Shown here in pieces: positions 1 through 64,000 of a stretch of DNA of 64,000 nucleotides. The stretch is taken from contig JAPOUM010000026.1 in NCBI GenBank assembly GCA_026708645.1, forward strand, positions 513-64,512, read 5' to 3'. Numbering within the stretch: the stretch's first letter is position 1; each line of letters begins with the position of its first letter. Below the pieces are notes generated by a model. It searched no databases. It was not told the DNA's origin and worked only from the letters and a program-made list of their open reading frames with translations. The position numbers were made by a program, and so were the translations under genes. The DNA is from Acidimicrobiaceae bacterium. Its GTDB lineage: Bacteria > Actinomycetota > Acidimicrobiia > Acidimicrobiales > Aldehydirespiratoraceae.

Positions 1-55
1 ACCAGAACCGACAACACAACAAACAACGCACCAAACCAGACGCGAACCGCAGCCA

Positions 56-197
56 CACAAGACCGAGCCGCGGCCCGCAGCCGGGACCAGACCAAAGCCA
101 GCGACCCCGCGCATGGGCGGCAGCTCTTTGGCGCGGGCCATGTGGACGCCGTGGCTGGACCAGAGCCAGAGCTCGCGACCCTGCCTTGTGGTGACGG
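56..197. repeat. Left arm of an imperfect inverted repeat (partner at 4863-4946)
   Basis: 162-197 matches the reverse complement of 4863-4898 at 34/36 nt. 56-100 matches the reverse complement of 4899-4946 with small gaps. The left arm carries an extra ~61 bp (101-161). Confidence 0.7.
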
Positions 198-390
198 GTG
201 GCAGCTGGTTCGCCTCGGGCGGGTCGAGCACTCAAAGCCAAAGCCAGCGACCCCGCCTTGTGGTGACCGCCCCGGGTTCAGCGAACACGCAGCCACCAGA
301 TCTACCCCGACCATGCAGCCGCCTGGCACTGCGGTCGCCGTCGGCGGGTTCAGCGAACACGCAGCCACCACAGATCCACCCCGACACCAC
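91..390. repeat. Degenerate tandem array with a ~72-bp period (about 4 units)
   Basis: Core GCGACCC(C/T)GCC occurs at ~101, ~175 and ~247. GCCTTGTGGTGAC occurs at 183 and 255. GGGTTCAGCGAACACGCAGCCACCA occurs at 274-298 and 346-370 (exactly 72 bp apart). Confidence 0.7.
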
Positions 391-516
391 AACGGCATCA
401 CGCGCCAACAACCTCACGATAACCGACACCTAGCTGTCGGCTCGCGCGAGTTTGCGGCTCGTGTTACGGGTGCTCGTTGCGGGGCGTGGCACGGCTGGGT
501 TCGTAGGCTTTGAGTC

Positions 517-1014
517 ATGCGAGAAAATGCGAATGGTTCCATGGGCACTGCTTCGGAAGCAGCCTCAGCGGACGCAGCCCTGGCGGCAGCCGACGAGCGG
601 TCGCTGAAGGCCTGGGTCGACCGGTTCTCGGGCCATGTCGCCGATCTTCGCTACGACGAAGCGGCGGCCATGATGGACCCTTGCGTCAACAGCTTCAGCA
701 CCTGGACCGACGTGGTGGTCGGCATCGAGCAGTTCGTCAACAGCCAGTGGCGCAACGTCTGGCACACCATGACCGATTTCGTGCTGGTCACCGACAAGAT
801 GCACGCCCGGACCTCTCCGGACAGGCTGATGGCGTCGCTGATGGTGACTTGGACCTCGACGGGCTACAGCGCCGACGGCGAGCCCTTCGACCGGCCCGGA
901 CGCTGCTCGTTCGTCGTGGTCAGAGACTCGCTCAACGACGAGTGGCGGGGCGTGCAGGCCCACTTCTCGCTGATGCGCGGCGTCCCCCAGCAATCCTTCG
1001 GAACCCGCTGCTGA
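517..1014 (+). CDS. SnoaL-like / NTF2-fold (DUF4440-like) protein
   Basis: 165-aa ORF with high third-position GC. Its size and sequence pattern are typical of small NTF2-like/SnoaL polyketide-cyclase-fold proteins (family call from memory). Confidence 0.55.
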   Translation: MRENANGSMGTASEAASADAALAAADERSLKAWVDRFSGHVADLRYDEAAAMMDPCVNSFSTWTDVVVGIEQFVNSQWRNVWHTMTDFVLVTDKMHARTSPDRLMASLMVTWTSTGYSADGEPFDRPGRCSFVVVRDSLNDEWRGVQAHFSLMRGVPQQSFGTRC

Positions 1015-1092
1015 CGAGCTCAGCTGACAGGGCTCAGCTGACAGGGCTCACCGGCGGACGCCCGCCGTCAGGCGCGCCCATTTGCCGTTTCC

Positions 1093-1308
1093 GGCTGGTC
1101 GGGTCGCCGCCCGCCTCGAATTCCCGGCGGATTAGCAGCGCCGATCTGGCGCCGCTGTTGGGTTGGCCGACCGGCTCGCCGCCCGCCCCAAAGTTCCGAC
1201 GGCCGACGCCGTTCGTTCCGGGGATGTCTCACTCACGGCCGACCGGCTCGCCGCCCGCCCCAAAGTTTCGACCCTTCACTTGGTCACGACACGTTGAGCT
1301 TGGATGAA
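1093..1308. repeat. Three 72-bp-spaced units with a conserved ~31-nt core
   Basis: GGCCGACCGGCTCGCCGCCCGCCCCAAAGTT is perfect at 1165-1195 and 1237-1267. A degenerate copy (GGCTGGTCGGGTCGCCGCCCGCCTCGAATTC) starts at 1093. The remainder of each unit is unrelated. A tandem 14-mer GCTCAGCTGACAGG x2 lies at 1017-1044. Confidence 0.75.
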
Positions 1309-1354
1309 AGCGCAGTCTCCGGGTGCTCTCTCGCGCTTTCTAAGATGATTCACG

Positions 1355-3076
1355 GTGTTGACGAAGCTCACTGTCCGCAACTTCAAGCGCTTCTCTTCAG
1401 AGGAGATCGAACTCGACAGCCCGGTCGTTTTCGTCGGTCCGAACAACTCCGGTAAGACTTGCGCGATGCAGGCTCTTGCTCTGTGGGGAGTCGGGCTGAG
1501 GCGCTGGAACGAGCGGCACGCCGGCAAGACGGCCCCCGAGAAGCGACCGGGCGTGACCGTCGGTCGACGGGACTTGGTAGCAGCCCCTGTGCCCAGTGCG
1601 AGGCTGCTGTGGCGAGGGTTGTCAGTGCGCAAGCAGGCGGTCGCCGACGGAGCGCGCGGCACCTCCAATGTCCGCATGGACATCATCGTCGAGGGAGTGG
1701 GAGAGCATGGCGAATGGAAGTGCGGATTGGAGTTCGACTACGCCAATGAGGAGTCGTTCTACTGCCGGCCGCTTCGATCAGGAGAAAGCTCGACGGCTGA
1801 TCGTATGCCCATACCCGACGACGCCGCCCGTGTGACGCTGGCGTACCTGCCGCCGATGTCTGGTTTGGCCGCTACCGAGACCAGGCTCGAACACGGCGCC
1901 GTCAGCGTGCGGGTGGGCGAGGGCCGCACTGCGGAGGTGCTGCGCAATCTTTGTCATCGAGTCTGCGAGGAGAGCCCCGAGGACTGGGAGCGCCTCGTCG
2001 GGCGAGTCGAGCACCTTTTCGGAGTGGAGTTGAATCGACCGCGCCACATTGTCGAGCGCGGCGAGATCGATATGACCTACCGAGAGCGCGGCATAACCCT
2101 GGATCTGTCCAGCAGCGGACGCGGCCTGCAGCAGACGATGCTGTTGCTGGCGTATCTGTCCGTCAATCGCGGATCGGTTCTTCTGCTCGATGAACCCGAC
2201 GCCCACCTTGAGACGCTGCGCCAGCGACAGACGTATCGGACGATCACCGAGTCGGCGTCGGAGAGCGGCAGCCAAGTCATCGCAGCCAGCCACTCGGAGG
2301 TGGTGCTGAGCGAAGCCGCGAGCAAGGACGCTGTTGTGGCATTCGTGGGACGGCCCCACCGCATAGAAGACCGCTTCAGTCAAGTGCTGAAGTCTCTCAA
2401 ACAGATCAGTTTCGATCATTATCTTCAGGCGGAGCAGACCGGCTGGGTCCTGTATCTGGAGGGTTCTACCGATCTGGCTGTTCTGCAGGCGTTCGCCCGG
2501 CGCCTCGACCATGCGCCCGCGCTGTCAGCGTTGGACAAGCCGTTCGTTCACTACGTGGGCAACCAGCCCAACGAGGCCCGGTCGCATTTTTACGGTCTGC
2601 GTGAGGCGTTGCCTTCGCTTCGGGGCGTGGCACTGTTCGACCGGATGGAGACGGGCGCATCTGACACCGGCGACTTGGAGCATCTGACGTGGCGGCGCCG
2701 CGAGATCGAGAACTACTTGTGTACGGAGGCGACGCTCATGGCGTTCGCTGAGCGGCCCGAGGCCGGTCATGGACCGCTCGACCTGCTCGCACGCCGTCAG
2801 CACATGACCGAAGCGATCGAGCGGATCGCTTCGGCTATGCGGACCCTGGGACGGGGGTCGCCTTGGAGCGCGGACGCCAAGGTCAGCGACGACTTCCTCA
2901 AGCCGCTGTTCGGCGAGTATTTCAGCCGCGTCGGTCTGCCCAGCCTCTTAGCGAAGAAGAGCTTCCATGAGTTGGCTGATTTGGTGCCCGACGACGAGAT
3001 GGATCCTGAGATCACCGAGAAGCTCGATGCCATAGCAGCAGTAGCTTCGCCGGAAAGCCCGGTTGCGGAGTTCTGA
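1355..3076 (+). CDS. OLD-family-like ABC/AAA ATPase fused to a Toprim/DUF4435-like C-terminal domain (PARIS/Gabija-GajA-like architecture)
   Basis: The N-terminus LTKLTVRNFKRF...FVGPNNSGKT is a Walker A. LLLDEPDAHLE is a Walker B, followed by ASHSE. The C-terminal half has YLEGSTDLAVL, ALFDRME and REIENYL, resembling Toprim/DUF4435 signatures. Confidence 0.6.
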   Translation: MLTKLTVRNFKRFSSEEIELDSPVVFVGPNNSGKTCAMQALALWGVGLRRWNERHAGKTAPEKRPGVTVGRRDLVAAPVPSARLLWRGLSVRKQAVADGARGTSNVRMDIIVEGVGEHGEWKCGLEFDYANEESFYCRPLRSGESSTADRMPIPDDAARVTLAYLPPMSGLAATETRLEHGAVSVRVGEGRTAEVLRNLCHRVCEESPEDWERLVGRVEHLFGVELNRPRHIVERGEIDMTYRERGITLDLSSSGRGLQQTMLLLAYLSVNRGSVLLLDEPDAHLETLRQRQTYRTITESASESGSQVIAASHSEVVLSEAASKDAVVAFVGRPHRIEDRFSQVLKSLKQISFDHYLQAEQTGWVLYLEGSTDLAVLQAFARRLDHAPALSALDKPFVHYVGNQPNEARSHFYGLREALPSLRGVALFDRMETGASDTGDLEHLTWRRREIENYLCTEATLMAFAERPEAGHGPLDLLARRQHMTEAIERIASAMRTLGRGSPWSADAKVSDDFLKPLFGEYFSRVGLPSLLAKKSFHELADLVPDDEMDPEITEKLDAIAAVASPESPVAEF

Positions 3077-3190
3077 GCCGCCACTCAGCGATCCCGCAGT
3101 CTGCGCCTGACGCTGCACAACGAGATAACGGTTCTGTCATCCCGGCCGGGATCTGAAAGTTATAACATAGATAGTCTGAACTGATGATCT

Positions 3191-3571
3191 GTGAAGTTGG
3201 CTCGCTTCTCCGACCGGCTACATGCCCCGAGCGGGAGACGCGAATGGGCCTGCTCTTTGAGTCGCTGGTGGTCGCGACCTGTGTGTTTATGCAGCCGCCT
3301 GCAAGGCCGACGTCATCACTGTCGCACTAGCTATGGCGACGAGATCGACGCGATCGTCGAACGACGCGACGGGGCTTGGATGGCCGTCGAGGTCGAGTTG
3401 AGTCCGTCGAGAGCGGACGAAGCCGCTCAATCTTTGCGTAAAGCGTGCGCCACGATCGACGCCGGCGAGCGCGGCGAGACGGTGAAGAAGGTCGTGGTGA
3501 CCGCCACCGGATACGGCTACGAACGAGACGACGGCATCTCGGTGGTGCCCATCACCGCTCTAGGCCCCTGA
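3191..3571 (+). pseudogene. C-terminal remnant of an AAA_14/DUF4143 ATP-binding protein (N-terminus missing, frameshifted)
   Basis: The tail YGDEIDAIVERRDGAWMAVEVELS... matches the DUF4143 end. The preceding GLLFESLVV segment (from 3244) is in a different frame. No ATPase domain lies upstream. Confidence 0.55.
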
Positions 3572-3664
3572 CTTCCGCGGCCCGGCGCCCAGGAAGAGCG
3601 CGCCGACCCGTCAATGTTCAGAGTCGAGTGGGAATCCGCCCCTGACTTCCGCGGCCCGGCGCCC
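3565..3664. repeat. 26-bp direct repeat pair (3565-3590 and 3639-3664), 74 bp apart
   Basis: CCCCTGACTTCCGCGGCCCGGCGCCC occurs twice. It is ~70% identical to the CCCCAAAGTTCCGACGGCCGACGCC core at 1185. Confidence 0.7.
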
Positions 3665-3727
3665 TTACAGAGAGTGCCAGGCGATCGAACGACTTGGGCA
3701 GAGGAGGCTGGGTATTAAATCGCTTGC

Positions 3728-4696
3728 TCAGTCTCGTAGCTGCTGCTGGGAGCGCTGGTGGGCGAGTGTGGCGATCGCCACGTCTTGGAGAGCTACGCCC
3801 TGGGATTCGAACAGCACTATGCCGCTGCCGGGGCCTGGGCCGGCCTGTGCAGCCGGGAGCGAAACCGGGATCGTGACCGTGCCTGCGATCACTTCGGTGA
3901 GGTCGACCAGACTGGCCCAGTCGAAGCTTCCCTCCGCCGCGGCGTGTATCAGGTCTCCGGCTTCGCTGCGGGCGCCTTCTTCGCTGTCGCTCACCACGAG
4001 CGCCGCGCGGGCCACGGTCGTGGTGTCGACCTCTTGGCGGGTGGCTTTGGTCGAGCCCACAGCGCACACTAGAGCGGACGCCTCCAGACGCTCGCCGTCG
4101 AACAACGGGGTGCGGCTCGAGGTCACGGTGACCACCACTCGGGCGCCTTCCACCGCTTCGTCGGCGCCGGCCGTCGCCCTTGCCGGTATGCCCCGTTGCT
4201 GGGCCCAGGCGGCGACCTGCTCGGCCTTGTGCAGGTCGCGCCCCCAGACTCGCAGGTCGGTCAGCGGCATCTCCTGGGCGAGTGCCTGCAGGTGAGGCCG
4301 GCTCTGTCTGCCCGTGCCGAGCACTGCTGCGGTGGTGGCGTCCGACGGCGCCAGATGCCTCACGGCCAGCGCGCTGGCGGCTGCGGTGCGGATGGCGGTG
4401 AGGCCTGCCCCGTCGAAGGTGGCGACCAGCCCGGCCTCGGGTTTGAAGAGACCCACAAGAAAGGAGAAACCGCCGGGGTGGGTGATGTACAGCTTGCCGC
4501 CGGCCACGCCGTGCCGGGGCCATGAGGCGGCCATGGCGCTGCCCATCAGCCCTCCGGCCTCGGCCCTCACCCGCAGCGTGGTGGCCGCCTCGGCGGCGGC
4601 GAGGTCGCGCCAAGCCTGCTCCAGCCAGTCGGTGACAGTCGCCAGATCGCACAGTTCCGCGACCTGGTTCTCGGTGAAGTGAGGCACAGCGCTCAT
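3728..4696 (-). CDS. Ornithine cyclodeaminase / mu-crystallin family protein
   Basis: 322-aa ORF with a Rossmann-like LGTGRQ segment and the overall family pattern. High GC3. Confidence 0.7.
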   Translation of the reverse strand: MSAVPHFTENQVAELCDLATVTDWLEQAWRDLAAAEAATTLRVRAEAGGLMGSAMAASWPRHGVAGGKLYITHPGGFSFLVGLFKPEAGLVATFDGAGLTAIRTAAASALAVRHLAPSDATTAAVLGTGRQSRPHLQALAQEMPLTDLRVWGRDLHKAEQVAAWAQQRGIPARATAGADEAVEGARVVVTVTSSRTPLFDGERLEASALVCAVGSTKATRQEVDTTTVARAALVVSDSEEGARSEAGDLIHAAAEGSFDWASLVDLTEVIAGTVTIPVSLPAAQAGPGPGSGIVLFESQGVALQDVAIATLAHQRSQQQLRD

Positions 4697-4703
4697 GTCG
4701 GCT

Positions 4704-4812
4704 CCTCGGACGGCCAGTAGCCAAGCACTCTAAGTTTCGCGTGCAAACTGGATGTGTCTTCGCGCATAGCGACTACCTCGGACGGCATGTAGCCAGGCAC
4801 TCTGAGTTCTCG
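4704..4812. repeat. 37-bp direct repeat pair, 72 bp apart
   Basis: CCTCGGACGGCCAGTAGCCAAGCACTCTAAGTTTCGC starts at 4704 and CCTCGGACGGCATGTAGCCAGGCACTCTGAGTTCTCG at 4776. Both share the ...CTAAGTTTCG end with the 1165/1237 core. Confidence 0.7.
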
Positions 4813-4862
4813 TCGCTTTTCGCGTGGCGGATCGAAAGTAGGAGCAGCGTGTCCGCTCTACA

Positions 4863-4946
4863 GGCCGTCACCACAGGGCAGGGTCACGAGCTCTGGCTCT
4901 GGTCTGGCCGCGCGGCTGCGGGTCGCGGCTTGCGGCTTGGTCTTGT
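4863..4946. repeat. Right arm of the inverted repeat (partner at 56-197)
   Basis: See the left arm. The reverse complement reads ACAAGACCAAGCCGCAAGCCGCGACCCGCAGCC...AGAGCCAGAGCTCGTGACCCTGCCCTGTGGTGACGG. Confidence 0.7.
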
Positions 4947-4949
4947 CTA

Positions 4950-6780
4950 GCTGTAGTGGTCACAGAGGTTGGGAGCAGCGTGTAGGGGGTGGGCCTCCTG
5001 TGTGAGTGTGGGGTTGCAACAGCAAACGACATGAACACAGTAGGCTTGATGCCGCATGCGAATGCAAGCCTGATGTCTGGCAGCGGGTGATGATGTTGCA
5101 GCTGGCTGGCGAACTCTAACGTGCGTTAGAGTTATGCGAGCCGACAAAATAAACTGGTATTGAATTGAGCCGCACAAGATAGCCGCACAAAATAATAGTA
5201 GATATTACTGACCACGGGTTCTCTCCTTTTTATTGACGTGATACTGTCCCGAGGCCCCATCGTCCTTGCGATCGCCCCTTCTTCGGCGACTCATGTGTCA
5301 CGTCGCTACCGATGCCGCGGAACTGTTTACGTGCGGGGCGAACTCTAAGCTTCGGCGAACTCTAGTGGTGGTTGCGAGTGGGGGCGGGGTAGATGCTGGG
5401 CACTGAGTGCCAGAGGTGGCGCGGCCCACACCACTGGGCAGCGCTTTACGCGGGTGCGCGCCTCCACATCCGCCCATCGACAGCTCGTGGGCGTAACGCC
5501 ACGACACTCGCGGCGCGCCTTTGGGAAGTAATCACTACTATTACTAACCGCCCTTCAAGGCAGGGTCGATCACAACCTGCTCGAAGCGGCCATCTGATCC
5601 CGGCGGCTGGAGGGCCTCGTCGGCTGCCTCTATCCTGAACTGCTGACAGACTTGATCGGCTCGGCTTGGCGCGACCGCAGCTTGACCGCTCTTCCCATTC
5701 AGGGGCCTGACATCTTGCGAAGCCCAGATCCGATGGCGTGCGCGCAGGCTCTGCACCGAGTAAGTAATAATTACTATTACTATATCATCAACGCTGAGGT
5801 ATTACCTTTGCCGGGCAGCCGCGGTCGAGCAGATCGCGAAGCGGAACGACAGCCGGGCGGCGACGCTGAGGCCTTGCTTCTGCCGGTCAGCCATGAAAGT
5901 AATAATTTTTATCACTTTCTACGGACAGCGCCGAATAATGGCTCTTCTCATTTGGGGTGGAGCAGGGCTGACGGCCATCCTCGCCGGGGATGTGAGATCC
6001 CCGGCGAATCTGAGCTGTGCGGCAAGCGAGATCTGGAGGATGGCGAACTCCACCGGTCGGATGCCGGCAGTGGCACTGGTCATCATGACTTATCTCTTGC
6101 AGCCACTCGGTGAAGTCCGCCGTGCACTTCAGGGATCAAGCCGCGAGACAGAGGCACAACTGCTCACTTGCATCCAACGCTGAAGTTCGACGTGAACTTC
6201 AGATCACCGCGGCCTTGCCCGATGTCGAGTTCGTTCAACTGCTCTCCAGTTATGAAGCTTTGTGCGCGACCACTGAATAGCCGCAGTCGCACTCGTGCGG
6301 TATCGTCACGCGAGCTGCCAGCAATAAACTAGATGCATGTTGCCCGCACGGGCAGGTTAGAACAATAATGAATACTATTTACCGCGGATCTACTGTTCCC
6401 TACTGACGGGCTGCTGCACCAATCCAGCATATAAGAATGATTATTACATTCTAGTTTCGCTTGCCTCAGCGGGCAAATCGGGCAAGGAGAATTCCGAGTA
6501 CAAGCCGCAATTAGTAGTAGTAATAACAAATTAATAGTAGTAATAACAGTTGTGTTCTACCAGTGCTGCCAGCCCTGTCGCCCTCGCAACGCAGCCAACG
6601 ATGCAAGGGCGCGCCACAGGCAGGCTGCCGTGCGGAGGGACTAGCCGATACAGTCATCATTGTTATTACGTTCGACAGAGCGACCTGCCCGCCCCGCCTG
6701 CTCAGCCCATCCTCGACACCTTGACCACGCACTACGGCGACCGGATCACCAGCCACAACCAATGAGAACCACCATCAGAC
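4950..6780. other. ORF-poor, motif-dense 1.8-kb tract with AT-rich AGTAAT/ATTACT islands
   Basis: No ORF longer than 153 aa and none with a recognisable family. AT islands lie at 5188-5209, 5525-5546, 5759-5787, 5895-5915, 6322-6452, 6508-6548 and 6660-6668 within GC-rich DNA. Confidence 0.6.
5111..5132. promoter_or_regulatory. Perfect 10-bp inverted repeat AACTCTAACG-TG-CGTTAGAGTT (operator-like)
   Basis: Read directly from the sequence. Related half-sites GCGAACTCTAAG (5337-5348) and GCGAACTCTAG (5354-5364) lie nearby. Confidence 0.4.
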
Positions 6781-6809
6781 ACACAAAAAATCGCACATGC
6801 CTGCCATTC

Positions 6810-7040
6810 CAGAGGCTCCCTGTGAGCCCGGCTTCTGGGCGACCTCGTCGGCTGGGCCGGCATCGACAGAGCCGCACACTCCCGACACCCCGATCATTTT
6901 CGAGGCTCTCTGTGAGCCCGGCTTCTGAGCGACACTCTCGACCGCGGCGAGCGCAACGAGATGTGGTGCTCCCGACGCTCCTAGTGAGCCCGGATTCTGA
7001 GCGACTGGCGCACTCCTCGTGAGCCCGGATTCTGTGCCCA
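6810..7040 (+). repeat. Four copies of the purB start segment GTGAGCCCGG(C/A)TTCTG
   Basis: Copies start at about 6820, 6911, 6984 and 7019 (the real purB start). The three upstream copies are in one frame (ORF 6660-7022), whose TGA overlaps the purB GTG as GTGA. Confidence 0.75.
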
Positions 7041-8449
7041 ACGTGTTGGCGAGTCGTTATGCCGGCACGGCCATGCGTGCCTTGTGGGCGCCGGAGCATC
7101 GTGTCGTGCTCGAGCGCCGCCTGTGGCTGGCGGTCCTGGAGGCGCAACGCCTGCTGGGTCTCGATGTCGAGCAGCCTGTGGCAGACGCCTACCGAGATGT
7201 GCTCGAGCAGGTCGACCTCGAGTCGATAGCCGCCCGTGAAGCAGTGACGCGCCATGACGTGAAAGCTCGCATCGACGAGTTCTGCGCGTTGGCGGGCCAT
7301 GAGGCGATCCATCTGGGCATGACCTCACGCGACGTCACCGAGAACACCGAACAGCTCCTGATCGTCGAATCTCTGAAAGTGGTCCGAGACGGTCTGGTGG
7401 CGACGCTGGCTCGTCTGGCCGACCTGGCCGCAACCCATGCCGAGACCCTGATGGTGGCGCGCACCCACAATGTCGCCGCGCAGGCCACCACCCTGGGGAA
7501 GCGCTTCGCCGACGCGGCAGCCGAAACCCTGGTCGGCTACCAGCGGATCACGGAGCTCTTGCAGCGCTATCGGTTGCGCGGCATCAAGGGCGCGGTCGGA
7601 ACACAGCAGGACCAGCTCGATCTGCTCGGGTCCGTGGAAGCCGTCGATTCCTTGGAGCGGATCGTGGCCGAGCGTCTCGGTTGGGGAGGCGTGCTCGAGG
7701 CTTCGGGCCAGGTTTATCCGCGTTCGTTGGATCTGGATGTGGTGACGGCGCTGCTGCAGGCGGTCTCCGGTGTCGGGTCGCTGGCAACGACTCTGCGGCT
7801 CATGGCCGGGCACGGGCTCGTGTCGGAAGGCTTCCGTGACGGCCAGGTCGGCTCGTCGGTCATGCCCCACAAAGTCAACGCGCGCTCCTGCGAACGCATC
7901 GCTGCGCTGCGGGCAGTGCTGAACGGGCATGTCGCAGTCGCGGCCTCGTTGGCGGGGACCCAATGGAACGAGGGCGACGTGAGCTGTTCAGCGGCTCGCC
8001 GGGTGATGCTGCCCGATGCGTTCTGCGCGGCTGACGGCATTTTGCACACCGCGCTGGGCGTGCTAGCCGAACTGCAGATCAACGAGGCCGCTCTGACATC
8101 AGAGTTCGAGCGTTATGAGCCTCTGCTGATCACGACGCGCCTGCTCGGGGCTTTGACCCGGGCAGGGATGGGCCGCGAAGCCGCCCATGCAGCGCTCTCC
8201 GGACCCGCGCGGCGGGCTGCGCAGCACGCCTGCGGCGAAGAGTCCGCCGGCTTGGAGTCGCTGATCGACGAACTTGCCGAGGATCCGCTGGTGCCGCTGG
8301 ATCGATCCGATCTGGCCGGCTTGACGGCGGACCGGCACCGCCTGGCGGGAACCGCGGCCCAGCAGGTGGAGCGTGTCGTCGCCGCGGCACATGAAGTGAC
8401 GCGCCATCATCCGCAGGCCGCGCAACAGAAAGCCGAGGTCCGCCTGTGA
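7019..8449 (+). CDS. purB: Adenylosuccinate lyase
   Basis: 476 aa. Contains the fumarate-lyase superfamily signature region GSSVMPHKVNA. The N-terminal NVLASRY and the length are typical of PurB. Confidence 0.9.
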   Translation: MSPDSVPNVLASRYAGTAMRALWAPEHRVVLERRLWLAVLEAQRLLGLDVEQPVADAYRDVLEQVDLESIAAREAVTRHDVKARIDEFCALAGHEAIHLGMTSRDVTENTEQLLIVESLKVVRDGLVATLARLADLAATHAETLMVARTHNVAAQATTLGKRFADAAAETLVGYQRITELLQRYRLRGIKGAVGTQQDQLDLLGSVEAVDSLERIVAERLGWGGVLEASGQVYPRSLDLDVVTALLQAVSGVGSLATTLRLMAGHGLVSEGFRDGQVGSSVMPHKVNARSCERIAALRAVLNGHVAVAASLAGTQWNEGDVSCSAARRVMLPDAFCAADGILHTALGVLAELQINEAALTSEFERYEPLLITTRLLGALTRAGMGREAAHAALSGPARRAAQHACGEESAGLESLIDELAEDPLVPLDRSDLAGLTADRHRLAGTAAQQVERVVAAAHEVTRHHPQAAQQKAEVRL

Positions 8450-8484
8450 CTCAGGCGAACCTCCAGCCTTCCAAAATCACGGCC

Positions 8485-8575
8485 GCAGCCTGGCCGCAGA
8501 TCAGCAGCCGCAGCACAGCCGCAGATCGGCTGCAAATCAAGCTCGTAGCCCGGCTGCAGATCAGCAGCCGCGGCT
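8485..8575. repeat. Intergenic GCCGCAGATC(A/G)GC repeats between convergent genes
   Basis: GCCGCAGATCAGCAGCCGC, GCCGCAGATCGGCTGC and GCTGCAGATCAGCAGCCGC lie within 90 bp, and short hairpins are possible. Confidence 0.55.
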
Positions 8576-8586
8576 GACGAATCCGA

Positions 8587-9012
8587 TCAGGCGCCGCCTC
8601 GCGTGATGCCGGCGCGCTTCAACACCGAAGCAGGGACATTCACCTCACGCCAGGCGGCGTAAGTGATTCCCTTGCGTCCGCTGTAGGACACCGCGACATC
8701 CACGAAGCGGTCCTCGAGTGCGCTGATGTCGACGTCCTCAGTCGGAACGGACAAGGCGCGCTCAAGGTCGATGCGCTCCTGAATGAGTTGAACCCGCCGT
8801 ATCGGCGCAGCTGACTCCAGAGCGTCGCTGATGGCTTCCATGCGATTGCGGATTGATTCTGCGGTGCGCTGGCGGCCCCGCTTGGGCTTGTGCGCCTCAA
8901 GGGCTTCGAGGTATTCACCCACAGCTCGGTTCTCTTCGCGAGCTTTGGCGTTCGCCGCCCGGTGCTCATCTGACATGTATCGTACCAATGCCTTGTCCTT
9001 TCGCTGGTACAT
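8587..9012 (-). CDS. Conserved hypothetical protein (helical; C-terminal GRKGITYAAWREVNVPASVLKRAGI)
   Basis: ORF 8587-9183 trimmed to the ATG at 9012 (an alternative ATG is at 8976). An AT-rich putative promoter lies just upstream. I could not name a family. Confidence 0.5.
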   Translation of the reverse strand: MYQRKDKALVRYMSDEHRAANAKAREENRAVGEYLEALEAHKPKRGRQRTAESIRNRMEAISDALESAAPIRRVQLIQERIDLERALSVPTEDVDISALEDRFVDVAVSYSGRKGITYAAWREVNVPASVLKRAGITRGGA

Positions 9013-9202
9013 GATTTGTGAGAACAATACTATTGGCGTGTCCGCGAATTCAGACGCCTCGTCGGCACGATTATTTTCGTTCGGGAATGTGCCTCTCCAC
9101 AACAGGGGCGATCGAACAGGAGAGTCAATAGCGTCATCACTGTCGCAGGCCGCCGGCGCAGGCACATGAACCGCGAATCTCAAGACACGGAGGGGCGCCC
9201 GA

Positions 9203-9367
9203 ATGGAGACCCCTACTCCTGCCTATTCCATAACAATCAAGGTGTCTCGAGGCAACCGCCCCGGCACTCTGGGCCGTTTCGCCTCGGCGGTCGGCGCCGC
9301 CAGCGGCAACATCGAGATCAATCCGCTCTGCTCGGTGGAGGATGCTCACGACTTGGTGATGGCCTGA
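9203..9367 (+). pseudogene. 54-codon ACT-domain-like fragment (possible N-terminal remnant of an ACT-containing enzyme such as malic enzyme)
   Basis: ITIKVSRGNRPGTLGRFASAVGAASGNIE resembles the beta-alpha-beta start of an ACT domain. It is too short for a full domain and ends 85 bp before the convergent ilvD stop. Confidence 0.3.
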
Positions 9368-9451
9368 AGGGCGCCGATGTTTTGTCGGCGTTTCGGCGCC
9401 GGGTGTCCTCACACAGCGCGGTTCGAATGCCAGTGTCCGTCGTGCGGCGTC

Positions 9452-11305
9452 TCAGCTCTTGAGGCGGGACACGTCGCGCACAGCGCCCTTGTCGGCTGAC
9501 GTGGCCATGGCGGCGTAAGCCTGCAAAGCGGCCGACACTTCACGTCGGCGCGCCCGCGGCTTCCAGCCGTCGCTGCGGGTTTCGTGTTCGTCTCGGCGGC
9601 GTTGCAGCTCGGCTTCGTCCACCCGCAGATTGACTGTGCGTTCGGGAATGTCGATGTCGATGATGTCGCCGTCGCGGATCAGCGCTATCGCCCCGCCCTC
9701 GGCCGCTTCAGGGGATGCGTGACCGATAGAGAGCCCCGAGGTCCCTCCCGAGAAGCGTCCGTCGGTGAACAGCGCGCACTGCTTGCCCAGCCCTCGTGAC
9801 TTGATGTACGAAGTGGGATAGAGCATCTCTTGCATGCCCGGGCCGCCGCGCGGGCCTTCATAGCGCACGATCACCACATCGCCGGGTTGTATCCCGTTGT
9901 CGGTGTCGAGAATCCCGTCGCACGCCTCTTCTTGGCTCTCGAAAACTCTCGCAGGACCCGAGAACCGCATGATCGAAGAGTCGACGCCGGCGGTCTTGAC
10001 GATGCAGCCGTCGGCGGCGATGTTGCCGTAGAGCACTGCGAGCCCGCCGTCGGCGTTGTACGGGTCGGCTGCTGAGCGGATGCAGCCGTTGCTGCGGTCG
10101 GTGTCGAGCGTCGGCCATCTGCTCGACTGGCTGAACGGCTGCTGCGTGGCAATGCCCGCGGGCCCCGCCTTGAAGAACTCGACCACCTCGGCGGAAGGGT
10201 CGCGCCTCACGTCCCAGACCTGCAAGGCGTCGGCCAGCGTGTCCGCATGCACGGTGCTCACCGAAGTGTCGAGCAGTCCGCCGCGGTCGAGCTCTCCGAG
10301 GATGCCCATGATCCCCCCGGCGCGGTGCACGTCCTCGACATGGAACTCCTCGGTGGAGGGCGCCACTTTGCAGATGTTGGGGGTGCTGCGGCTGAGCCGG
10401 TCGATGTCGGCCATCGTGAAGTCCACCTGCCCCTCCCGGGCGGCGGCCAGGATGTGCAGCACCGTGTTGGTGGAGCCGCCCATGGCGATGTCGAGGCGCA
10501 TGGCGTTCTCGAAAGCGGCTTTGGTGGCGATGCGGCGCGGCAGCACCGACTCGTCGTCCTTCTCGTAGTGGCGCCGAGCCAGGTCGACGACCCGCCGCCC
10601 GGCCTCGCGGAACAGTTCCCGCCGGTCCGAGTGCGTGGCCAGGGTGGTGCCGTTGCCGGGCAGCGACAGCCCCAGCGCCTCGGTGAGGCAGTTCATGGAG
10701 TTGGCGGTGAACATCCCCGAGCACGATCCGCAGGTGGGGCACGCGGCGCGTTCCATTTCCAGCAAGTCCTCGTCGCTCACCGTCGGGTCGCCTGCGGAGA
10801 TCATCGGGTTGATCAAGTCGAGCTTCACGCTGACCCCGGCCAGCTTGGTCTTGCCGGCTTCCATCGGCCCGCCCGACACGAACACGGTCGGCACGTTGAG
10901 CCGCATCGCCGCCATCAGCATGCCCGGAGTGATCTTGTCGCAGTTGGAGATGCAGACCAGCGCGTCGGCGCAGTGGGCGTTGACCATGTACTCGACCGAG
11001 TCGGCTATCAAGTCGCGGCTCGGCAGGCTGTAGAGCATCCCGCTGTGGCCCATGGCGATGCCGTCGTCGACTGCGATGGTGTTGAATTCTTTGGCCACGC
11101 CCCCCGCGTCGGTTATCTCGTCGGCCACCAGCTTGCCGAGATCGCGCAGATGCACGTGACCGGGCACGAACTGGGTGAACGAGTTGGCCACGGCCACGAT
11201 CGGCTTGTCGAAGTCGTCGTCGGTCATGCCGGTGGCGCGCCACAGGGCGCGCGCCCCGGCCATGTTGCGGCCCTGGGTGGTGGTGTGGGATCGAAGCTGC
11301 GGCAT
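9452..11305 (-). CDS. ilvD: Dihydroxy-acid dehydratase
   Basis: 617 aa. The N-terminus [22 protein letters not shown] and the conserved cysteines (CDKITPG, CPTCGSC) are typical of IlvD. Confidence 0.92.
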
Positions 11306-11404
11306 GGCAGGAACCCTACCGAGCCACGGCCGGCGGAGGCCAATCCGCCGAAGTTCAGAAATTTGAGGTTGTGATCTGATGTGTAATAAAGTTATATTAG
11401 ATGT

Positions 11405-11842
11405 ATGAGCACAAACTACGTTCCATCAGATGATTTCCTGAAGTATTTAGCGAACACGGCTCGGGAGTTGGCTGAGATGGGCAGACGCGCGGAGCGTGCT
11501 ATGGAAAAGCGCCACGCCGCGGTAGTCGCCTCTCGGGAAGACTCGAGGCGGGCCAGAGAGGCTCTGCTCGAGGCTGCGTCGGGGCTCCATGTTATGGCAT
11601 CGAGCCTCAACGACTTCAACAAGACGGCTTATCAGGCCACTGAGCAGGCCACGGCGTCGCTGGTGGAATTCTTCGAGGAATACAAGAAGGACATGAGACG
11701 CCTGGCAGAGTTGAGCGACATGATGGCGGCCTATCTGTCGGCGCCGCCTGACGACGGCCTTGAATCCGGAGACGAGCCGTCCGACCCGCCGCTAGGAGAC
11801 GAGCCGTCCGACCTGTTGGCAGAAGACGACCCGACCGAGTAG
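11405..11842 (+). CDS. Hypothetical helical protein with an acidic GDEPSD-repeat tail
   Basis: 145-aa ORF preceded by an AT-rich stretch (11360-11404). The 5' end has lower GC. No family recognised. Confidence 0.45.
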
Positions 11843-11870
11843 CTGCCGCGACAGCTCAGCTGAAGGCGTC

Positions 11871-13187
11871 TCAGGCGGTCGCTGCCACCGGCTTGGAAGG
11901 CGTGAACGCCGCGTGCAGATGCTTGATGCCGTGAATGAAAGCCGACGAGAGCAGTTCGGGCTCGCCGAGGGCCTCGATGTCGCCGAGGCGCGCGAGCAGT
12001 TCCCGGTACATCACCTTGATCTGGCGTCGGGCCAGGTGCGCTCCCAGGCAGAAATGCGGGCCGGGGCCTCCGAAGCCGACATGCGGGTTCGGGTCGCGTC
12101 GCACGTCGAAGGCAAGCGGATCGTCGAACACCGACTCGTCGCGGTTGGCGCTCAGATAGTTCATGGCCACCATTTCGCCCTCGCTGATCTTGACGCCCTC
12201 GATGGTGGTGTCGCACAGCGCGGTGCGCCGCATGTAGGTGACCGGGCTGGCGATGCGCACGATCTCCTCGACGGCGCTGTCGGCTACCGCCTCGAAGTCG
12301 TCGGCCCAGACGCGGCGCTGATCGGGATGCTCGGTGAGGTAGATGAGCGCCCAGCTGATCGAGTTGCGGGTCGTCTCGTTGCCGGCCACCAAAAGCAGGA
12401 TGAAGAAGCTGGCCAGTTCGGCGCGGGTCAGCCGCTCGCCGTCGACTTCGGCGTTGACGAGCACGCTGGTCAGGTCGTCGTCGTTGCTGCCGATTTTGGA
12501 GTCGGCAACATCGTCCATGAGCCGGGTCAGTTCCGCGCCCGCGGTGAGGATGGCGGTTATGAGGCCGTCTAGATCGGGGACGTACTCTTCGTCGGCGGCG
12601 CCGAGTATCACATTCGACTGGTCGAACACGAAGTCGTGATGCGAGGCCGGGACGCCCATGAGGTCGCACACGATCCGCAGCGGCAGCCGGGCGGCCACGT
12701 CGGTGACGAAGTCGCAGCTGCCTCTTTCGCAGATCTCGTCGACGATCATCCGAGCCTGTCCGTTGATCGAGTCGTCGAGCTGTGCCAGCATCCTGGGCGT
12801 GAATCCGGCCGACACGAGGCGTCGCAGCCGGGCGTGGCGCGGGTCGTCCATGGTGATGATCGAGTTGAAATACTCGTTGAACTCCGGAGTCAGGTCGTTG
12901 ACGGTCACCCCTCGGGCCGAGGAGAAGATCTCAGGCTTGCGAGAGATCTCGAGGATCGGTGCATGACGTGCGACGACCCAGGCGCCCGGTGTGTGAATGC
13001 TCGACAGCGCGCCGGTGAAATCGAAGCCGGGGAAGAACGTCAGCGGCTCTGAGCGCAGCTTCTGGAGTTCGGCTTCGATCTCGCTGCGGTGACGCCGCCA
13101 GAAGGCGGTATGCAGCGGGTTGTGCGGGTCGGGCCGCACCATCGGCGCCGACTCGGCCGTCGGGGGCTCGGTTGTGACGGTCGTCAT
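11871..13187 (-). CDS. Cytochrome P450
   Basis: Haem-thiolate loop FGGPGPHFCLGAHLAR. I-helix LLLVAGNETT. An ExxR motif is present. Confidence 0.9.
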   Translation of the reverse strand: MTTVTTEPPTAESAPMVRPDPHNPLHTAFWRRHRSEIEAELQKLRSEPLTFFPGFDFTGALSSIHTPGAWVVARHAPILEISRKPEIFSSARGVTVNDLTPEFNEYFNSIITMDDPRHARLRRLVSAGFTPRMLAQLDDSINGQARMIVDEICERGSCDFVTDVAARLPLRIVCDLMGVPASHHDFVFDQSNVILGAADEEYVPDLDGLITAILTAGAELTRLMDDVADSKIGSNDDDLTSVLVNAEVDGERLTRAELASFFILLLVAGNETTRNSISWALIYLTEHPDQRRVWADDFEAVADSAVEEIVRIASPVTYMRRTALCDTTIEGVKISEGEMVAMNYLSANRDESVFDDPLAFDVRRDPNPHVGFGGPGPHFCLGAHLARRQIKVMYRELLARLGDIEALGEPELLSSAFIHGIKHLHAAFTPSKPVAATA

Positions 13188-13253
13188 GGTGCTCGCAGAT
13201 CGGTCAAGAACTCAGGGCGCGGCCCGGTGAGCGGTCCGGCGTGTCCGTCGATG

Positions 13254-13329
13254 TGGTGGTCGGGCGCGGCGTCGATCCGCGGACCTTCCGCTTTTCAGGC
13301 GGACGCTCTGCCAACTGAGCTACCCGACC
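13254..13329 (-). tRNA. tRNA-Phe (GAA), CCA encoded
   Basis: The reverse complement reads GGTCGGGTAGCTCAGTTGGCAGAGCGTCCGCCTGAAAAGCGGAAGGTCCGCGGATCGACGCCGCGCCCGACCACCA. It folds as a cloverleaf with a GAA anticodon. Confidence 0.9.
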
Positions 13330-13363
13330 GGGGTGTGCCGCCGGCTCATGAAAGCCGGCAACG

Positions 13364-13438
13364 CGGTCCTGACGGGATTTGAACCCGCGGCCTCCACCTT
13401 GACAGGGTGGCGATCACTCCAGACTGATCTACAGGACC
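13364..13438 (-). tRNA. tRNA-Asp (GTC)
   Basis: The reverse complement reads GGTCCTGTAGATCAGTCTGGAGTGATCGCCACCCTGTCAAGGTGGAGGCCGCGGGTTCAAATCCCGTCAGGACCG. Confidence 0.9.
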
Positions 13439-13493
13439 TGGCGCACGACGAGCGTGCGGAACCCGAAACGCTAGCGAACCGCCGCGCCGCTCG

Positions 13494-13566
13494 CACCCCC
13501 AACGGGATTCGAACCCGTGTTTCCGGCGTGAAAGGCCGGCGTCCTAGGCCGCTGGACGATGGGGGC
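13494..13566 (-). tRNA. tRNA-Glu (TTC)
   Basis: The reverse complement reads GCCCCCATCGTCCAGCGGCCTAGGACGCCGGCCTTTCACGCCGGAAACACGGGTTCGAATCCCGTTGGGGGTG. Confidence 0.9.
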
Positions 13567-13645
13567 ATGTCGACATTGACCGACAGATCAGGTTAGGCCG
13601 CTCAGGCTAGGCCTCCGGCCTGCCGCTGCCCCCGGCGCCCGGCGG

Positions 13646-14552
13646 TCAGGTCTCTGAGAAGCCGCTGCCCTCTTCGAATTGAAGAGTTTGAGTGTTCTCG
13701 GCGACGGTCTGGACGGTGTGCTCGGAGAAACCTTCAGGATTGCGGATCTCGACTTCCACCCTCACTTCGGCCTCGATGTCGGGCTGTTTCAGGAGGTGGG
13801 TGAGAACTTCTTCGCTGATCGTAGTGAACGCCTTGGTGGGCCGTTCGGGGTCGAGCTTGACCGAGCCCCGGAACGCGGTGAGCGGCGTCGGGTTCCAGAA
13901 CGACCAGACGGGCGCGGGGCTCGTCGGCCACGTCCGCTCCCCCGGCCGGCGCATAGTGGATGCTAGCGAACTCGCTTCTTGCGCGCGGCTGCTCCTTCAG
14001 CTTCGCGACGATCGGCTCTCTGACTTCGTGACGGTCGCCGGCGAGCAGGCGCTCGGCGTCGTCGCGGGCGGTGCGGGTGACGTTCTGTTGGCGGTCGAAC
14101 CAGTAGCGGTCGCGGTCGACGTAGAGGTGCGGGGCTGTGGCGGCGAGTCTGTTGAGAGCGTCGGATATCGGTCCGGGCTTGTCGCCTGCGAAGGTCGCCC
14201 CGAGCCGCACGCGACGCACCTCCAAGCCTTGATTCGTGGCGCCCACGTTGGGGGTGGCGCCCACGAATATGGCGCGGGCGACCCGTCGGGTGGCGTGCAG
14301 CGCTCCCAGGTGGGGCGTCTCGCGGTCGATCTTGAAAGACGATGATTCACGGCCGTCGACGTCGGCGTCGATCACCGGGTGCCAGTAGTCGGGGAGCCTG
14401 CCGGCTAGTTCGCTAGTGACTCGTGGATCGCCCAACGGGATCGAGCAGGGCAGGATCAGCGGGGAGCTGTCCTCGCTGCGCAGCAGCGAGTCGATTCCTG
14501 CCCGCGTCCGTCCGTCCTCGCCATGTGCTTCGACACGAACGGTTGCAAGCAT
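13646..14552 (-). pseudogene. Truncated, frameshifted C-terminal remnant of a DUF499-type ATPase (restriction-like system component)
   Basis: Two overlapping frames (13734-14552 and 13646-13954). Segments such as LYVDRDRYWFDRQQN, ADVADEPRARLVVLEP and the tail VQTVAENTQTLQFEEGSGFSE match my recollection of DUF499 C-terminal regions. The ~700-aa N-terminal part is absent. Confidence 0.5.
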
Positions 14553-14636
14553 TGCGCCAGCAGGTCGAAAGCGTCCCCCACCCGAGCCCGATTGCTAACC
14601 TCCGCCACAGCTCAAAAACTCACGCCGAACCGACTG

Positions 14637-15509
14637 CTAGAGAGCGTCCGGCGAAAACCGAAATGAGACTCTGCGCCCCTCAATGAGAGTCTCCACAAAG
14701 CGCAAACCCAGCAAAACGACATAGAAGGTATGCAGTCGCCACAATGCGTTCCATTCTGGCGACTGGGGTGACAAGTATGCAGCTGGTATCCCCAGAGATT
14801 TGGCCTGATCGTAGCCGATGGTTGCCGAGTGCATCGCATGGCTTTGTAGAGCTTTAGCAATCCGGTCGGTTTCTTCTGCGGAGGGAGGGGTTTGACGCAA
14901 ACTCAGCACTTCGGGAACCAGTTCCCTCGTTCGTCTGATGGCAGCCTTGGCAATCTGATAGATAACAGCATCGATGTCGGCCAAAAGAGCAGCGTAAAGC
15001 TCAAGTGCTACTGGGTTGTTTGTTGTGCGCTTCTCCAAGTCGTCTACGATTTCAACGATGTCTTTAGCAGGAATATAGGCTTGCCTTGTCGCCATTGGGA
15101 CTTGAGGATCGATCGGTCCGAGGGCCGATGAGTTGCTCATCACGACGGACTCCGCGGCCAGCGCAAGCAGTGTTGCGGCTGATGCAGCGGTGTCGGGAAC
15201 TATGACCCGGAAGTCTTGGCGTTCTGCGTGGCACATTCTGGCAAGCCTGACGGCTGTCTCGGCATCACCGCCTGGCGAAGTAAGCATAAGGTCAAGAGGC
15301 TTTTCCTGCTGAGCCTCACCAACAGCGTCGGCAAAAGGAGCTATGATGCTGTGGTCAATCTTGCCGTAGAACACGATCAATGAGCGACCGGTGAGTTCCT
15401 CGTATTTGCATATGCCCGCCTGACGCCCATAGCGGTCCGACTCGACGGCGCGAAAAAGAGGGCTTTGGGTGGGAGTCTCCGGCTCGGAAGGCTGTGTCTC
15501 AGAGGACAC
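14637..15509 (-). CDS. SDH-family Clp-fold serine protease (SppA/ClpP-like, PF01972-type)
   Basis: LDLMLTSPGGDAETAVRLARM...VIVPDTAASAATLLALAAESVVMSNSSALGPIDPQV is the characteristic core. GC is clearly lower than in the flanks. Confidence 0.75.
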   Translation of the reverse strand: MSSETQPSEPETPTQSPLFRAVESDRYGRQAGICKYEELTGRSLIVFYGKIDHSIIAPFADAVGEAQQEKPLDLMLTSPGGDAETAVRLARMCHAERQDFRVIVPDTAASAATLLALAAESVVMSNSSALGPIDPQVPMATRQAYIPAKDIVEIVDDLEKRTTNNPVALELYAALLADIDAVIYQIAKAAIRRTRELVPEVLSLRQTPPSAEETDRIAKALQSHAMHSATIGYDQAKSLGIPAAYLSPQSPEWNALWRLHTFYVVLLGLRFVETLIEGRRVSFRFSPDAL

Positions 15510-15699
15510 GCAGAGGCTCCGACGGAATTTTCAGCGGCTCTCGAGTTCGCCAGCTGCGCTCGTCGGGCTTGATGTTGGCGTAGCGCTCCGCGACTCGCGC
15601 GGCGGCGTCCTCGCGGGCTTTGCGGGCACGGGCGATACGGTCTTGCAGGGTCTCGTCGTCCTTGCGTCCCTCGGGGAGGAAGGGCGGCTCGTAGGTCAT
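15499..15699 (-). CDS. Small charged protein (66 aa) overlapping the start of the protease gene
   Basis: The ORF overlaps the downstream protease ORF by 11 nt, and a GGAGG-like sequence (GGGAGGATCACC) precedes its ATG. No family recognised. Confidence 0.45.
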   Translation of the reverse strand: MTYEPPFLPEGRKDDETLQDRIARARKAREDAAARVAERYANIKPDERSWRTREPLKIPSEPLRVL

Positions 15700-15726
15700 T
15701 GGCGGTGATCCTCCCTGAGATGTGGT

Positions 15727-15739
15727 GATATTTGATATC
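15727..15739. promoter_or_regulatory. Short palindrome GATAT-TTG-ATATC in the AT-richer leader of the small-ORF/protease pair
   Basis: Read directly from the sequence, ~30 bp upstream of the 15699 start. Confidence 0.3.
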
Positions 15740-15769
15740 TAGTGTATCGCAAGCTAACGACATGGCCGA

Positions 15770-16472
15770 TCAGCATTTCAGATGCAGCGCTTCCTGGCTT
15801 TGCGGGGGTAGAGCGGCGAGGAGGCTCATAGTGGGACAAGACTGCACCTGGTCGTTGTAGGCGAGTGCCTCGTCGGTCCAGCCTCTCTTCTCGCAGGTGG
15901 CGTAGAGGCGGTAGAGGAGCTCGCGGGCCGGGTCGGCGAGCCCTGGCGCGGCGCCGACCTCGCGGCTGCGGTTGCGCACCGCCAGCGGCGCCCGGTCGAT
16001 CTGATAGCGGCCGCCGTCCGCTCGTGCGGCCGTCCGCCGAGCTGCGTGCGAGCGGCATCGAAAAAGGCGTGAATGTGATGGGGTTGGAGGCGGCGCAACG
16101 CGACTTCGTCCATGTCGCGCCGGATGCGGTCCATGTCGGAGTAGCCGATGTTGTCAGCCGCGGAGCACCGGGTCTGTGATGGCAGCGGCAACCCGCTCGG
16201 GCACGTCGGTGTCGATGACCTGTTCGAGCTGGCGGCGCACCTCGGGCTGATCCCCGTAGCGGATTGCGTCGGGCAGCAGCCGTCGCGGCTCGCGGCCTGA
16301 GAGCACCTCGCCGACAACGTCGTAGACCTGCCCATCGAAAGCCTCGCGCAGCCTCTTCAGCGTGGCGCTCTCGCCCTCCAACTCGGCGATCGTCGCGGCG
16401 GCGGGGGTGGACGCCGGTCACCTGCACGTCGGGCTTCAGGTCCTCCAGCGGGATCGGCGGGTGCTCAGGCAC
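15770..16472 (-). pseudogene. Multiply frameshifted remnant of a DUF1156-type methyltransferase and/or partner helicase C-terminus
   Basis: Protein-like segments are scattered over three minus frames: AELEGESATLKRLREAFDGQVYDVVGEVL...IRYGDQPEVRRQLEQV, then RLQPHHIHAFFDAARTQLGG, then ARELLYRLYATCEKRGWTDEALAYNDQV. The last resembles DUF1156 methylase ends as I recall them. Confidence 0.35.
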
Positions 16473-16571
16473 TCGTCGAGCATACGGCGACGCCTGACGT
16501 GCTCAGGCGTGACAGCACCCACAGCGCTGTGCGTGCGAGGCCGTCCATCTTGAGAGGCAGCTGCAGCGTCC

Positions 16572-16623
16572 GGCTTGCGCTGGGCGATGTTGCCGCTGGC
16601 TTGCGCTGGGCGATGTTGCCGCG
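16572..16623. repeat. Tandem 26-bp repeat x2 (plus a partial third)
   Basis: GGCTTGCGCTGGGCGATGTTGCCGC(T/G) lies at 16572-16597 and 16598-16623, followed by GCTTGCGTT. It is ~90 bp upstream of the GPP34-P450 gene. Confidence 0.8.
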
Positions 16624-16708
16624 GCTTGCGTTATGATAACCTTGTGCCAAACATTGCGAACCGCACTGATTGCGTTGCTCTTGACGGCAGAGCCCGAAAG
16701 GATATTCG

Positions 16709-18772
16709 ATGACGATTATTGAGCGTGAAGTTGCAGATGGGAGCGTTGATCCTGGCAGACCTCTGACGCTGGTTGATGAGCTGGTGTTGACTCTTCTCAA
16801 TGAGGAATCCGGCTATTTCCGTCAGGTGCCGATCTGGAACCTCAACTGCGCCGTTATCGGCGGGGCTCTGGCTGAGTTGTCGTTGCGGGGCCGCATCGAC
16901 ACTGATCTCGACTCGTTGATCTTCGTGGACGGCGCACCTACCGGCGACCCGGCGCTTGATCGGCTGCTTGAAAAGATCGGAGCTTCGACCGGGCAGCACA
17001 ACGCTCAATATTGGATCGAGAAGCTTGTGCCGGAGGCCGAGCCCATTATCGATATGACCCTTGAGCGTCTGACCGAGATGAACATTCTGCGGCATCACGA
17101 AGGCGAATTTTGGTCGCTGTCGAAGGTCGTCTGGGGCGCAGCAGACGGATCCGCTGACGGTGCCGACGATCAGGCCAGTAACGAGTTCGTCAAGACTCGT
17201 ATCAGTAGAGCTATCTTCACCGATGAGATCCCGTCGCCTGTGGACGTGATCATCGTTTGTATCACCGATGTCTGTGATGTGCTGCGTTTCATCTTTGAGC
17301 TTGACGAGGCAGCTGAGCAGAGGGTGGTCGAAATCTGCAAGATGGATCTGATCGGGCGTGCCATTGCCGACGCGGTTCGCGAGAATTTCGTCACTGCGCA
17401 AGTTATTCCCACCGCGATCACCAAGCAGATTCCCTCTGTGAAGCTGATGGACATGATTCGCAGTCCAAACGCTCGCAACGGGAATATGCCGGCGTTCTTC
17501 GCTGAATGTTACAAAAAATACGGCCCTGTCTTCAGGCTCAAGCAGCCGTTTCAGCAGCCTTTTACCTGCGTAGCCGGTCCCGAAGTCAATGCGTGGGTTC
17601 ACCGCCACGGTCGATTGTATCTGTCATCAAGGCATGCTCTTGATGATTTCCTAAAAGCTGTCGGTGCAAGAAATTTTGTGAACACGCTTGACGGTGTTGA
17701 TCACTTCAAGTGTCGCAAGTCCTTTCAACAGTCTTTTTCGCGCTCCAGATTAGTGGAGCGATCTGATGAAATGCTCAATTATGGTCTCGACAGTATCTCT
17801 AGTCTGGAAATCGGTAGTGAGATTCCGTTAGTAGAACTTGGATATCGGGTATCCAACTCGCAGATGTCGCCGTTGTTGCTTGGTGTTGAAACTCAGGACG
17901 TCTTTGATGATGTATCTAAATTTATATTGCGAATTCTAATGACGGATTTTGCTGGCTACCTTCCCAAGCTCATGAATCATACTCCTGGAATGCGGCGCCG
18001 CAAGAAACTCTTCAATGAGCTTGTGGATCAGGTCTTTGCTAGTCATACAGCTGCTCAACGAGCCGGTTGCCCCAGAGATTACATTGATGATCTGGTGAGC
18101 TTCAATGCCAGCGACCCTCAGCTGATGCCCCAAGCCAACATGCGCTTTGCAATCATCAACGCCCTGATAAATTCCATGTACACTGGGCAGCAGATGTCGA
18201 CCTTAATGTACTTACTGCTGTCAAACCCGGAAGTTTATCAGCAAGTCACTGCCGAGGCTGATGCAGTATTCGGTGAAGGCGGCAAAGTTGATTTTGAAGT
18301 TTTCACTGGCCCGGCAACTGATGTAACTCAACGGGTAGTCACTGAAAATTTGCGCTTATATCCTACAATATTCGGATCATTCCGCCATGCGATAAACAAC
18401 TGCTTGATCGGTGGATATCAAATGTCGGTGGGAGAAAGACTTTGGATTCTGTCAGCAGTTACTCACTATCTAGACGATCAATTTCCAGAGCCAATGAAGT
18501 TTGACATTGACAGGTACAAGTCTCCGCGTAATGAACATCGCGGCACCGGATATGCCCCGTTTGGACTTGATACTCATACCTGTCTTGGCCAACGTTTAGT
18601 TTCTCTGCAATTGGCAATCAACATTCTGATGTTGTCACACTACTTTGAAATGGAACTGGTAAACAAGGATTCCGATATCAAGATGACTGTTTTGCCTTTG
18701 CCGGGCTTGGCAGCGAGAAGGAAAATCAAAGCCCGCTTCGTCGCGCGCCGCCACGAAGTAACCAAGCCCTGA
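16709..18772 (+). CDS. GPP34/GOLPH3-family domain fused to a cytochrome P450 domain
   Basis: The N-terminal ~210 aa (LTLVDELVLTLLNEESGYF...GGALAELSLRGRID) look like bacterial GPP34 proteins. The C-terminal ~470 aa have ExxR (ENLRLYP) and a Cys-ligand loop PFGLDTHTCLGQRL. GC is far lower than the genome average. Confidence 0.7.
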   Translation: MTIIEREVADGSVDPGRPLTLVDELVLTLLNEESGYFRQVPIWNLNCAVIGGALAELSLRGRIDTDLDSLIFVDGAPTGDPALDRLLEKIGASTGQHNAQYWIEKLVPEAEPIIDMTLERLTEMNILRHHEGEFWSLSKVVWGAADGSADGADDQASNEFVKTRISRAIFTDEIPSPVDVIIVCITDVCDVLRFIFELDEAAEQRVVEICKMDLIGRAIADAVRENFVTAQVIPTAITKQIPSVKLMDMIRSPNARNGNMPAFFAECYKKYGPVFRLKQPFQQPFTCVAGPEVNAWVHRHGRLYLSSRHALDDFLKAVGARNFVNTLDGVDHFKCRKSFQQSFSRSRLVERSDEMLNYGLDSISSLEIGSEIPLVELGYRVSNSQMSPLLLGVETQDVFDDVSKFILRILMTDFAGYLPKLMNHTPGMRRRKKLFNELVDQVFASHTAAQRAGCPRDYIDDLVSFNASDPQLMPQANMRFAIINALINSMYTGQQMSTLMYLLLSNPEVYQQVTAEADAVFGEGGKVDFEVFTGPATDVTQRVVTENLRLYPTIFGSFRHAINNCLIGGYQMSVGERLWILSAVTHYLDDQFPEPMKFDIDRYKSPRNEHRGTGYAPFGLDTHTCLGQRLVSLQLAINILMLSHYFEMELVNKDSDIKMTVLPLPGLAARRKIKARFVARRHEVTKP

Positions 18773-18784
18773 AGTCCGCCAGTA

Positions 18785-19282
18785 TCAAGACAGCTCATCG
18801 CTGTCACCCTCTGGAAGAGTCTCGGCTGCGGTCTCCACAAGCTGGTCGAGTATCCCGCCGAGCCACTCATAAAGCATGTAGCGAGCCGTGTCGTGATCGC
18901 TGTCGCCCAAGTCGGCCGGATCAAAAGACGCTGAGCCCACCTCAAGTGTGTTCCCCAAATACAGCCGCAGGCTGTTGAGGGTCTGCAGCCAGGCAGAAAC
19001 CGCGTCAGCAGCGATCACGCCGGCCGCCAATCCGGCCTCGACGACGTCGATGGCCTCCAGGCGGTGCTTCAGCAGAGGCGCAGCGGCCATCTCCCAGAAC
19101 TCGTCGGAAGCTTTCTCGTCGGCGATGTGCACAGGCGGCTGGAAACGCAGCATGGAAGCGTCACTGCCTTCGGTGAGCAGATCACGGAACTGTTGCAGCA
19201 CCGTCGCCAGCCCGGAGCGTTCATCGGCGTGCAAGTTCACGGCGATGCCGTCGGGTCCGTGTCGGAACATGCGTCGTGCCAT
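18785..19282 (-). CDS. DUF2017 domain protein (ClpS-associated)
   Basis: 165 aa, immediately downstream of clpS as in many actinobacteria. The acidic pattern is typical of the family. Confidence 0.65.
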   Translation of the reverse strand: MARRMFRHGPDGIAVNLHADERSGLATVLQQFRDLLTEGSDASMLRFQPPVHIADEKASDEFWEMAAAPLLKHRLEAIDVVEAGLAAGVIAADAVSAWLQTLNSLRLYLGNTLEVGSASFDPADLGDSDHDTARYMLYEWLGGILDQLVETAAETLPEGDSDELS

Positions 19283-19299
19283 CGCTGCTGCTCTGCTGC

Positions 19300-19620
19300 T
19301 CAGTCCTGCTCGAGCACAGCCCAGAGGCCGTGCTCGTGGAGCCGGTAAGCGTCGAATTCGGCCTTCTCGAGCGGCCCCGACGCCACCACGGCCCTGCCCT
19401 CGGTGTGAACCTGCATCATCAGCCGGTGCGCCTTGGCTGCCGAATAGCCGAACAATTTGCGGAACACGTAGACCACATACGACATCAAGTTGACCGGGTC
19501 ATCGAGAACGATCACCTTCCAGGGCAGATCAGGCCGCCGGTCGGTCTCGTCCACCGGATCCTTCACAGGAGCGGTGACCGGCGACGCCGAAGCGAGCACC
19601 GCAAAACAGAGTTCGGTCAT
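19300..19620 (-). CDS. clpS: ATP-dependent Clp protease adaptor ClpS
   Basis: [27 protein letters not shown]...[12 protein letters not shown] is the ClpS core. Its ATG overlaps the ctaA stop as ATGA. Confidence 0.9.
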
Positions 19621-20702
19621 GTCGTGCCAATCAGTGGTCTGAAGTCAGAGGGCCTGCTGTCCGGGCGACCGCTGCGCGGTGACGCCCCAGCGTAGGCCGC
19701 CTTGACTATCTGAATCCAAGTGATCGAAGCCAGAGTAACATGAATACCCACTAAAAGCACAGGCACACCCAGAAAATACTGCGCATAACCGACAGCCGCC
19801 TGCACGATCAGCAGTTCGGCGATTCTGCGCATGCGGACTTGTTCGGACGACCCTGACGCCCGCATCCGCCACCAGGCCCAGATCACCAGCACCAGCAGAG
19901 CGATCGCGATGACGCTGTGGACTCGCACCACTTCTCGCACCAGCAGCGGCAGCCGCTCGGCTCGGCTGTCTCCCGCGTGCGGTCCCGCTCCTGTGACCAG
20001 AGTGCCGCTGACCAGCAGCACCGCAGCGACGGTCATCACAGCCCACACCAGCAGCCGAGTGACGCCGTCGGTGCCGCCTGTGCCGTCGGTGCCGCCTGTG
20101 CCGTCGGTGTCGCCTGTGCCAGCGGTGCCGCCTGTATCCCCCGCGTCGTCTTGGTCGTCTTCGCCGCCTCGTCGCTCTGAGCGGCTCGCGTCGTCACCGG
20201 CGAGTTCGACAGCCCGGCCAGGGTCGCCGGGTTCGAAATCGCGGGCTTTCACGTCGAGCAGGGACGCATTCCAAAGCAGCACCATCGACAACAAGAAGTG
20301 CCCCATCGTGAAACGGGGATCGAGCTCCGACAGCACCAGCAGAGCCCCCAGCCCGACTTGGGCCAGCACACCGGCCACCAGACCCAGCGACAACCATGCC
20401 AGATCGGCCCGACGCGGCCTGCGCCGCCAAGCGCCGAGCACGGCGCCGAGCACGGCGACGGCCACGACCCCGGTGAACAGCCGGTTCACGAACTCGACCA
20501 GAGCGTGGAACTCCAAATCCGCCAAGAAGCGGTCCTGTGAGCAGGCGGGCCAGTCCTCGCACCCCAGCCCCGAACCGGTGAGCCGCACGGACACGCCGGT
20601 CACCACGATCGCCGCCAGCGCCCACAAGGCGAACCGAGTGAGCCGTGCATAGGCGGTCGGAGCCACGAGCCGATGGTAGGGCCCGGTCGGCTCGCCGAGC
20701 AC
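19617..20702 (-). CDS. ctaA: Haem A synthase (COX15/CtaA family)
   Basis: [17 protein letters not shown] and multiple TM helices with conserved His. The start is trimmed to the GTG at 20702, because the longest ORF (to 20921) has an Arg/Ser-rich non-protein-like N-terminus and would abut ctaB. Confidence 0.8.
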
Positions 20703-20923
20703 CTGAGCGCTCCACGGACGGCGACTGCCGCTGGCGAGTAGTCGCCTCTGCGATGCTCTCTTGGACGAGCGCCTGTCGGCGTGCAGCCGCGACCCGACGA
20801 TCGCAACACGATCTGACGATCTGGACGATCTGCTGGTGTGGCCCGTCGGCGCGGCGCCGTTCGATCGTCGCCCCCCGGCAGTCAGATGACCAGATGACCG
20901 GTGTGATCTTCTAGCCTGCAAGC

Positions 20924-21823
20924 GTGACCGGAACTGTGACCGGCGAAGTGAGATCGCCTCGCCGCTGGCGAGCCGGGGCTTTTGTTGCTTTGACCAAGCC
21001 CCGCATCGTCGAACTGCTGCTCGTCACCACCGTTCCGTCGATGATCCTGGCCACCGGCGGGCTGCCGTCGCTGTGGCTCATGGCCGCCACCGTGGTGGGA
21101 GGCGCCATGTCAGCGGGCGGCGCCAACGCCTTGAACATGTACATCGACCGTGACATCGACAAACTGATGCACCGCACCCGCAACCGGCCTCTGGTCACGG
21201 GCGCGGTCCGTCCGGTCGAGGCGCTGCTGTTCGCGTCGGCTCTCATAGTCGTCTCGTTCGTGTGGCTCTGGGCTTTCGCCAATCTGTTGGCGGCGGCGCT
21301 GGCCACCGCCGCGGCCGCCTTCTACGTGTTCGTCTACTCGCTGTGGCTGAAACGCTCTTCGGTGCGCAACATCGTGATCGGCGGCGCTGCCGGCGCAATG
21401 CCTGCCCTGGTGGGCTGGGCTGCCGTCACCGGTTCGCTGGACTGGCCGCCGCTGGTGCTGTTCGCGGTGGTCTTCTATTGGACCCCGCCGCATTTCTGGG
21501 CTCTGGCGATCCGCTACCGCAACGATTATCGCAACGCCGATGTCCCCATGCTGCCGGCAGTGACGAGCCTCGCGGTCACAGCACGGCGGATCGTGGCCTA
21601 CACGGTGCTGCTGGTGGCGTTGTCGCTGCTGCTGGTGCCGGTGGCCGACATGGGCGTCGTCTATCTGCTGTCGGCGAGCGTCGCCGGCGGCGGATTCATC
21701 GGTCTGGCCATAGACGTGATGCGCAATCCCGACCCGGCACGGTCGATGCGCCTGTTCGGATGGTCCAATGCGTATCTGATGATTTTGTTCGGCGCGGTCG
21801 CGGCTGATGTGCTCATTGTGTAG
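20924..21823 (+). CDS. ctaB: Protohaem IX farnesyltransferase (haem O synthase)
   Basis: UbiA-family motifs NMYIDRDIDKLMHRTRNRP and WTPPHFWALA. Confidence 0.9.
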   Translation: MTGTVTGEVRSPRRWRAGAFVALTKPRIVELLLVTTVPSMILATGGLPSLWLMAATVVGGAMSAGGANALNMYIDRDIDKLMHRTRNRPLVTGAVRPVEALLFASALIVVSFVWLWAFANLLAAALATAAAAFYVFVYSLWLKRSSVRNIVIGGAAGAMPALVGWAAVTGSLDWPPLVLFAVVFYWTPPHFWALAIRYRNDYRNADVPMLPAVTSLAVTARRIVAYTVLLVALSLLLVPVADMGVVYLLSASVAGGGFIGLAIDVMRNPDPARSMRLFGWSNAYLMILFGAVAADVLIV

Positions 21824-21835
21824 CATCGCGCCACG

Positions 21836-23437
21836 ATGACGCTGACAGAACCGGCCACAGCGGACCCGCTGGCCGACCCAGACGCCGGCGCAGCAGCCGC
21901 ATCACCTGCGCCCTCTGCTGACTCCGCGACCTCGACGCCTGACTCTGCGGCGCAGGTCTTGGCTCAGCGGATCGTCACCAGCGACGGCGCTGCCGTGGGC
22001 CGACTGTTCGTGGCGGTCTCGCTGCTTTGGGGGCTGTTCGCTGCGGTGCTCGCGGCGCTGGTCGCCTTCGGCCGCAGCGACGCCGTCGAGCCCGCGGAGC
22101 TCTTCTCGGGGCTCAACGCCTACTTCCGCATGTGGACCCTCTACCGCATGTCGCTGCTGCTGCTGGTGCTGCTGCCGCTGCTGCTGGGCGTGGCCATGGT
22201 CGTTGTGCCGCGGCAGGTGGGGGCGAGCAACCTCGCTTTCCCGCGCGCCGCCTTGGCGTCTTTCTGGTCGTGGCTCATCGGCTCGGTGATCATGGTGGTG
22301 TCAGTGCTCGCGGGCGGCGGCTGGGGCGCCTTGGACGGGGTGACCCGCAACGAGGGCGACGCCATGGCGCTGACCCTGCTGGGCACCGCTGTGGTGATCG
22401 TGGCGCTGCTGATGGGCGCGGTTTCGCTGGCGACGACGATCATCGCTCTGCGCGGCCCTGACGTGAGGCTCCTGGATGTGCCGCCTTTCGCGTGGTCGAT
22501 GCTCGTGGCTTCGGCAGCGTGGCTTTTCACGCTGCCGATCGCCGTCGCCAACATCGTCGTGATCTACGCGGATCTGCGCGGTCGCCCCGCCGTCGCTTTC
22601 GGCCGGGCCGAAGGCCCTGACATCTGGCTGCAACTCGACTGGCTGCTGGAGCAGCCTGCCGTCTATCTCATGGCGGTGCCGCTGCTGGGCGTCGTCGCTG
22701 AAGTCGTCAGAGGAGTGCTCGGCGCCGGTGTCGGCCGCCCCGAAGTCCCGGCGGTGATCGTGGGCCTGTTCGGGCTGTTGGCCGTGGGCGGCTGGTCGCA
22801 GGACTATTTCACGGCGCCTCAAGATCTGCGCGACGGTCTCGTCTACGTGGCTTTCGGCTTGGCCGCGGTCGTTCCGGTCGCAGCCCTGGCAGGCTTCGTC
22901 GGCCTGCAAGTCGCGCAGAGCCGGCGGAGCGTTCCGCAGCTGCTCGACCTGCGAATCATCGGCGCCGCGGCGGCTCTGGCGCTTCTGGCCGCTGCGACTC
23001 TGGCAGGGGCGTTGCGAGTCGTCGAGCCTTTCGACCTGCTTGAGAGCGCCGCCACCTGGGCTGTGTTCCACGGCGTGGCCGCGGCGGCGCTGCTGGGGGC
23101 TTTCGTCGCTTTGGTCCACTGGTCCGACGAGTTGTTCGGGGCGCCGGTATCGCAACGGGCCGCCGCCGCTAGCGTTGCGCTGGTGGGAGCAGGAGGCGCA
23201 GCGCTGCTGCTGTCTGATCTGCTCTCAGGATTCATTGCCGACGAACCTGATCTCATGGCTTTGGCGCTGGACGGAAAAGTGTTTTTGAATGTGGTGAACT
23301 TTGTGGGGGCCGGGCTGCTCCTCGCCGGGGTCGCCGTTGCGACGGCCGGCGTGGCCCAGGCGACGCGAGCCGGGACAGGAACCGCCGAAGCATCCGCCGT
23401 CGCACAGCCCGCCGCTGAACAGATCGCCGCGCCATGA
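21836..23437 (+). CDS. Haem-copper oxidase subunit I-like membrane protein lacking most metal ligands
   Basis: It aligns by eye with CtaD of this window: FPRAALASFWSWL vs FPRLNALSFWIWL, LEQPAVYLMAVPLLGVVAEVV vs FGHPEVYIIILPAFGVVSEVI, WSQDYF vs WAHHMF, and WAVFHGV vs AHFHYV. Only 2 His remain in 533 aa. Confidence 0.7.
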   Translation: MTLTEPATADPLADPDAGAAAASPAPSADSATSTPDSAAQVLAQRIVTSDGAAVGRLFVAVSLLWGLFAAVLAALVAFGRSDAVEPAELFSGLNAYFRMWTLYRMSLLLLVLLPLLLGVAMVVVPRQVGASNLAFPRAALASFWSWLIGSVIMVVSVLAGGGWGALDGVTRNEGDAMALTLLGTAVVIVALLMGAVSLATTIIALRGPDVRLLDVPPFAWSMLVASAAWLFTLPIAVANIVVIYADLRGRPAVAFGRAEGPDIWLQLDWLLEQPAVYLMAVPLLGVVAEVVRGVLGAGVGRPEVPAVIVGLFGLLAVGGWSQDYFTAPQDLRDGLVYVAFGLAAVVPVAALAGFVGLQVAQSRRSVPQLLDLRIIGAAAALALLAAATLAGALRVVEPFDLLESAATWAVFHGVAAAALLGAFVALVHWSDELFGAPVSQRAAAASVALVGAGGAALLLSDLLSGFIADEPDLMALALDGKVFLNVVNFVGAGLLLAGVAVATAGVAQATRAGTGTAEASAVAQPAAEQIAAP

Positions 23438-23447
23438 GCATCCCGGC

Positions 23448-24032
23448 ATGAGAACCGCTGCCCTGCCCGCTCCGGTCGTCACACGACCGCGTACCGTGGC
23501 CGTCGGGTCGCTGCTGGCCACCGGCGCGGCTTTCATGGCCTTCGCCGGCCTGGTCGCGATCTATGTGCAGCAGCGTCAGCAGGCTCGGGCCACAGGCCAG
23601 GAATGGTTCCCGGAAGGCAGCGTGGAACTGGGGCCCGCGGGCATGATGATGATGACCCTGGCGCTGTCGGTGGTGACAGTCCAATGGGCGGTGCAGGCGG
23701 CCCGCAACGAGGACCGACCGCACGGTTTCGTGGCGCTGGCGGTGACTCTGCTGTTCGGCGCGGCGGTCGTCAATCAGTTCTGGTTCGTCTACTCCGACAC
23801 GGCTTTCGCCATCGACGCAGGCACCGCGCAGCTGCTCTTCTACGCGGTGACGGGTTCGTTCGTCGCCATGCTGGTCGCAGGCTCAGCAATGCTCACAGTC
23901 ACCACCATCCGCGCCCTGATGGGATCGTCCGGGCGTGATCTGGCCCAAGGGGTGCAGGCCGCCGCCGTCTACTGGCACATGTGCGTGTTCTGCTACTTCA
24001 TCGTCTGGTACGTCGTGTTCATCAACAAGTAG
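23448..24032 (+). CDS. Cytochrome c oxidase subunit III-like membrane protein
   Basis: 194 aa with 5 TM helices. The C-terminal VYWHMCVFCYFIVWYVVF resembles the subunit III end (YWHFVDIVWIFIF in the ctaE of this window). The start is the ATG at 23448 within ORF 23301-24032. Confidence 0.6.
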   Translation: MRTAALPAPVVTRPRTVAVGSLLATGAAFMAFAGLVAIYVQQRQQARATGQEWFPEGSVELGPAGMMMMTLALSVVTVQWAVQAARNEDRPHGFVALAVTLLFGAAVVNQFWFVYSDTAFAIDAGTAQLLFYAVTGSFVAMLVAGSAMLTVTTIRALMGSSGRDLAQGVQAAAVYWHMCVFCYFIVWYVVFINK

Positions 24033-24047
24033 CGGCAGCCGACTCAG

Positions 24048-24860
24048 ATGTTCACCACGGGATTCAAACTCTTCTTCGGATTGTTCGGCGCTTTCGTGCT
24101 GGCTGCGCTCGCCTACGGCTACTCCACCGGCGGCGACGGCGTCGGCCCTTTGTCGCTGGGCTGGAAGGGAGGGGTCGGCGATCACATCGGCTACACCCTG
24201 CTGGTGGCTCTGGCGGCGGTGTCGTTGACGATCAGCGTGGTGCTGGTGTCGTATCGCGACGCCGACGCCGACGCCCAGGCCCGCTTGCGCCAGCTCGCCG
24301 AAGTGCCCGCCGACTCCGCGGTCACCGCCAGCGTCTGGCCGGTTCTGGCCTCCTTCGGCGTGGGCGCCGCAGTCTTGGGGCTGGTGCTTCATCCGCTGGT
24401 GTTCACTCTGGGCTTGGCCCTGGTGGCGTTGTCGCTCATCGAGTGGACCATGGACGCTTGGGCTGACAGCGCCACCGGCGACGCCGCGGCCAACCGAGAA
24501 CTGCGCAACCGCATCATGGCGCCGATCGAGATCCCGGTCATCGGGGCTCTGGCCATCGGTGTGGTAGTGCTGGCGGCGTCGCGGATCTTCTTGAACGTCT
24601 CACAGCTGCAGGCGGTGGCGGCGGCCGGCGTGGTGTCGTCTTTGATTCTCGCGGGCGCTTGGCTGTATGTGGCCCGCCCGGGCCAGGGCCGTCGTCTGGT
24701 GAGGGTGCTCGGTGCGGTGGCGGCTCTCGGGCTGCTGGTCGGCGGGGTGCTCGCCGCGGTCGCCGGCGAGCGGGACTTCGAGCATCACCACGGCGACGAC
24801 CATCATGAGGAACATCAGGAATCTTCCAGCGAGCCGACCGGAGGAGCAGGCAGTGGCTGA
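24048..24860 (+). CDS. Polytopic membrane protein with a CtaF-like (actinobacterial subunit IV) N-terminal half and a His/Asp/Glu-rich tail
   Basis: The layout TM-TM-loop-(SVWPVLASFGV...)-TM-TM...EW resembles CtaF. It ends FEHHHGDDHHEEHQE. Confidence 0.5.
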   Translation: MFTTGFKLFFGLFGAFVLAALAYGYSTGGDGVGPLSLGWKGGVGDHIGYTLLVALAAVSLTISVVLVSYRDADADAQARLRQLAEVPADSAVTASVWPVLASFGVGAAVLGLVLHPLVFTLGLALVALSLIEWTMDAWADSATGDAAANRELRNRIMAPIEIPVIGALAIGVVVLAASRIFLNVSQLQAVAAAGVVSSLILAGAWLYVARPGQGRRLVRVLGAVAALGLLVGGVLAAVAGERDFEHHHGDDHHEEHQESSSEPTGGAGSG

Positions 24861-26217
24861 GACACTCGAGACCGCCGCGACGGTCGATCCGCCGGCCGTG
24901 CCGCCGACAGGAACGCCTGCAGGAACGCCGACGCCTGAAGTCGCTGTGAAGTCTGTGCCTGCGCCTGCGCCTGCCCGCGCCTCTGCGCCTCTCGCTGCGG
25001 CGCGCCGCCGAGTCGGCGGGCTGCTGCTGGCCGCGGCAGGGCTGCTGGCGGTCGGAGGTTGCGCGTCCGACGCCGAACTCGACACTTTCGCCCCGCAAGG
25101 CCCCATCGCCGAAGAACTCCACAGCCGCGCCGTGATGCCGGTGATCTGGATCGCGGCGGTGGTGTTCGTGGGGATCGGCGTCGCCTTGGGCCTGCTGATC
25201 TGGCGCAACCGGGTCAAGAGCTACGCCGGCGACGACGAATGGCCTTCGCAGACTCACGGCCACATCCCCCTCGAGGTCGGCTGGACCGTCGGCTTCTTCG
25301 TGACGATGGCGGCAGTGGCCGGGCTGATGCTCTGGTCGCTGCCCACAGTCAACGCCACCGAAGACAACGCCATGGTCGTCGAGATCGACGGTCGCAGCGT
25401 CGACTGGGAACCCACCGTCGTGGTGGTCGGCAACCAGTGGTGGTGGGAGTTCCGCTATTACTTCTCAGATCAGGTGGACCTCGCCGACCTGCGCCGGCAC
25501 GGAGACGCCAAGACCCTGCCTCCCGCGGACATCGTCACCTCCGGGCAGATGGTGATACCCACCGGCGAGGAGGTCGAGTTGATCGTCACGTCGCGCGACG
25601 TGATCCACTCGTTCTGGATACCGGCGCTCAACGGCAAGCGCGACGCCGTCCCCAACCGCTTCTCGCCCTGGAAGATCCAAGCGTCGGCGCCGGGGTTCTA
25701 TTTCGGGCAGTGCACGGAGTTCTGCGGCTTGTCGCATTCGCGCATGAGAATGCAAACCGTGGCGCTCGACCCCGCGGATTTCCAGGCCTGGGTGGACGAC
25801 ACCAGCCTCGACGCCGTGGCGCCTGTCGACCCCGAAGCCCTGGCCGGCCAGGAAGTGTTCTCAGGCATCTGCACTTCTTGCCATGTGGTCGAAGGCCTCA
25901 ACGACGACGTCTTCGAGCGCGCCGATCAGGCGTCGGGCGCCGCGCCGAACCTCACCCATTTCGCGAGTCGCAGCACTTTCGCGGGCGGGATCTTCGACAC
26001 TTACAACGCCGACGGCTCGCTGAACCGCACCGTTTTGGAGGCCTGGCTGCGCAACCCCGGCGAGCTCAAAGCCAACTACATCGTGCCCGGCGAGCAGTAC
26101 CGGGGAATGCCCGACCTGGACCTCAGCGAAGCGCAGATCGACCAGTTGGTGGCTTACCTCGCAGGGCTGGGCGCCAAGCCCGCCGGATGGATAATCGACG
26201 CGACCCGGGTGGAATGA
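24853..26217 (+). CDS. ctaC: Cytochrome c oxidase subunit II with a fused C-terminal cytochrome c domain (caa3-type)
   Basis: CuA motif HSFWIPALNGKRD...GQCTEFCGLSHSRM and haem c site CTSCH. A lipoprotein-like LLAVGGC is present. The start is either GTG 24853 or GTG 24946 (the ORF opens at 24712). Confidence 0.88.
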   Translation: MAETLETAATVDPPAVPPTGTPAGTPTPEVAVKSVPAPAPARASAPLAAARRRVGGLLLAAAGLLAVGGCASDAELDTFAPQGPIAEELHSRAVMPVIWIAAVVFVGIGVALGLLIWRNRVKSYAGDDEWPSQTHGHIPLEVGWTVGFFVTMAAVAGLMLWSLPTVNATEDNAMVVEIDGRSVDWEPTVVVVGNQWWWEFRYYFSDQVDLADLRRHGDAKTLPPADIVTSGQMVIPTGEEVELIVTSRDVIHSFWIPALNGKRDAVPNRFSPWKIQASAPGFYFGQCTEFCGLSHSRMRMQTVALDPADFQAWVDDTSLDAVAPVDPEALAGQEVFSGICTSCHVVEGLNDDVFERADQASGAAPNLTHFASRSTFAGGIFDTYNADGSLNRTVLEAWLRNPGELKANYIVPGEQYRGMPDLDLSEAQIDQLVAYLAGLGAKPAGWIIDATRVE

Positions 26218-26218
26218 A

Positions 26219-28291
26219 ATGTCCATAATTGAGAAGCCTGAAATAATTGAGAAGCCTGAAGTTGAGAAGCCGGACGCCCCGCCGCTGGAACTCGAGGCCG
26301 GCGAGGTCGTCAGGCACGCCGAGAGGCCTCTCGGAGTGTTCACGCGCCCGCAAGGCGGACGCGGCTGGCGCGACTGGCTCAGCACCGTCGACCACAAGCG
26401 CATCGGCATCCTCTACGGCGTCTCGGCGATGTTCTTCTTCTTGGTCGGAGGCGTCCAGGCGCTGCTGATCCGTCTGCAGCTGGCCGTGCCTGACGGCAGC
26501 GTGCTCAGCGCCGACGTCTACAACCAGATCTACACCATGCACGGCGTCACCATGGTGTTCCTGTTCATCATGCCCCTAGCCGCGGCTTTCGCGAACTACT
26601 TCATCCCTCTGCAGATCGGCGCGCGCGACGTGGCGTTCCCGCGGCTCAACGCTCTGTCTTTCTGGATCTGGCTCTCGGGCGCCATCTTCTTGAACACGTC
26701 CTGGATCGTGGGCGGCGGAGGCGCCGACTGCGGCTGGTTCTGCTATTCGCCCAACAGCGGAGTGGCCTTCTCTCCGAGTCACGGCGTTGACTTCTACGCC
26801 ATCGGATTGCAGATACTGGGTCTCGCCTCCCTGATTTCGGCGGTCAACTTGATCGTCACCTGCCTCAACATGCGCGCCCCCGGCATGACCTTGATGCGCA
26901 TGCCGATCTTCACCTGGATGCTGCTGATCACGCAGTTCCTGCTGCTGTTCGCTCTTCCGGTGATCACCGTGGCGCTGTTCTTGTTGATGTTCGACCGGGT
27001 CTTCGACGCGCAGTTCTTCAATGTCGACGCCGGCGCCGACCCGCTGCTGTGGCAGCACCTCTTCTGGATTTTCGGGCATCCCGAGGTCTACATCATCATC
27101 CTGCCAGCCTTCGGGGTGGTCTCCGAAGTGATCCCGACGTTCAGCCGCAAGCCCCTGTTCGGCTACGAGTTCATGGTGTTCTCCGGCGTCGCCATCGGTT
27201 TCATGGGCTGGGGGGTGTGGGCACACCACATGTTCGTGTCGGGCATGGGCCCCATATCCGTGGCGGCGTTCTCGCTGTCGACGATGTTCATAGCGGTGCC
27301 CACGGGCGTGAAAGTCCTCAACTGGCTGGCCACGATGTGGGGCGGCAAGCTGAGGTTCACAGTGGCCATGAAGTTCGCTGTGGCGACGGTGGCGATGTTC
27401 ACCATCGGGGGTCTGTCGGGCGTGACCCATTCGGTGGCGCCGGCCAACACTCAGCACACCGACACCTACTACATCGTGGCGCATTTCCACTATGTGATCT
27501 TCGGCGGCGGCGTGCTCGGACTGTTCGCGGGACTGTATTTCTGGTGGCCCAAGATCTGGGGGCATTTCCTCAACGAACGCGTCGGCAACTGGCATTTCTG
27601 GATGACTCTGGTCGGCTTCAACCTGACCTTCGGCCCGATGCACATTCTGGGGCTGCAAGGCATGTCGCGCCGCATCGACACTTACGCGCGCGGCTACGGC
27701 TTCGAGTTCTGGAACCTGATCGCCACTGTCGGCTCGCTGCTGATAGCCGCAGCCACGGCGCTGTTCATCTGGAACGTGATCAAGTCCAGACGCGAAGCCC
27801 GTCACCTGCCGCCGCCCGGGCCGGATCCCTGGGACGCCCGCAGCCTCGAATGGTCGGTGCCTTCGCCGGTGCCGGTACACAACTTCGACACGGTGCCGCA
27901 GATTCGCAGCCGCGACGACTGGTGGCACACCAAGTACGGCGAGGGCGCCGACGGCAGTGTGGTGCGACTGGCCACCGCCGAGGAGGCCGCTCAGACCGGC
28001 GAAGCTCAAGACGTGCATCTGCCTTCACCCTCTTTCTGGCCGCTGGCCGTGGCCGTGGGACTGCCTTTGATCGGCTACGGCTTGATCTTCAATCTCTGGT
28101 TCGCGCTGATCGGCGCGCTGATCGCGGTCGGTTCGCTGTATTCGTGGGCGCTGGAGCCGGTCGATGATCCCGACGCTGTCCACGACCATCACGACGACCA
28201 CACCGGCCATGACGACTCTTCCGGCCCGCCGCCGCCACCGCCTGAGTCGCCGGAGACGCCGCCGCCCGCCCCGGCCGAGGCCGCGTCATGA
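26219..28291 (+). CDS. ctaD: Cytochrome c oxidase subunit I with a C-terminal CtaF-like two-helix extension
   Basis: All canonical ligand motifs are present (GHPEVY, WAHHMF, HFHYV). The N-terminus has the IIEKPE IIEKPE VEKPD repeat. The extra C-terminal SFWPLAVAVGLPLIGYG... is followed by an HDHHDDHTGHDD tail. Confidence 0.92.
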   Translation: MSIIEKPEIIEKPEVEKPDAPPLELEAGEVVRHAERPLGVFTRPQGGRGWRDWLSTVDHKRIGILYGVSAMFFFLVGGVQALLIRLQLAVPDGSVLSADVYNQIYTMHGVTMVFLFIMPLAAAFANYFIPLQIGARDVAFPRLNALSFWIWLSGAIFLNTSWIVGGGGADCGWFCYSPNSGVAFSPSHGVDFYAIGLQILGLASLISAVNLIVTCLNMRAPGMTLMRMPIFTWMLLITQFLLLFALPVITVALFLLMFDRVFDAQFFNVDAGADPLLWQHLFWIFGHPEVYIIILPAFGVVSEVIPTFSRKPLFGYEFMVFSGVAIGFMGWGVWAHHMFVSGMGPISVAAFSLSTMFIAVPTGVKVLNWLATMWGGKLRFTVAMKFAVATVAMFTIGGLSGVTHSVAPANTQHTDTYYIVAHFHYVIFGGGVLGLFAGLYFWWPKIWGHFLNERVGNWHFWMTLVGFNLTFGPMHILGLQGMSRRIDTYARGYGFEFWNLIATVGSLLIAAATALFIWNVIKSRREARHLPPPGPDPWDARSLEWSVPSPVPVHNFDTVPQIRSRDDWWHTKYGEGADGSVVRLATAEEAAQTGEAQDVHLPSPSFWPLAVAVGLPLIGYGLIFNLWFALIGALIAVGSLYSWALEPVDDPDAVHDHHDDHTGHDDSSGPPPPPPESPETPPPAPAEAAS

Positions 28292-28923
28292 GCGCCGAGC
28301 CGGTGACGACCGATCCCGCGGCGGCCGCCGAGGCGGCTGTCGGCCACGACCCGCACGCCACTTCCACGGGCTTGTCGCACACCAAGCTCGCCATGTGGGT
28401 GTTCCTGGGCTCGGAGTGCCTGCTGTTCGGCGGGCTGGTCTCCACTTATCTGCTGTATGCCACCCGCGGCAACGGGCGAACGCTGCCTGCCGAAGTCTTC
28501 GACATCCCGTTCACGTCGGTGAGCTCGTTCGTGCTGTTGATGAGCTCGCTCACGATGGTGCTGGCTCTGTCGGCGGTGTCCCGAGGCGAGCCGGAGTCGG
28601 GAAGAGCCTGGTTGCTGGCCACAGCGCTGCTCGGCGGAGTGTTCCTCGGTGGGCAGGTGTACGAGTTCACGGCTTTCGTGCGCGAGGGGGTGGGCTTCAC
28701 CACCAGCCCGGCCAGCAGCGCATTCTTCACTCTGACCGGCTTCCACGGAGTACACGTGGCTCTGGGCATCGTCATGCTGATGTCGCTGTTCGTGCGATCA
28801 GTCAAAGGCAATCTCACCAAGAAGAACTCCGAGACCGTTGAGATCATCGGCCTTTACTGGCACTTCGTGGACATCGTGTGGATCTTCATCTTCACCGTCA
28901 TCTACCTGATCCCAGTCGACTGA
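28288..28923 (+). CDS. ctaE: Cytochrome c oxidase subunit III
   Basis: 211 aa with FFTLTGFHGVHV and YWHFVDIVW motifs. Its ATGA start overlaps the ctaD stop. Confidence 0.9.
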   Translation: MSAEPVTTDPAAAAEAAVGHDPHATSTGLSHTKLAMWVFLGSECLLFGGLVSTYLLYATRGNGRTLPAEVFDIPFTSVSSFVLLMSSLTMVLALSAVSRGEPESGRAWLLATALLGGVFLGGQVYEFTAFVREGVGFTTSPASSAFFTLTGFHGVHVALGIVMLMSLFVRSVKGNLTKKNSETVEIIGLYWHFVDIVWIFIFTVIYLIPVD

Positions 28924-28972
28924 TTCCCTAGAGCCGCGTCGAGCCACCGCCGCATAGCAGGACCATCACACA

Positions 28973-29344
28973 ATGAGCGAAACGACCACCACCGAACGAG
29001 CCGCAGAGCACGCTGCGGCGTCGAGCGACCCGAGCGCCGACACCGAGGCCCATAGCGAAGGGCACGCCCATCCTTCCGACTGGGCATACGTCAAGATCGC
29101 CTTGGCGTTGGCGGTGATAACCGCGCTGGAGGTTTTCACCTACTTCGAGTCGGTGCTCGACTGGGGCGTGGCGCTGGTGCCGTCGCTGCTGTTCATGATG
29201 GTCGTCAAGTTCTATTTGGTGGCTACCTGGTTCATGCATCTGCGTTTCGACAGCAAGCTGTTCGGCCGGATGTTCACCGCCGGGCTGCTGCTCGCCGTGG
29301 GCGTCTACGTCGCCACGCTGGCCGCCTCGGAGTTCTTCGCCTAG
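28973..29344 (+). CDS. Cytochrome c oxidase subunit IV (prokaryotic caa3/Bacillus type)
   Basis: 123 aa with 3 TM helices. The YVKIALALAVITALEV...KFYLVATWFMHL pattern is typical of the COX4_pro family. Confidence 0.75.
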   Translation: MSETTTTERAAEHAAASSDPSADTEAHSEGHAHPSDWAYVKIALALAVITALEVFTYFESVLDWGVALVPSLLFMMVVKFYLVATWFMHLRFDSKLFGRMFTAGLLLAVGVYVATLAASEFFA

Positions 29345-29414
29345 AGGCCGAGCGAGCTTCCTTAGAGGCCTGCCGCGACCCGGATAACTCCCCCGACTTC
29401 AGAGGTTCCTTCGA

Positions 29415-30320
29415 ATGCCGGCCGCCGCCGACGCTTGGCGATTCCAGTTCCACCCGGAGGTGTGGCTGATGATCGCGGCGATCGTCGGCCTCGGCTACTA
29501 CGTGGTCCGCGTGGTGGCGCCCGTGGCCGCCCCTGCCGGCGCCGCAGTGACACGCCGTCAGCGGCTGTGCTTCGTGGCCGGGGTGCTGCTGTTGTGGGTG
29601 TCGGCCGATTGGCCCATGCACGACATCGCCGAGGATTACCTCTACTCGGTCCACATGGTGCAGCATCTGCTGATCAGCTTCGTGGTGCCGCCGCTGCTGG
29701 TCATGGCCGTGCCCGAATGGCTGGCTCGGCTTATTCTGACCGAAGACTCGCGTGCGTCTCGTATGATCCGCCGTGCGACGCATCCGCTGGTGGCCGGCGT
29801 GGTCTTCAACGCCTTGCAAGGTTTGATGCACTGGAGCGCTCTGGTGGACCTGTCGGTGCGCAACGGCGCGTTCCACTACTCCATGCACCTGCTGATGTTC
29901 ACCAGCGCTCTGGCGATGTGGACGCCGCTGGTCTCCCCGCTCAAGGAGATGCAGCTCTCCGAGCCGTTGAAGATGCTCTATTTGTTCGCCATGTCGATAG
30001 TGCCGACTGTGCCCGCCGGCTGGCTCACCTTCGCTGAAGGTTCGGTCTACCCGGTCTACGACCACGCGCAGCGGCTCTGGGGTGTTTCTGTGACAGCCGA
30101 CCAGCAGGCGGCGGGCGCGGTTATGAAAGTGCTGGGCGGCCTTTACCTGTGGACGCTCATCGCCATCAAGTTCTTTCGCTTCTCGGCTGCGCAGCGCCAA
30201 GCCGACGCATCCGAGCGCCGCCGACGCCTGGAGGACGACACCCTCACCACAGCAGACGTGACAGCCGAATTCGAGCGGTTGGGCCGGCCGCCCGTCGAAC
30301 ATTCGAGACCAGCCGAATAG
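29415..30320 (+). CDS. ctaG: Cytochrome c oxidase assembly factor CtaG (Caa3_CtaG family)
   Basis: WRFQFHPEVW..., YLYSVHMVQHLLISFVVPPLLV and the polytopic membrane pattern. Confidence 0.8.
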   Translation: MPAAADAWRFQFHPEVWLMIAAIVGLGYYVVRVVAPVAAPAGAAVTRRQRLCFVAGVLLLWVSADWPMHDIAEDYLYSVHMVQHLLISFVVPPLLVMAVPEWLARLILTEDSRASRMIRRATHPLVAGVVFNALQGLMHWSALVDLSVRNGAFHYSMHLLMFTSALAMWTPLVSPLKEMQLSEPLKMLYLFAMSIVPTVPAGWLTFAEGSVYPVYDHAQRLWGVSVTADQQAAGAVMKVLGGLYLWTLIAIKFFRFSAAQRQADASERRRRLEDDTLTTADVTAEFERLGRPPVEHSRPAE

Positions 30321-30375
30321 CAGCGCCCGTCGGGTCGGGGTCCGGTCGTCAGGCGGTACGGTCGTCAGGCGTCTG

Positions 30376-30445
30376 ACTCGTATTCCTGAGCCGCTGCCTC
30401 AGACGCTTTCTGAGCCGCCGTCTCAGGCGTTTCCTCAGCCGCCGG
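30376..30445. repeat. Tandem ~24-bp units, each a short hairpin (CTGAGCCGC..CTCAG), between convergent ctaG and the KamA gene
   Basis: The sequence CCTGAGCCGCTGCCTCAGACGCTTTC TGAGCCGCCGTCTCAGGCGTTTCC TCAGCCGCC was read directly. Confidence 0.6.
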
Positions 30446-32036
30446 CTTTGCGGCCCGCCGACGCGGAACGCTGCTTGTGCAGTTCCTCGTCGTGTCTTCG
30501 CTGCGCCGGGGTGAGACGGGCTTTGGCACCGCCGCCGGAGTCCTGCTGGGAGCGCGCCGTCTCGGCGGCGGCGGCGATCTCCACCCGCTTCGGCCGCTTG
30601 AAGTTGAACAAGCCGGCCTCGTCCACGATCACCCTGTCGTCGTAGTCGTCGAACCACAAAGCCTCGGGGTTGCGCCCCACGATCGCGGTCCTGCCGCGTC
30701 CGGAGGCGTCTTGCGGGCTGCGCAGCACCTTGAACACCACCACGCCGTTCTCGGCGCCCGGCACTCCCGGAATCGGTTCGTCGGTCACCGCGGCCACCTC
30801 GGTCTTGCCCTTGAAGTGGACCAGAGTGAGCCGTGCGTGGGCTTCGACGCCCGACAGCCCCTGCTGCGACTCGTTGAGAATTCGCCAGGCGGTCTCGACG
30901 GGCACGTTGAACGCCTTGTAGGCGACGATGTTGCGACCGCCGAAGAAGTAATGGTTCTCGATGCCGGCGGCTTTCAGGGTCTGCTGAAGCAGCCGCAGAG
31001 CGTCGGGGTCGTCGTTCACGCCGCGAATGATCGGCGACTGGTTCTCGACGCAGATCCAGCCTCTCGAAGTGATCTGCTCCACGGCTTGCGCCACTCTGCG
31101 ATTCCATCGGAAGCGGCCGTTCTCGCCGGCGACGTAGCCGGCGACGTAGCCGCCGTCGGGCGCCTTGTCCAGGAGTTCGTCGGGATGGTTGAAATGCACC
31201 ATGAACCGCAGCGCCACATCGGGGTAGACCTCATGGAACAGGTCGAGCATCGACATCAGGGCCCCGTCGAAGCGCTGCGGATGGAACGCCAGCTCTTTGG
31301 TGCCGATCCTGATCACTTCGGCGCCAGCCTCAGCCAGAGCGGTCAGCCAGCCGGCCAGCTTGGAGTTGGGCAGCACCATCGGGTCGCCGCCGGACAGCAG
31401 GATCTCGCGCAGCTTGGGCCGCCCGGTCTCGGGATGCCTGCCGCCGTTGGCCGCCACTGCGGCGTTGTGGGCGCGGATGTAATCGGTCACCTCGCCGGGC
31501 TGCGCCAGACCCTTCTTCTTGACGGTGCCGTCGGCGTGGGCGACCTCTTTGCGGGCGATCAGCTCTTCGCGGTAGCAGAACCTGCAATGCGCCGAGCAGG
31601 TGGAGATCACATACAGCAACGCCATCTCGTATTTGTGGAGCAGCCCCTCCACCGGGCTGTAGTCGAGTTGCCCGGCGGGGTCCTCGTCGCCTTCGAGGTC
31701 GGCGGTCTCGTCGGCGGAGGCCTTGACCAGGCGCTGCAAGGAGCGGCTGTTGCGGGCCATCTCGAAGTAGTGGCGGGTGATCTTCACCGGCATCCGCGCC
31801 TCGACGTCGCGTGCGCTGCCGGTGAGGGGCTGCAACTCTGCCAGCTCGTCGGACGAGTAGAAGCCTCGCATCTCCTCGGGAGCGGACCCGCTGATGAACG
31901 GGTCCAGGCCGTTGACGATCTGGCGGTCATAGCGCGGGTTCTCGACGTGATCGAGCACTCGCCGCTCGGTTTCGGTGGGCTGATATTTCGCTTTGCGCTG
32001 GATTTTGGTGTTGGCAGTCATGGCACCTTCAGTCAT
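30435..32036 (-). CDS. KamA-family radical SAM protein (lysine 2,3-aminomutase-like) with a long C-terminal extension
   Basis: Radical SAM cluster motif CSAHCRFCYREE and the KamA-like pattern around it. The start is taken at the ATG with an upstream GGGAG (the ORF opens at 32111 with TTG). Confidence 0.8.
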   Translation of the reverse strand: MTEGAMTANTKIQRKAKYQPTETERRVLDHVENPRYDRQIVNGLDPFISGSAPEEMRGFYSSDELAELQPLTGSARDVEARMPVKITRHYFEMARNSRSLQRLVKASADETADLEGDEDPAGQLDYSPVEGLLHKYEMALLYVISTCSAHCRFCYREELIARKEVAHADGTVKKKGLAQPGEVTDYIRAHNAAVAANGGRHPETGRPKLREILLSGGDPMVLPNSKLAGWLTALAEAGAEVIRIGTKELAFHPQRFDGALMSMLDLFHEVYPDVALRFMVHFNHPDELLDKAPDGGYVAGYVAGENGRFRWNRRVAQAVEQITSRGWICVENQSPIIRGVNDDPDALRLLQQTLKAAGIENHYFFGGRNIVAYKAFNVPVETAWRILNESQQGLSGVEAHARLTLVHFKGKTEVAAVTDEPIPGVPGAENGVVVFKVLRSPQDASGRGRTAIVGRNPEALWFDDYDDRVIVDEAGLFNFKRPKRVEIAAAAETARSQQDSGGGAKARLTPAQRRHDEELHKQRSASAGRKAGG

Positions 32037-32270
32037 AGAACTTTTGCTCCCGACCCGGTCGGCGGAGAGGATCACTCTCGGAGAGCCGTCGTAGTCAGCA
32101 CATCCCTCCAACGGTCACGGCCGCCGTCGCTGACACGGGCTATCGAGAGTCCTCGCTTCAGTCTGCCAGATAATCCACAGCTGTGCAAAACCGTGCGGTG
32201 AGAGCCTGCTAATCCAGCGGGCGGAATGCCGGGAGTTTCTCCGCCGTTCGCAGGCGCTACCGTCACAGTC

Positions 32271-33557
32271 GTGCTGGACCTGAGGCTGCTGCGAGCCGAC
32301 CCCGAGACAGTGAAAGCCGCGGTCGCCCGCAGAGGAGAGCCCACTGCGCCGCTCGACGAGGTGATCGCCCACGACCGGCGCCGGCGCCGTCTGGTGGCCG
32401 AAGCCGACGAGCTGAGAGCCGAAGTCAAGAAGATCTCGGCGTCGGTGGGCGCTCTGTTCCGTGAGGATCGAGCCGACGAAGCCGAGGAGCTGCGCGCCGG
32501 CAGCCGTGAGCTGACCGAGCGCATCGACGGGCTCTCCGACGAAGCCGAGCAGCTCGCGGAATGGATCCGTCGCATCCTTCTCTACGTGCCCAACATGGTG
32601 GCCGACGACTGCCCCGACGGCGCCGGACCTGACGACAATGTCGCTTTGCGCACCGTAGGTTATGACCCCGACTCCTACGGCGAGCATCAGCGGGTGGAGC
32701 ACACCGACATCGGCGAGCAGCTCGGCATCCTGGACTTTCAGCGGGCGGTGCGCATGTCGGGCGCCATGTTCGCCATGTACCGCGGGCTCGGCGCACGGCT
32801 GGTGCGAGCCCTGATCGACTACGGGCTGGACCGCAACCGCGACCTCTACGAGGAGATCCGTCCGCCGACGCTGGTGCGCACCGAGACCATGACCAGCACC
32901 GGCCATCTGCCGAAGTTCTCTGACGACGCCTACCTGCTCGAACGCGACAACCTGTGGGCGATACCGACCGCCGAGGTGCCGCTGACTTCGCTCCTCGCCG
33001 GAGAGACAGTCGACGAGGACGCTCTGCCGATCCGGCTGATGAGCCACACGTCATGCTTCCGCCGCGAGGCGGGATCCGCCGGAAGCGACACTCGCGGGCT
33101 GCTGCGCCTGCACGAGTTCGACAAGGTGGAGCTCTACGGTTTCTGCACGCCCGAACAGGCTCAGGACATGCACCGCGAGATCCTGCATCGAGCTGAGAGC
33201 GCCATAGCCGACCTGGGCTTGGCGTACCGCGTGCTGGATCTCTGCACCGCTGATCTGGGGGCCGCGTCGGCGCGGACTTTCGACATCGAGGCGTATGCGC
33301 CCGGCGCCGACCGCTGGCTGGAGGTGTCAAGCGTCTCCTGGTGCCGCGACTATCAGGCTCGCAGAGCCGAAGTCCGCTACCGGCCCGCAGACGACGGGCG
33401 CACACGGATGGTTCACAGCCTCAACGGTTCGGGGCTGGCGGTGCCGCGAGTGTGGGTGGCTCTGGTGGAGACCTGCCGCCGCCCCGACGGCTCGGTGGCG
33501 ATTCCCGAGGCGCTGCTGCCCTACATGGGAGGCATCGTTTCGATCCCGGCCCGCTGA
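32271..33557 (+). CDS. serS: Serine--tRNA ligase
   Basis: VLDLRLLRADPETVKAAVARRG is the canonical SerS N-terminus (GTG at 32271; the ORF opens at 32226). Class II motifs (FRREAGS...TRGLLRLHEF) are present. Confidence 0.9.
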   Translation: MLDLRLLRADPETVKAAVARRGEPTAPLDEVIAHDRRRRRLVAEADELRAEVKKISASVGALFREDRADEAEELRAGSRELTERIDGLSDEAEQLAEWIRRILLYVPNMVADDCPDGAGPDDNVALRTVGYDPDSYGEHQRVEHTDIGEQLGILDFQRAVRMSGAMFAMYRGLGARLVRALIDYGLDRNRDLYEEIRPPTLVRTETMTSTGHLPKFSDDAYLLERDNLWAIPTAEVPLTSLLAGETVDEDALPIRLMSHTSCFRREAGSAGSDTRGLLRLHEFDKVELYGFCTPEQAQDMHREILHRAESAIADLGLAYRVLDLCTADLGAASARTFDIEAYAPGADRWLEVSSVSWCRDYQARRAEVRYRPADDGRTRMVHSLNGSGLAVPRVWVALVETCRRPDGSVAIPEALLPYMGGIVSIPAR

Positions 33558-33568
33558 GGCGCCGGCCG

Positions 33569-34213
33569 ATGGACCTGGCTCGGCTGCGCGAGCACTACTC
33601 CGAGACGGGCTTCAGCGAGTCCGAAGCGGCCGACGATCCGATGACGCAGTTCGAGGAATGGTTCGGGGCGTGGCTGGCCACGGCGCCCTACGACGCCTCC
33701 GCCTGCGTGGTCGCCACCACCGACAACGACGGCTGGCCGTCGGCGCGGGCGGTGCTGCTCAAAGGCTTCGACGAGCGCGGTTTCGTGTTCCACACCAACC
33801 GACGCTCGGCCAAAGGGTCGGATCTGGAGCTCAGCGGACGCGCCGCGCTGTGCTTCTTGTGGCATCCCGTGGAGCGCCAAGTGCGTGTGGTGGGCAGCGC
33901 GGAGCATCTGCCCGACCATGAGAGCGACGCCTATTTCGCGTCGCGGCCACGGGGCTCGCAGATCGCGGCCTGTGCCTCGCCGCAGTCGCAGCCGCTGGCC
34001 GACCGCGGCGAACTCGAACGCCTCGTCGCGCAGACAGAAGCCCGCTACGAAGGCGCGACCGTGCCGCGCCCGCAACATTGGGGCGGCTATCTGGTGCGCC
34101 CGCATCTGGTGGAGTTCTGGCAGGGCCGTCGCAGCCGCCTGCATGATCGGCTGCGTTTCAGCCGCGACGACTCGACCGCCGCCGGCTGGCGCTTGGAGCG
34201 CTTAGCGCCCTAG
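33569..34213 (+). CDS. pdxH: Pyridoxamine 5'-phosphate oxidase
   Basis: 214 aa from the ATG at 33569. Motifs PSARAVLLKGFDERGFVFHTN, WGGYLV and FWQGRRSRLHDRLRF. Confidence 0.88.
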   Translation: MDLARLREHYSETGFSESEAADDPMTQFEEWFGAWLATAPYDASACVVATTDNDGWPSARAVLLKGFDERGFVFHTNRRSAKGSDLELSGRAALCFLWHPVERQVRVVGSAEHLPDHESDAYFASRPRGSQIAACASPQSQPLADRGELERLVAQTEARYEGATVPRPQHWGGYLVRPHLVEFWQGRRSRLHDRLRFSRDDSTAAGWRLERLAP

Positions 34214-34255
34214 AGACCGAGCGCGCCGGCGAGTCAACAACGTCTGACGCCGTCG

Positions 34256-35407
34256 TCAAGCTTGGGGCGCGTGCGCGGCTTCGGGGCTTGAGTTGGGGGT
34301 GCTGCGCTGCTGGCGTATCCGGCGTATCCGCCGCAGCAGGATCCACACCATCACTGCAGCGACGACTATCTCCAACGGCGTTCCGAAACGAAGCGGGTCG
34401 CTGAACCAGTTGCCTGCACGCTGCGGCCAGCCGGCGACGAAACGCAGCACCGGCAACAGCACGAACTCGCCCTGGTTGAAGCCGAACTCCACCACCAGGT
34501 AGAGCAGCGCGTAAACGGACGTCACCACTCTGCGGGCCAGCACGTTGGTGGCGCCCTGCCGCCAGGCCAGCACCAGGCTGCCCAACACTCCCAGTGCGCA
34601 GATCACCCCCAGACGCTGAGAGCCGACGTCGTCGATCCAGTTGGTGACCGCGCTCTGGAACTCGGCGAACCGCTCGACCAGCACATTGTGGGCGCTGGGA
34701 TCGTCGATGATCTGCAGCTCCCACCAGCCGTAGTTCGCCAGATAGACCCCGGACGCCAGCAGCGCCAAGCCCGAGATCGGGTTGATCCAGCGGAACACTC
34801 TGCGCATCGACTGCACCACACTGTTGCGAGCCAGCGCCAGAGCCATTGTCAGGAACGCGATCACCGCGCCCATGCCGACGCCGTAGGCGATGAAGTTGGC
34901 GGTGCCGTCGGCCACTCCGTCGGCCGAGAAGCTCGCGGCCACAGCGGCGATGAACAGCCCGATGGTGCATGAGAGCGACACCACCGCATAGCTGACCCCG
35001 AACATGAAAACCGACCCCAGGCCGCGGCCTTCTGTGCCTCGGCTGAGTTTCGGCAAGCGCAGGTTGACGGTTCTGCCGGCCAGCATCCACACTCCGAGAA
35101 TCGCCATGAGCACACCCACGACGATGGTGACGTAGCCGATGTTCTCGAGCACGGCGCCCTGGCTGAGCACGGTTTCGAACAGGGTGCCGAAAGCCCCGAA
35201 AACGATCACGAAACCGGCTGTGAGCGTCAGCGCCACAGCCATCGCCCGCAGCATCGCTTTGAGCCCTTGCGCTCCTGAGGCGGGCGCGGAGACGTTCTCG
35301 ACGCCTATGAAATAGCCGAGATAGGCGGGCAGCAGAGCGAAACCGCAGGGGTTGAACGCCGCTACCAGCCCCAACGAGAACGGATAACTGAGCGCCGCCC
35401 AGTCCAT
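34256..35407 (-). CDS. ccdA: Cytochrome c biogenesis protein CcdA/DsbD-family thiol-disulfide transporter (extended)
   Basis: The N-terminal AAFNPCGFALLPAYLGYF motif and multiple TM helices. 383 aa, longer than typical CcdA. Confidence 0.7.
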   Translation of the reverse strand: MDWAALSYPFSLGLVAAFNPCGFALLPAYLGYFIGVENVSAPASGAQGLKAMLRAMAVALTLTAGFVIVFGAFGTLFETVLSQGAVLENIGYVTIVVGVLMAILGVWMLAGRTVNLRLPKLSRGTEGRGLGSVFMFGVSYAVVSLSCTIGLFIAAVAASFSADGVADGTANFIAYGVGMGAVIAFLTMALALARNSVVQSMRRVFRWINPISGLALLASGVYLANYGWWELQIIDDPSAHNVLVERFAEFQSAVTNWIDDVGSQRLGVICALGVLGSLVLAWRQGATNVLARRVVTSVYALLYLVVEFGFNQGEFVLLPVLRFVAGWPQRAGNWFSDPLRFGTPLEIVVAAVMVWILLRRIRRIRQQRSTPNSSPEAAHAPQA

Positions 35408-35411
35408 TGCT

Positions 35412-36059
35412 CTAACTGTCCGCGCCGACGCCGAACAAGCGCCGGATCCGCTCGGTCAGCGCCTCTTGGTCGAGCGCTCCGGCGAAAGTGTCGAGCAGTT
35501 CGCCTTCAGGCGACACGAACGCGGTGGTGGGCATGGAGATGCTCCCGGTTGCCTGGTAGACCTCGAGGTCGAGATCCCAGCCTATGTCATAGGTCACGCC
35601 GGTGGCTGCGACCAGATCCAAGGTGTCTTGCACGGTGCGGTCCTGCGAAAGCCCCAGGAACTCGACTCGCCCTTCGAGGGCTTCGAAGACTCGCTGGAAT
35701 TCGGGCATCTCCCGCACGCAGGGCGGGCACCACGCCGCAAAGAAGTTGACCACCAGCGGCCTTCCGCCGTATTCGGCGAGCCTGCGGCCGGCTGCGTCGA
35801 CCGGGGCGCCGGTTTCTTGCAAGCCGTCGAAGGTCAGTTCCGAGACGCTCAGGTGAGCATCGTCGCGGTCTGAGTCCCCGGCTTCGAGCAGCGGCCCGAC
35901 CAAGAAGGCGATCAGCGTGGCTGCGACCACCGCCGCGAGCCCCGCAGCGTGGCGCGCCCGCAGGCGCGACCGCAGTCCCCGGGACGGCTCTTCGAGCGCC
36001 GCTTCGGTGGCTTCGCTTGACGCGGGTTCCTGCTCCTGGCGTGCGCAGGCCGTGTTCAT
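35412..36059 (-). CDS. TlpA/ResA-like thioredoxin-fold disulfide reductase (membrane-anchored)
   Basis: VVNFFAAWCPPCVREMPEF active site with one N-terminal TM. The ATG at 36059 overlaps the orn stop. Confidence 0.8.
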   Translation of the reverse strand: MNTACARQEQEPASSEATEAALEEPSRGLRSRLRARHAAGLAAVVAATLIAFLVGPLLEAGDSDRDDAHLSVSELTFDGLQETGAPVDAAGRRLAEYGGRPLVVNFFAAWCPPCVREMPEFQRVFEALEGRVEFLGLSQDRTVQDTLDLVAATGVTYDIGWDLDLEVYQATGSISMPTTAFVSPEGELLDTFAGALDQEALTERIRRLFGVGADS

Positions 36060-36721
36060 GGCCCGGTCAAGAACCCGCAGTCGCGGTACCAGCGCAGCTC
36101 CTCGAGGCTTTCGAGTATGTCGTCTAGGGCGCGGTGTCCCTTCTTCTTGACGGGCGCAGACTCGTACAGCGACGGCTGCCAGCGTCGCGCCAGCTCCTTG
36201 ACGGTGGACACGTCGATCGAGCGGTAATGCAGGAACTCGTCGATCTGCGGCAGATGCCGGGCCAGGAAGCGCCGGTCGGTGCCGATCGAGTTTCCGCACA
36301 GAGGCACGCTTTTGGGCGCCTCGATGTGACTTCGCAGAAACGACAGGACCTGTGCGCCGGCGTCTTCGAGGGTCAGCCGCGAAGACTCGATCCGCGCCAG
36401 CAGGCCGCTACCTCTGTGCATGTCCCTCACAGTTTCGTCCATGCGGTCGAGCGCCTCGGCGGGTTGATGGATGACCAGGTCGGGTCCGGTGGCGATCAAC
36501 TCCAGCCGGTCGTCGGTCATCAGCACGGCGATCTCGACGATGCAGTGAACTTGAGGATCAAGACCGGTCATTTCCAGGTCCATCCACGCGAGCACCGCGG
36601 CAGGATAACCCAGAGCCCGAGCTCCAGCGGCACCGGCAGCGTCGCTGATCCGGCGAGGCCGCAGCCCGAGCGGCCCTCTGAGCGCAGCCGACGACAGCGT
36701 CCGAATGAGAGCCTGCCACAA
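36056..36721 (-). CDS. orn: Oligoribonuclease
   Basis: DEDDh motifs WMDLEMTGLD, CGNSIGTDRRFL and HYRSIDVS. The true start may be the GTG near 36595. Confidence 0.88.
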   Translation of the reverse strand: MWQALIRTLSSAALRGPLGLRPRRISDAAGAAGARALGYPAAVLAWMDLEMTGLDPQVHCIVEIAVLMTDDRLELIATGPDLVIHQPAEALDRMDETVRDMHRGSGLLARIESSRLTLEDAGAQVLSFLRSHIEAPKSVPLCGNSIGTDRRFLARHLPQIDEFLHYRSIDVSTVKELARRWQPSLYESAPVKKKGHRALDDILESLEELRWYRDCGFLTGP

Positions 36722-36742
36722 TCGGCGCTAGTGTCGCCGCCG

Positions 36743-37180
36743 ATGCTTGAGATCCCGATACTGCGCCTAGATCCTGGTCTCGACCTGCCGCGCTATTCAC
36801 GGCCCGGTGACGCAGGCATGGATCTGCTGGCTCGTGTCGGCACGGTGCTGGATCCCGCAGGAGGCCGGGGACTGGTGCCCACCGGCGTGGCCGTGGCGCT
36901 GCCGGAAGGGTATGCCGGTTTTGTGATGCCTCGCAGCGGGCTTGCTCTCAAGCACGGAGTGACTTGTCTCAACACTCCGGGGCTCATCGACTCCGGGTAC
37001 CGGGGCGAGATCAAAGTGATCTTGGTGAACACCGACCCGACAGAGCCGTTCGAAGTGCGGCGCGGCGACCGCATAGCTCAGATGGTGATAATGGCCGCGG
37101 GGCAGGCGCGGCTGTTGGAGGCAGACGACTTGGGCGACTCGTCGAGAGGCGCCCGAGGCTTCGGCTCGACCGGCCTCTGA
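36743..37180 (+). CDS. dut: dUTP diphosphatase
   Basis: 145 aa with AGMDL, PRSGLALKHG, GLIDSGYRGEI and a C-terminal RGARGFGSTG. Confidence 0.9.
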   Translation: MLEIPILRLDPGLDLPRYSRPGDAGMDLLARVGTVLDPAGGRGLVPTGVAVALPEGYAGFVMPRSGLALKHGVTCLNTPGLIDSGYRGEIKVILVNTDPTEPFEVRRGDRIAQMVIMAAGQARLLEADDLGDSSRGARGFGSTGL

Positions 37181-37255
37181 AGACCCGCGGGTTGCGCCCG
37201 GCCCGCCTCACCGTCGCCGCCGTCGTGTTCGCAGCGCCTGGGCGCGCAGGCGGTT

Positions 37256-37672
37256 TCAGCAGCGCGGCGTTCGGGCGTCGCCGCCGTGGTCGAAGCGTCT
37301 GTTGAAGCGCAGATCGGGCCGGTCGCGCCGCCGCGCCCGCATCTCCAGACGATCATGCTGGGCTCTGAAGACGAACTCGATGACGGCGCCGCTTCCGGCT
37401 GTCTGATCCGACAGCAGCTCGCCGGCCTGTGCCACCGCAGCTCGCAGCTCGTCGGTCTCGCTCGACGACATGACTTGGCGCCGGGCCACGGACACCGCGC
37501 CGACTTGCGCGATACGAACGTGGCTGGTCGCCGCCGGCACTCTGATCACGATCTCGTCAACGTTGCCGACGGACCCCGCGCCGGGCGCCTGGGCGGCCTC
37601 GTCGTCGCGGTCGTCGGCGAGCATTCGGCTCACTGTCTCAGGTTGCCACGCGGCAGCCGTCATCAGGGCCAT
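37256..37672 (-). CDS. Hypothetical protein (weak resemblance to the N-terminal part of anti-sigma-factor/HATPase-like regulators)
   Basis: 138-aa ORF with high GC3. The IRVPAATSHVRIAQ...DELRAAVAQAGELL pattern is only suggestive. Confidence 0.35.
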   Translation of the reverse strand: MALMTAAAWQPETVSRMLADDRDDEAAQAPGAGSVGNVDEIVIRVPAATSHVRIAQVGAVSVARRQVMSSSETDELRAAVAQAGELLSDQTAGSGAVIEFVFRAQHDRLEMRARRRDRPDLRFNRRFDHGGDARTPRC

Positions 37673-37750
37673 CCCGAGGTTAAATCTTTGTTGAGTCGAG
37701 GTGAAACCTCAGCCGGGGCGTTCGCGGGCGGCCCGCTAGCCTGAACAGCC

Positions 37751-38989
37751 GTGGCTCTGGTGGTCGAAAAGTTCGGCGGCACGTCGGTGGCCGGCCCCGA
37801 GCGCATCCGTGTGGTGGCCGACCATGTGGCGCGCCGTCGCAGCGCCGGCGACGCGGTGGTGCTCGTGGTTTCGGCCATGGGCAGCGAAACCGACGAACTG
37901 CTGAGAATGGCCTCCGACGTCGCCTCCGCGCCGCCGGGACGCGAGCTCGACATGCTGATCACCGGCGGAGAGCGCAAAGCCTGCGCGCTCATGGCGATGG
38001 CCATCAACGACCTGGGCGTGCCCGCGGCCTCCTTCACCGGCAGTCAGGCGGGCTTTCACACAGACTCATCGCACACCGCCGCCAAAATCGTCGAGATCAC
38101 CCCGAAACGGGTCACCGAAGCCCTGGCGGACGGCTTGGTGCCGGTAGTCGGCGGCTCTCAGGGAGTCTCGGTCAGCGGGGACGTGACCTTCTTCGGTCGT
38201 GGCGGCTCTGACACCACCGCCGTGGCTCTGGCGCATGCGCTCGGTGCCGATCAATGCGAGATCTTCACCGATGTGCCGGGAGTCTTCAGCGCCGATCCCC
38301 GGGTCGTGGCGCAGGCCCGCCGCATGGATGCGGTGTCGTTCGACGAGCTGCTCGAGATGACCGCGAGCGGTTGTCCGAAACCGGCCATGAGAGCAGTGGA
38401 ACTAGCTCGGACCTACGGGGTGGAACTGCATGTCAGATCCGCTTTCAGTTGGATGCCGGGCACGACAGTGACGGGAGCGAAAGCTATGGAACGCGCCGTG
38501 ATTTCTGCGGTCACTCACAACACCGGCGAAGCCAAAATGACGGTTTCGGGGGTTGCCGACAAGCCTGGCGTGGCCGCGCGGCTGTTCAGGGCGCTGGCTG
38601 ACAGCGACGTGAACGTCGACATGATCGTGCAGAACGTGTCGGTGCAAGGAATCACCGACATCAGCTTCACCGTGCCGCGCTCGCAGGTCGAAGCGTCGCG
38701 CGCGGTCGCCGAGGGACTGGTCGCCGAGCTGGGCGTGAACGCCGTGGCCGCCGACGACGACATCGCCCGGGTGAGCCTGATCGGCGCCGGCATGCAAACC
38801 AATCCGGGTGTTGCGGCGCGAATGTTCGAAACGCTCGCAGACGAAGGGATCAACATCGAGATGATCTCCACGTCGGCGATCCGCATCTCCTGCGTGGTGC
38901 GCGCCGCCGACGCCGAGCGGGCGGTGGCCGCGCTGCACCGATCCTTCGAGCTGGACGTGGCGCCCGCGCAACGCCCGATCGGCTACTAG
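37751..38989 (+). CDS. lysC: Aspartate kinase (alpha subunit reading frame)
   Basis: VVEKFGGTSVA kinase N-terminus and two C-terminal ACT domains. GTG start. Confidence 0.92.
   Translation: MALVVEKFGGTSVAGPERIRVVADHVARRRSAGDAVVLVVSAMGSETDELLRMASDVASAPPGRELDMLITGGERKACALMAMAINDLGVPAASFTGSQAGFHTDSSHTAAKIVEITPKRVTEALADGLVPVVGGSQGVSVSGDVTFFGRGGSDTTAVALAHALGADQCEIFTDVPGVFSADPRVVAQARRMDAVSFDELLEMTASGCPKPAMRAVELARTYGVELHVRSAFSWMPGTTVTGAKAMERAVISAVTHNTGEAKMTVSGVADKPGVAARLFRALADSDVNVDMIVQNVSVQGITDISFTVPRSQVEASRAVAEGLVAELGVNAVAADDDIARVSLIGAGMQTNPGVAARMFETLADEGINIEMISTSAIRISCVVRAADAERAVAALHRSFELDVAPAQRPIGY
38486..38989 (+). CDS. lysC: Putative aspartate kinase beta subunit from an in-frame internal start
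   Basis: The internal ATG at 38486 is preceded by GGGAGCGAAAGCT. MERAVISAVTHNTGEAKMTVSGVADKPG parallels the known Corynebacterium/Mycobacterium LysC-beta N-terminus. Confidence 0.45.
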   Translation: MERAVISAVTHNTGEAKMTVSGVADKPGVAARLFRALADSDVNVDMIVQNVSVQGITDISFTVPRSQVEASRAVAEGLVAELGVNAVAADDDIARVSLIGAGMQTNPGVAARMFETLADEGINIEMISTSAIRISCVVRAADAERAVAALHRSFELDVAPAQRPIGY

Positions 38990-39055
38990 TCGGCTCTCTG
39001 ACGCTTGCTGGGCGGCTGTTTGCCGGTCGTTGGTCGAATGCCCGGGGTCGGCTGA

Positions 39056-40144
<1,089 letters not shown>

Positions 40145-40214
40145 ACAGCGCCCGCCTCCCCGCGCGACCGGTTCAGCGCGGCGGCACGGGCCGTCTCGCG
40201 GTTCAGAGCGACAA

Positions 40215-41102
40215 TCAACGGTCGTCGCGGTCGCGGCCCGGTTCTTGGTGTCCGCCTATTGCGGGGCGTGCTTCGGGCGCCGGCCTGCTCGCGGCGATGG
40301 CTGCGATCACCAAGCCGATGCCGACAGCGTCCGCCGCGGTCGGCACTTCCGTCAGCGCTGCCAGCCCCACGACGACGGCGGTCGCCGGCAGCAGAGCCTG
40401 CAGCAGAGCGAAGCGGTGCGGGTCGACGCGGCGCATCACCGACTGGTCGATCCGGTACGGGATCACATTGGACAGCAGGCCGGTGAGCAAGCCCAGCGCC
40501 AGCACCAGCGGCTGGCCCGCTGCCGCGCCCACGTCGCCGGCGCCGAACGGGCTTATCGCCACCGCGCCTGCCAGCATCCCCACGCCCAATGCGTCATGGG
40601 AGTCGCGCCCGTGCGCCACCCGATGCCCGAGCAGGATGTAGCCGGCCCAGAAGCCGCCTGCCAGCAGCGCGAAGCCGACGCCTGCGAAGGTGCCGCTTCC
40701 CTCCACCCCGGCCAGCACCAGCACCCCGCAGCCGGCCAGGGCCACCGCCGCGGCCGACCGCAGCGTGCGCGTCCCGATCGCGGCCACCACCACCGGGCCG
40801 ATGAACTCGATGGCGACCGTGTTGCCCAGCGGCAGCCTGTCGAGGGCCAAATAGAAGCAGAGGTTCATCGCTGCCAGCGACACTCCGAAACTGGCCGCCA
40901 GCGCCAACTCTGGAGCTTTCCAGCGTCTGCGCCATGAGCGGCGCAGCACCACGATCACCACCGCCGCTCCCAGCACCCTCAGCCAGGTCACGCCCGCCGG
41001 GGACAGATGATCGAACAGCAACGCTGCCACCGCCGCGCCGGAATACTGCGACACCGCTCCGATCACGAACAACGGCTCCGCTGAGAGCTCGCGGCTGCGC
41101 AT
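40215..41102 (-). CDS. EamA/DMT-family transporter (RhtA-like)
   Basis: 295 aa with 10 predicted TM helices and the duplicated EamA pattern. Confidence 0.7.
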   Translation of the reverse strand: MRSRELSAEPLFVIGAVSQYSGAAVAALLFDHLSPAGVTWLRVLGAAVVIVVLRRSWRRRWKAPELALAASFGVSLAAMNLCFYLALDRLPLGNTVAIEFIGPVVVAAIGTRTLRSAAAVALAGCGVLVLAGVEGSGTFAGVGFALLAGGFWAGYILLGHRVAHGRDSHDALGVGMLAGAVAISPFGAGDVGAAAGQPLVLALGLLTGLLSNVIPYRIDQSVMRRVDPHRFALLQALLPATAVVVGLAALTEVPTAADAVGIGLVIAAIAASRPAPEARPAIGGHQEPGRDRDDR

Positions 41103-41126
41103 CAGGCTCGCCGATAGGGTGCCGCG

Positions 41127-41633
41127 ATGAAACTTGACGACCAGCTGGTGAACCGGCTCACCTGGAAGATCCCCAACGCCTTGGCCTTGATCGGCTCGCG
41201 TTCAGGCGAAGAACGCAACGGCATGACCGCCAGCTGGATCACGCAGCTGTCGATGGAACCGGTGCTCATAGGCGTGTCCGTGGACAATACCGCGGTGACG
41301 CATCGGCTCATTTCCGAAGGGGGCTCGTTCACAGTCAACCTTTGGGACTCCCAAGACACTCGAGTGTTCGTCAAGTTCTCGAAACCCGCAAACTACGCGG
41401 ACGGGGCCCTCAATGCGCGGGCCGTGCGATCCGCCGCCACTGGAGCGCCGGTGTTCGACGAGGCGACCGCCTGGATGGACTGCGAGGTGCGCCAGGCCAT
41501 CGACTTCGGAACGCACACCCTGTTCGTGGGCGAGCTAGTCGACGGCGCCATCCGCGATGACGAGGCCCGCCCGGCTTCGATGAGCGACACCCGCATGAAA
41601 TACGGAGGCGTCAAACGCGGCGGCCACGGCTAG
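41127..41633 (+). CDS. Flavin reductase-like FMN-binding protein
   Basis: NGMTASWITQLSMEPVLIGVSV and the split-barrel pattern. 168 aa. Confidence 0.75.
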   Translation: MKLDDQLVNRLTWKIPNALALIGSRSGEERNGMTASWITQLSMEPVLIGVSVDNTAVTHRLISEGGSFTVNLWDSQDTRVFVKFSKPANYADGALNARAVRSAATGAPVFDEATAWMDCEVRQAIDFGTHTLFVGELVDGAIRDDEARPASMSDTRMKYGGVKRGGHG

Positions 41634-41758
41634 ACCCCGTCCGGCAACCAAAGCACCGCCACCGCTTCGATTATATGAACTGACTTGTCATACCCTTCAT
41701 GTAGTGTCGTGTCACTGGTTGAGGCGAGTCGCCGGCAGCGCGGACAGAGGGAGGGATC

Positions 41759-41911
41759 ATGCCGCTACTCAGAGGCATCAAGCAGATGACAGAGCGTGAA
41801 GCGTCTCTGGCCGTCGATTCGGCTGCGTCGCATCCGACGGGCTCAAAAATCGGAACAATCACAACCATCGACCTTTTCGCAGGGGCAGGCGGGCTCAGCC
41901 GTAGGCCCTGA
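41759..41911 (+). pseudogene. 50-codon N-terminal stub of a DNA (cytosine-5)-methyltransferase
   Basis: A GGAGGG RBS, then MPLLRG...GTITTIDLFAGAGGLS (C5-MTase motif I, FxGxG), followed by a stop. It abuts the 3' end of tRNA-Pro. Confidence 0.55.
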
Positions 41912-41966
41912 GGTCGTTGAGATCACGCACCCGAGTGGGACTTGCGTGCGGAGCATAGGTGGGGTG

Positions 41967-42040
41967 TCGGGCAGGCGGGATTTGAACCCACGACCTCCTC
42001 GTCCCGAACGAGGCGCGCTACCAAGCTGCGCCACTGCCCG
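41967..42040 (-). tRNA. tRNA-Pro (CGG)
   Basis: The reverse complement reads CGGGCAGTGGCGCAGCTTGGTAGCGCGCCTCGTTCGGGACGAGGAGGTCGTGGGTTCAAATCCCGCCTGCCCGA. Confidence 0.9.
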
Positions 42041-42103
42041 TGTGCAGCGACTGTGCAGGCTAGCCGTGATGCCTGCGTTCGCGCCACGCGCTCTTTGAGC
42101 GGC

Positions 42104-42496
42104 TCAAGCGTCGACCGGGGCGTCTGCCGCTTCGGCCAGTGACTGCGAAACCTGTCGGGCCAGCCGCAGCGGATCCACCGGCTTGACCAGCCAAGCGTCG
42201 GCTTCGCTGCGGCGAGCCAGGAACTCGTCGGCGTCACGGTCGAGCATCATCAGCACCGGCCGCGTCGCCAGTCGGCCCATCTGCTCCTCTTGGCGGATGG
42301 CCAGGCAAGTCGCCATGCCGCCCATGTTGCCGACCTGCATGTCGAGCAGCACCAAATGCGGCTCGACCGAGCGGATCGCATCCAGCGTGTCGCTGCCTTT
42401 GCGCACTCGATGCAGGCGATGCTCGCCGCCCAGCGCCGCCTCGCACTGCTGCGCGAGCCAGTCGGCGTCCGTCACCAGCAGAACTTTGCTCACCAT
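42104..42496 (-). CDS. Single-domain response regulator (CheY-like receiver)
   Basis: VLLVTDAD, LVLLDMQVGNMGG (phospho-acceptor Asp) and LVKPVDP (conserved Lys). Confidence 0.8.
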   Translation of the reverse strand: MVSKVLLVTDADWLAQQCEAALGGEHRLHRVRKGSDTLDAIRSVEPHLVLLDMQVGNMGGMATCLAIRQEEQMGRLATRPVLMMLDRDADEFLARRSEADAWLVKPVDPLRLARQVSQSLAEAADAPVDA

Positions 42497-42645
42497 GTTT
42501 GAGGGTAGCGCTTGCTGGCGCCTTCCTGAAGTGTCCGGACTTCACTGTGCGGTCATCGCCGTCAGAGCTACACGGGCCTCGCTGACTGCTGCCTGCGGGC
42601 TTCGGCCTGACGGTTGGCCGTGAAGCGCCGCTAGCCTCTTCAGCC

Positions 42646-43023
42646 ATGCTGCAACTGGAGTCGATTCACCATGAAGGAGACGAAGGCGGCGGCAGTGCGG
42701 CGTCTTATCACCTGCTGCGCCCCACCGGCGAACTCGATGCCTACACGGTGGCGCAGTTTCGTGAGGCGCTGGCCTCCCACGCCGCTTCGGGGCGCCTGGT
42801 GGTGGACCTCTGCGGCGTGCCGTTCATCGACTCAGCCGGTCTCGGCGCTTTGATCGGAGGCATCCGTCGCATCCGCGAGAACGAGGGCCGTGTCGTCGTC
42901 CATTGCGACGGCGCCACGCTGCTGCGCCTGCTGCACACCACCGGCTTCGACCGGATCGTGCCGGTGAAAGAGACCCTCGAAGCCGCCGTCGCAGCGCTTG
43001 ATGACGACGCCGCAGGCAGCTGA
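42646..43023 (+). CDS. STAS-domain anti-sigma-factor antagonist
   Basis: GELDAYTVAQFREAL...VDLCGVPFIDSAGLGALIGG is the SpoIIAA/RsbV-type core. Confidence 0.8.
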   Translation: MLQLESIHHEGDEGGGSAASYHLLRPTGELDAYTVAQFREALASHAASGRLVVDLCGVPFIDSAGLGALIGGIRRIRENEGRVVVHCDGATLLRLLHTTGFDRIVPVKETLEAAVAALDDDAAGS

Positions 43024-43075
43024 CCCGGCCGCCGACGGGTCCGCGACGACACCAGCAGCAAGAAACTTCTCCGGA

Positions 43076-44452
43076 GTGAGGTGCCCTCGACGCGCCGTCG
43101 GTGCCGTCTCTTTGGCTCTGGGTCTGATACTGGCTCTGGTTCCCGCCGCCTTGGCAGGCACTGCAGGTGCCGCCTCCGCTTCCGACGGCAGCAACCCTGT
43201 TGAAGCGAGCATTGTTGCCGTTGATTCTGCTGCCGGCGCCGCAGCAGGTCTCGCAGCTCAGGCGTCGGCCGGCGTGGTGGACGTGATCCAGGTCTCGGGT
43301 TACCTCGACGCCATCATGGCCGACTTCATCGAGCGGTCCATCGACAAGGCCCAGGCCCGCGGCGCTTTGGCGCTGGTGCTGCAGACCAACAGTTCCAGAG
43401 CCACTGTCAGCGAGCAGCGCCTGATCGAGCTCGGTGAGCGCATCAGCGGTTCCAGAGTGCCGGTCACGATGTGGGTCGGTCCGTCCGGCGCCGTCGCCGC
43501 CGGAGGCGTCGGGCAGCTGGGGGGACTGGTCTCTGATCTGGCGCTGGCGCCCGGATCCGAGCTGGGCGACCTCGGCGAGCCGATCTTCTCATCCCAGCAG
43601 ATGTCGGAGAGCTTCGCTCAGAGCTATCCGCGCCTGCGCTCCGAGCGGATCTCCTCAGCGCGAGCCATCGAGACGGGCCTCGCCCGAGAGGCGCCCACCT
43701 TGCCGTTCTTCGTGCTCGACCTGCCCGGCTTCGAAACCGAGATAGACGACTCCGGCGCCGAGCCGGTGAGGGTGCCGGTGAGCTCTGTCCGCTTCTCCAA
43801 GCTCGCCCAGTTCGATCAGTTCATGCACACCGTGGCCAGCCCGGCGGTCGCTTACCTGCTCTTTCTGGCAGGCGCGGGGCTTCTGGTGTTCGAGTTGTTC
43901 ACCGGCGGGGTCGGCATCGCAGGCGGGCTAGGCGCCGCCTCTTTTTTGCTCGGCTGCTACGGGCTGGCGGCGCTGCCGGCTCGAGGCTGGGCGATGGCGC
44001 TGCTGCTGGTCGCCATGTTCGGCTATGCGGTGGACATACAGACCGGCGTGCCCAGGGTCTGGACTGTGATCGCGACCCTGTGCCTGGTTACAGGATCGCT
44101 GGCGTTGTTCCACGGTCAGCTGCTTTCGTGGATCACTCTGCTGGCGGGCATCGTCGGGACCTTCACGGGCATGGTGGCCGGGATGCCCGCAATGGTGCGA
44201 ACCCGCTACGGCACCCCGAGAATCGGACGGGACTGGATGATCGGCGCGTCCGGGGTCGCCCGAGGCAGCGTCAGCCCTGAAGGCGTGGTGATGATCGAAG
44301 GCGCCCCGTGGCGCGCCCGCACCCAGCGTGCCACGCCCATCGCCGAAGGCGACCCCGTGACGGTTGTGGCGCTGGAAGGCCTGATCCTCACAGTGGCGCC
44401 TGCTGAAGCAGCGCCTGCCGACAGTCGTGAAGAGTCCGCTGGCGGCGCTTGA
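43076..44452 (+). CDS. NfeD-family membrane-bound ClpP-class serine protease
   Basis: Signal-like N-terminus from the GTG at 43076 (the ORF opens at 42998). IQVSGYLDAIMADFIERSIDKAQ, a central TM bundle and a C-terminal OB-like domain (GVVMIEGAPWRARTQ). Confidence 0.75.
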   Translation: MRCPRRAVGAVSLALGLILALVPAALAGTAGAASASDGSNPVEASIVAVDSAAGAAAGLAAQASAGVVDVIQVSGYLDAIMADFIERSIDKAQARGALALVLQTNSSRATVSEQRLIELGERISGSRVPVTMWVGPSGAVAAGGVGQLGGLVSDLALAPGSELGDLGEPIFSSQQMSESFAQSYPRLRSERISSARAIETGLAREAPTLPFFVLDLPGFETEIDDSGAEPVRVPVSSVRFSKLAQFDQFMHTVASPAVAYLLFLAGAGLLVFELFTGGVGIAGGLGAASFLLGCYGLAALPARGWAMALLLVAMFGYAVDIQTGVPRVWTVIATLCLVTGSLALFHGQLLSWITLLAGIVGTFTGMVAGMPAMVRTRYGTPRIGRDWMIGASGVARGSVSPEGVVMIEGAPWRARTQRATPIAEGDPVTVVALEGLILTVAPAEAAPADSREESAGGA

Positions 44453-44548
44453 AGAAACGCTTGGAGCAAGCAGAGGCAGAAAGCAGCCGCTCGGCTTTGT
44501 ATCGAAGCCGTGGTGTGTGCTAGCCCATTGGGCGGGAGGGCATCGCCG

Positions 44549-44812
44549 ATGAGGACTGCTGCAAGAGAACAATCCGAATGGCAGCTGAGAGCCGCCTGCA
44601 GAGGACCTCACTCTTCGGTCTTCTATCCGCCGGAGTACGTGGAGAAACGCCACGAGAAGCGTCAGCGTGAGTTGCGGGCCAAAGACATCTGCGCCACCTG
44701 CTCTGTTCAGCCGCAATGCCTTCAGTACGCCTTGGACATAGGCGAACAGCACGGCATCTGGGGCGGCCTCAACGAGATCGAGCGTCGCAAACTGCTGTTG
44801 CGCATCTCCTGA
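44549..44812 (+). CDS. WhiB-family (Wbl) transcriptional regulator
   Basis: Four Cys in the Wbl arrangement (RAAC...CATCSVQPQC) followed by GIWGG and a basic tail. Confidence 0.88.
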   Translation: MRTAAREQSEWQLRAACRGPHSSVFYPPEYVEKRHEKRQRELRAKDICATCSVQPQCLQYALDIGEQHGIWGGLNEIERRKLLLRIS

Positions 44813-44881
44813 GTCCAGCCGCCCAGTCAGCCAGGCGGCCGGTCCGTTTGGGATGGCCGGTCCGTCGCCTGGGTCAGCCGG

Positions 44882-46597
44882 TCAGATCTCCGGCAGCCGA
44901 GGTCCAGCCACACGCAGATCCCCGCGGCGGCGAGTCACTCCCGTGCTGTCGAGATGTGCCAGCAACGCCAGAGCGAACTTGCGGGTGGTGCGCCAGGCGT
45001 CGCGGATCTCCGCCACTGTGACCCCTTCGGGTTTGACGGCCAGCAGCCGAGCCACGGCAGCGGCTGCGCCGGCGACGGCGTCAGCCCCGAAATACAGCCC
45101 GCCGCTCTCCGTCAGCCGGCCCTGACGCACCAGCATCCGCAGTTCGTCGCGGGGCACGCCGTCCGGCGCCGGCGGAGCGAACGGCGCAGCCTCGGCCGCG
45201 GCTGCGAACCAGTGATCCGCCAGAGGATCTCCGCCGCCGTGCCGGATCCGCCCCTCAGCGGATTCCATGCCTTCCACTCCGGTGATCACGGCCCGTTCGA
45301 AGTCGTCCAGGGCCGCCAGGTCAAGGCCGAGCGGCCCGGCGTCGTCAACCGCCTGCAGCAGACGCTGCTCGGTGCTGGCGAGATGATCCGCGGCCACCGC
45401 CCAGCGTCCCAGATCCGCCGGACGGGCGCTGCCGGTCAGTTTCTCGAGATGGGCGACCTCGATCAGGCCGCGCTCGGCGATGATCCTCTCGACGGATCGG
45501 TCGGGACGGGCTCTGGACGCTGCCAGCACCGGTTCGACATCGAGAATCTCGCCGCCGCCGACGGTGGTGGAGCGGCCCCACTCGCGCAGAATGAACCGGT
45601 CGCCCATCGTCAGCGGCAGCCGCGCAGGCAGGTGCAGGCGCACGAAGCCGCTCGACGCGGGCTCGATCGCCGAAGGCCCCAGCACACGCAGCTTCACGGG
45701 ATGCTCGCCCGAGCCGATGTAGGCCACGTAGGCGCCGCGGCGTGTGACGCGATGCTCGAACGACGCCAGCACCGACAACTCGGCGTCGACGGTGTCGCTG
45801 GCCTGCCACTGCCCGGCTCTGACCAGCGCGTCGCCGCGAGCCGCTTCGCGGTGGCCGACCCCGACGACGTTGACCGCCACCCGACTGCCCGGCTCGATCA
45901 CGTCGCAGCGTCGATGCAGGCTCTGCAGGCTGCGCACTCGCACGTCGCGACCCTCCGGCAGCAGCGTCAGGCTGTCGTCGGAAACGAGCCGGCCTCCGGT
46001 CAGGGTCCCGGTCACGACCGTGCCCGAGCCTTTGATCGCGAAAGCCCGGTCCACCCACAACCGGGGGCGCTGCAGATCGCTCGCCGTGGGGGTGCGCGCC
46101 AGCAGGCTGTCGAGCTCGTCGGTCAGCGTGTCGAGGCCGCTGCCGGTGACCGCGTCCGTGGCGACTATCGGCGCCTCTGCCAGGAAGGTGCCCGCCACAT
46201 GCTCGGCCGCGTCGAGGCGCGCCAACTCCACCAGCTCGTCGTCGGCCTCGTCGGCTTTGGTCAGCACCACCAGCCCGTGCCTCAGTCCCAGCAGCTGCAG
46301 GATCCTCAGATGCTCCTCCGACTGGGGTTTCCAGCCTTCGGTGGAGTCCACCACGAACACGCAGGCGTCCACTCCGCTGACCCCTGCGAGCATGTTCTTG
46401 AGGAAGCGGACGTGCCCCGGCACGTCGATGAAGGCCAGCCGCCGCCCCGACGGCAGCGCCAACGACGCGAAACCCAGGTCGATGGTGAGGCCGCGACGCT
46501 TCTCCTCGGCGAGCCGGTCGGGGTCCTCGCCGGTTAGCGCCCGCACCAGAGTGCTTTTGCCGTGGTCGACGTGGCCTGCTGTGGCGACTACATGCAT
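44882..46597 (-). CDS. selB: Selenocysteine-specific elongation factor SelB
   Basis: Starts MHVVATAGHVDHGKSTL (G1), then DVPGH (G3) and TKAD (G4), plus C-terminal winged-helix repeats. The longest ORF (to 47203) overlaps selA and is Arg-rich. Confidence 0.88.
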   Translation of the reverse strand: MHVVATAGHVDHGKSTLVRALTGEDPDRLAEEKRRGLTIDLGFASLALPSGRRLAFIDVPGHVRFLKNMLAGVSGVDACVFVVDSTEGWKPQSEEHLRILQLLGLRHGLVVLTKADEADDELVELARLDAAEHVAGTFLAEAPIVATDAVTGSGLDTLTDELDSLLARTPTASDLQRPRLWVDRAFAIKGSGTVVTGTLTGGRLVSDDSLTLLPEGRDVRVRSLQSLHRRCDVIEPGSRVAVNVVGVGHREAARGDALVRAGQWQASDTVDAELSVLASFEHRVTRRGAYVAYIGSGEHPVKLRVLGPSAIEPASSGFVRLHLPARLPLTMGDRFILREWGRSTTVGGGEILDVEPVLAASRARPDRSVERIIAERGLIEVAHLEKLTGSARPADLGRWAVAADHLASTEQRLLQAVDDAGPLGLDLAALDDFERAVITGVEGMESAEGRIRHGGGDPLADHWFAAAAEAAPFAPPAPDGVPRDELRMLVRQGRLTESGGLYFGADAVAGAAAAVARLLAVKPEGVTVAEIRDAWRTTRKFALALLAHLDSTGVTRRRGDLRVAGPRLPEI

Positions 46598-46635
46598 CGT
46601 TGACGGGGGGAGGGAGGCGCCTTCGCTCGGCGGGC

Positions 46636-47907
46636 TCAATCCGACGGCTGCGCGGCTGCCTGACGCAGCGCGTCGGCTACTTCGGCGTCGTCGTCGGGAT
46701 GCACGGTCCGCAGATCCACGACGGTCGCGTCGTCGCGGACCCGAGCGATGATCGGCCGCGGCCGCGACCTCAGCCTGCCGGTGCAGTCTCCGGCCACGGA
46801 CACCCCCAGCGACTCGATCTCCACGCCGGGAAGAGTGCCGCCGCCGGGAGTGGACGAAGCTTCCGTCGCCTGCAGGCCTTCGTAGGCGCCGAGGCGGCTG
46901 CGCAGCTGCTCGGTGCTGAGCACGGCCATGCGCCAGAAGTCGATGGCTTCGCCGTCTCGGCGCAGATAAGCCAAAGCGGTCTCCTGCAAAGCGGCCAGCA
47001 CCAGCGAGCCGGGCCGCAGGGCGCGGGCCAGCGGATGCTTGCGGCAGGCTTCCACCAGATCGGCGCGCCCGGCGATGACGCCGGCCTGCGGACCGCCGAA
47101 GAGCTTGTCGCCCGAGAAGGTCACGAGGCTCGCGCCCGCCTCCAGACTCTGGCGCGCGGCCGGCTCGGCGTCCAGCCATCCGGGCGGCCCGCCGGTCAGC
47201 CACGGGCAGCGACTGTCCAGCAAACCCGAACCGATGTTGGACACCAGCGGCGGCCCGAGGCTCGCGAGCTCAGCGGTGCGGGGGGCTTCGGTGTAGCCCA
47301 CCAGCCGGAAGTTGGACCTGTGGACTTGCACCACCAGCGCCGCGTCGCTGCCGGGATCAGCCAGCGCGGCGGCGTAGTCCTCCCAGCGTGTGCGGTTGGT
47401 GGTGCCCACCTCCACCAGCTTCGCTCCCGACCAGGCCATCACGTCGGGCACACGGAAACCGCCGCCGATCTCCACCAGCTCGCCTCGCGAGACCAGCGCC
47501 TCGCGGCCCTGCGCCAAAGCTGCGAGCGTCAGCAGCACCGCGGCGGCGCAGTTGTTGACCACCATCGCCGACTCGGCGCCGCACGCCTGAGCCAGCAGCA
47601 TCCCGATCCCTCGCTGCCGGTCGCCGCGGCCGCCGGTGTCCAGATCCAGTTCCAGGTTGGAGTAGTCGGCGTTCTGCGACCAACTCAGCGGAGCTCGCCC
47701 CAGATTGGTGTGGAGCAGCACGCCGGTGCCGTTGATCACCGGCGCCAGCAGGCGCCTGCTGATGACGCGGGCGCGTTCGACGGCCGAGTCCGGGTCGCCT
47801 GCTGCGATGGCCTGACGGGCGGCGTCCACCAGCAGCGCCATGGGCAGGCCGACGTGGTCCAGTGAGCGGGCTAGCCGGTCGACTGAAGGCGGTCGGTCCT
47901 GCGGCAT
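46636..47907 (-). CDS. selA: L-seryl-tRNA(Sec) selenium transferase SelA
   Basis: LLHTNLGRAPL and the PLP-lysine motif FSGDKLFGGPQAG. Confidence 0.88.
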   Translation of the reverse strand: MPQDRPPSVDRLARSLDHVGLPMALLVDAARQAIAAGDPDSAVERARVISRRLLAPVINGTGVLLHTNLGRAPLSWSQNADYSNLELDLDTGGRGDRQRGIGMLLAQACGAESAMVVNNCAAAVLLTLAALAQGREALVSRGELVEIGGGFRVPDVMAWSGAKLVEVGTTNRTRWEDYAAALADPGSDAALVVQVHRSNFRLVGYTEAPRTAELASLGPPLVSNIGSGLLDSRCPWLTGGPPGWLDAEPAARQSLEAGASLVTFSGDKLFGGPQAGVIAGRADLVEACRKHPLARALRPGSLVLAALQETALAYLRRDGEAIDFWRMAVLSTEQLRSRLGAYEGLQATEASSTPGGGTLPGVEIESLGVSVAGDCTGRLRSRPRPIIARVRDDATVVDLRTVHPDDDAEVADALRQAAAQPSD

Positions 47908-47990
47908 CCGCCCTCAGGCTAGACGGGCAGGCTCTTTTCGGTTCCACTCGGCACCGTGCCGGTTAGGGCTCGTCTTGAGGCTCTGCGCCG

Positions 47991-48557
47991 ATGCGGACGC
48001 TCGGGCCGTACGCTAGGAACGTGTTCGGCGTTCTGCTGCTGCTCTTGCTCGGCATGCCGCTGCTGGAGTTGTACGTGATCATCGTGGTGGCCGACCAGAC
48101 GGGCGCAGGCGCTGCCATCGCGCTGCTCGTGCTGGTGTCTGTGGTGGGCGCCTGGATGGTGCGCCGCTCGGGGATCGGGGTGCTCAACCAGATCCGCCGC
48201 CGCCTCGATGACGGCCAGCTGCCCGCAAAAGAGTTGGTGGACGGCGTGTTGATCCTGGTCGCGGGCGCCCTGATGCTGACGCCCGGTTTCGTCACCGACG
48301 CCGTGGGTTTGGGACTGCTTTTGCTGCCCGTGCGCGTGCTGACGCGGAATCTGCTGATGAGACGCTTCGTCAGGCGGGTCACGCTCGCCGCGGCGACGCC
48401 TGGGCCCGGGTCGTGGCAGGCCGCTTCATGGGACGTCGAAGCTCCCCCCGGCGGTAGCGCTCGACGCGGGCAGCGTGACGTCTGGGACGTGCAAGAGGTG
48501 CGAGAAGCGCGCCAGGCGCCGGGACGCGGCCCGGTCGATCCGCCCGACGTGACTTGA
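47991..48557 (+). CDS. fxsA: FxsA-family membrane protein
   Basis: LLELYVIIVVA...GALMLTPGFVTDAVGLGLLLLPVR is typical of FxsA/UPF0716. Confidence 0.75.
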   Translation: MRTLGPYARNVFGVLLLLLLGMPLLELYVIIVVADQTGAGAAIALLVLVSVVGAWMVRRSGIGVLNQIRRRLDDGQLPAKELVDGVLILVAGALMLTPGFVTDAVGLGLLLLPVRVLTRNLLMRRFVRRVTLAAATPGPGSWQAASWDVEAPPGGSARRGQRDVWDVQEVREARQAPGRGPVDPPDVT

Positions 48558-48757
48558 GGCATACCGCCGGACGAGACGACCGGCCTGCGCGAACGACGGA
48601 TATCGACTCCTCCGCACCGGTGTTGCCTGCGCGGTCTGGGTGCAGCCTCGCCCGATTTTTAGGGCGTGCGATCAGGGTGTGCGATCGCTGAGTGCCGCGG
48701 TGACATACTTAGACTGCGAACCGAACACAAGGCAATGAGCCGACCACAAGGCAAGGT

Positions 48758-49909
48758 GTGAAGATGGCAGTGTCAAGCGCATTAGCGACCTCTCGGAGGT
48801 CGCTCGTGGCTGCCGTTGCGGCTGTGCTGATCGCAATCGCTGCACTGGTCGTTGCGTCGCTTAGCGGATCAGACTCGGGCTCGGCCGACAGCGACGACAC
48901 CTCGGAGGCTCTGGCTGAAGCTGCTGCGCTGCTGACCGACGTCCAGGAGACCGTGGCCGCAGCTCAGGCTGCAGCCGACCGCGCCCAGGAAGCGGCGGCG
49001 CGGGTCTCAGCCGCTTCGACTGCTGCCGAGCAGGCCGCGGCCGACGCCGCGTCCGCCTCTGAACTGGCTCGAGAATCGGCTGCGTCCGCCGCTGTGGAAG
49101 CGGCCGCGGCGTCGCGTCTGGTCGCAGGCGCCTCGCCTGACGGCAGCGCCGCCGACACGCCGTCAGACTCCACGGACAGCGACGACGCCGACGACCCGCC
49201 CGAAGTCCCGACAGACGGCGAGAGCGGGGCTGCTGCAGCATCCGAGGACGAACTGCCGGGTGAGCCCTACAACGACTACGGTCCTGCCTCAGGCGCCGCT
49301 CTGGCGGTGGTGGGCGTCGAATACGACTCCAGGCTCAACGTGCGCGACGTTCCCATAGGCGATGTCGTCGCCCGTCTCAGCAACTCGATCAACGCCGACA
49401 GTGAGTCTGCTGTGATCGTGAGCGCGCCCGACTCGCCTGAGCGTCTCGCCACTCTCGACTTGAACAGCGGCGTGATAGCCACCGGCAACACCCGCAGACT
49501 GAAGACCACGGTGTGGCACGAGATCCGCATGGGCGCCATGCGGGGCTGGGCTTCCAGCGCGTTCCTGTCGCCTTTGGGCGCCAACTCGGACGTTACCGCT
49601 GACGTGATCGACAGCCTCGGTGAGACGCCTTCGGCGCCGTCGCTGACCCAGATGGCGCAGATCGTCGCCCGATGGGCCGCGGCCGGCGACTCGTCGTCGC
49701 GCGTCGTGGTGTCGGGAGCGCCCGTCGACGGAGATCCCGGCGAAGTCACGGTCGACGTTCTGGATCTGCCCGACGATTCCATCCGCGGCTACCGGCTGCA
49801 GATTTCCGCCGCGAGGGACAACTCCGGGCCTTACACGCTGCGAAGCGTGGAGTCCACGCTGATCTGCAGCAGCCACCGAGGGGTCAGCGACTCGGGAGTG
49901 TGCAACTAG
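48758..49909 (+). CDS. Membrane-anchored hypothetical protein with an Ala-rich low-complexity linker and a C-terminal globular (SH3b-like?) domain
   Basis: One N-terminal TM, an AAAQAAADRAQEAAARV-type region and high GC3. No confident family call. Confidence 0.5.
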   Translation: MKMAVSSALATSRRSLVAAVAAVLIAIAALVVASLSGSDSGSADSDDTSEALAEAAALLTDVQETVAAAQAAADRAQEAAARVSAASTAAEQAAADAASASELARESAASAAVEAAAASRLVAGASPDGSAADTPSDSTDSDDADDPPEVPTDGESGAAAASEDELPGEPYNDYGPASGAALAVVGVEYDSRLNVRDVPIGDVVARLSNSINADSESAVIVSAPDSPERLATLDLNSGVIATGNTRRLKTTVWHEIRMGAMRGWASSAFLSPLGANSDVTADVIDSLGETPSAPSLTQMAQIVARWAAAGDSSSRVVVSGAPVDGDPGEVTVDVLDLPDDSIRGYRLQISAARDNSGPYTLRSVESTLICSSHRGVSDSGVCN

Positions 49910-50005
49910 CCTGCGCGCCGCAGACCGCCTGACGCCGCAGCGCAGGCTTGGCCGGAGAGCCGCAGACTGCTTGGCGCCGCGTGCGACAAGACCCGCCGCC
50001 GGGAT

Positions 50006-51178
50006 TCAGGATTCAGCGTTGTCGAGCGCGTCGAGTGCTGCGGCCGCCGCGTCGAGCATCCGCGCGCTGCAGCCGGCCATCTCCACCGGCGGCACATGCT
50101 CGGATGACAGCGCCTCGGCCACCGCCTTGAACGCCGCGGCTGCGGCGCCTTCGCCGAGCACCGCCGGCTCGCCCCGGTCAGAGCCGTCGGCCACAGCCGC
50201 CTCGAGCGGGATCCGCCCCAGCAGCGGCGCACCGACCTCGGCCGCGAGCGTGTCGCCGCCGCCCGAGCCGAAGACCGCGTGCTGCTCCCCGGTCGCGGTG
50301 ACGAGAGCGCTCATGTTCTCGATCACGCCCACGATCCGCAGATAGTTCTTGCGGCCCATGTCCACCACCCTGGCCGCCACTTTCTGAGCGGCTACCGCAG
50401 GCGTGGTCACCACGATCATCTCGGCTCGCGGCAGCATCTTGGCCAGGCCCATCTGCACGTCTCCCGTGCCGGGCGGCATGTCGATCAGCAGGTAGTCCAG
50501 GTCGTCGCTCCAGGCGACGTCTTCGCAGAAATGCTGCACCGCTCGGTTGAGCATCAGCCCGCGCCACATCAGCGCCGAGTCTTCGCGGTCGACCAAGAAC
50601 CCCATCGACACCACATCGAGGCGCCCGTCGCCGATGCTGCGCGTGATCGGCACGATCCTGCCTTCGAGCGAGCGCAGGTCGCCGCCCACGCCCAGCATCC
50701 GCGGAACCGAATAGCCCCAGATGTCGGCGTCCATCACGCCCACTTTGAAACTGAGCGCGGCCAACGCCGCAGCCAGGTTGGTGGTGACCGTGGACTTGCC
50801 CACGCCCCCCTTGCCGCTGGCCACCATGAGCACCTTGGTGGTGGGCGGAATGGCGGTGTCCGGCGCCTGCTGGGCCACGTTGAAACGCGCCTTCGCCATG
50901 GCCGCGGCCTTCTCTTCGGCGGTCAGTTCACCCCAGAGGATGCGCACTTTGGTGACGCCCGGCAGCGACTCCAGGCGCGCTTTGACGTCGCGCTGGATCT
51001 GAGCCCGCAGCGGGCATCCCGAAGTGGTCAAAGCGATCTTGATGCGTATCTCGCCCTCGTCGGACACTTCGGCGCCGCGGGCCATCCCCAGTTCCACGAG
51101 GTTGCTGCCCAGTTCAGGGTCGATCACGCCTCGCATCATGTCCATCACGTCCTCCGATGTGGGCAAGGCCGCGATCAT
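50006..51178 (-). CDS. Mrp/ApbC/NBP35-family Fe-S cluster carrier ATPase with an N-terminal DUF59 domain
   Basis: DUF59 (VIDPELGSNLVELGM...TTSGCPL), the deviant Walker A SGKGGVGKST and a conserved CxxC-like region. The ATG at 51178 lies within ORF 50006-51298. Confidence 0.88.
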   Translation of the reverse strand: MIAALPTSEDVMDMMRGVIDPELGSNLVELGMARGAEVSDEGEIRIKIALTTSGCPLRAQIQRDVKARLESLPGVTKVRILWGELTAEEKAAAMAKARFNVAQQAPDTAIPPTTKVLMVASGKGGVGKSTVTTNLAAALAALSFKVGVMDADIWGYSVPRMLGVGGDLRSLEGRIVPITRSIGDGRLDVVSMGFLVDREDSALMWRGLMLNRAVQHFCEDVAWSDDLDYLLIDMPPGTGDVQMGLAKMLPRAEMIVVTTPAVAAQKVAARVVDMGRKNYLRIVGVIENMSALVTATGEQHAVFGSGGGDTLAAEVGAPLLGRIPLEAAVADGSDRGEPAVLGEGAAAAAFKAVAEALSSEHVPPVEMAGCSARMLDAAAAALDALDNAES

Positions 51179-51345
51179 GGCTGCGATGCTAGCGGGGCCG
51201 TGTCGAGCGTCGTTCCGGCGACGCCGCGTCCGGTAGTCGCGGCTGACGGCAGACGCTAAATTGTACGCTGTCCTCACCAAAGAACTAAACACCAGCACCC
51301 AACACCAGCACTCAACACCGAAGCACTCAACACGGAGACACGGTC

Positions 51346-51666
51346 GTGATCACACTCACAGACAAAGCATCCGACAAGGTTTCTCAGCTGATCAAAGCCG
51401 AGGACACAGAAGGGCTGTCGCTGCGAGTGGCTGTGCAGCCCGGCGGCTGCTCGGGATTCTCATATGAGATGTATTTCGACAGCGACATAGCCGACACCGA
51501 CACCACAGCGATGTTCGGCGACGTGAAAGTGGTGGTCGACCCCTCCTCTGCGATGCTGCTCGCAGGCGCCACGCTCGACTACTCCGACAGCCTGCAGTCG
51601 GCGGGGTTCTCGATCGACAACCCCAACGCTCAGCGCACCTGCGGCTGCGGACAGAGCTTCAGCTAG
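51346..51666 (+). CDS. erpA: Iron-sulfur cluster insertion protein ErpA/IscA (HesB family)
   Basis: GGCSGFSY and a C-terminal CGCGQSF. 106 aa. Confidence 0.9.
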   Translation: MITLTDKASDKVSQLIKAEDTEGLSLRVAVQPGGCSGFSYEMYFDSDIADTDTTAMFGDVKVVVDPSSAMLLAGATLDYSDSLQSAGFSIDNPNAQRTCGCGQSFS

Positions 51667-51670
51667 CCCC

Positions 51671-51740
51671 AGGCCGAAGGCCTGAGCACAAGCGGCCGAG
51701 CCTTTCGGCCCATGGAGGCGCAGGCGCGGGCTGAGCCCGC
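51671..51740 (+). terminator. Three consecutive GC-rich hairpins downstream of erpA
   Basis: AGGCCGAAGGCCT (51671-51683), GGCCGAGCCTTTCGGCC (51694-51710) and GCGGGCTGAGCCCGC (51725-51740). No U-tract is present. Confidence 0.35.
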
Positions 51741-51824
51741 TTAGCCTGCCTGGTCCGCGGCTTCCCCTCGCCCTCAGAGGCTTCGCCTTCGGGCCTCAGA
51801 ACCCCGGAACGCGGCGAAGCCGGT

Positions 51825-52028
51825 TCAGAGCGGGCGCGGATAGTCGGTTTCGGCTTCTTTGCGGGCCAGCTGCAAGTACTCGTTCGGTCCGTCCTCGCTG
51901 CGGTTGGACGCGTCGGATTCGGCCTTCAGGAAGCCGCCCAGAAGCGCTGTCAGCACCGCGCCGCCCATCAACACCATCACCGGGAAGACCACCAGCAGCA
52001 CTGTCACCATGATTATCGCTCCGGCCAT
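51825..52028 (-). CDS. Small membrane protein (67 aa)
   Basis: One long hydrophobic segment (AIIMVTVLLVVFPVMVLMGGAVLTALLGGF) and a charged tail. High GC3. Confidence 0.4.
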   Translation of the reverse strand: MAGAIIMVTVLLVVFPVMVLMGGAVLTALLGGFLKAESDASNRSEDGPNEYLQLARKEAETDYPRPL

Positions 52029-52118
52029 GTCGAAGATCCTAGGCCCCGAGCGACGCTGCCGCCGAGCTGATCAGCTCACAGCGCAGGCAGCAGGCAGCCA
52101 GACAGGCCCCGAGCTTTC

Positions 52119-53258
52119 TCAGGGACTGGTCGGACGCGCCAGCGTGTCGCTCACCAGCGCGTCGACCACAGCCTTCAGAGCTTCGCCGTCGTCGGCCCCG
52201 TCAGCGATTGCTTGCCGGTGTACGGCCAGTTGGCGATCCGCGGACGTGCCGCGCCGGCTGATGGCTCGGGCGTGCTCCACTTCGGTCACGCAGTCCAACG
52301 CTCGGGCGTCGGGCATGACCAACTCGATCATCTCCTCCAACAGGTCGCCGAAAGGCACCAGCGATCCCTTGCCCAAGTCGATCAGGTCGCCTTCGGTGCC
52401 GTAGCGCTGCGCCCGCCAGAGGTTCTCCGCTATCAGGAAGTTGGCGTAGCTGCGCCAGCGCCGGTTCTCCACCTTGAGCCGCCAGAGCATTCGCAGCAGA
52501 CACACGTACAAAGCAGCGACGGCGATGGTGTCCTCCATCCGGGTGGGCAGATCAGCCACCCGCACCTCCAAGGTGGGGTAGCGCTCCGAAGGGCGGATGT
52601 GCCACCAGACCATGCTGGAATCTTTGATCACCCCGGCTTTCACCAGCATGTCGGTGTGGCGCTTGAAGTCCGACCAAGAGCCGAACTTCTCGGGCAGCCC
52701 GGTGCGCGGCAGCGTCTCCATCACCGACATGCGGTAGCTCTTGAGGCCGGTGTTGCGTCCCTCCCAGAACGGCGAAGAAGTCGACAGTGCCAGCAGATGC
52801 GGCAGGAAGTAGGTGACCTGGTCCATCAGATCGATCCGCAGGTCGGGATCCTCGATGCCCACGTGGACGTGCATGCCCGACACGACGAGCCGCCGCGTCA
52901 CGCCCTGCAGGTCGGCGGTGATCGCCTGGTAGCGCTCGCCTTCGGTGTACTCCTGTTGCAGCCACCGCGCGAACGGGTGCGACGACGCGGCGATCGGCGC
53001 CATGCCGTGTTCGGCCGCCGCCTCAGCCACTGCCAGACGCAGCATGCCGATCTCGGCCCGCAGATCGCGGACGCTGCTGCAGACCTCGGTGCCGATCTCG
53101 ATCTGTGAGCTGAACAGCTCTCGGGCCACCAAGCCGTAGTCCAGATTCGCGACCTTCTCGAGCAGTCCGGGCGGCTGTTTGGTGATGAGTGCGCCGGTGT
53201 CGCGCTCCACCAGCAGGTACTCCTCTTCGATGCCCATCGTCCAGGTTGGCTCGTCCAT
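52119..53258 (-). CDS. Carboxylate-amine ligase (YbdK / glutamate-cysteine ligase family 2)
   Basis: MGIEEEYLLV start, HVHVG and the overall GCS2 pattern. 379 aa. Confidence 0.82.
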   Translation of the reverse strand: MDEPTWTMGIEEEYLLVERDTGALITKQPPGLLEKVANLDYGLVARELFSSQIEIGTEVCSSVRDLRAEIGMLRLAVAEAAAEHGMAPIAASSHPFARWLQQEYTEGERYQAITADLQGVTRRLVVSGMHVHVGIEDPDLRIDLMDQVTYFLPHLLALSTSSPFWEGRNTGLKSYRMSVMETLPRTGLPEKFGSWSDFKRHTDMLVKAGVIKDSSMVWWHIRPSERYPTLEVRVADLPTRMEDTIAVAALYVCLLRMLWRLKVENRRWRSYANFLIAENLWRAQRYGTEGDLIDLGKGSLVPFGDLLEEMIELVMPDARALDCVTEVEHARAISRRGTSADRQLAVHRQAIADGADDGEALKAVVDALVSDTLARPTSP

Positions 53259-53355
53259 CCGTGAAGCTCTCCTATCCCATGTCGGCGCGAGATTAGCCGC
53301 TGAGGCCTCGGTTCATCATGGCAGCCGGCAGGAAGCGGCCAAGAACGCGGCCAAA

Positions 53356-53389
53356 GCCGGGGCGCCGACTTGTGTGCGGGCGCCCCGGC
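53356..53389 (-). terminator. 11-bp perfect GC stem hairpin downstream of potD
   Basis: GCCGGGGCGCC-12 nt-GGCGCCCCGGC, ~80 nt after the potD stop on the minus strand. Confidence 0.45.
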
Positions 53390-53468
53390 CTCGCAGGCTT
53401 AAGCGAACAGGTAAACGAACAGGAGAGCCGAGCCGGCAGTCGGTAGAAGAAGCGTCGGCCTGTCAGTG

Positions 53469-54635
53469 TCAGCTCTTGGCTCTGCTGTGCTGGTCTTGGA
53501 TCAGCACTTGGCGCTCGCCCGCTTGGGGGATCAACTCGAGCCTTTCGGTCACCTCAGGCGGCGGATAGATCCCGGGATCTCCGAGGATCTCGGCGTCGAC
53601 GAAAGGAGTGGCGGCTGCGTTGGGGCTGCCGTAGAAGGTCCAGTTGGTGAGCTGGGCGCCGTTTTGCGCGTCGGTCAAGAAGTTGATCATGGCGTGAGCC
53701 GAGCAGACGTTGTTGGCGTTGTGGGGAATGGCCATGGTGTCCACCCAGCGCACCGCGCCCTCCTTGGGGATGGTGTAGACGTGAGTGTCATAGGCGTCGG
53801 CGTTGTCGATAGACAGCGCGAAACCGCCGCTCCAGCCGTGGGACACGTCCACTTCGCCGTTGACCAAGTCGTCGCCGTAGGTGGCCGAGTCGTATTTGAC
53901 GAGTCGAGCGTTGGTGGCGCGCAGCAGGTCGCCGGCTTCGCGGATGGCGCCTTCGGAGTCTTCGTATTCGCCGCTGAACACGTCCGCGATGCTGTAGCCG
54001 AGATATTTCAGCGCCGCTGAGACAGTCTCGGGGGCGTCGTCGAGCATGGAGATGCCTCCGGGCGCCAATGCCGCAACCTCCGGGTCGAAGATCACTGCCC
54101 AAGTGGATTCGCCGCCCAGCTCTTCGAGCACGTCGTAGGTCATGCCGATGCCCGTGGTGCCCCACTGGAAAGCCACGTGGTACTTGTGCTCGGGATCGAA
54201 CGGCGGGTTCTGGAACTCGTCGCCGATGTTGGCTGCGTTGGGTATGGCGTCGTAGTTCAGCTCGAGCAGCAGGTCGTCGAATCGCATGGTGGCGAGCATG
54301 TAGTCAGACGGCACCACCAAGTCGTATATGGCGGCTTCCTCCTCCACCTTCTCGAGCATCTCCTCGTTGGACTCATAAGTGGTGTACTGGACGTTGATGC
54401 CGGTCTCTGCGGTGAACTTGGTGAGCAGGTCCTCGTCCATGTAGTCGACCCAGTTGTAGAACACCAAGTCACCGTCGCCCACTCCCGGTTCGCAGTCGGA
54501 GGCTGCCGACGCGTCTTCGTCCTCACCGCAGGCAGCGGCCAGCATCGCCAGAGCGGCGACGGCAGCCGCCAGCACCACGAGCCTGCGTCTGCGCGGGCTC
54601 TGCCGGCGGACAAGGGTTTGTGTCGAGGCGGTCAT
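53469..54635 (-). CDS. potD: Spermidine/putrescine ABC transporter substrate-binding lipoprotein
   Basis: Lipobox LAAAC, and a PotD/PotF-like pattern (YNWVDYM..., VPSDYM, WGTTGI). GGGAGGA lies upstream of the ATG at 54635. Confidence 0.82.
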   Translation of the reverse strand: MTASTQTLVRRQSPRRRRLVVLAAAVAALAMLAAACGEDEDASAASDCEPGVGDGDLVFYNWVDYMDEDLLTKFTAETGINVQYTTYESNEEMLEKVEEEAAIYDLVVPSDYMLATMRFDDLLLELNYDAIPNAANIGDEFQNPPFDPEHKYHVAFQWGTTGIGMTYDVLEELGGESTWAVIFDPEVAALAPGGISMLDDAPETVSAALKYLGYSIADVFSGEYEDSEGAIREAGDLLRATNARLVKYDSATYGDDLVNGEVDVSHGWSGGFALSIDNADAYDTHVYTIPKEGAVRWVDTMAIPHNANNVCSAHAMINFLTDAQNGAQLTNWTFYGSPNAAATPFVDAEILGDPGIYPPPEVTERLELIPQAGERQVLIQDQHSRAKS

Positions 54636-54793
54636 GGATCCTCCCTGAAGGGCTAAGTCGGGCTTGAACCCGGATGCGCAGACTATAGAGGATGACGAGC
54701 TGCGCTGCCCGGCTGAACCGCGCTTTAGGACCGGGTTTCCGGGCTGCGGCGGGCCGCGACGATCTCTCACCCGCCGGCGCGCTCTCGGACGCG

Positions 54794-55651
54794 TTACAGG
54801 ATCTGGGCCTGCTGCGAGCTGCTGGCACGACGGCGCTGCACCGCCAGCGCGGCCAGCACTATCGTCATCGACGCGGCGAGCATCAGCGTGGAGATGGCGT
54901 TGAGTTCGGGGGTCACCCCCCGGCGGATGCTGCCGAACACGTAGACCGGCAGCGTGGTCGAGCCGGGACCCGACACGAACGCCGAGATCACCAGATCGTC
55001 GAGCGACAGGGTCAGCGCCAGCAGGCCGCCGGCGGCTATTCCGGGCATGATCAGCGGCAGAGTGACCCGGCGGAAGGTCTGCCATGCGGTCGCGTAGAGG
55101 TCGCGTGCGGCTTCCTCCAAGGTCCGGTCGAACTGGTCGAGACGGGCTCTCACCACCACGCACACGAACGAGATGTTGAATGCGACGTGCGACAGGGTCA
55201 CGGTGGTGATTCCCAGCGTGTAACGGGGACCGAACGAGTCGATCAACTTGAACGCCTCGGCGAAGAACACCAGCAGCATCACCGCCATGGTGATGTCGGG
55301 GATCACGATCGGCAGATAGACGGTGCCGTCGAGGGCTCGGCGCCCCCGGAACCTGTGGCGGTGCAGAGCCAGTGCCAGGGCGGTGCCGATCACCACCGAC
55401 ACCGCGGTCGATGCCGCAGCCACGATCAGCGACACCCGGATCGCTGAGGTGATGGCGTCGTTGCGCAGCGCCTCGCCGTACCACGAGACCGAGAACCCGC
55501 CCCAGATGTTGACCTGCGACGACGCGTTGAACGAGAAGATAACCAGCACGATGATGGGCACATACAAAAAGGCGAACACCGCCCCGGCCCAGACGGCCAT
55601 CCCTCGCCGGGTTCTCTGACCGAGTCCCGTCTCGACGGCCGCTTCGCTCAT
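54794..55651 (-). CDS. potC: Polyamine ABC transporter permease
   Basis: 285 aa with 6 TM helices and an EAA-loop region (EEAARDLYAT). Overlaps the potB stop. Confidence 0.8.
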   Translation of the reverse strand: MSEAAVETGLGQRTRRGMAVWAGAVFAFLYVPIIVLVIFSFNASSQVNIWGGFSVSWYGEALRNDAITSAIRVSLIVAAASTAVSVVIGTALALALHRHRFRGRRALDGTVYLPIVIPDITMAVMLLVFFAEAFKLIDSFGPRYTLGITTVTLSHVAFNISFVCVVVRARLDQFDRTLEEAARDLYATAWQTFRRVTLPLIMPGIAAGGLLALTLSLDDLVISAFVSGPGSTTLPVYVFGSIRRGVTPELNAISTLMLAASMTIVLAALAVQRRRASSSQQAQIL

Positions 55652-56646
55652 AGCCCCGCCGGCGCCGGTTCGGTTCGGGTTTCGGCTTCACTGCCGCTGC
55701 TGCTGTCGGCGTCGGTGTCGGCGCCGCGTCGGCGTCGGCGCGGCCTGTCAGAGCCGGCGTCGTCGGAGTTCTCCGCGCCGCTGCCGGAGCGCTGGTTGAG
55801 CGCCACAGCTATCAGCATCGCCACGATCAGCAGCACGCTCAGCGCCGCGCCGAGGGGCCGGTTGCGGGCGTCGCTGAACTGCTGCGCTATGTACGACCCG
55901 ACCAGCAGGGTCTTGGCGCCGCCGAGGATGTCGGGCACCACGTAGGAGCCGAAGCTCGGCACGAACACCAGCACGCAGCCGGCCACGATCCCTGACCTGG
56001 TGAGCGGCAGGGTCACCTTCCAGAAAGCTTTGGCGCCGTTGGCGTAGAGGTCGCGCGCGGCTTCGGCGAGGCGCCAGTCCATCCGTTCCAACGCCACATA
56101 GAGGGGCAGCACCATGAAGGTCAGGAAGGTGTAGACCATGCCTATGGTCACCGCTGTGGGCGTGAACAGGATCCGGAAGGCGCCGAACCCCAGAGACTCG
56201 CTGAGCGTCGAGGCCGGCCCGTTGGATCCCAGCAGGAAGCGGATGGCGTAAACCCGCACCAGGCCGTTGGTCCAGAACGGGATCATCACCAGCACCAGCA
56301 GGATGGCTCGCAGGCTCCGCGGCCGGGTGGCGATGTAGTAGGCGAACGGGTAGCCGATCACCAGGCAGAGGGCGGTGGTCAGAGTGGCCAGCCAGCCTGA
56401 CCGCCAGATGATCCCCACGACGATCTCGTCGCCGACGCTGCGGTATGCGTCGATGTTCCAGTCGCTCAGCGAGGTGCGACCGGTGACCGTGCGGGTGGCG
56501 AAGGAGTAGACCGTGATCAGGCCCAGCGGGACGACGAAGAAGATCAGCAGATAAACGGCCGCGGGCGCGGCCAGCAGCATCCCCTGTCGTCGTCCGGCTC
56601 GCGCCGCCGCCTCCTCGCCGCCTCGGGCTTCGGGGCTTCGCGGCAT
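55648..56646 (-). CDS. potB: Polyamine ABC transporter permease
   Basis: 332 aa. EAARDLYANGAKAFWKVTLPL is an MsbA-unrelated binding-protein-dependent permease signature. Confidence 0.8.
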   Translation of the reverse strand: MPRSPEARGGEEAAARAGRRQGMLLAAPAAVYLLIFFVVPLGLITVYSFATRTVTGRTSLSDWNIDAYRSVGDEIVVGIIWRSGWLATLTTALCLVIGYPFAYYIATRPRSLRAILLVLVMIPFWTNGLVRVYAIRFLLGSNGPASTLSESLGFGAFRILFTPTAVTIGMVYTFLTFMVLPLYVALERMDWRLAEAARDLYANGAKAFWKVTLPLTRSGIVAGCVLVFVPSFGSYVVPDILGGAKTLLVGSYIAQQFSDARNRPLGAALSVLLIVAMLIAVALNQRSGSGAENSDDAGSDRPRRRRRGADTDADSSSGSEAETRTEPAPAGL

Positions 56647-56667
56647 CCGGGCGTTCCTGTCGGTTGT

Positions 56668-57756
56668 TCAGTCTTCGATCACTGCGACAGCGCCGTGATC
56701 CCAGCTGACGGTGACCGAGGCGCCCACAGCGAGCGGCTCGCCGAGATCGCCCTCGCGGCGCGCCTCGATGGTTGTGGGGCCTGCCGCCACCGAATACACC
56801 ACTGCATGACCGAGGTAGGTGACGTCGGCGATCGTGCCGTCGAGGCTGTCGCCGCCGGGGTCACCGGGGTCGCCGCGGCTGGCGGAGGCGTCTCGTGGAT
56901 GCACGCGGATGTGCTCGGGTCTCAGGCTCACCGCCACGGCGGCGCCGGACGGCGCCGAGATTCCGGCTGCGATGAGCTTGCCGTTTTGCAGCCGCAGAGT
57001 GCCGGCGGACTCGACTTCGGCCTCGATCAGGTTGGTGCGGCCGATGAAGTCGGCCACGAACCGGCTGGTGGGGTGCTCGTAGATCTCCCGGGGGCTGCCG
57101 ACCTGCAGCAGATGGCCCTGCGACATCACCCCGATGCGCTCGCTCATGGCCAGCGCCTCTTCCTGGTCGTGGGTCACGAAGATGAAGGTGATCCCGACCT
57201 GTTGTTGCAGCGCCTTGAGCTCCTGTTGCATTTCTTGGCGCAGTTTCAGGTCGAGCGCGCCGAGCGGCTCGTCGAGCAGCAGCACTTTGGGCTGGTTCAC
57301 CAATGCTCGGGCCAGCGCCACCCGCTGCTGCTGACCGCCTGAGAGCTGCGACGGTCTGCGTTCTTCCATTCCTGCGAGGCGCACCATGGCTATGGCCTGC
57401 TCTGTGCGCTGCGACATCTCGGACTTGTTGACGCGCCGCATGCGCAGCCCGAACTCGATGTTCTGCCGCACGGTCATATGCGGGAACAGGGCATAAGCCT
57501 GGAACACGGTGTTCACCGGGCGCCGGTCCGGCGGCGCCATGCCGACTTCGTCGCCGAAGATGCGCAGGCTTCCCGAGCTGGGCAGGTCCAAGCCTGCGAT
57601 CATCCTCAGAGTGGTGGTCTTGCCGCAGCCTGACGGGCCGAGCAGGGCGAAGAACTCGCCGTCGTCGATGGTGAGAGTGATGTCGTCCACCGCCACCACG
57701 TCACCGAAGCGCTTGGTGACGCCGTCGATCTCTACCGCCGGGGTTGGTGCTGCCAT
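56668..57756 (-). CDS. potA: Polyamine ABC transporter ATP-binding protein
   Basis: Walker A GPSGCGKTT, signature LSGGQQQRVALARAL, Walker B LLLDEP and a C-terminal TOBE-like domain. Confidence 0.88.
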   Translation of the reverse strand: MAAPTPAVEIDGVTKRFGDVVAVDDITLTIDDGEFFALLGPSGCGKTTTLRMIAGLDLPSSGSLRIFGDEVGMAPPDRRPVNTVFQAYALFPHMTVRQNIEFGLRMRRVNKSEMSQRTEQAIAMVRLAGMEERRPSQLSGGQQQRVALARALVNQPKVLLLDEPLGALDLKLRQEMQQELKALQQQVGITFIFVTHDQEEALAMSERIGVMSQGHLLQVGSPREIYEHPTSRFVADFIGRTNLIEAEVESAGTLRLQNGKLIAAGISAPSGAAVAVSLRPEHIRVHPRDASASRGDPGDPGGDSLDGTIADVTYLGHAVVYSVAAGPTTIEARREGDLGEPLAVGASVTVSWDHGAVAVIED

Positions 57757-57888
57757 CTGCTCCTCCTGCCCCGTGGAGAATATTCCCCGCAGCGTCGGCG
57801 TGCACGACCGCCGTCCGGCGCGCCGACGGTGTGGGCGCTTAGGGCGCTTAGAGGCCGAGCGAAGCGTTCAGCATTGTCAGCGCTGCGG

Positions 57889-58740
57889 TCAGTAGTCGTA
57901 GAACCCGCGTCCGGTCTTGCGGCCGAGCCGCCCTGCGGCCACCATCCTGCGCAGCAGAGGAGGCGGCGCATAGAAGCGCTCGTCGTACTCGGCGTGCAGC
58001 GACTCAGCCGCGAGCAGGCACACGTCCAAGCCGACCAGATCCGCCAGAGCGAGCGGCCCCATGGGATGGCCCGCGCCCAGCTTCATGGCGTCGTCGATGT
58101 CGGCTGCGGTGGCGTGTCCTGATTCGTACATCTCGATGGCCTGGCACAGATAGGGCACCAACAGCTTGTTGACCACGAACCCGGCACGGTCCCGTGCGGC
58201 CACCACCCGCTTGCCGAGCTTGTCCGTCGCGAACGCCGCTGCCGCCGCGGTCACCGTCGGATCGGTGAGCTCGGTGTCGATCACCTCGACGAGTTTCATC
58301 ACCGTCGCCGGGTTGAAGAAGTGCATGCCCAGCACCTGCTGAGGCCGCGACGTGCCCATGGCCACGTCGATGACCGGCAGCGACGACGTGTTGGTGGCCA
58401 TCACCGCGGAGGGATCCAGCACCCGGTCGAGCTCGGCGAATATCTCCAGCTTGACTGCCAAGTTCTCGGTGACCGCCTCGATCACCAGGTCGCAGCCGCT
58501 GAGATCGTCGAAGTCGGTGGTCCACGAGATCGCCTGCCACGCCGCGTCGCGTTCGGCGTCGTCGAGCTTGCCTCGCGCGACGGCGCGCCCCATCGATCCG
58601 GTCACTCTGCCCTGCCCCGCCTCCAGAAGTTCCGGCGCGGCCTCACGGGCCACCACCGCTGCACCGCTGCGGGCCGCGACCTCGACGATGCCGCTGCCCA
58701 TGGTTCCCACGCCGACGACGCCGACTGTGCGGATCTCCAT
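57889..58740 (-). CDS. 3-hydroxybutyryl-CoA / 3-hydroxyacyl-CoA dehydrogenase
   Basis: VGVVGVGTMGSGI NAD fold and the HFFNPA motif. 283 aa. Confidence 0.88.
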   Translation of the reverse strand: MEIRTVGVVGVGTMGSGIVEVAARSGAAVVAREAAPELLEAGQGRVTGSMGRAVARGKLDDAERDAAWQAISWTTDFDDLSGCDLVIEAVTENLAVKLEIFAELDRVLDPSAVMATNTSSLPVIDVAMGTSRPQQVLGMHFFNPATVMKLVEVIDTELTDPTVTAAAAAFATDKLGKRVVAARDRAGFVVNKLLVPYLCQAIEMYESGHATAADIDDAMKLGAGHPMGPLALADLVGLDVCLLAAESLHAEYDERFYAPPPLLRRMVAAGRLGRKTGRGFYDY

Positions 58741-58800
58741 ATGCCTGCCCCTTTATGCCTGCCTCTTTTTGAGTTCGTCGGTGAGCGCGCGTCGGCTCGT

Positions 58801-58856
58801 GCTGGTCAGTCCGCGCTGGTCAGTCCGTGCTGGTCAGTCCGTGCTGGTCAGTCAGC
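58801..58856. repeat. 14-bp tandem repeat x4 (GCTGGTCAGTCCG[C/T])
   Basis: Copies at 58801, 58815, 58829 and 58843. The last runs into the ppi stop codon. The array lies between ppi and hbd. Confidence 0.85.
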
Positions 58857-59342
58857 GGCGCTTTCGCTGATCGTCACCGAGTTGATGGTCACATCGACCA
58901 AAGGACGGTCGTTGCGGTCGGTGTCGACCTGCTGCATGGTCTCCACCACATCCAGGCCTTTGACCACCTTGCCGAAGAGCGAGTACTGCGGCGGCAGCCG
59001 CGTGCCCTGCGGTCCGCTGATGATGAAAAACTGGCTGCCGTTGGTGTCGGGTCCGGCATTGGCCATCGCCAGAGACCCGATCTCGTAGCGTCCCGGTCGA
59101 GGCAGCTCGTCGGCGAACCGGTAGCCGGGCCCGCCCCGGCCGGTGCCTTCAGGATCGCCGCCCTGACACACGAAACCTTTGATGACTCGATGGAATGTCA
59201 CACCGTCGTAGTAGTGATATCGGGCCAGCACAACAAAGTTGTTCACAGTCGTCGGCGCCGCGGCCGCGTCGAGGGCGATGACCAGCGAACCCAGGGAGGT
59301 GTCCATGGCAGCGGTGTAACGCTTCGAAGCGTCGATGCACAT
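58848..59342 (-). CDS. Peptidyl-prolyl cis-trans isomerase (cyclophilin type)
   Basis: FHRVIKGFVCQGGDP...GSLAMANAGPDTNGSQFFI. The start is uncertain (ATG 59342 or 59306). The longer ORF, which extends to 59753, is not protein-like. Confidence 0.85.
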   Translation of the reverse strand: MCIDASKRYTAAMDTSLGSLVIALDAAAAPTTVNNFVVLARYHYYDGVTFHRVIKGFVCQGGDPEGTGRGGPGYRFADELPRPGRYEIGSLAMANAGPDTNGSQFFIISGPQGTRLPPQYSLFGKVVKGLDVVETMQQVDTDRNDRPLVDVTINSVTISESAAD

Positions 59343-59505
59343 CGGCGGCGGCTGATCGAACTTGCGGCGAACCGGGCTCGATCCGTCTGCGGCTGGGCAA
59401 GGTGTGGCATCCACGGCTGAACTCCTAGCGGGCTGGTTCTGTGACGAGAGTCGCTGCTTGCGGCAGGCGTCGCCGCCGGCAGCGGCGCCGGCACCGGAAG
59501 CAGGC

Positions 59506-59784
59506 GTCGCCCATGACGCTAAACGTCGCTGCGGGCAATGCCACACGGCATCATCCACCAGCGCGATAGCGCGCTCTATGGTGACGCTCGTGCGGTTCTG
59601 GATGCGGCGCTCGATCCCGACGGATGCCTCGACGGCCGCGCCTGCGGCGACGCTGGCGGATTCGTACAGCCTGCTGCGCTGCGAGCGCTGCGATGTCACT
59701 TGGCGCGGCCCGTCCAACGCTCCCTGCTGGTGCTGCGGGGCGCCCGGCCACATCCGCGGCGAGGTGCGAATCTTCGCCGACTAG
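59506..59784 (+). CDS. Small Cys-rich (zinc-ribbon-like) hypothetical protein
   Basis: High GC3. CGQC...CERC...CWCC spacing. Start is GTG 59506 or ATG 59578. No family recognised. Confidence 0.3.
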   Translation, partial: VAHDAKRRCGQCHTASSTSAIARSMVTLVRFWMRRSIPTDASTAAPAATLADSYSLLRCERCDVTWRGPSNAPCWCCGAPGHIRGEVRIFAD

Positions 59785-59794
59785 TCGATGGGAG

Positions 59795-59940
59795 CCGCGT
59801 TGATGAGGGGGGCGTTGATGAGGGGGGCGTCGATGAGGTCAAGCGGGTGAGTCTCTGCTCGATGGCCACGGTGTCGTTCGGCAGCGCCTTCCAGTCGCGT
59901 CGATGGAAGTCAAGCGGGAGTCAAGCGGGTGAGTCTCTGC
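59795..59940. repeat. Short direct repeats (GCGTTGATGAGGGGG x2-3; GTCAAGCGGGTGAGTCTCTGC x2)
   Basis: Read directly from the sequence. The second motif starts at about 59838 and 59916. Confidence 0.6.
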
Positions 59941-60172
59941 GGTGCTGCTGCGGCTAGCCTCGCAGTTCCGATGTCAGCCGATCAGCCGCTGCGGCGCGAC
60001 CCGCTCCCGAAGCACGGTTTGATCAGGCACTGTTGATCCGACCCGGTTGATCCGATTCGGCCCGACCGACAACAAGACAACGTCGACACAAGACAGCGAC
60101 ACAAGACAGCACAGACAACAAGGCAACGCCGGCAACAACACAACAAGGCAACACAGAGACCCAGGAGGTTCC

Positions 60173-61105
60173 ATGGCTCGGCTTCTCGAAGGCAAAGTGG
60201 CGCTCGTCACCGGCGCAGGACGCGGCATAGGGCGCGAGCACGCGCTGATGCTCGCCGAGCACGGCGCCAAGGTGGTGGTCAACGATCTCGGCGGCGACGA
60301 GTTCGGGAGCGGAGCGGATCTGACCCCCGCCGCCGAGGTGGTGGAGGCCATCAAGGCAGCAGGCGGTGAAGCGGTGGTCAACGGCGGCAGCGTCGCCAGC
60401 CTCGACGACGCCGAAGCCATGGTGCGTCAGGCCATAGAGGTCTTCGGCGACATCCACATCGTCATCAACAACGCCGGCATCCTGCGTGACCGCATGATGT
60501 TCTCGATGAGCGAGGACGACTGGGACACGGTCATGGGCGTGCATCTCAAAGGCACTTTCGGTCCATCGCATCACGCCGCCAACTATTGGCGCAACAAGGC
60601 CAAGGCGGGCGAGGAGACCTACGGTCGGATCATCAACACTTCGTCGCCGTCGGGCATCTACGGCAACGTCGGCCAAACCAACTACGGCGCCGCCAAAGCC
60701 GGCATCGCCGCTTTCACGGTCATCGCCGCGCAAGAGCTGGTGCGCTACGGAGTCACCGTCAATTGTCTGGCGCCCTCGGCCTGGTCTCGGTTGACCGCTC
60801 CGTTGATGGGCGGCGACGAAGCCTCCGAAGAGTTCAAGGAGAGCATCAGTCCGCGCTGGATAGCGGTGGCCGCCGCCTGGCTGGCTAGCCCCGAAGCCGC
60901 CAACGTGACCGGGCGCGTCTTCGACATCCGCGGCGAGCAGCTGGGCATAGCCGAAGGCTGGCATCTCGGCCCGGTCGAGACTCAGCCCGACAATCCTGCC
61001 GAGCTGGGTCCGGTGATGTCCAAGCTGATGGAGGCGGCACGGCTCAACGCCAGCATGTCGGGTCTCGACCACGAAGGCCCCGGCTTCCCGAGCCAGTCGA
61101 TCTGA
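60173..61105 (+). CDS. SDR-family oxidoreductase
   Basis: AGGAGG RBS, TGAGRGIGRE cofactor motif, NNAG and catalytic YGAAKAG. Confidence 0.88.
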   Translation: MARLLEGKVALVTGAGRGIGREHALMLAEHGAKVVVNDLGGDEFGSGADLTPAAEVVEAIKAAGGEAVVNGGSVASLDDAEAMVRQAIEVFGDIHIVINNAGILRDRMMFSMSEDDWDTVMGVHLKGTFGPSHHAANYWRNKAKAGEETYGRIINTSSPSGIYGNVGQTNYGAAKAGIAAFTVIAAQELVRYGVTVNCLAPSAWSRLTAPLMGGDEASEEFKESISPRWIAVAAAWLASPEAANVTGRVFDIRGEQLGIAEGWHLGPVETQPDNPAELGPVMSKLMEAARLNASMSGLDHEGPGFPSQSI

Positions 61106-61405
61106 GCCGATTGCGCTAGTCCGGTCGGCGGAAACTCGGTCGGTTCATCGCCGGGACGGGGTTGGCGTGGTTCACGGCATTGCCCGAAGCGCTCGCAGCT
61201 CGCAGCGGCAAAAGCGGCGTCGCCCCGGCGCTCGCGCCGATCAGGCGCTTCAGTCCGCGGGGATCGGCCCGGGCCACAGCAGCCTCTACGGCGAGCGACC
61301 GCAGCCGACCTCCAGCCAACAACAATGACCGCTGTGGCAGTCGTCGCGACTGTGGCCGCGGTGGCGGCCGGGTTCCGTGCCACTTGGTCGCCTTGAGGGA
61401 TCTCG

Positions 61406-61993
61406 ATGCTCACCAGCATCAGCCCGCTCGGCGAGCAGGCACGCGGCAATCGATGGTCTCTCACCGTTTTGTGGCTCACCCTCGGCGCTGCCGTCGGCGG
61501 CGCCGCAGTCGGTTCAGCCTTCGGCGCCGTCGGCCGGATCTTTTTCGCGTCCACCAGCGATGGCGTCCGTCTCGGGGTGCTGGCCCTGGCATGTGCGGCG
61601 GCCTCGGCCTGGGACTTGTCGTCTCGACGAATCCCGGGTTCTCGCCAAGTCAACGAGGACTGGCTGGCGGCCTACCGCCGCTGGTTCTACGCCGCCGGTT
61701 TCGGCCTGCAACTCGGCGCGGCGGTGCTGACCGTGGTCAACACCGCTCTGGTGCCGCTGTTCTTGGTGTCGACTGTGCTGATCGGCGATCTTTTTGCGGG
61801 CACGGCTGTCGGAGCGGTTTTCGGCGCTTCCAGAGGCGTCAGCCTTCTGGCGTCCAGCCGTGTGCGTGATCCCGATGACCTGCGCAAGCTTCACCGCCTC
61901 GTGGATCAGCTCGCCGACCGGATCCGTGTCGGCGGCGCCGGCGTGGCCGCGGCATTGGGCCTCGCCGCCTCTGTGATCCTGTTGACGTTGTGA
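61406..61993 (+). CDS. Polytopic membrane protein of unknown family
   Basis: 195 aa with ~5 TM helices. GAGGGA lies 6 nt upstream of the ATG. An in-frame hydrophobic 23-codon ORF (61325-61396) is separated from it only by a TGA. Confidence 0.55.
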   Translation: MLTSISPLGEQARGNRWSLTVLWLTLGAAVGGAAVGSAFGAVGRIFFASTSDGVRLGVLALACAAASAWDLSSRRIPGSRQVNEDWLAAYRRWFYAAGFGLQLGAAVLTVVNTALVPLFLVSTVLIGDLFAGTAVGAVFGASRGVSLLASSRVRDPDDLRKLHRLVDQLADRIRVGGAGVAAALGLAASVILLTL

Positions 61994-62101
61994 CATCCAT
62001 GAGCACAGCTCAGCCGCTGTCCCGCCTTGGACTGCTGGTAGTCGTTCTGCCCGTAGCTCAGCTGCTTGTCCCGAGCCGAAGCTTCTGGAAGGGTCGGATC
62101 G

Positions 62102-62989
62102 TTACAAGACTTCGCCGTCGTGGAGCAGTCCGTAGACGTCGGTGCGACGGTCCGACCGCGGCGTGATCAGCTCGCTGCGTGCCTGAGCGCGGCGAGCCTC
62201 GCTCAGGTCTATGTCGCACACAGCCAGCTTCTCGTGCTGCGTCGACAGCGGTCCGCCCACCGTCCGTCCGTAGGGGTCCGCCACCACCGAGGACCCCAGC
62301 ATCTCGACACCGTCGCCTGCCCCGACCTGCGAGACGCAGGCGATGAAAACCTGGCTCAGGTTGGCTTGGATCAGAGCCCCCTCGGCGTGAGCGATCAGTT
62401 CCCCCTCGCGGTACTGGCGTCGGTCGAAGCCTCGCACCCATGCGGTGGGCACGCAGATCAGGTCTGCGCCACGCAACGCCAGAAGTCTCACCACCTCCAC
62501 GAAGCGCAGGTCGTAACAGATGCACAGCCCGATGCTGCCGTGGACGGTCTCCACCGTCCCGAGACCTGCGTCGCCGGGCGCGAAGCAGTGTTTCTCGGTG
62601 TCGAAGAGGTGCAGTTTGCGATAGTGCGCTATCACGCCGCTCGAATCCACGGCCACCGCCGAGTTGTAGACGGCGCCAATCGCGGCGTCGTTTTCGGAGT
62701 CGCTTGCTTCGTTGCTTGCGCCGCCGCGTTCGCACAGCCCGCCGATCACTATTCCGTTGTGGCGTTGGGCCTGTTCGTGCCAGGCGGCGACTGTGGCGCC
62801 GTCCAGCGGCTCGGCCAACGGTTCGAGCGCTCCGCGGTCGGTGCTGTACCACGGCACCGTCATCTCGGGCAGCACCACGATGTCGGCGCCCTGAGCGAAC
62901 AAGGCGGCGGCGGCGTCGATGCCGGCGGAGCGGTTGGCCTCGGCTGCGTGCGGCCGGCTGCGGATCTGGGCCAAACCGATTCGGGTCAT
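62102..62989 (-). CDS. Carbon-nitrogen hydrolase (nitrilase superfamily) protein
   Basis: Glu-Lys-Cys triad contexts VVLPEM, YRKLHLF and GLCICYDLRF. Confidence 0.85.
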   Translation of the reverse strand: MTRIGLAQIRSRPHAAEANRSAGIDAAAALFAQGADIVVLPEMTVPWYSTDRGALEPLAEPLDGATVAAWHEQAQRHNGIVIGGLCERGGASNEASDSENDAAIGAVYNSAVAVDSSGVIAHYRKLHLFDTEKHCFAPGDAGLGTVETVHGSIGLCICYDLRFVEVVRLLALRGADLICVPTAWVRGFDRRQYREGELIAHAEGALIQANLSQVFIACVSQVGAGDGVEMLGSSVVADPYGRTVGGPLSTQHEKLAVCDIDLSEARRAQARSELITPRSDRRTDVYGLLHDGEVL

Positions 62990-63063
62990 CGGTGCGCCCG
63001 CCTCGCCCGTGCTGTTTCAGCGTCAGAGATTCCGGCGCGCTCGCGGCCTTGAACTATCATGAG

Positions 63064-63137
63064 TGGAGCTGATCGGATTCGAACCGACGACCCCCTGCTT
63101 GCAAAGCAGGTGCTCTACCAGCCTGAGCTACAGCCCC
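63064..63137 (-). tRNA. tRNA-Ala (TGC)
   Basis: The reverse complement reads GGGGCTGTAGCTCAGGCTGGTAGAGCACCTGCTTTGCAAGCAGGGGGTCGTCGGTTCGAATCCGATCAGCTCCA. The G3:U70 context is present. Confidence 0.9.
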
Positions 63138-63299
63138 AGAGAAGTTGCAAGGGTACCTTTGGCGCAAGCCGCTTGGCTTAGAGGCCGAGCGAATCTAAAG
63201 AGTCGACGGCGTCGCTGCATCGCCGGCGCGGCGAGCCGGCACTGTTGTGTGAGCCCGCGCTCTTCGCCCGCTAGGTTGAAGCCGCGGAGGTGACCGAAG

Positions 63300-64000
63300 A
63301 TGTTCAACGCAGCCAAGACCTTCACGCTGCTGGCGCTGCTCGGCGGCTTGTGCGTGGTGATCGGCGGCGCCCTCGGCGGCCAAGCGGGCTTGGTCTTGGG
63401 TCTGATCCTCGGCTTCGCCATCACCGGCGGCAGCTACTGGTTCAGCGACCGGCTCGCCATCAGGTCGGCGCGCGCCGTCGAGGTCTCCGGCGACGACATG
63501 CCCGAGTACTACGAGATCATGGTCAACCTCTGCTGCCGCGCCGAGATGCCCATGCCCAAGCTCTACATCTCGCCAGAGCCTCAGCCCAACGCTTTCGCCA
63601 CGGGGCGCAACCCCCAGAACGCGGCGGTGTGCATCACGGCCGGGCTCATCCAAGCGCTGGGTTGGGACGAGATCCGCGGCGTGCTGGCCCACGAGCTGGC
63701 GCACATCCGCAACCGCGACATCCTCATCGGCTCGGTGGCCGCAGCGGTCGGCATGGCGGTGACGTTCATCGCCAACATGGCGATGTGGGGAGCGATTTTC
63801 GCCGGCGGACGCAACGACCGCGACGGTGGCAACGTCTTCGCGCAGCTGGCTCTGGCGATCCTGGCGCCGATCGCGGCAGCGATGATCCAGGCCGCGATCA
63901 GCCGCAGCCGCGAGTTCCAAGCGGACGCCTCCGCCGCCAAACTCATCGGCGACGGCAAGCCTCTGGCCCGTGCGCTGTCGAGCCTCGAGTCGTATTCGCT
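63300..64000 (+). CDS. htpX: Zinc metalloprotease HtpX (M48 family), 3' end beyond the window
   Basis: GGAGG RBS, then [16 protein letters not shown]..., [10 protein letters not shown] (HExxH) and [13 protein letters not shown]. No stop occurs before position 64000. Confidence 0.88.

Follow-up and report, generated by a model that had tools for sequence, protein, structure and literature searches.

A predicted cofactor-free paralogue of the oxidase membrane core in the caa3 operon of Acidimicrobiia

Three consecutive open reading frames, here designated X1, X3, and X4, lie between ctaB and the complete ctaC-D-E-IV-G set of an acidimicrobial caa3 oxidase operon (positions 21836–24860 of the window, i.e. 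of the 64,000-nucleotide stretch of DNA analysed). We propose, at a probability of about one half, that X1-X3-X4 is the non-catalytic relic of a once redox-active paralogue, retained to serve the caa3 oxidase as a platform or structural partner; this reading draws on gene order, selection, and domain fusions. A preliminary description of this DNA had taken the trio for a catalytically dead set resembling subunits I, III, and IV, and this core reading holds, with His ligands, D and K channels, and propionate-binding arginines all missing from an intact fold. The trio would represent a conserved “dead” respiratory-enzyme paralogue, and neither a description of the module nor a reported function was found in the searchable literature.

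Operon context and selection

The three frames were recovered at the positions first proposed for them, within the following set of genes:

19617–20921, minus strand: ctaA, haem A synthase, divergent from the operon (Pfam COX15-CtaA, E 1.7e-16)
20924–21823, plus strand: ctaB, haem O synthase, first gene of the operon (Pfam UbiA, E 8.6e-64)
21836–23437, plus strand: X1, 533-aa subunit I paralogue with 12 TM helices (Pfam COX1, E 9e-33)
23448–24032, plus strand, ATG start: X3, 194-aa subunit III paralogue in the 5-helix form, i.e. COX3 TM3–7 (Pfam COX3, E 6.5e-12)
24048–24860, plus strand: X4, 270 aa, 7 predicted TM helices, N-terminus in and C-terminus out (no Pfam family)
24853–26217 (probable start), plus strand: ctaC, genuine subunit II with fused cytochrome c, caa3 type (Pfam COX2, E 9e-23; Cytochrom_C, E 2.8e-5)
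26219–28291, plus strand: ctaD, genuine subunit I with all ligands present (Pfam COX1, E 4e-154)
28288–28923, plus strand: ctaE, genuine subunit III (Pfam COX3, E 3.2e-20)
28973–29344, plus strand: caa3 subunit IV, COX4_pro type (PF03626, E 6.9e-9)
29415–30320, plus strand: ctaG, Bacillus-type caa3 assembly factor (PF09678, E 2.8e-41)

The tight spacing described earlier is seen throughout, with gaps of 12 nt (ctaB/X1), 10 nt (X1/X3), and 15 nt (X3/X4) and an 8-nt overlap between the X4 stop and the start of ctaC, for which the best candidate is a GTG at 24853 with GGAGGAG 8 nt upstream. No terminators or promoters above chance were detected inside the operon, and the GC3 of X1, X3, and X4 (0.81–0.84) equals that of the adjoining genes, as expected from the normal codon bias previously ascribed to them. 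X1-X3-X4 would be expressed from the operon that also encodes the real caa3 oxidase. The sole ctaC belongs to the genuine set, and no COX2 homologue was found between ctaB and X4. Among the genuine genes, ctaD scores 687.5 bits against TIGR02891 (cut-off 670.75) and its product ends in a two-TM hairpin, PF12270-like over residues 601–646, and a His/Asp-rich tail, while subunit IV matches TIGR02229 with E 9.7e-8 and 32.7 bits, under the cut-off of 37.25. The coordinates of ctaA are those of the longest open reading frame, which includes a long N-terminal extension and a Gly/Asp/Thr-rich insert; the gene is found at the same position in 79 of 80 related loci.

A survey of distribution and selection recovered the module with intact reading frames in all 80 Acidimicrobiales loci (contig ends excepted), in the identical order ctaB-X1-X3-X4-ctaC-ctaD as far as contig ends permit, and with X1 directly 3' of ctaB in every locus reaching that far upstream. 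Seven more divergent loci carry it in the same operon slot with small variations. One of these, L083, reads X1-X3-X4-ctaD-ctaE with no ctaC called in between, so any link of the module to CtaC is not universal. The family is a large one, taking in all of the best 150 representatives at 50% identity, and those with a name all come from Acidimicrobiia or unclassified Actinomycetota. Median dN/dS is 0.27 for X1, 0.16 for X3, and 0.22 for X4, compared to 0.11 for ctaD, 0.24 for ctaC, and 0.27 for subunit IV, i.e. the values of the trio fall within the range of genuine small subunits. Purifying selection acts on X1, X3, and X4, and their operon slot is the same in every Acidimicrobiia locus sampled, in agreement with the earlier view that these genes are selected rather than decayed.

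X1 does evolve faster than the genuine subunit, with 36–76% identity across loci vs 72–93% for CtaD, and it has lost all catalytic residues, as would be expected if the trio were the leftovers of a tandem duplication heading for loss. However, frames that remain intact and syntenic across the 80 loci and across divergent lineages, the low dN/dS (0.16–0.27), the 51 invariant columns of X4 in 31 diverse members that are 50–85% identical, and the normal codon composition together refute such decay, to which we give practically no credence.

The subunit I paralogue and its ligand positions

X1 scores 114 bits against Pfam COX1, above the gathering score, vs 514 bits for the real CtaD, with which it shares 26% identity; against TIGR02891 (CtaD_CoxA) it reaches 146 bits, far under the equivalog cut-off. 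By sequence it is matched best by mycobacterial CtaD (166 bits) and Bacillus subtilis QoxB (162 bits). An AlphaFold2 (AF2) model (pLDDT 86, pTM 0.88) superposes on solved mycobacterial and bovine subunit I with Foldseek TM scores of 0.76–0.81, and in this model the 12-helix subunit I fold is intact. The former ligand sites, placed by family alignment, are the following:

22142–22144, plus strand: X1 Tyr103, at the helix II site of the low-spin haem His ligand
22649–22666, plus strand: X1 E272-Q273-P-A-V-Y277, formerly GHPEVY (CuB His, D-channel Glu, cross-link Tyr)
22799–22804, plus strand: X1 Q322-D323, formerly the CuB His-His pair of helix VII
23066–23074, plus strand: X1 F411-H412-G413, remnant of the helix X HFHY after a 2-residue deletion

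Across 118 close homologues, the helix II column holds Tyr in 113 and His in 4; the CuB His of GHPEVY is replaced by Gln in all 118 and the D-channel Glu by Ala, with the cross-link Tyr retained in 116; the helix VII pair is Gln in 118 and Asp in 111; and in the haem a3 His column all 118 sequences have a gap, with the other helix X position being His in 81 and Asn in 31. Both BLASTP and the family alignment reproduce exactly the replacements first reported (YTMHGV to WTLYRM, GHPEVY to EQPAVY, and WAHHMF to WSQDYF), and the reduced helix X motif corresponds to AHFHY turned into a 2-residue gap plus FHG. The six ligand columns therefore read Tyr, Gln, Gln, Asp, gap, and His/Asn. Displaced ligands can be ruled out, as X1 contains 2 His and 0 Cys in 533 aa (family median 2 His), from which six His ligands cannot be supplied. 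The D channel is likewise lost (loop II–III Asp to Asn, helix II/III Asn to Met or Ala, helix VI Glu to Ala), as are the helix VIII Lys of the K channel and the haem-propionate Arg pair (PRR). Judged by these residues, X1 of the window lineage can hold neither haem (a or a3) nor CuB, and both of its proton channels are gone. Constraint within X1 is highest in TM2–TM7 (0.70–0.79) vs TM8–TM12 (0.52–0.65), a pattern different from that of CtaD. A placement of X1 in the NO reductase branch, which would call for two haems and a His3(Glu) FeB site, was considered and rejected, since the metal-site columns hold no His, haem ligands are missing, and the best matches are A-type rather than NorB.

We extended the comparison to a full-length family set of 125 sequences (124 representatives and the window X1). 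CuB is missing in all 125, and 95 lack every one of the six His, but the bis-His haem pair is kept in 16. Hence “ligand-less”, as the preliminary description put it, is apt for the window X1 and not for the family as a whole, whose basal members keep the haem His ligands. In the basal member P0322, for example, FTLHG and AAHIHA are kept, but GAPQIY and FAAAT stand at the CuB motifs. The members that keep haem His ligands lie nearest to CtaD and make up a basal grade in a rooted neighbour-joining tree, which is prone to long-branch effects. By these sequence comparisons, the family descends from a CuB-less copy whose least-derived members retain haem His ligands, and these basal relatives probably still bind haem. 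Across this wider family, the residues conserved at 80% or more are only the fold residues shared with real CtaD.

This pattern bears on whether X1 could instead act as an autonomous transporter or ion channel, with ions or a small molecule using the emptied haem and copper cavities as a new polar pathway. Tyr103, Arg104, Glu272, Gln273, Gln322, Asp323, Arg394, and Glu397 all lie in predicted TM helices and are invariant or nearly so among 76–118 close homologues, as such a pathway might require. However, the polar residues lining the cavity are not conserved across the wider family, and the obligatory oxidase-operon context, along with X3 and X4, would be left unexplained. The destruction of the canonical D and K pathways further weakens the option for those routes, leaving room for a different path. 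Overall, we regard a transport function as improbable.

Subunit III- and CtaF-like partners, and blue copper in basal relatives

X3 matches Pfam COX3 at 46.3 bits (gathering score 23.8) over profile positions 81–253, is 25% identical to the window CtaE, and has the actinobacterial CtaE model as its best NCBIfam match. Characteristic COX3 motifs are lost (GFHGVH to GSFVAM, VYEFT to VYSDT), and just the Trp of YWH in the YWHFVD motif is conserved within the X3 family, i.e. by alignment the conserved COX3 His and Glu residues, the helix III Glu among them, are gone from X3.

For X4, no Pfam family was matched above threshold, either by the window protein or by any of 261 homologues, and a low-confidence AF2 model displays seven TM helices and one short helix. 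The mean identity of the commonest residue is 0.73 for X4, 0.72 for X3, and 0.66 for X1, which puts X4 about level with X3 and above X1 in average conservation. Three parts can be recognized:

24048–24455, plus strand: X4 residues 1–136, CtaF-like four-helix part (PF12270, under threshold)
24483–24773, plus strand: X4 residues 146–242, amphipathic NRELRNRIMAPIEIP helix and three TM helices, homologous to the membrane anchor of anchored cupredoxins
24780–24857, plus strand: X4 C-terminal tail EHHHGDDHHEEHQESSSEPTGGAGSG, His/acid-rich by composition and predicted extracytoplasmic

The likeness of the N-terminal half to CtaF, pointed out previously, appears real but is weak: 16 of 31 members match PF12270, all below the gathering score of 26.9 and at best with E 6e-4, and the window X4 itself reaches E 1.7 over residues 7–136. 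Residues 93–136 form an “S-x-W-P” hairpin that aligns to the PF12270-like hairpin at the C-terminus of real CtaD (hhalign E 1.9e-4) and is the equivalent of COX3 TM1–2 (hhalign E 0.005 to bovine COX3; E 0.1 and 0.29 to PDB COX3 chains). The operon's own subunit IV (PF03626) was tried as a relative of X4 and rejected, with no alignment in a family-to-family hhalign comparison (probability 0.6%). X1-X3-X4 would accordingly be a paralogue of the oxidase membrane core, comprising subunit I, a subunit III split between X3 and the X4 hairpin, and a CtaF-like part.

Following a GERDF motif, X4 tails have a median of 23 aa with 4 His, 8 Asp+Glu, and 0 Lys+Arg; at least 3 His are present in 109 of 119, and this His/acid composition is conserved. 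The window X4 has no cupredoxin domain (PF00127), its 26-residue tail being free of Cys. Two basal lineages differ in this respect, carrying at the site of the His/acid-rich tail an extracytoplasmic domain that this tail replaces in the window: by sequence, X4 ends in a blue-copper cupredoxin in L087, where the C-terminus scores 26.3 bits against PF00127 (gathering score 21.2) with the ligand stretch CDVPGHRDAGM, and in L091, with a weaker match and KCDFHPTM. These cupredoxins carry the type 1 copper ligands (His, Cys, His, Met), and a weak SoxE hit (E 8e-4) was obtained. An X4 homologue used as query also retrieved stand-alone proteins of 206–234 aa (P0436, P0438, P0441) made of anchor, acidic linker, and cupredoxin, which are encoded directly after ctaG in caa3 operons and, in L088, next to CopC/CopD. 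This homology makes X4 a relative of the anchor that holds blue-copper proteins of caa3 operons in the membrane. The acidic linker of the stand-alone homologues also contains His, and the His-rich tail of X4 may be the leftover linker of a lost cupredoxin.

With probable haem binding in basal relatives, it could be asked whether X1 is a cryptic redox enzyme in which ligands other than His still hold a metal or haem (as a haem bound by Tyr, or in a non-haem metal site of Gln/Gln/Asp/Tyr/Glu) and which performs its own catalysis. The substitutes are non-random in the window clade, with Gln, Gln, and Asp in place of the CuB His in 111–118 of 118 sequences alongside the near-invariant cross-link Tyr. 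Yet these residues vary freely in the wider family, the second axial position alternates between His (81) and Asn (31 of 118), the propionate-binding arginines are lost, and the window offers no electron-entry subunit, given a lost X4 cupredoxin and no copy of subunit II. We consider such an activity very improbable.

Possible role and comparison with known systems

Roles suggested earlier for the trio are an assembly or haem/copper-delivery platform, a supercomplex spacer, and a proton or ion channel, all of them tentative. In the reading we favor, i.e. a retained structural partner, X1, X3, and X4 would assemble into an oxidase-shaped, cofactor-free membrane body that stays bound to the caa3 oxidase as a supernumerary structural module. 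It may be what remains of an earlier module for electron entry, with the oxidase complex or supercomplex having come to depend on it, and the outward His/acid-rich tail of X4 would be level with the CuA/cytochrome c domain of CtaC and may bind metal. In a crude test of rate covariation, the X proteins were not tied to CtaD or CtaE, which speaks against this reading.

A transient role in biogenesis is a less probable option, if one to be taken seriously: the cofactor-free body would be absent from the mature enzyme and act as an assembly platform, for instance by holding CtaC/CtaD during insertion of haem a (CtaA/CtaB) and copper, with the X4 tail capturing copper for CuA or CuB. This would fit the location of the module, flanked by ctaB (for haem O synthase) and ctaC within an operon to which ctaA and ctaG also belong, the predicted outside location of a tail that is His/acid-rich in 109 of 119 homologues, the CopC/CopD genes that follow a related anchored cupredoxin, and the TlpA/thioredoxin-like gene found between X4 and ctaC in the most basal locus. 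However, type 1 cupredoxin sites are those of electron carriers and not typical of copper chaperones, and X1 has no His, Cys, or Met cluster able to hold haem or copper. It would also be unusually costly to keep an entire subunit I of 12 helices, and a subunit III besides, as a chaperone, known assembly factors such as Surf1, Sco, Cox11, and CtaG being much smaller than, and unrelated to, the subunits they serve.

A bolder form of the structural-partner reading, which we offer tentatively and hold to be less likely than its general form, is that the caa3 oxidase of Acidimicrobiia is an obligate hetero-assembly of a live oxidase and a “dead” X1-X3-X4 partner. The latter would have begun as a CuB-less unit with haem and blue copper for electron entry. 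Repeated and independent losses would then have stripped it of every redox centre, since its contribution to structure was all that was still required. If a retained partner of this kind is confirmed, it would give the haem-copper oxidase superfamily its first pseudoenzyme branch, and would provide a natural series, from haem-containing to fully empty, in which the subunit I/III scaffold can be studied apart from its chemistry.

Among known systems, the closest counterpart is the A-type haem-copper oxidase core of Actinomycetota and Bacillota, represented by the mycobacterial bcc-aa3 supercomplex (CtaD/CtaE/CtaF; PDB 6ADQ and 6HWH) and by B. subtilis aa3-600 (6KOB). Resemblances include the 12-helix fold of X1, the five COX3 helices of X3, and the weakly CtaF-like N-terminal half of X4, and the window retains the B. 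subtilis operon order in its frame, ctaA(-)/ctaB...ctaC-D-E-F-G. Unlike in that core, X1 is predicted to have no usable His ligands, D/K channels, or propionate arginines, a partner subunit II is missing, X4 has three extra helices and an outward tail, and the trio scores far under family cut-offs. NO reductases (cNOR and qNOR, along with the proposed eNOR, sNOR, and gNOR) belong to the same superfamily and, similar to the X1 family, had their CuB-site ligands changed in evolution. However, they are catalytic and keep both haems and a metal site (FeB or CuB) with at least two His, whereas the X1 family has no CuB His and has mostly lost its haem ligands. In the anchored blue-copper proteins, the membrane anchor is homologous to the C-terminal half of X4 (amphipathic helix, three TM helices, and acidic, His-containing linker), but in the window this anchor has no cupredoxin and is fused to the four CtaF-like helices. 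An analogue of such blue-copper proteins in oxidase operons is SoxE (PF06525), the sulfocyanin of the Sulfolobus SoxM complex. Finally, X1 recalls inactive paralogues in which the fold is kept, the chemistry is lost, and selection persists beside an active copy, such as the alpha subunit of F1-ATPase, a non-catalytic paralogue retained as structural partner in an energy-converting complex. For the module described here, in contrast, physical association is a prediction, and a whole three-subunit set, instead of a single subunit, has been duplicated and silenced.

Gene content and conservation of the oxidase operon

Between ctaB and the genes of the genuine caa3 oxidase, the window encodes a subunit I-like protein (X1), a subunit III-like protein (X3) and a seven-helix membrane protein (X4), all within a compact string of plus-strand genes extending from ctaB to ctaG.

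Table. Genes of the oxidase operon (window coordinates, strand, product)
19617-20921, minus: ctaA
20924-21823, plus: ctaB
21836-23437, plus: X1, subunit I-like
23448-24032, plus: X3, subunit III-like
24048-24860, plus: X4, seven-helix membrane protein
24853 (probable GTG start)-26217, plus: ctaC
26219-28291, plus: ctaD
28288-28923, plus: ctaE
28973-29344, plus: COX4_pro subunit IV
29415-30320, plus: ctaG, Bacillus-type

The preliminary description had reported tight spacing, an overlap into ctaC and normal codon bias for the three X genes, and each of these was recovered here: intergenic gaps measure 12 nt (ctaB-X1), 10 nt (X1-X3) and 15 nt (X3-X4), the probable ctaC GTG codon, 8 nt behind a GGAGGAG motif, gives an 8-nt overlap with the X4 stop, and GC3 is 0.81-0.84 for X1, X3 and X4, the same as for their neighbours. 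A promoter and terminator scan of the 19-31 kb region yielded no sites above chance inside the gene string, which fits a single operon without proving it.

A genome scan using narrow peptide patterns on one genome per species, a design that says nothing on whether other lineages or some Acidimicrobiia lack the module, identified 88 relatives, of which 80 were retained, all from Acidimicrobiales or unclassified Actinomycetota MAGs. These include Ca. Microthrix, marine and sponge lineages, and the closest relative, Ca. Aldehydirespirator (75-76% identity). Barring contig ends, all 80 loci display the order ctaA(-)-ctaB-X1-X3-X4-ctaC-ctaD-ctaE-IV-ctaG with two local exceptions, one lacking a ctaA match (L073) and the other lacking subunit IV and ctaG matches within the locus (L052). 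Across 442 close pairs, dN/dS (Nei-Gojobori) was 0.27 for X1, 0.16 for X3 and 0.22 for X4, compared to 0.11 for ctaD, 0.24 for ctaC and 0.27 for subunit IV, i.e., the constraint on the X genes is about equal to that on genuine accessory subunits. The suggestion that these genes are selected and not decayed is thus upheld by their fixed order and dN/dS of 0.16-0.27 and, with GC3 also normal, we consider decay to have a negligible probability: across all sampled Acidimicrobiia loci, the module is under selection and tied to the oxidase operon. The mean identity of the commonest residue was 0.73 for X4, 0.72 for X3 and 0.66 for X1, and X4 includes 51 invariant columns among members 50-85% identical. 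When evolutionary rates of the X proteins were compared with those of CtaC/D/E at 66 loci, covariation among the X proteins themselves was mild (r 0.23-0.32), a pattern probably due to unequal saturation of fast- and slow-evolving genes.

Several neighbouring genes display unusual features. At 434 aa, the ctaA ORF is long, with an Arg/Ser-rich N-terminal extension if the longest ORF is taken, and an internal Gly/Asp/Thr-rich repeat insert divides its Pfam match into two stretches; Acidimicrobiaceae CtaA is listed as a special type with an H60N substitution (PMC8239418). Further upstream (16709-18772, plus strand), a 687-aa protein fuses a GPP34 domain (Golgi phosphoprotein 3-like; PF05719, residues 21-225) to a cytochrome P450 (PF00067, residues 257-658) within a lower-GC patch (57% vs about 66%); the GPP34 family is reported to be associated with sponge symbiosis in Actinobacteriota (PMC11706023). 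Immediately beyond ctaG, a 558-aa ORF on the other strand (30435-32111, minus) had no Pfam match at E<=1e-3 and carries a CxxxCxxC motif (CSAHCRFC) typical of radical-SAM proteins. Two cytochrome c maturation genes, one for a CcdA/DsbD-type membrane protein and one for a thioredoxin-like (ResA/TlpA-like) protein, are found 4-6 kb past the downstream end of the operon (34256-36299, minus).

Cofactor sites in the subunit I paralogue and its wider family

Haem-copper oxidases are defined by six histidines. X1 is a COX1 homologue (Pfam E 9e-33, 114 bits, vs 514 bits for the window's real CtaD), and the loss of metal ligands initially proposed for it is borne out both by BLASTP alignment to this CtaD (26% identity) and by a 118-member family alignment, which give the same picture.

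Table. Residues of X1-family members at CtaD functional columns
Helix II His (low-spin haem): Tyr in 113/118
First CuB His: Gln in 118/118
Cross-link Tyr: retained in 116/118
Helix VII CuB His pair: Gln in 118/118 and Asp in 111/118
Helix X haem a3 His: deleted (two-residue deletion) in 118/118
Helix X second His: His in 81/118, Asn in 31/118

In the same family alignment, X1 further lacks the D-channel residues (Asp, Asn, Glu), the K-channel Lys and the Arg pair for the haem propionates. Because the 533 residues of X1 include just 2 His and not a single Cys, with a family median of 2 His, the possibility that the ligands are present but shifted is ruled out. The window module is incapable of O2 reduction, of proton pumping via the known channels and of electron transport, and we regard a role as a transporter or channel as improbable. 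The Gln/Gln/Asp/Tyr set was considered as an alternative conserved metal site and rejected as a universal one, since it is confined to the window's clade and the residues at >=80% conservation in the wider family are only fold residues common to real CtaD; a cryptic enzyme seems to us highly improbable.

As the preliminary description had assumed, X1 has an intact subunit I fold: its AF2 model (76-sequence alignment) reached a pLDDT of 86 and a pTM of 0.88, and its Foldseek matches were catalytic subunit I chains only (TM 0.76-0.81). Conservation is high in TM2-TM7 (0.70-0.79) and in the 3-4 loop (0.90), and much freer in TM8-TM12 (0.52-0.65), an asymmetry not seen in CtaD. By analogy with solved A-type oxidases, the conserved half would correspond to the D-channel side, where subunit III packs, and the freer half to the former haem-holding side contacting subunit II.

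An HMM search of 1.84 billion representatives yielded 307 matches at E<=1e-30, the best 150 of which scored at least 198 bits, compared to 166 bits for a real mycobacterial CtaD on the same profile. Within 125 full-length family sequences (124 representatives and the window X1), at most one CuB His was found in any sequence, 95 retained none of the six His, and 16 kept the low-spin haem bis-His pair, 3 of them together with the a3 His. Named members were all Acidimicrobiales, Ilumatobacteraceae or unclassified Actinomycetota MAGs, and were annotated as "cbb3-type cytochrome c oxidase subunit I", "cytochrome c oxidase subunit I" or "hypothetical". Such labels may thus inflate the number of terminal oxidases counted in metabolic reconstructions of Acidimicrobiia, a class with abundant lineages in marine and fresh waters, sponges and activated sludge. 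Seven divergent members examined occupy the same slot, 3' of ctaB and 5' of the real oxidase genes, while at an eighth locus (L087) the contig begins just upstream of X1, so that any ctaB would lie beyond its end. The phylogenetic distribution, a check suggested in the preliminary description, as sampled here comprises Acidimicrobiales, Ilumatobacteraceae and unclassified Actinomycetota, with 80 syntenic loci and seven divergent ones in the same slot. Rooted on real CtaDs and computed without the ligand columns, a neighbour-joining tree places the haem-His-keeping members nearest CtaD as the first six branches, which given this weak method is an indication only. The basal protein P0322 (32% identity to CtaD) displays intact FTLHG and AAHIHA motifs, with GAPQIY and FAAAT at the CuB positions.

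At one divergent related locus (L083:8001-14121), X1-X3-X4 is directly followed by ctaD and ctaE, with no ctaC called in the ~290-nt gap and no COX4_pro or ctaG following. The module therefore seems more tightly linked to ctaD/ctaE than to ctaC.

Partner proteins and a cupredoxin connection

X3 is a COX3 homologue (Pfam E 6.5e-12) from which the conserved COX3 His and Glu motifs have been lost. For X4, neither Pfam nor NCBIfam provided a match above threshold. Its low-confidence AF2 model (pLDDT 60), used for helix count alone and not for fold searches, includes seven TM helices and one short helix, and loop Lys+Arg counts read from the sequence (about 11 vs 2) predict an N-in, C-out topology. 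The proposed likeness of its N-terminal half to CtaF is visible but sub-threshold, with residues 1-136 matching PF12270 (actinobacterial CtaF) in 16 of 31 members at a best E of 6e-4. Within this region, the hairpin at residues 93-136 ("S-x-W-P...") resembles the additional hairpin at the C-terminus of the real CtaD (hhalign E 1.9e-4). It also weakly matches TM1-2 of bovine COX3, which serves only as a lead; this lead is corroborated by the X4 profile's matches to PDB sequences, which were weak and limited to COX3 N-termini. X3 (TM3-7) and the X4 hairpin thus together reconstitute a complete subunit III, in the way that ctaE and the CtaD extension do in the real enzyme. An origin of the X4 C-terminal helices from the operon's COX4_pro subunit IV was rejected, as hhalign detected no similarity. 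Protein P0216 (470 aa, COX3 match at residues 34-159, 52% identity to X4) looks like a fusion of X3 and X4, which may be genuine or result from a lost stop codon or assembly error; we discounted it as a sign of physical association because X3 and X4 share a reading frame in the window and a single lost stop would suffice on its 1.6-kb contig.

Residues 146-242 of X4, an amphipathic helix followed by three TM helices, have a homologue in the anchor region of stand-alone proteins that consist of an anchor, an acidic linker and a cupredoxin (P0436, P0438, P0441). Stand-alone anchored cupredoxins are encoded directly 3' of ctaG in caa3 operons (L088:1292-4226 and L089:2433-3080), and in L088 a CopC-CopD fusion protein comes next. 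At the two most basal loci, a cupredoxin domain carrying type 1 copper ligands forms the C-terminus of X4 itself ("...CDVPGHRDAGM" in L087, with PF00127 at 26.3 bits vs a gathering score of 21.2; "...KCDFHPTM" in L091), which independently supports the C-out topology. A thioredoxin-fold gene (AhpC-TSA/Redoxin, TlpA-like; L091:12338-12904) lies between the cupredoxin-bearing X4 and ctaC of L091, which holds the most basal member of the family. In Ilumatobacteraceae-type X4 (L081:9371-10492 and P0435; 373-374 aa), a ~130-aa C-terminal domain with no Pfam match replaces the cupredoxin or His-rich tail, and is preceded by the His-rich stretch HHFSHKECGEEENEHFDH.

In the window and its relatives, all that X4 has at this position is a tail past a conserved GERDF motif (median 23 aa, 4 His, 8 Asp+Glu and no Lys/Arg), with at least 3 His in 109 of 119 tails. 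Over residues ~600-690, the real CtaD carries its extra two-helix hairpin ("SFWP...", PF12270-like) and, after it, a tail that is first rich in His and Asp and then in Pro, HDHHDDHTGHDD...PPPPPP, and subunit IV starts with a His/acid-rich N-terminus followed by an H-P-S-D motif invariant at all loci inspected, so that three subunits of the operon bear His-rich segments. A purely transient assembly or copper platform would suit the His-rich X4 tail, the module's position adjoining ctaA and ctaB, the CopC/CopD genes beside the related cupredoxin and the thioredoxin-like gene of L091, and we rate this explanation as possible but rather unlikely.

Proposed role and relation to known oxidases

Based on these sequence comparisons, we propose that X1-X3-X4 may be a structural partner of the caa3 oxidase, with a probability of roughly 0.5. 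In this scenario, a duplicated oxidase core would have begun by losing CuB. Alongside the oxidase, this core and a tethered blue-copper domain would have formed a module for redox reactions or electron entry. Redox centres would subsequently have been lost in most lineages, the oxidase-shaped X1-X3-X4 body being retained for a structural role with the caa3 enzyme, and X4 would still display an outward-facing tail rich in His and acidic residues, which may bind metal, close to the CuA/cytochrome c domain. If the module is such a structural partner, or an assembly platform, it would represent a previously unrecognized layer of oxidase architecture or biogenesis. The graded relatives offer a comparative system in which some have two haems and blue copper, others a single haem, and the rest no cofactor. 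We found no description of the module in the searchable full-text literature, although it may have been mentioned in subscription journals; a class-wide, selected branch shedding all six His, accompanied by partners of its own that resemble subunits III and IV, thus appears to be undescribed so far.

The operon shares its frame with that of B. subtilis, in which the gene order is ctaA / ctaB-C-D-E-F-G, but includes an additional "D-E-F-like" block ahead of ctaC. Homology places the module in the haem-copper oxidase superfamily, with A-type enzymes of Actinomycetota and Bacillota as its nearest relatives. Since it lacks every functional hallmark of the oxidase family, we class it neither as an oxidase nor as an NO reductase; the most fitting description is a pseudoenzyme branch of the superfamily that has III- and IV-like partners of its own.
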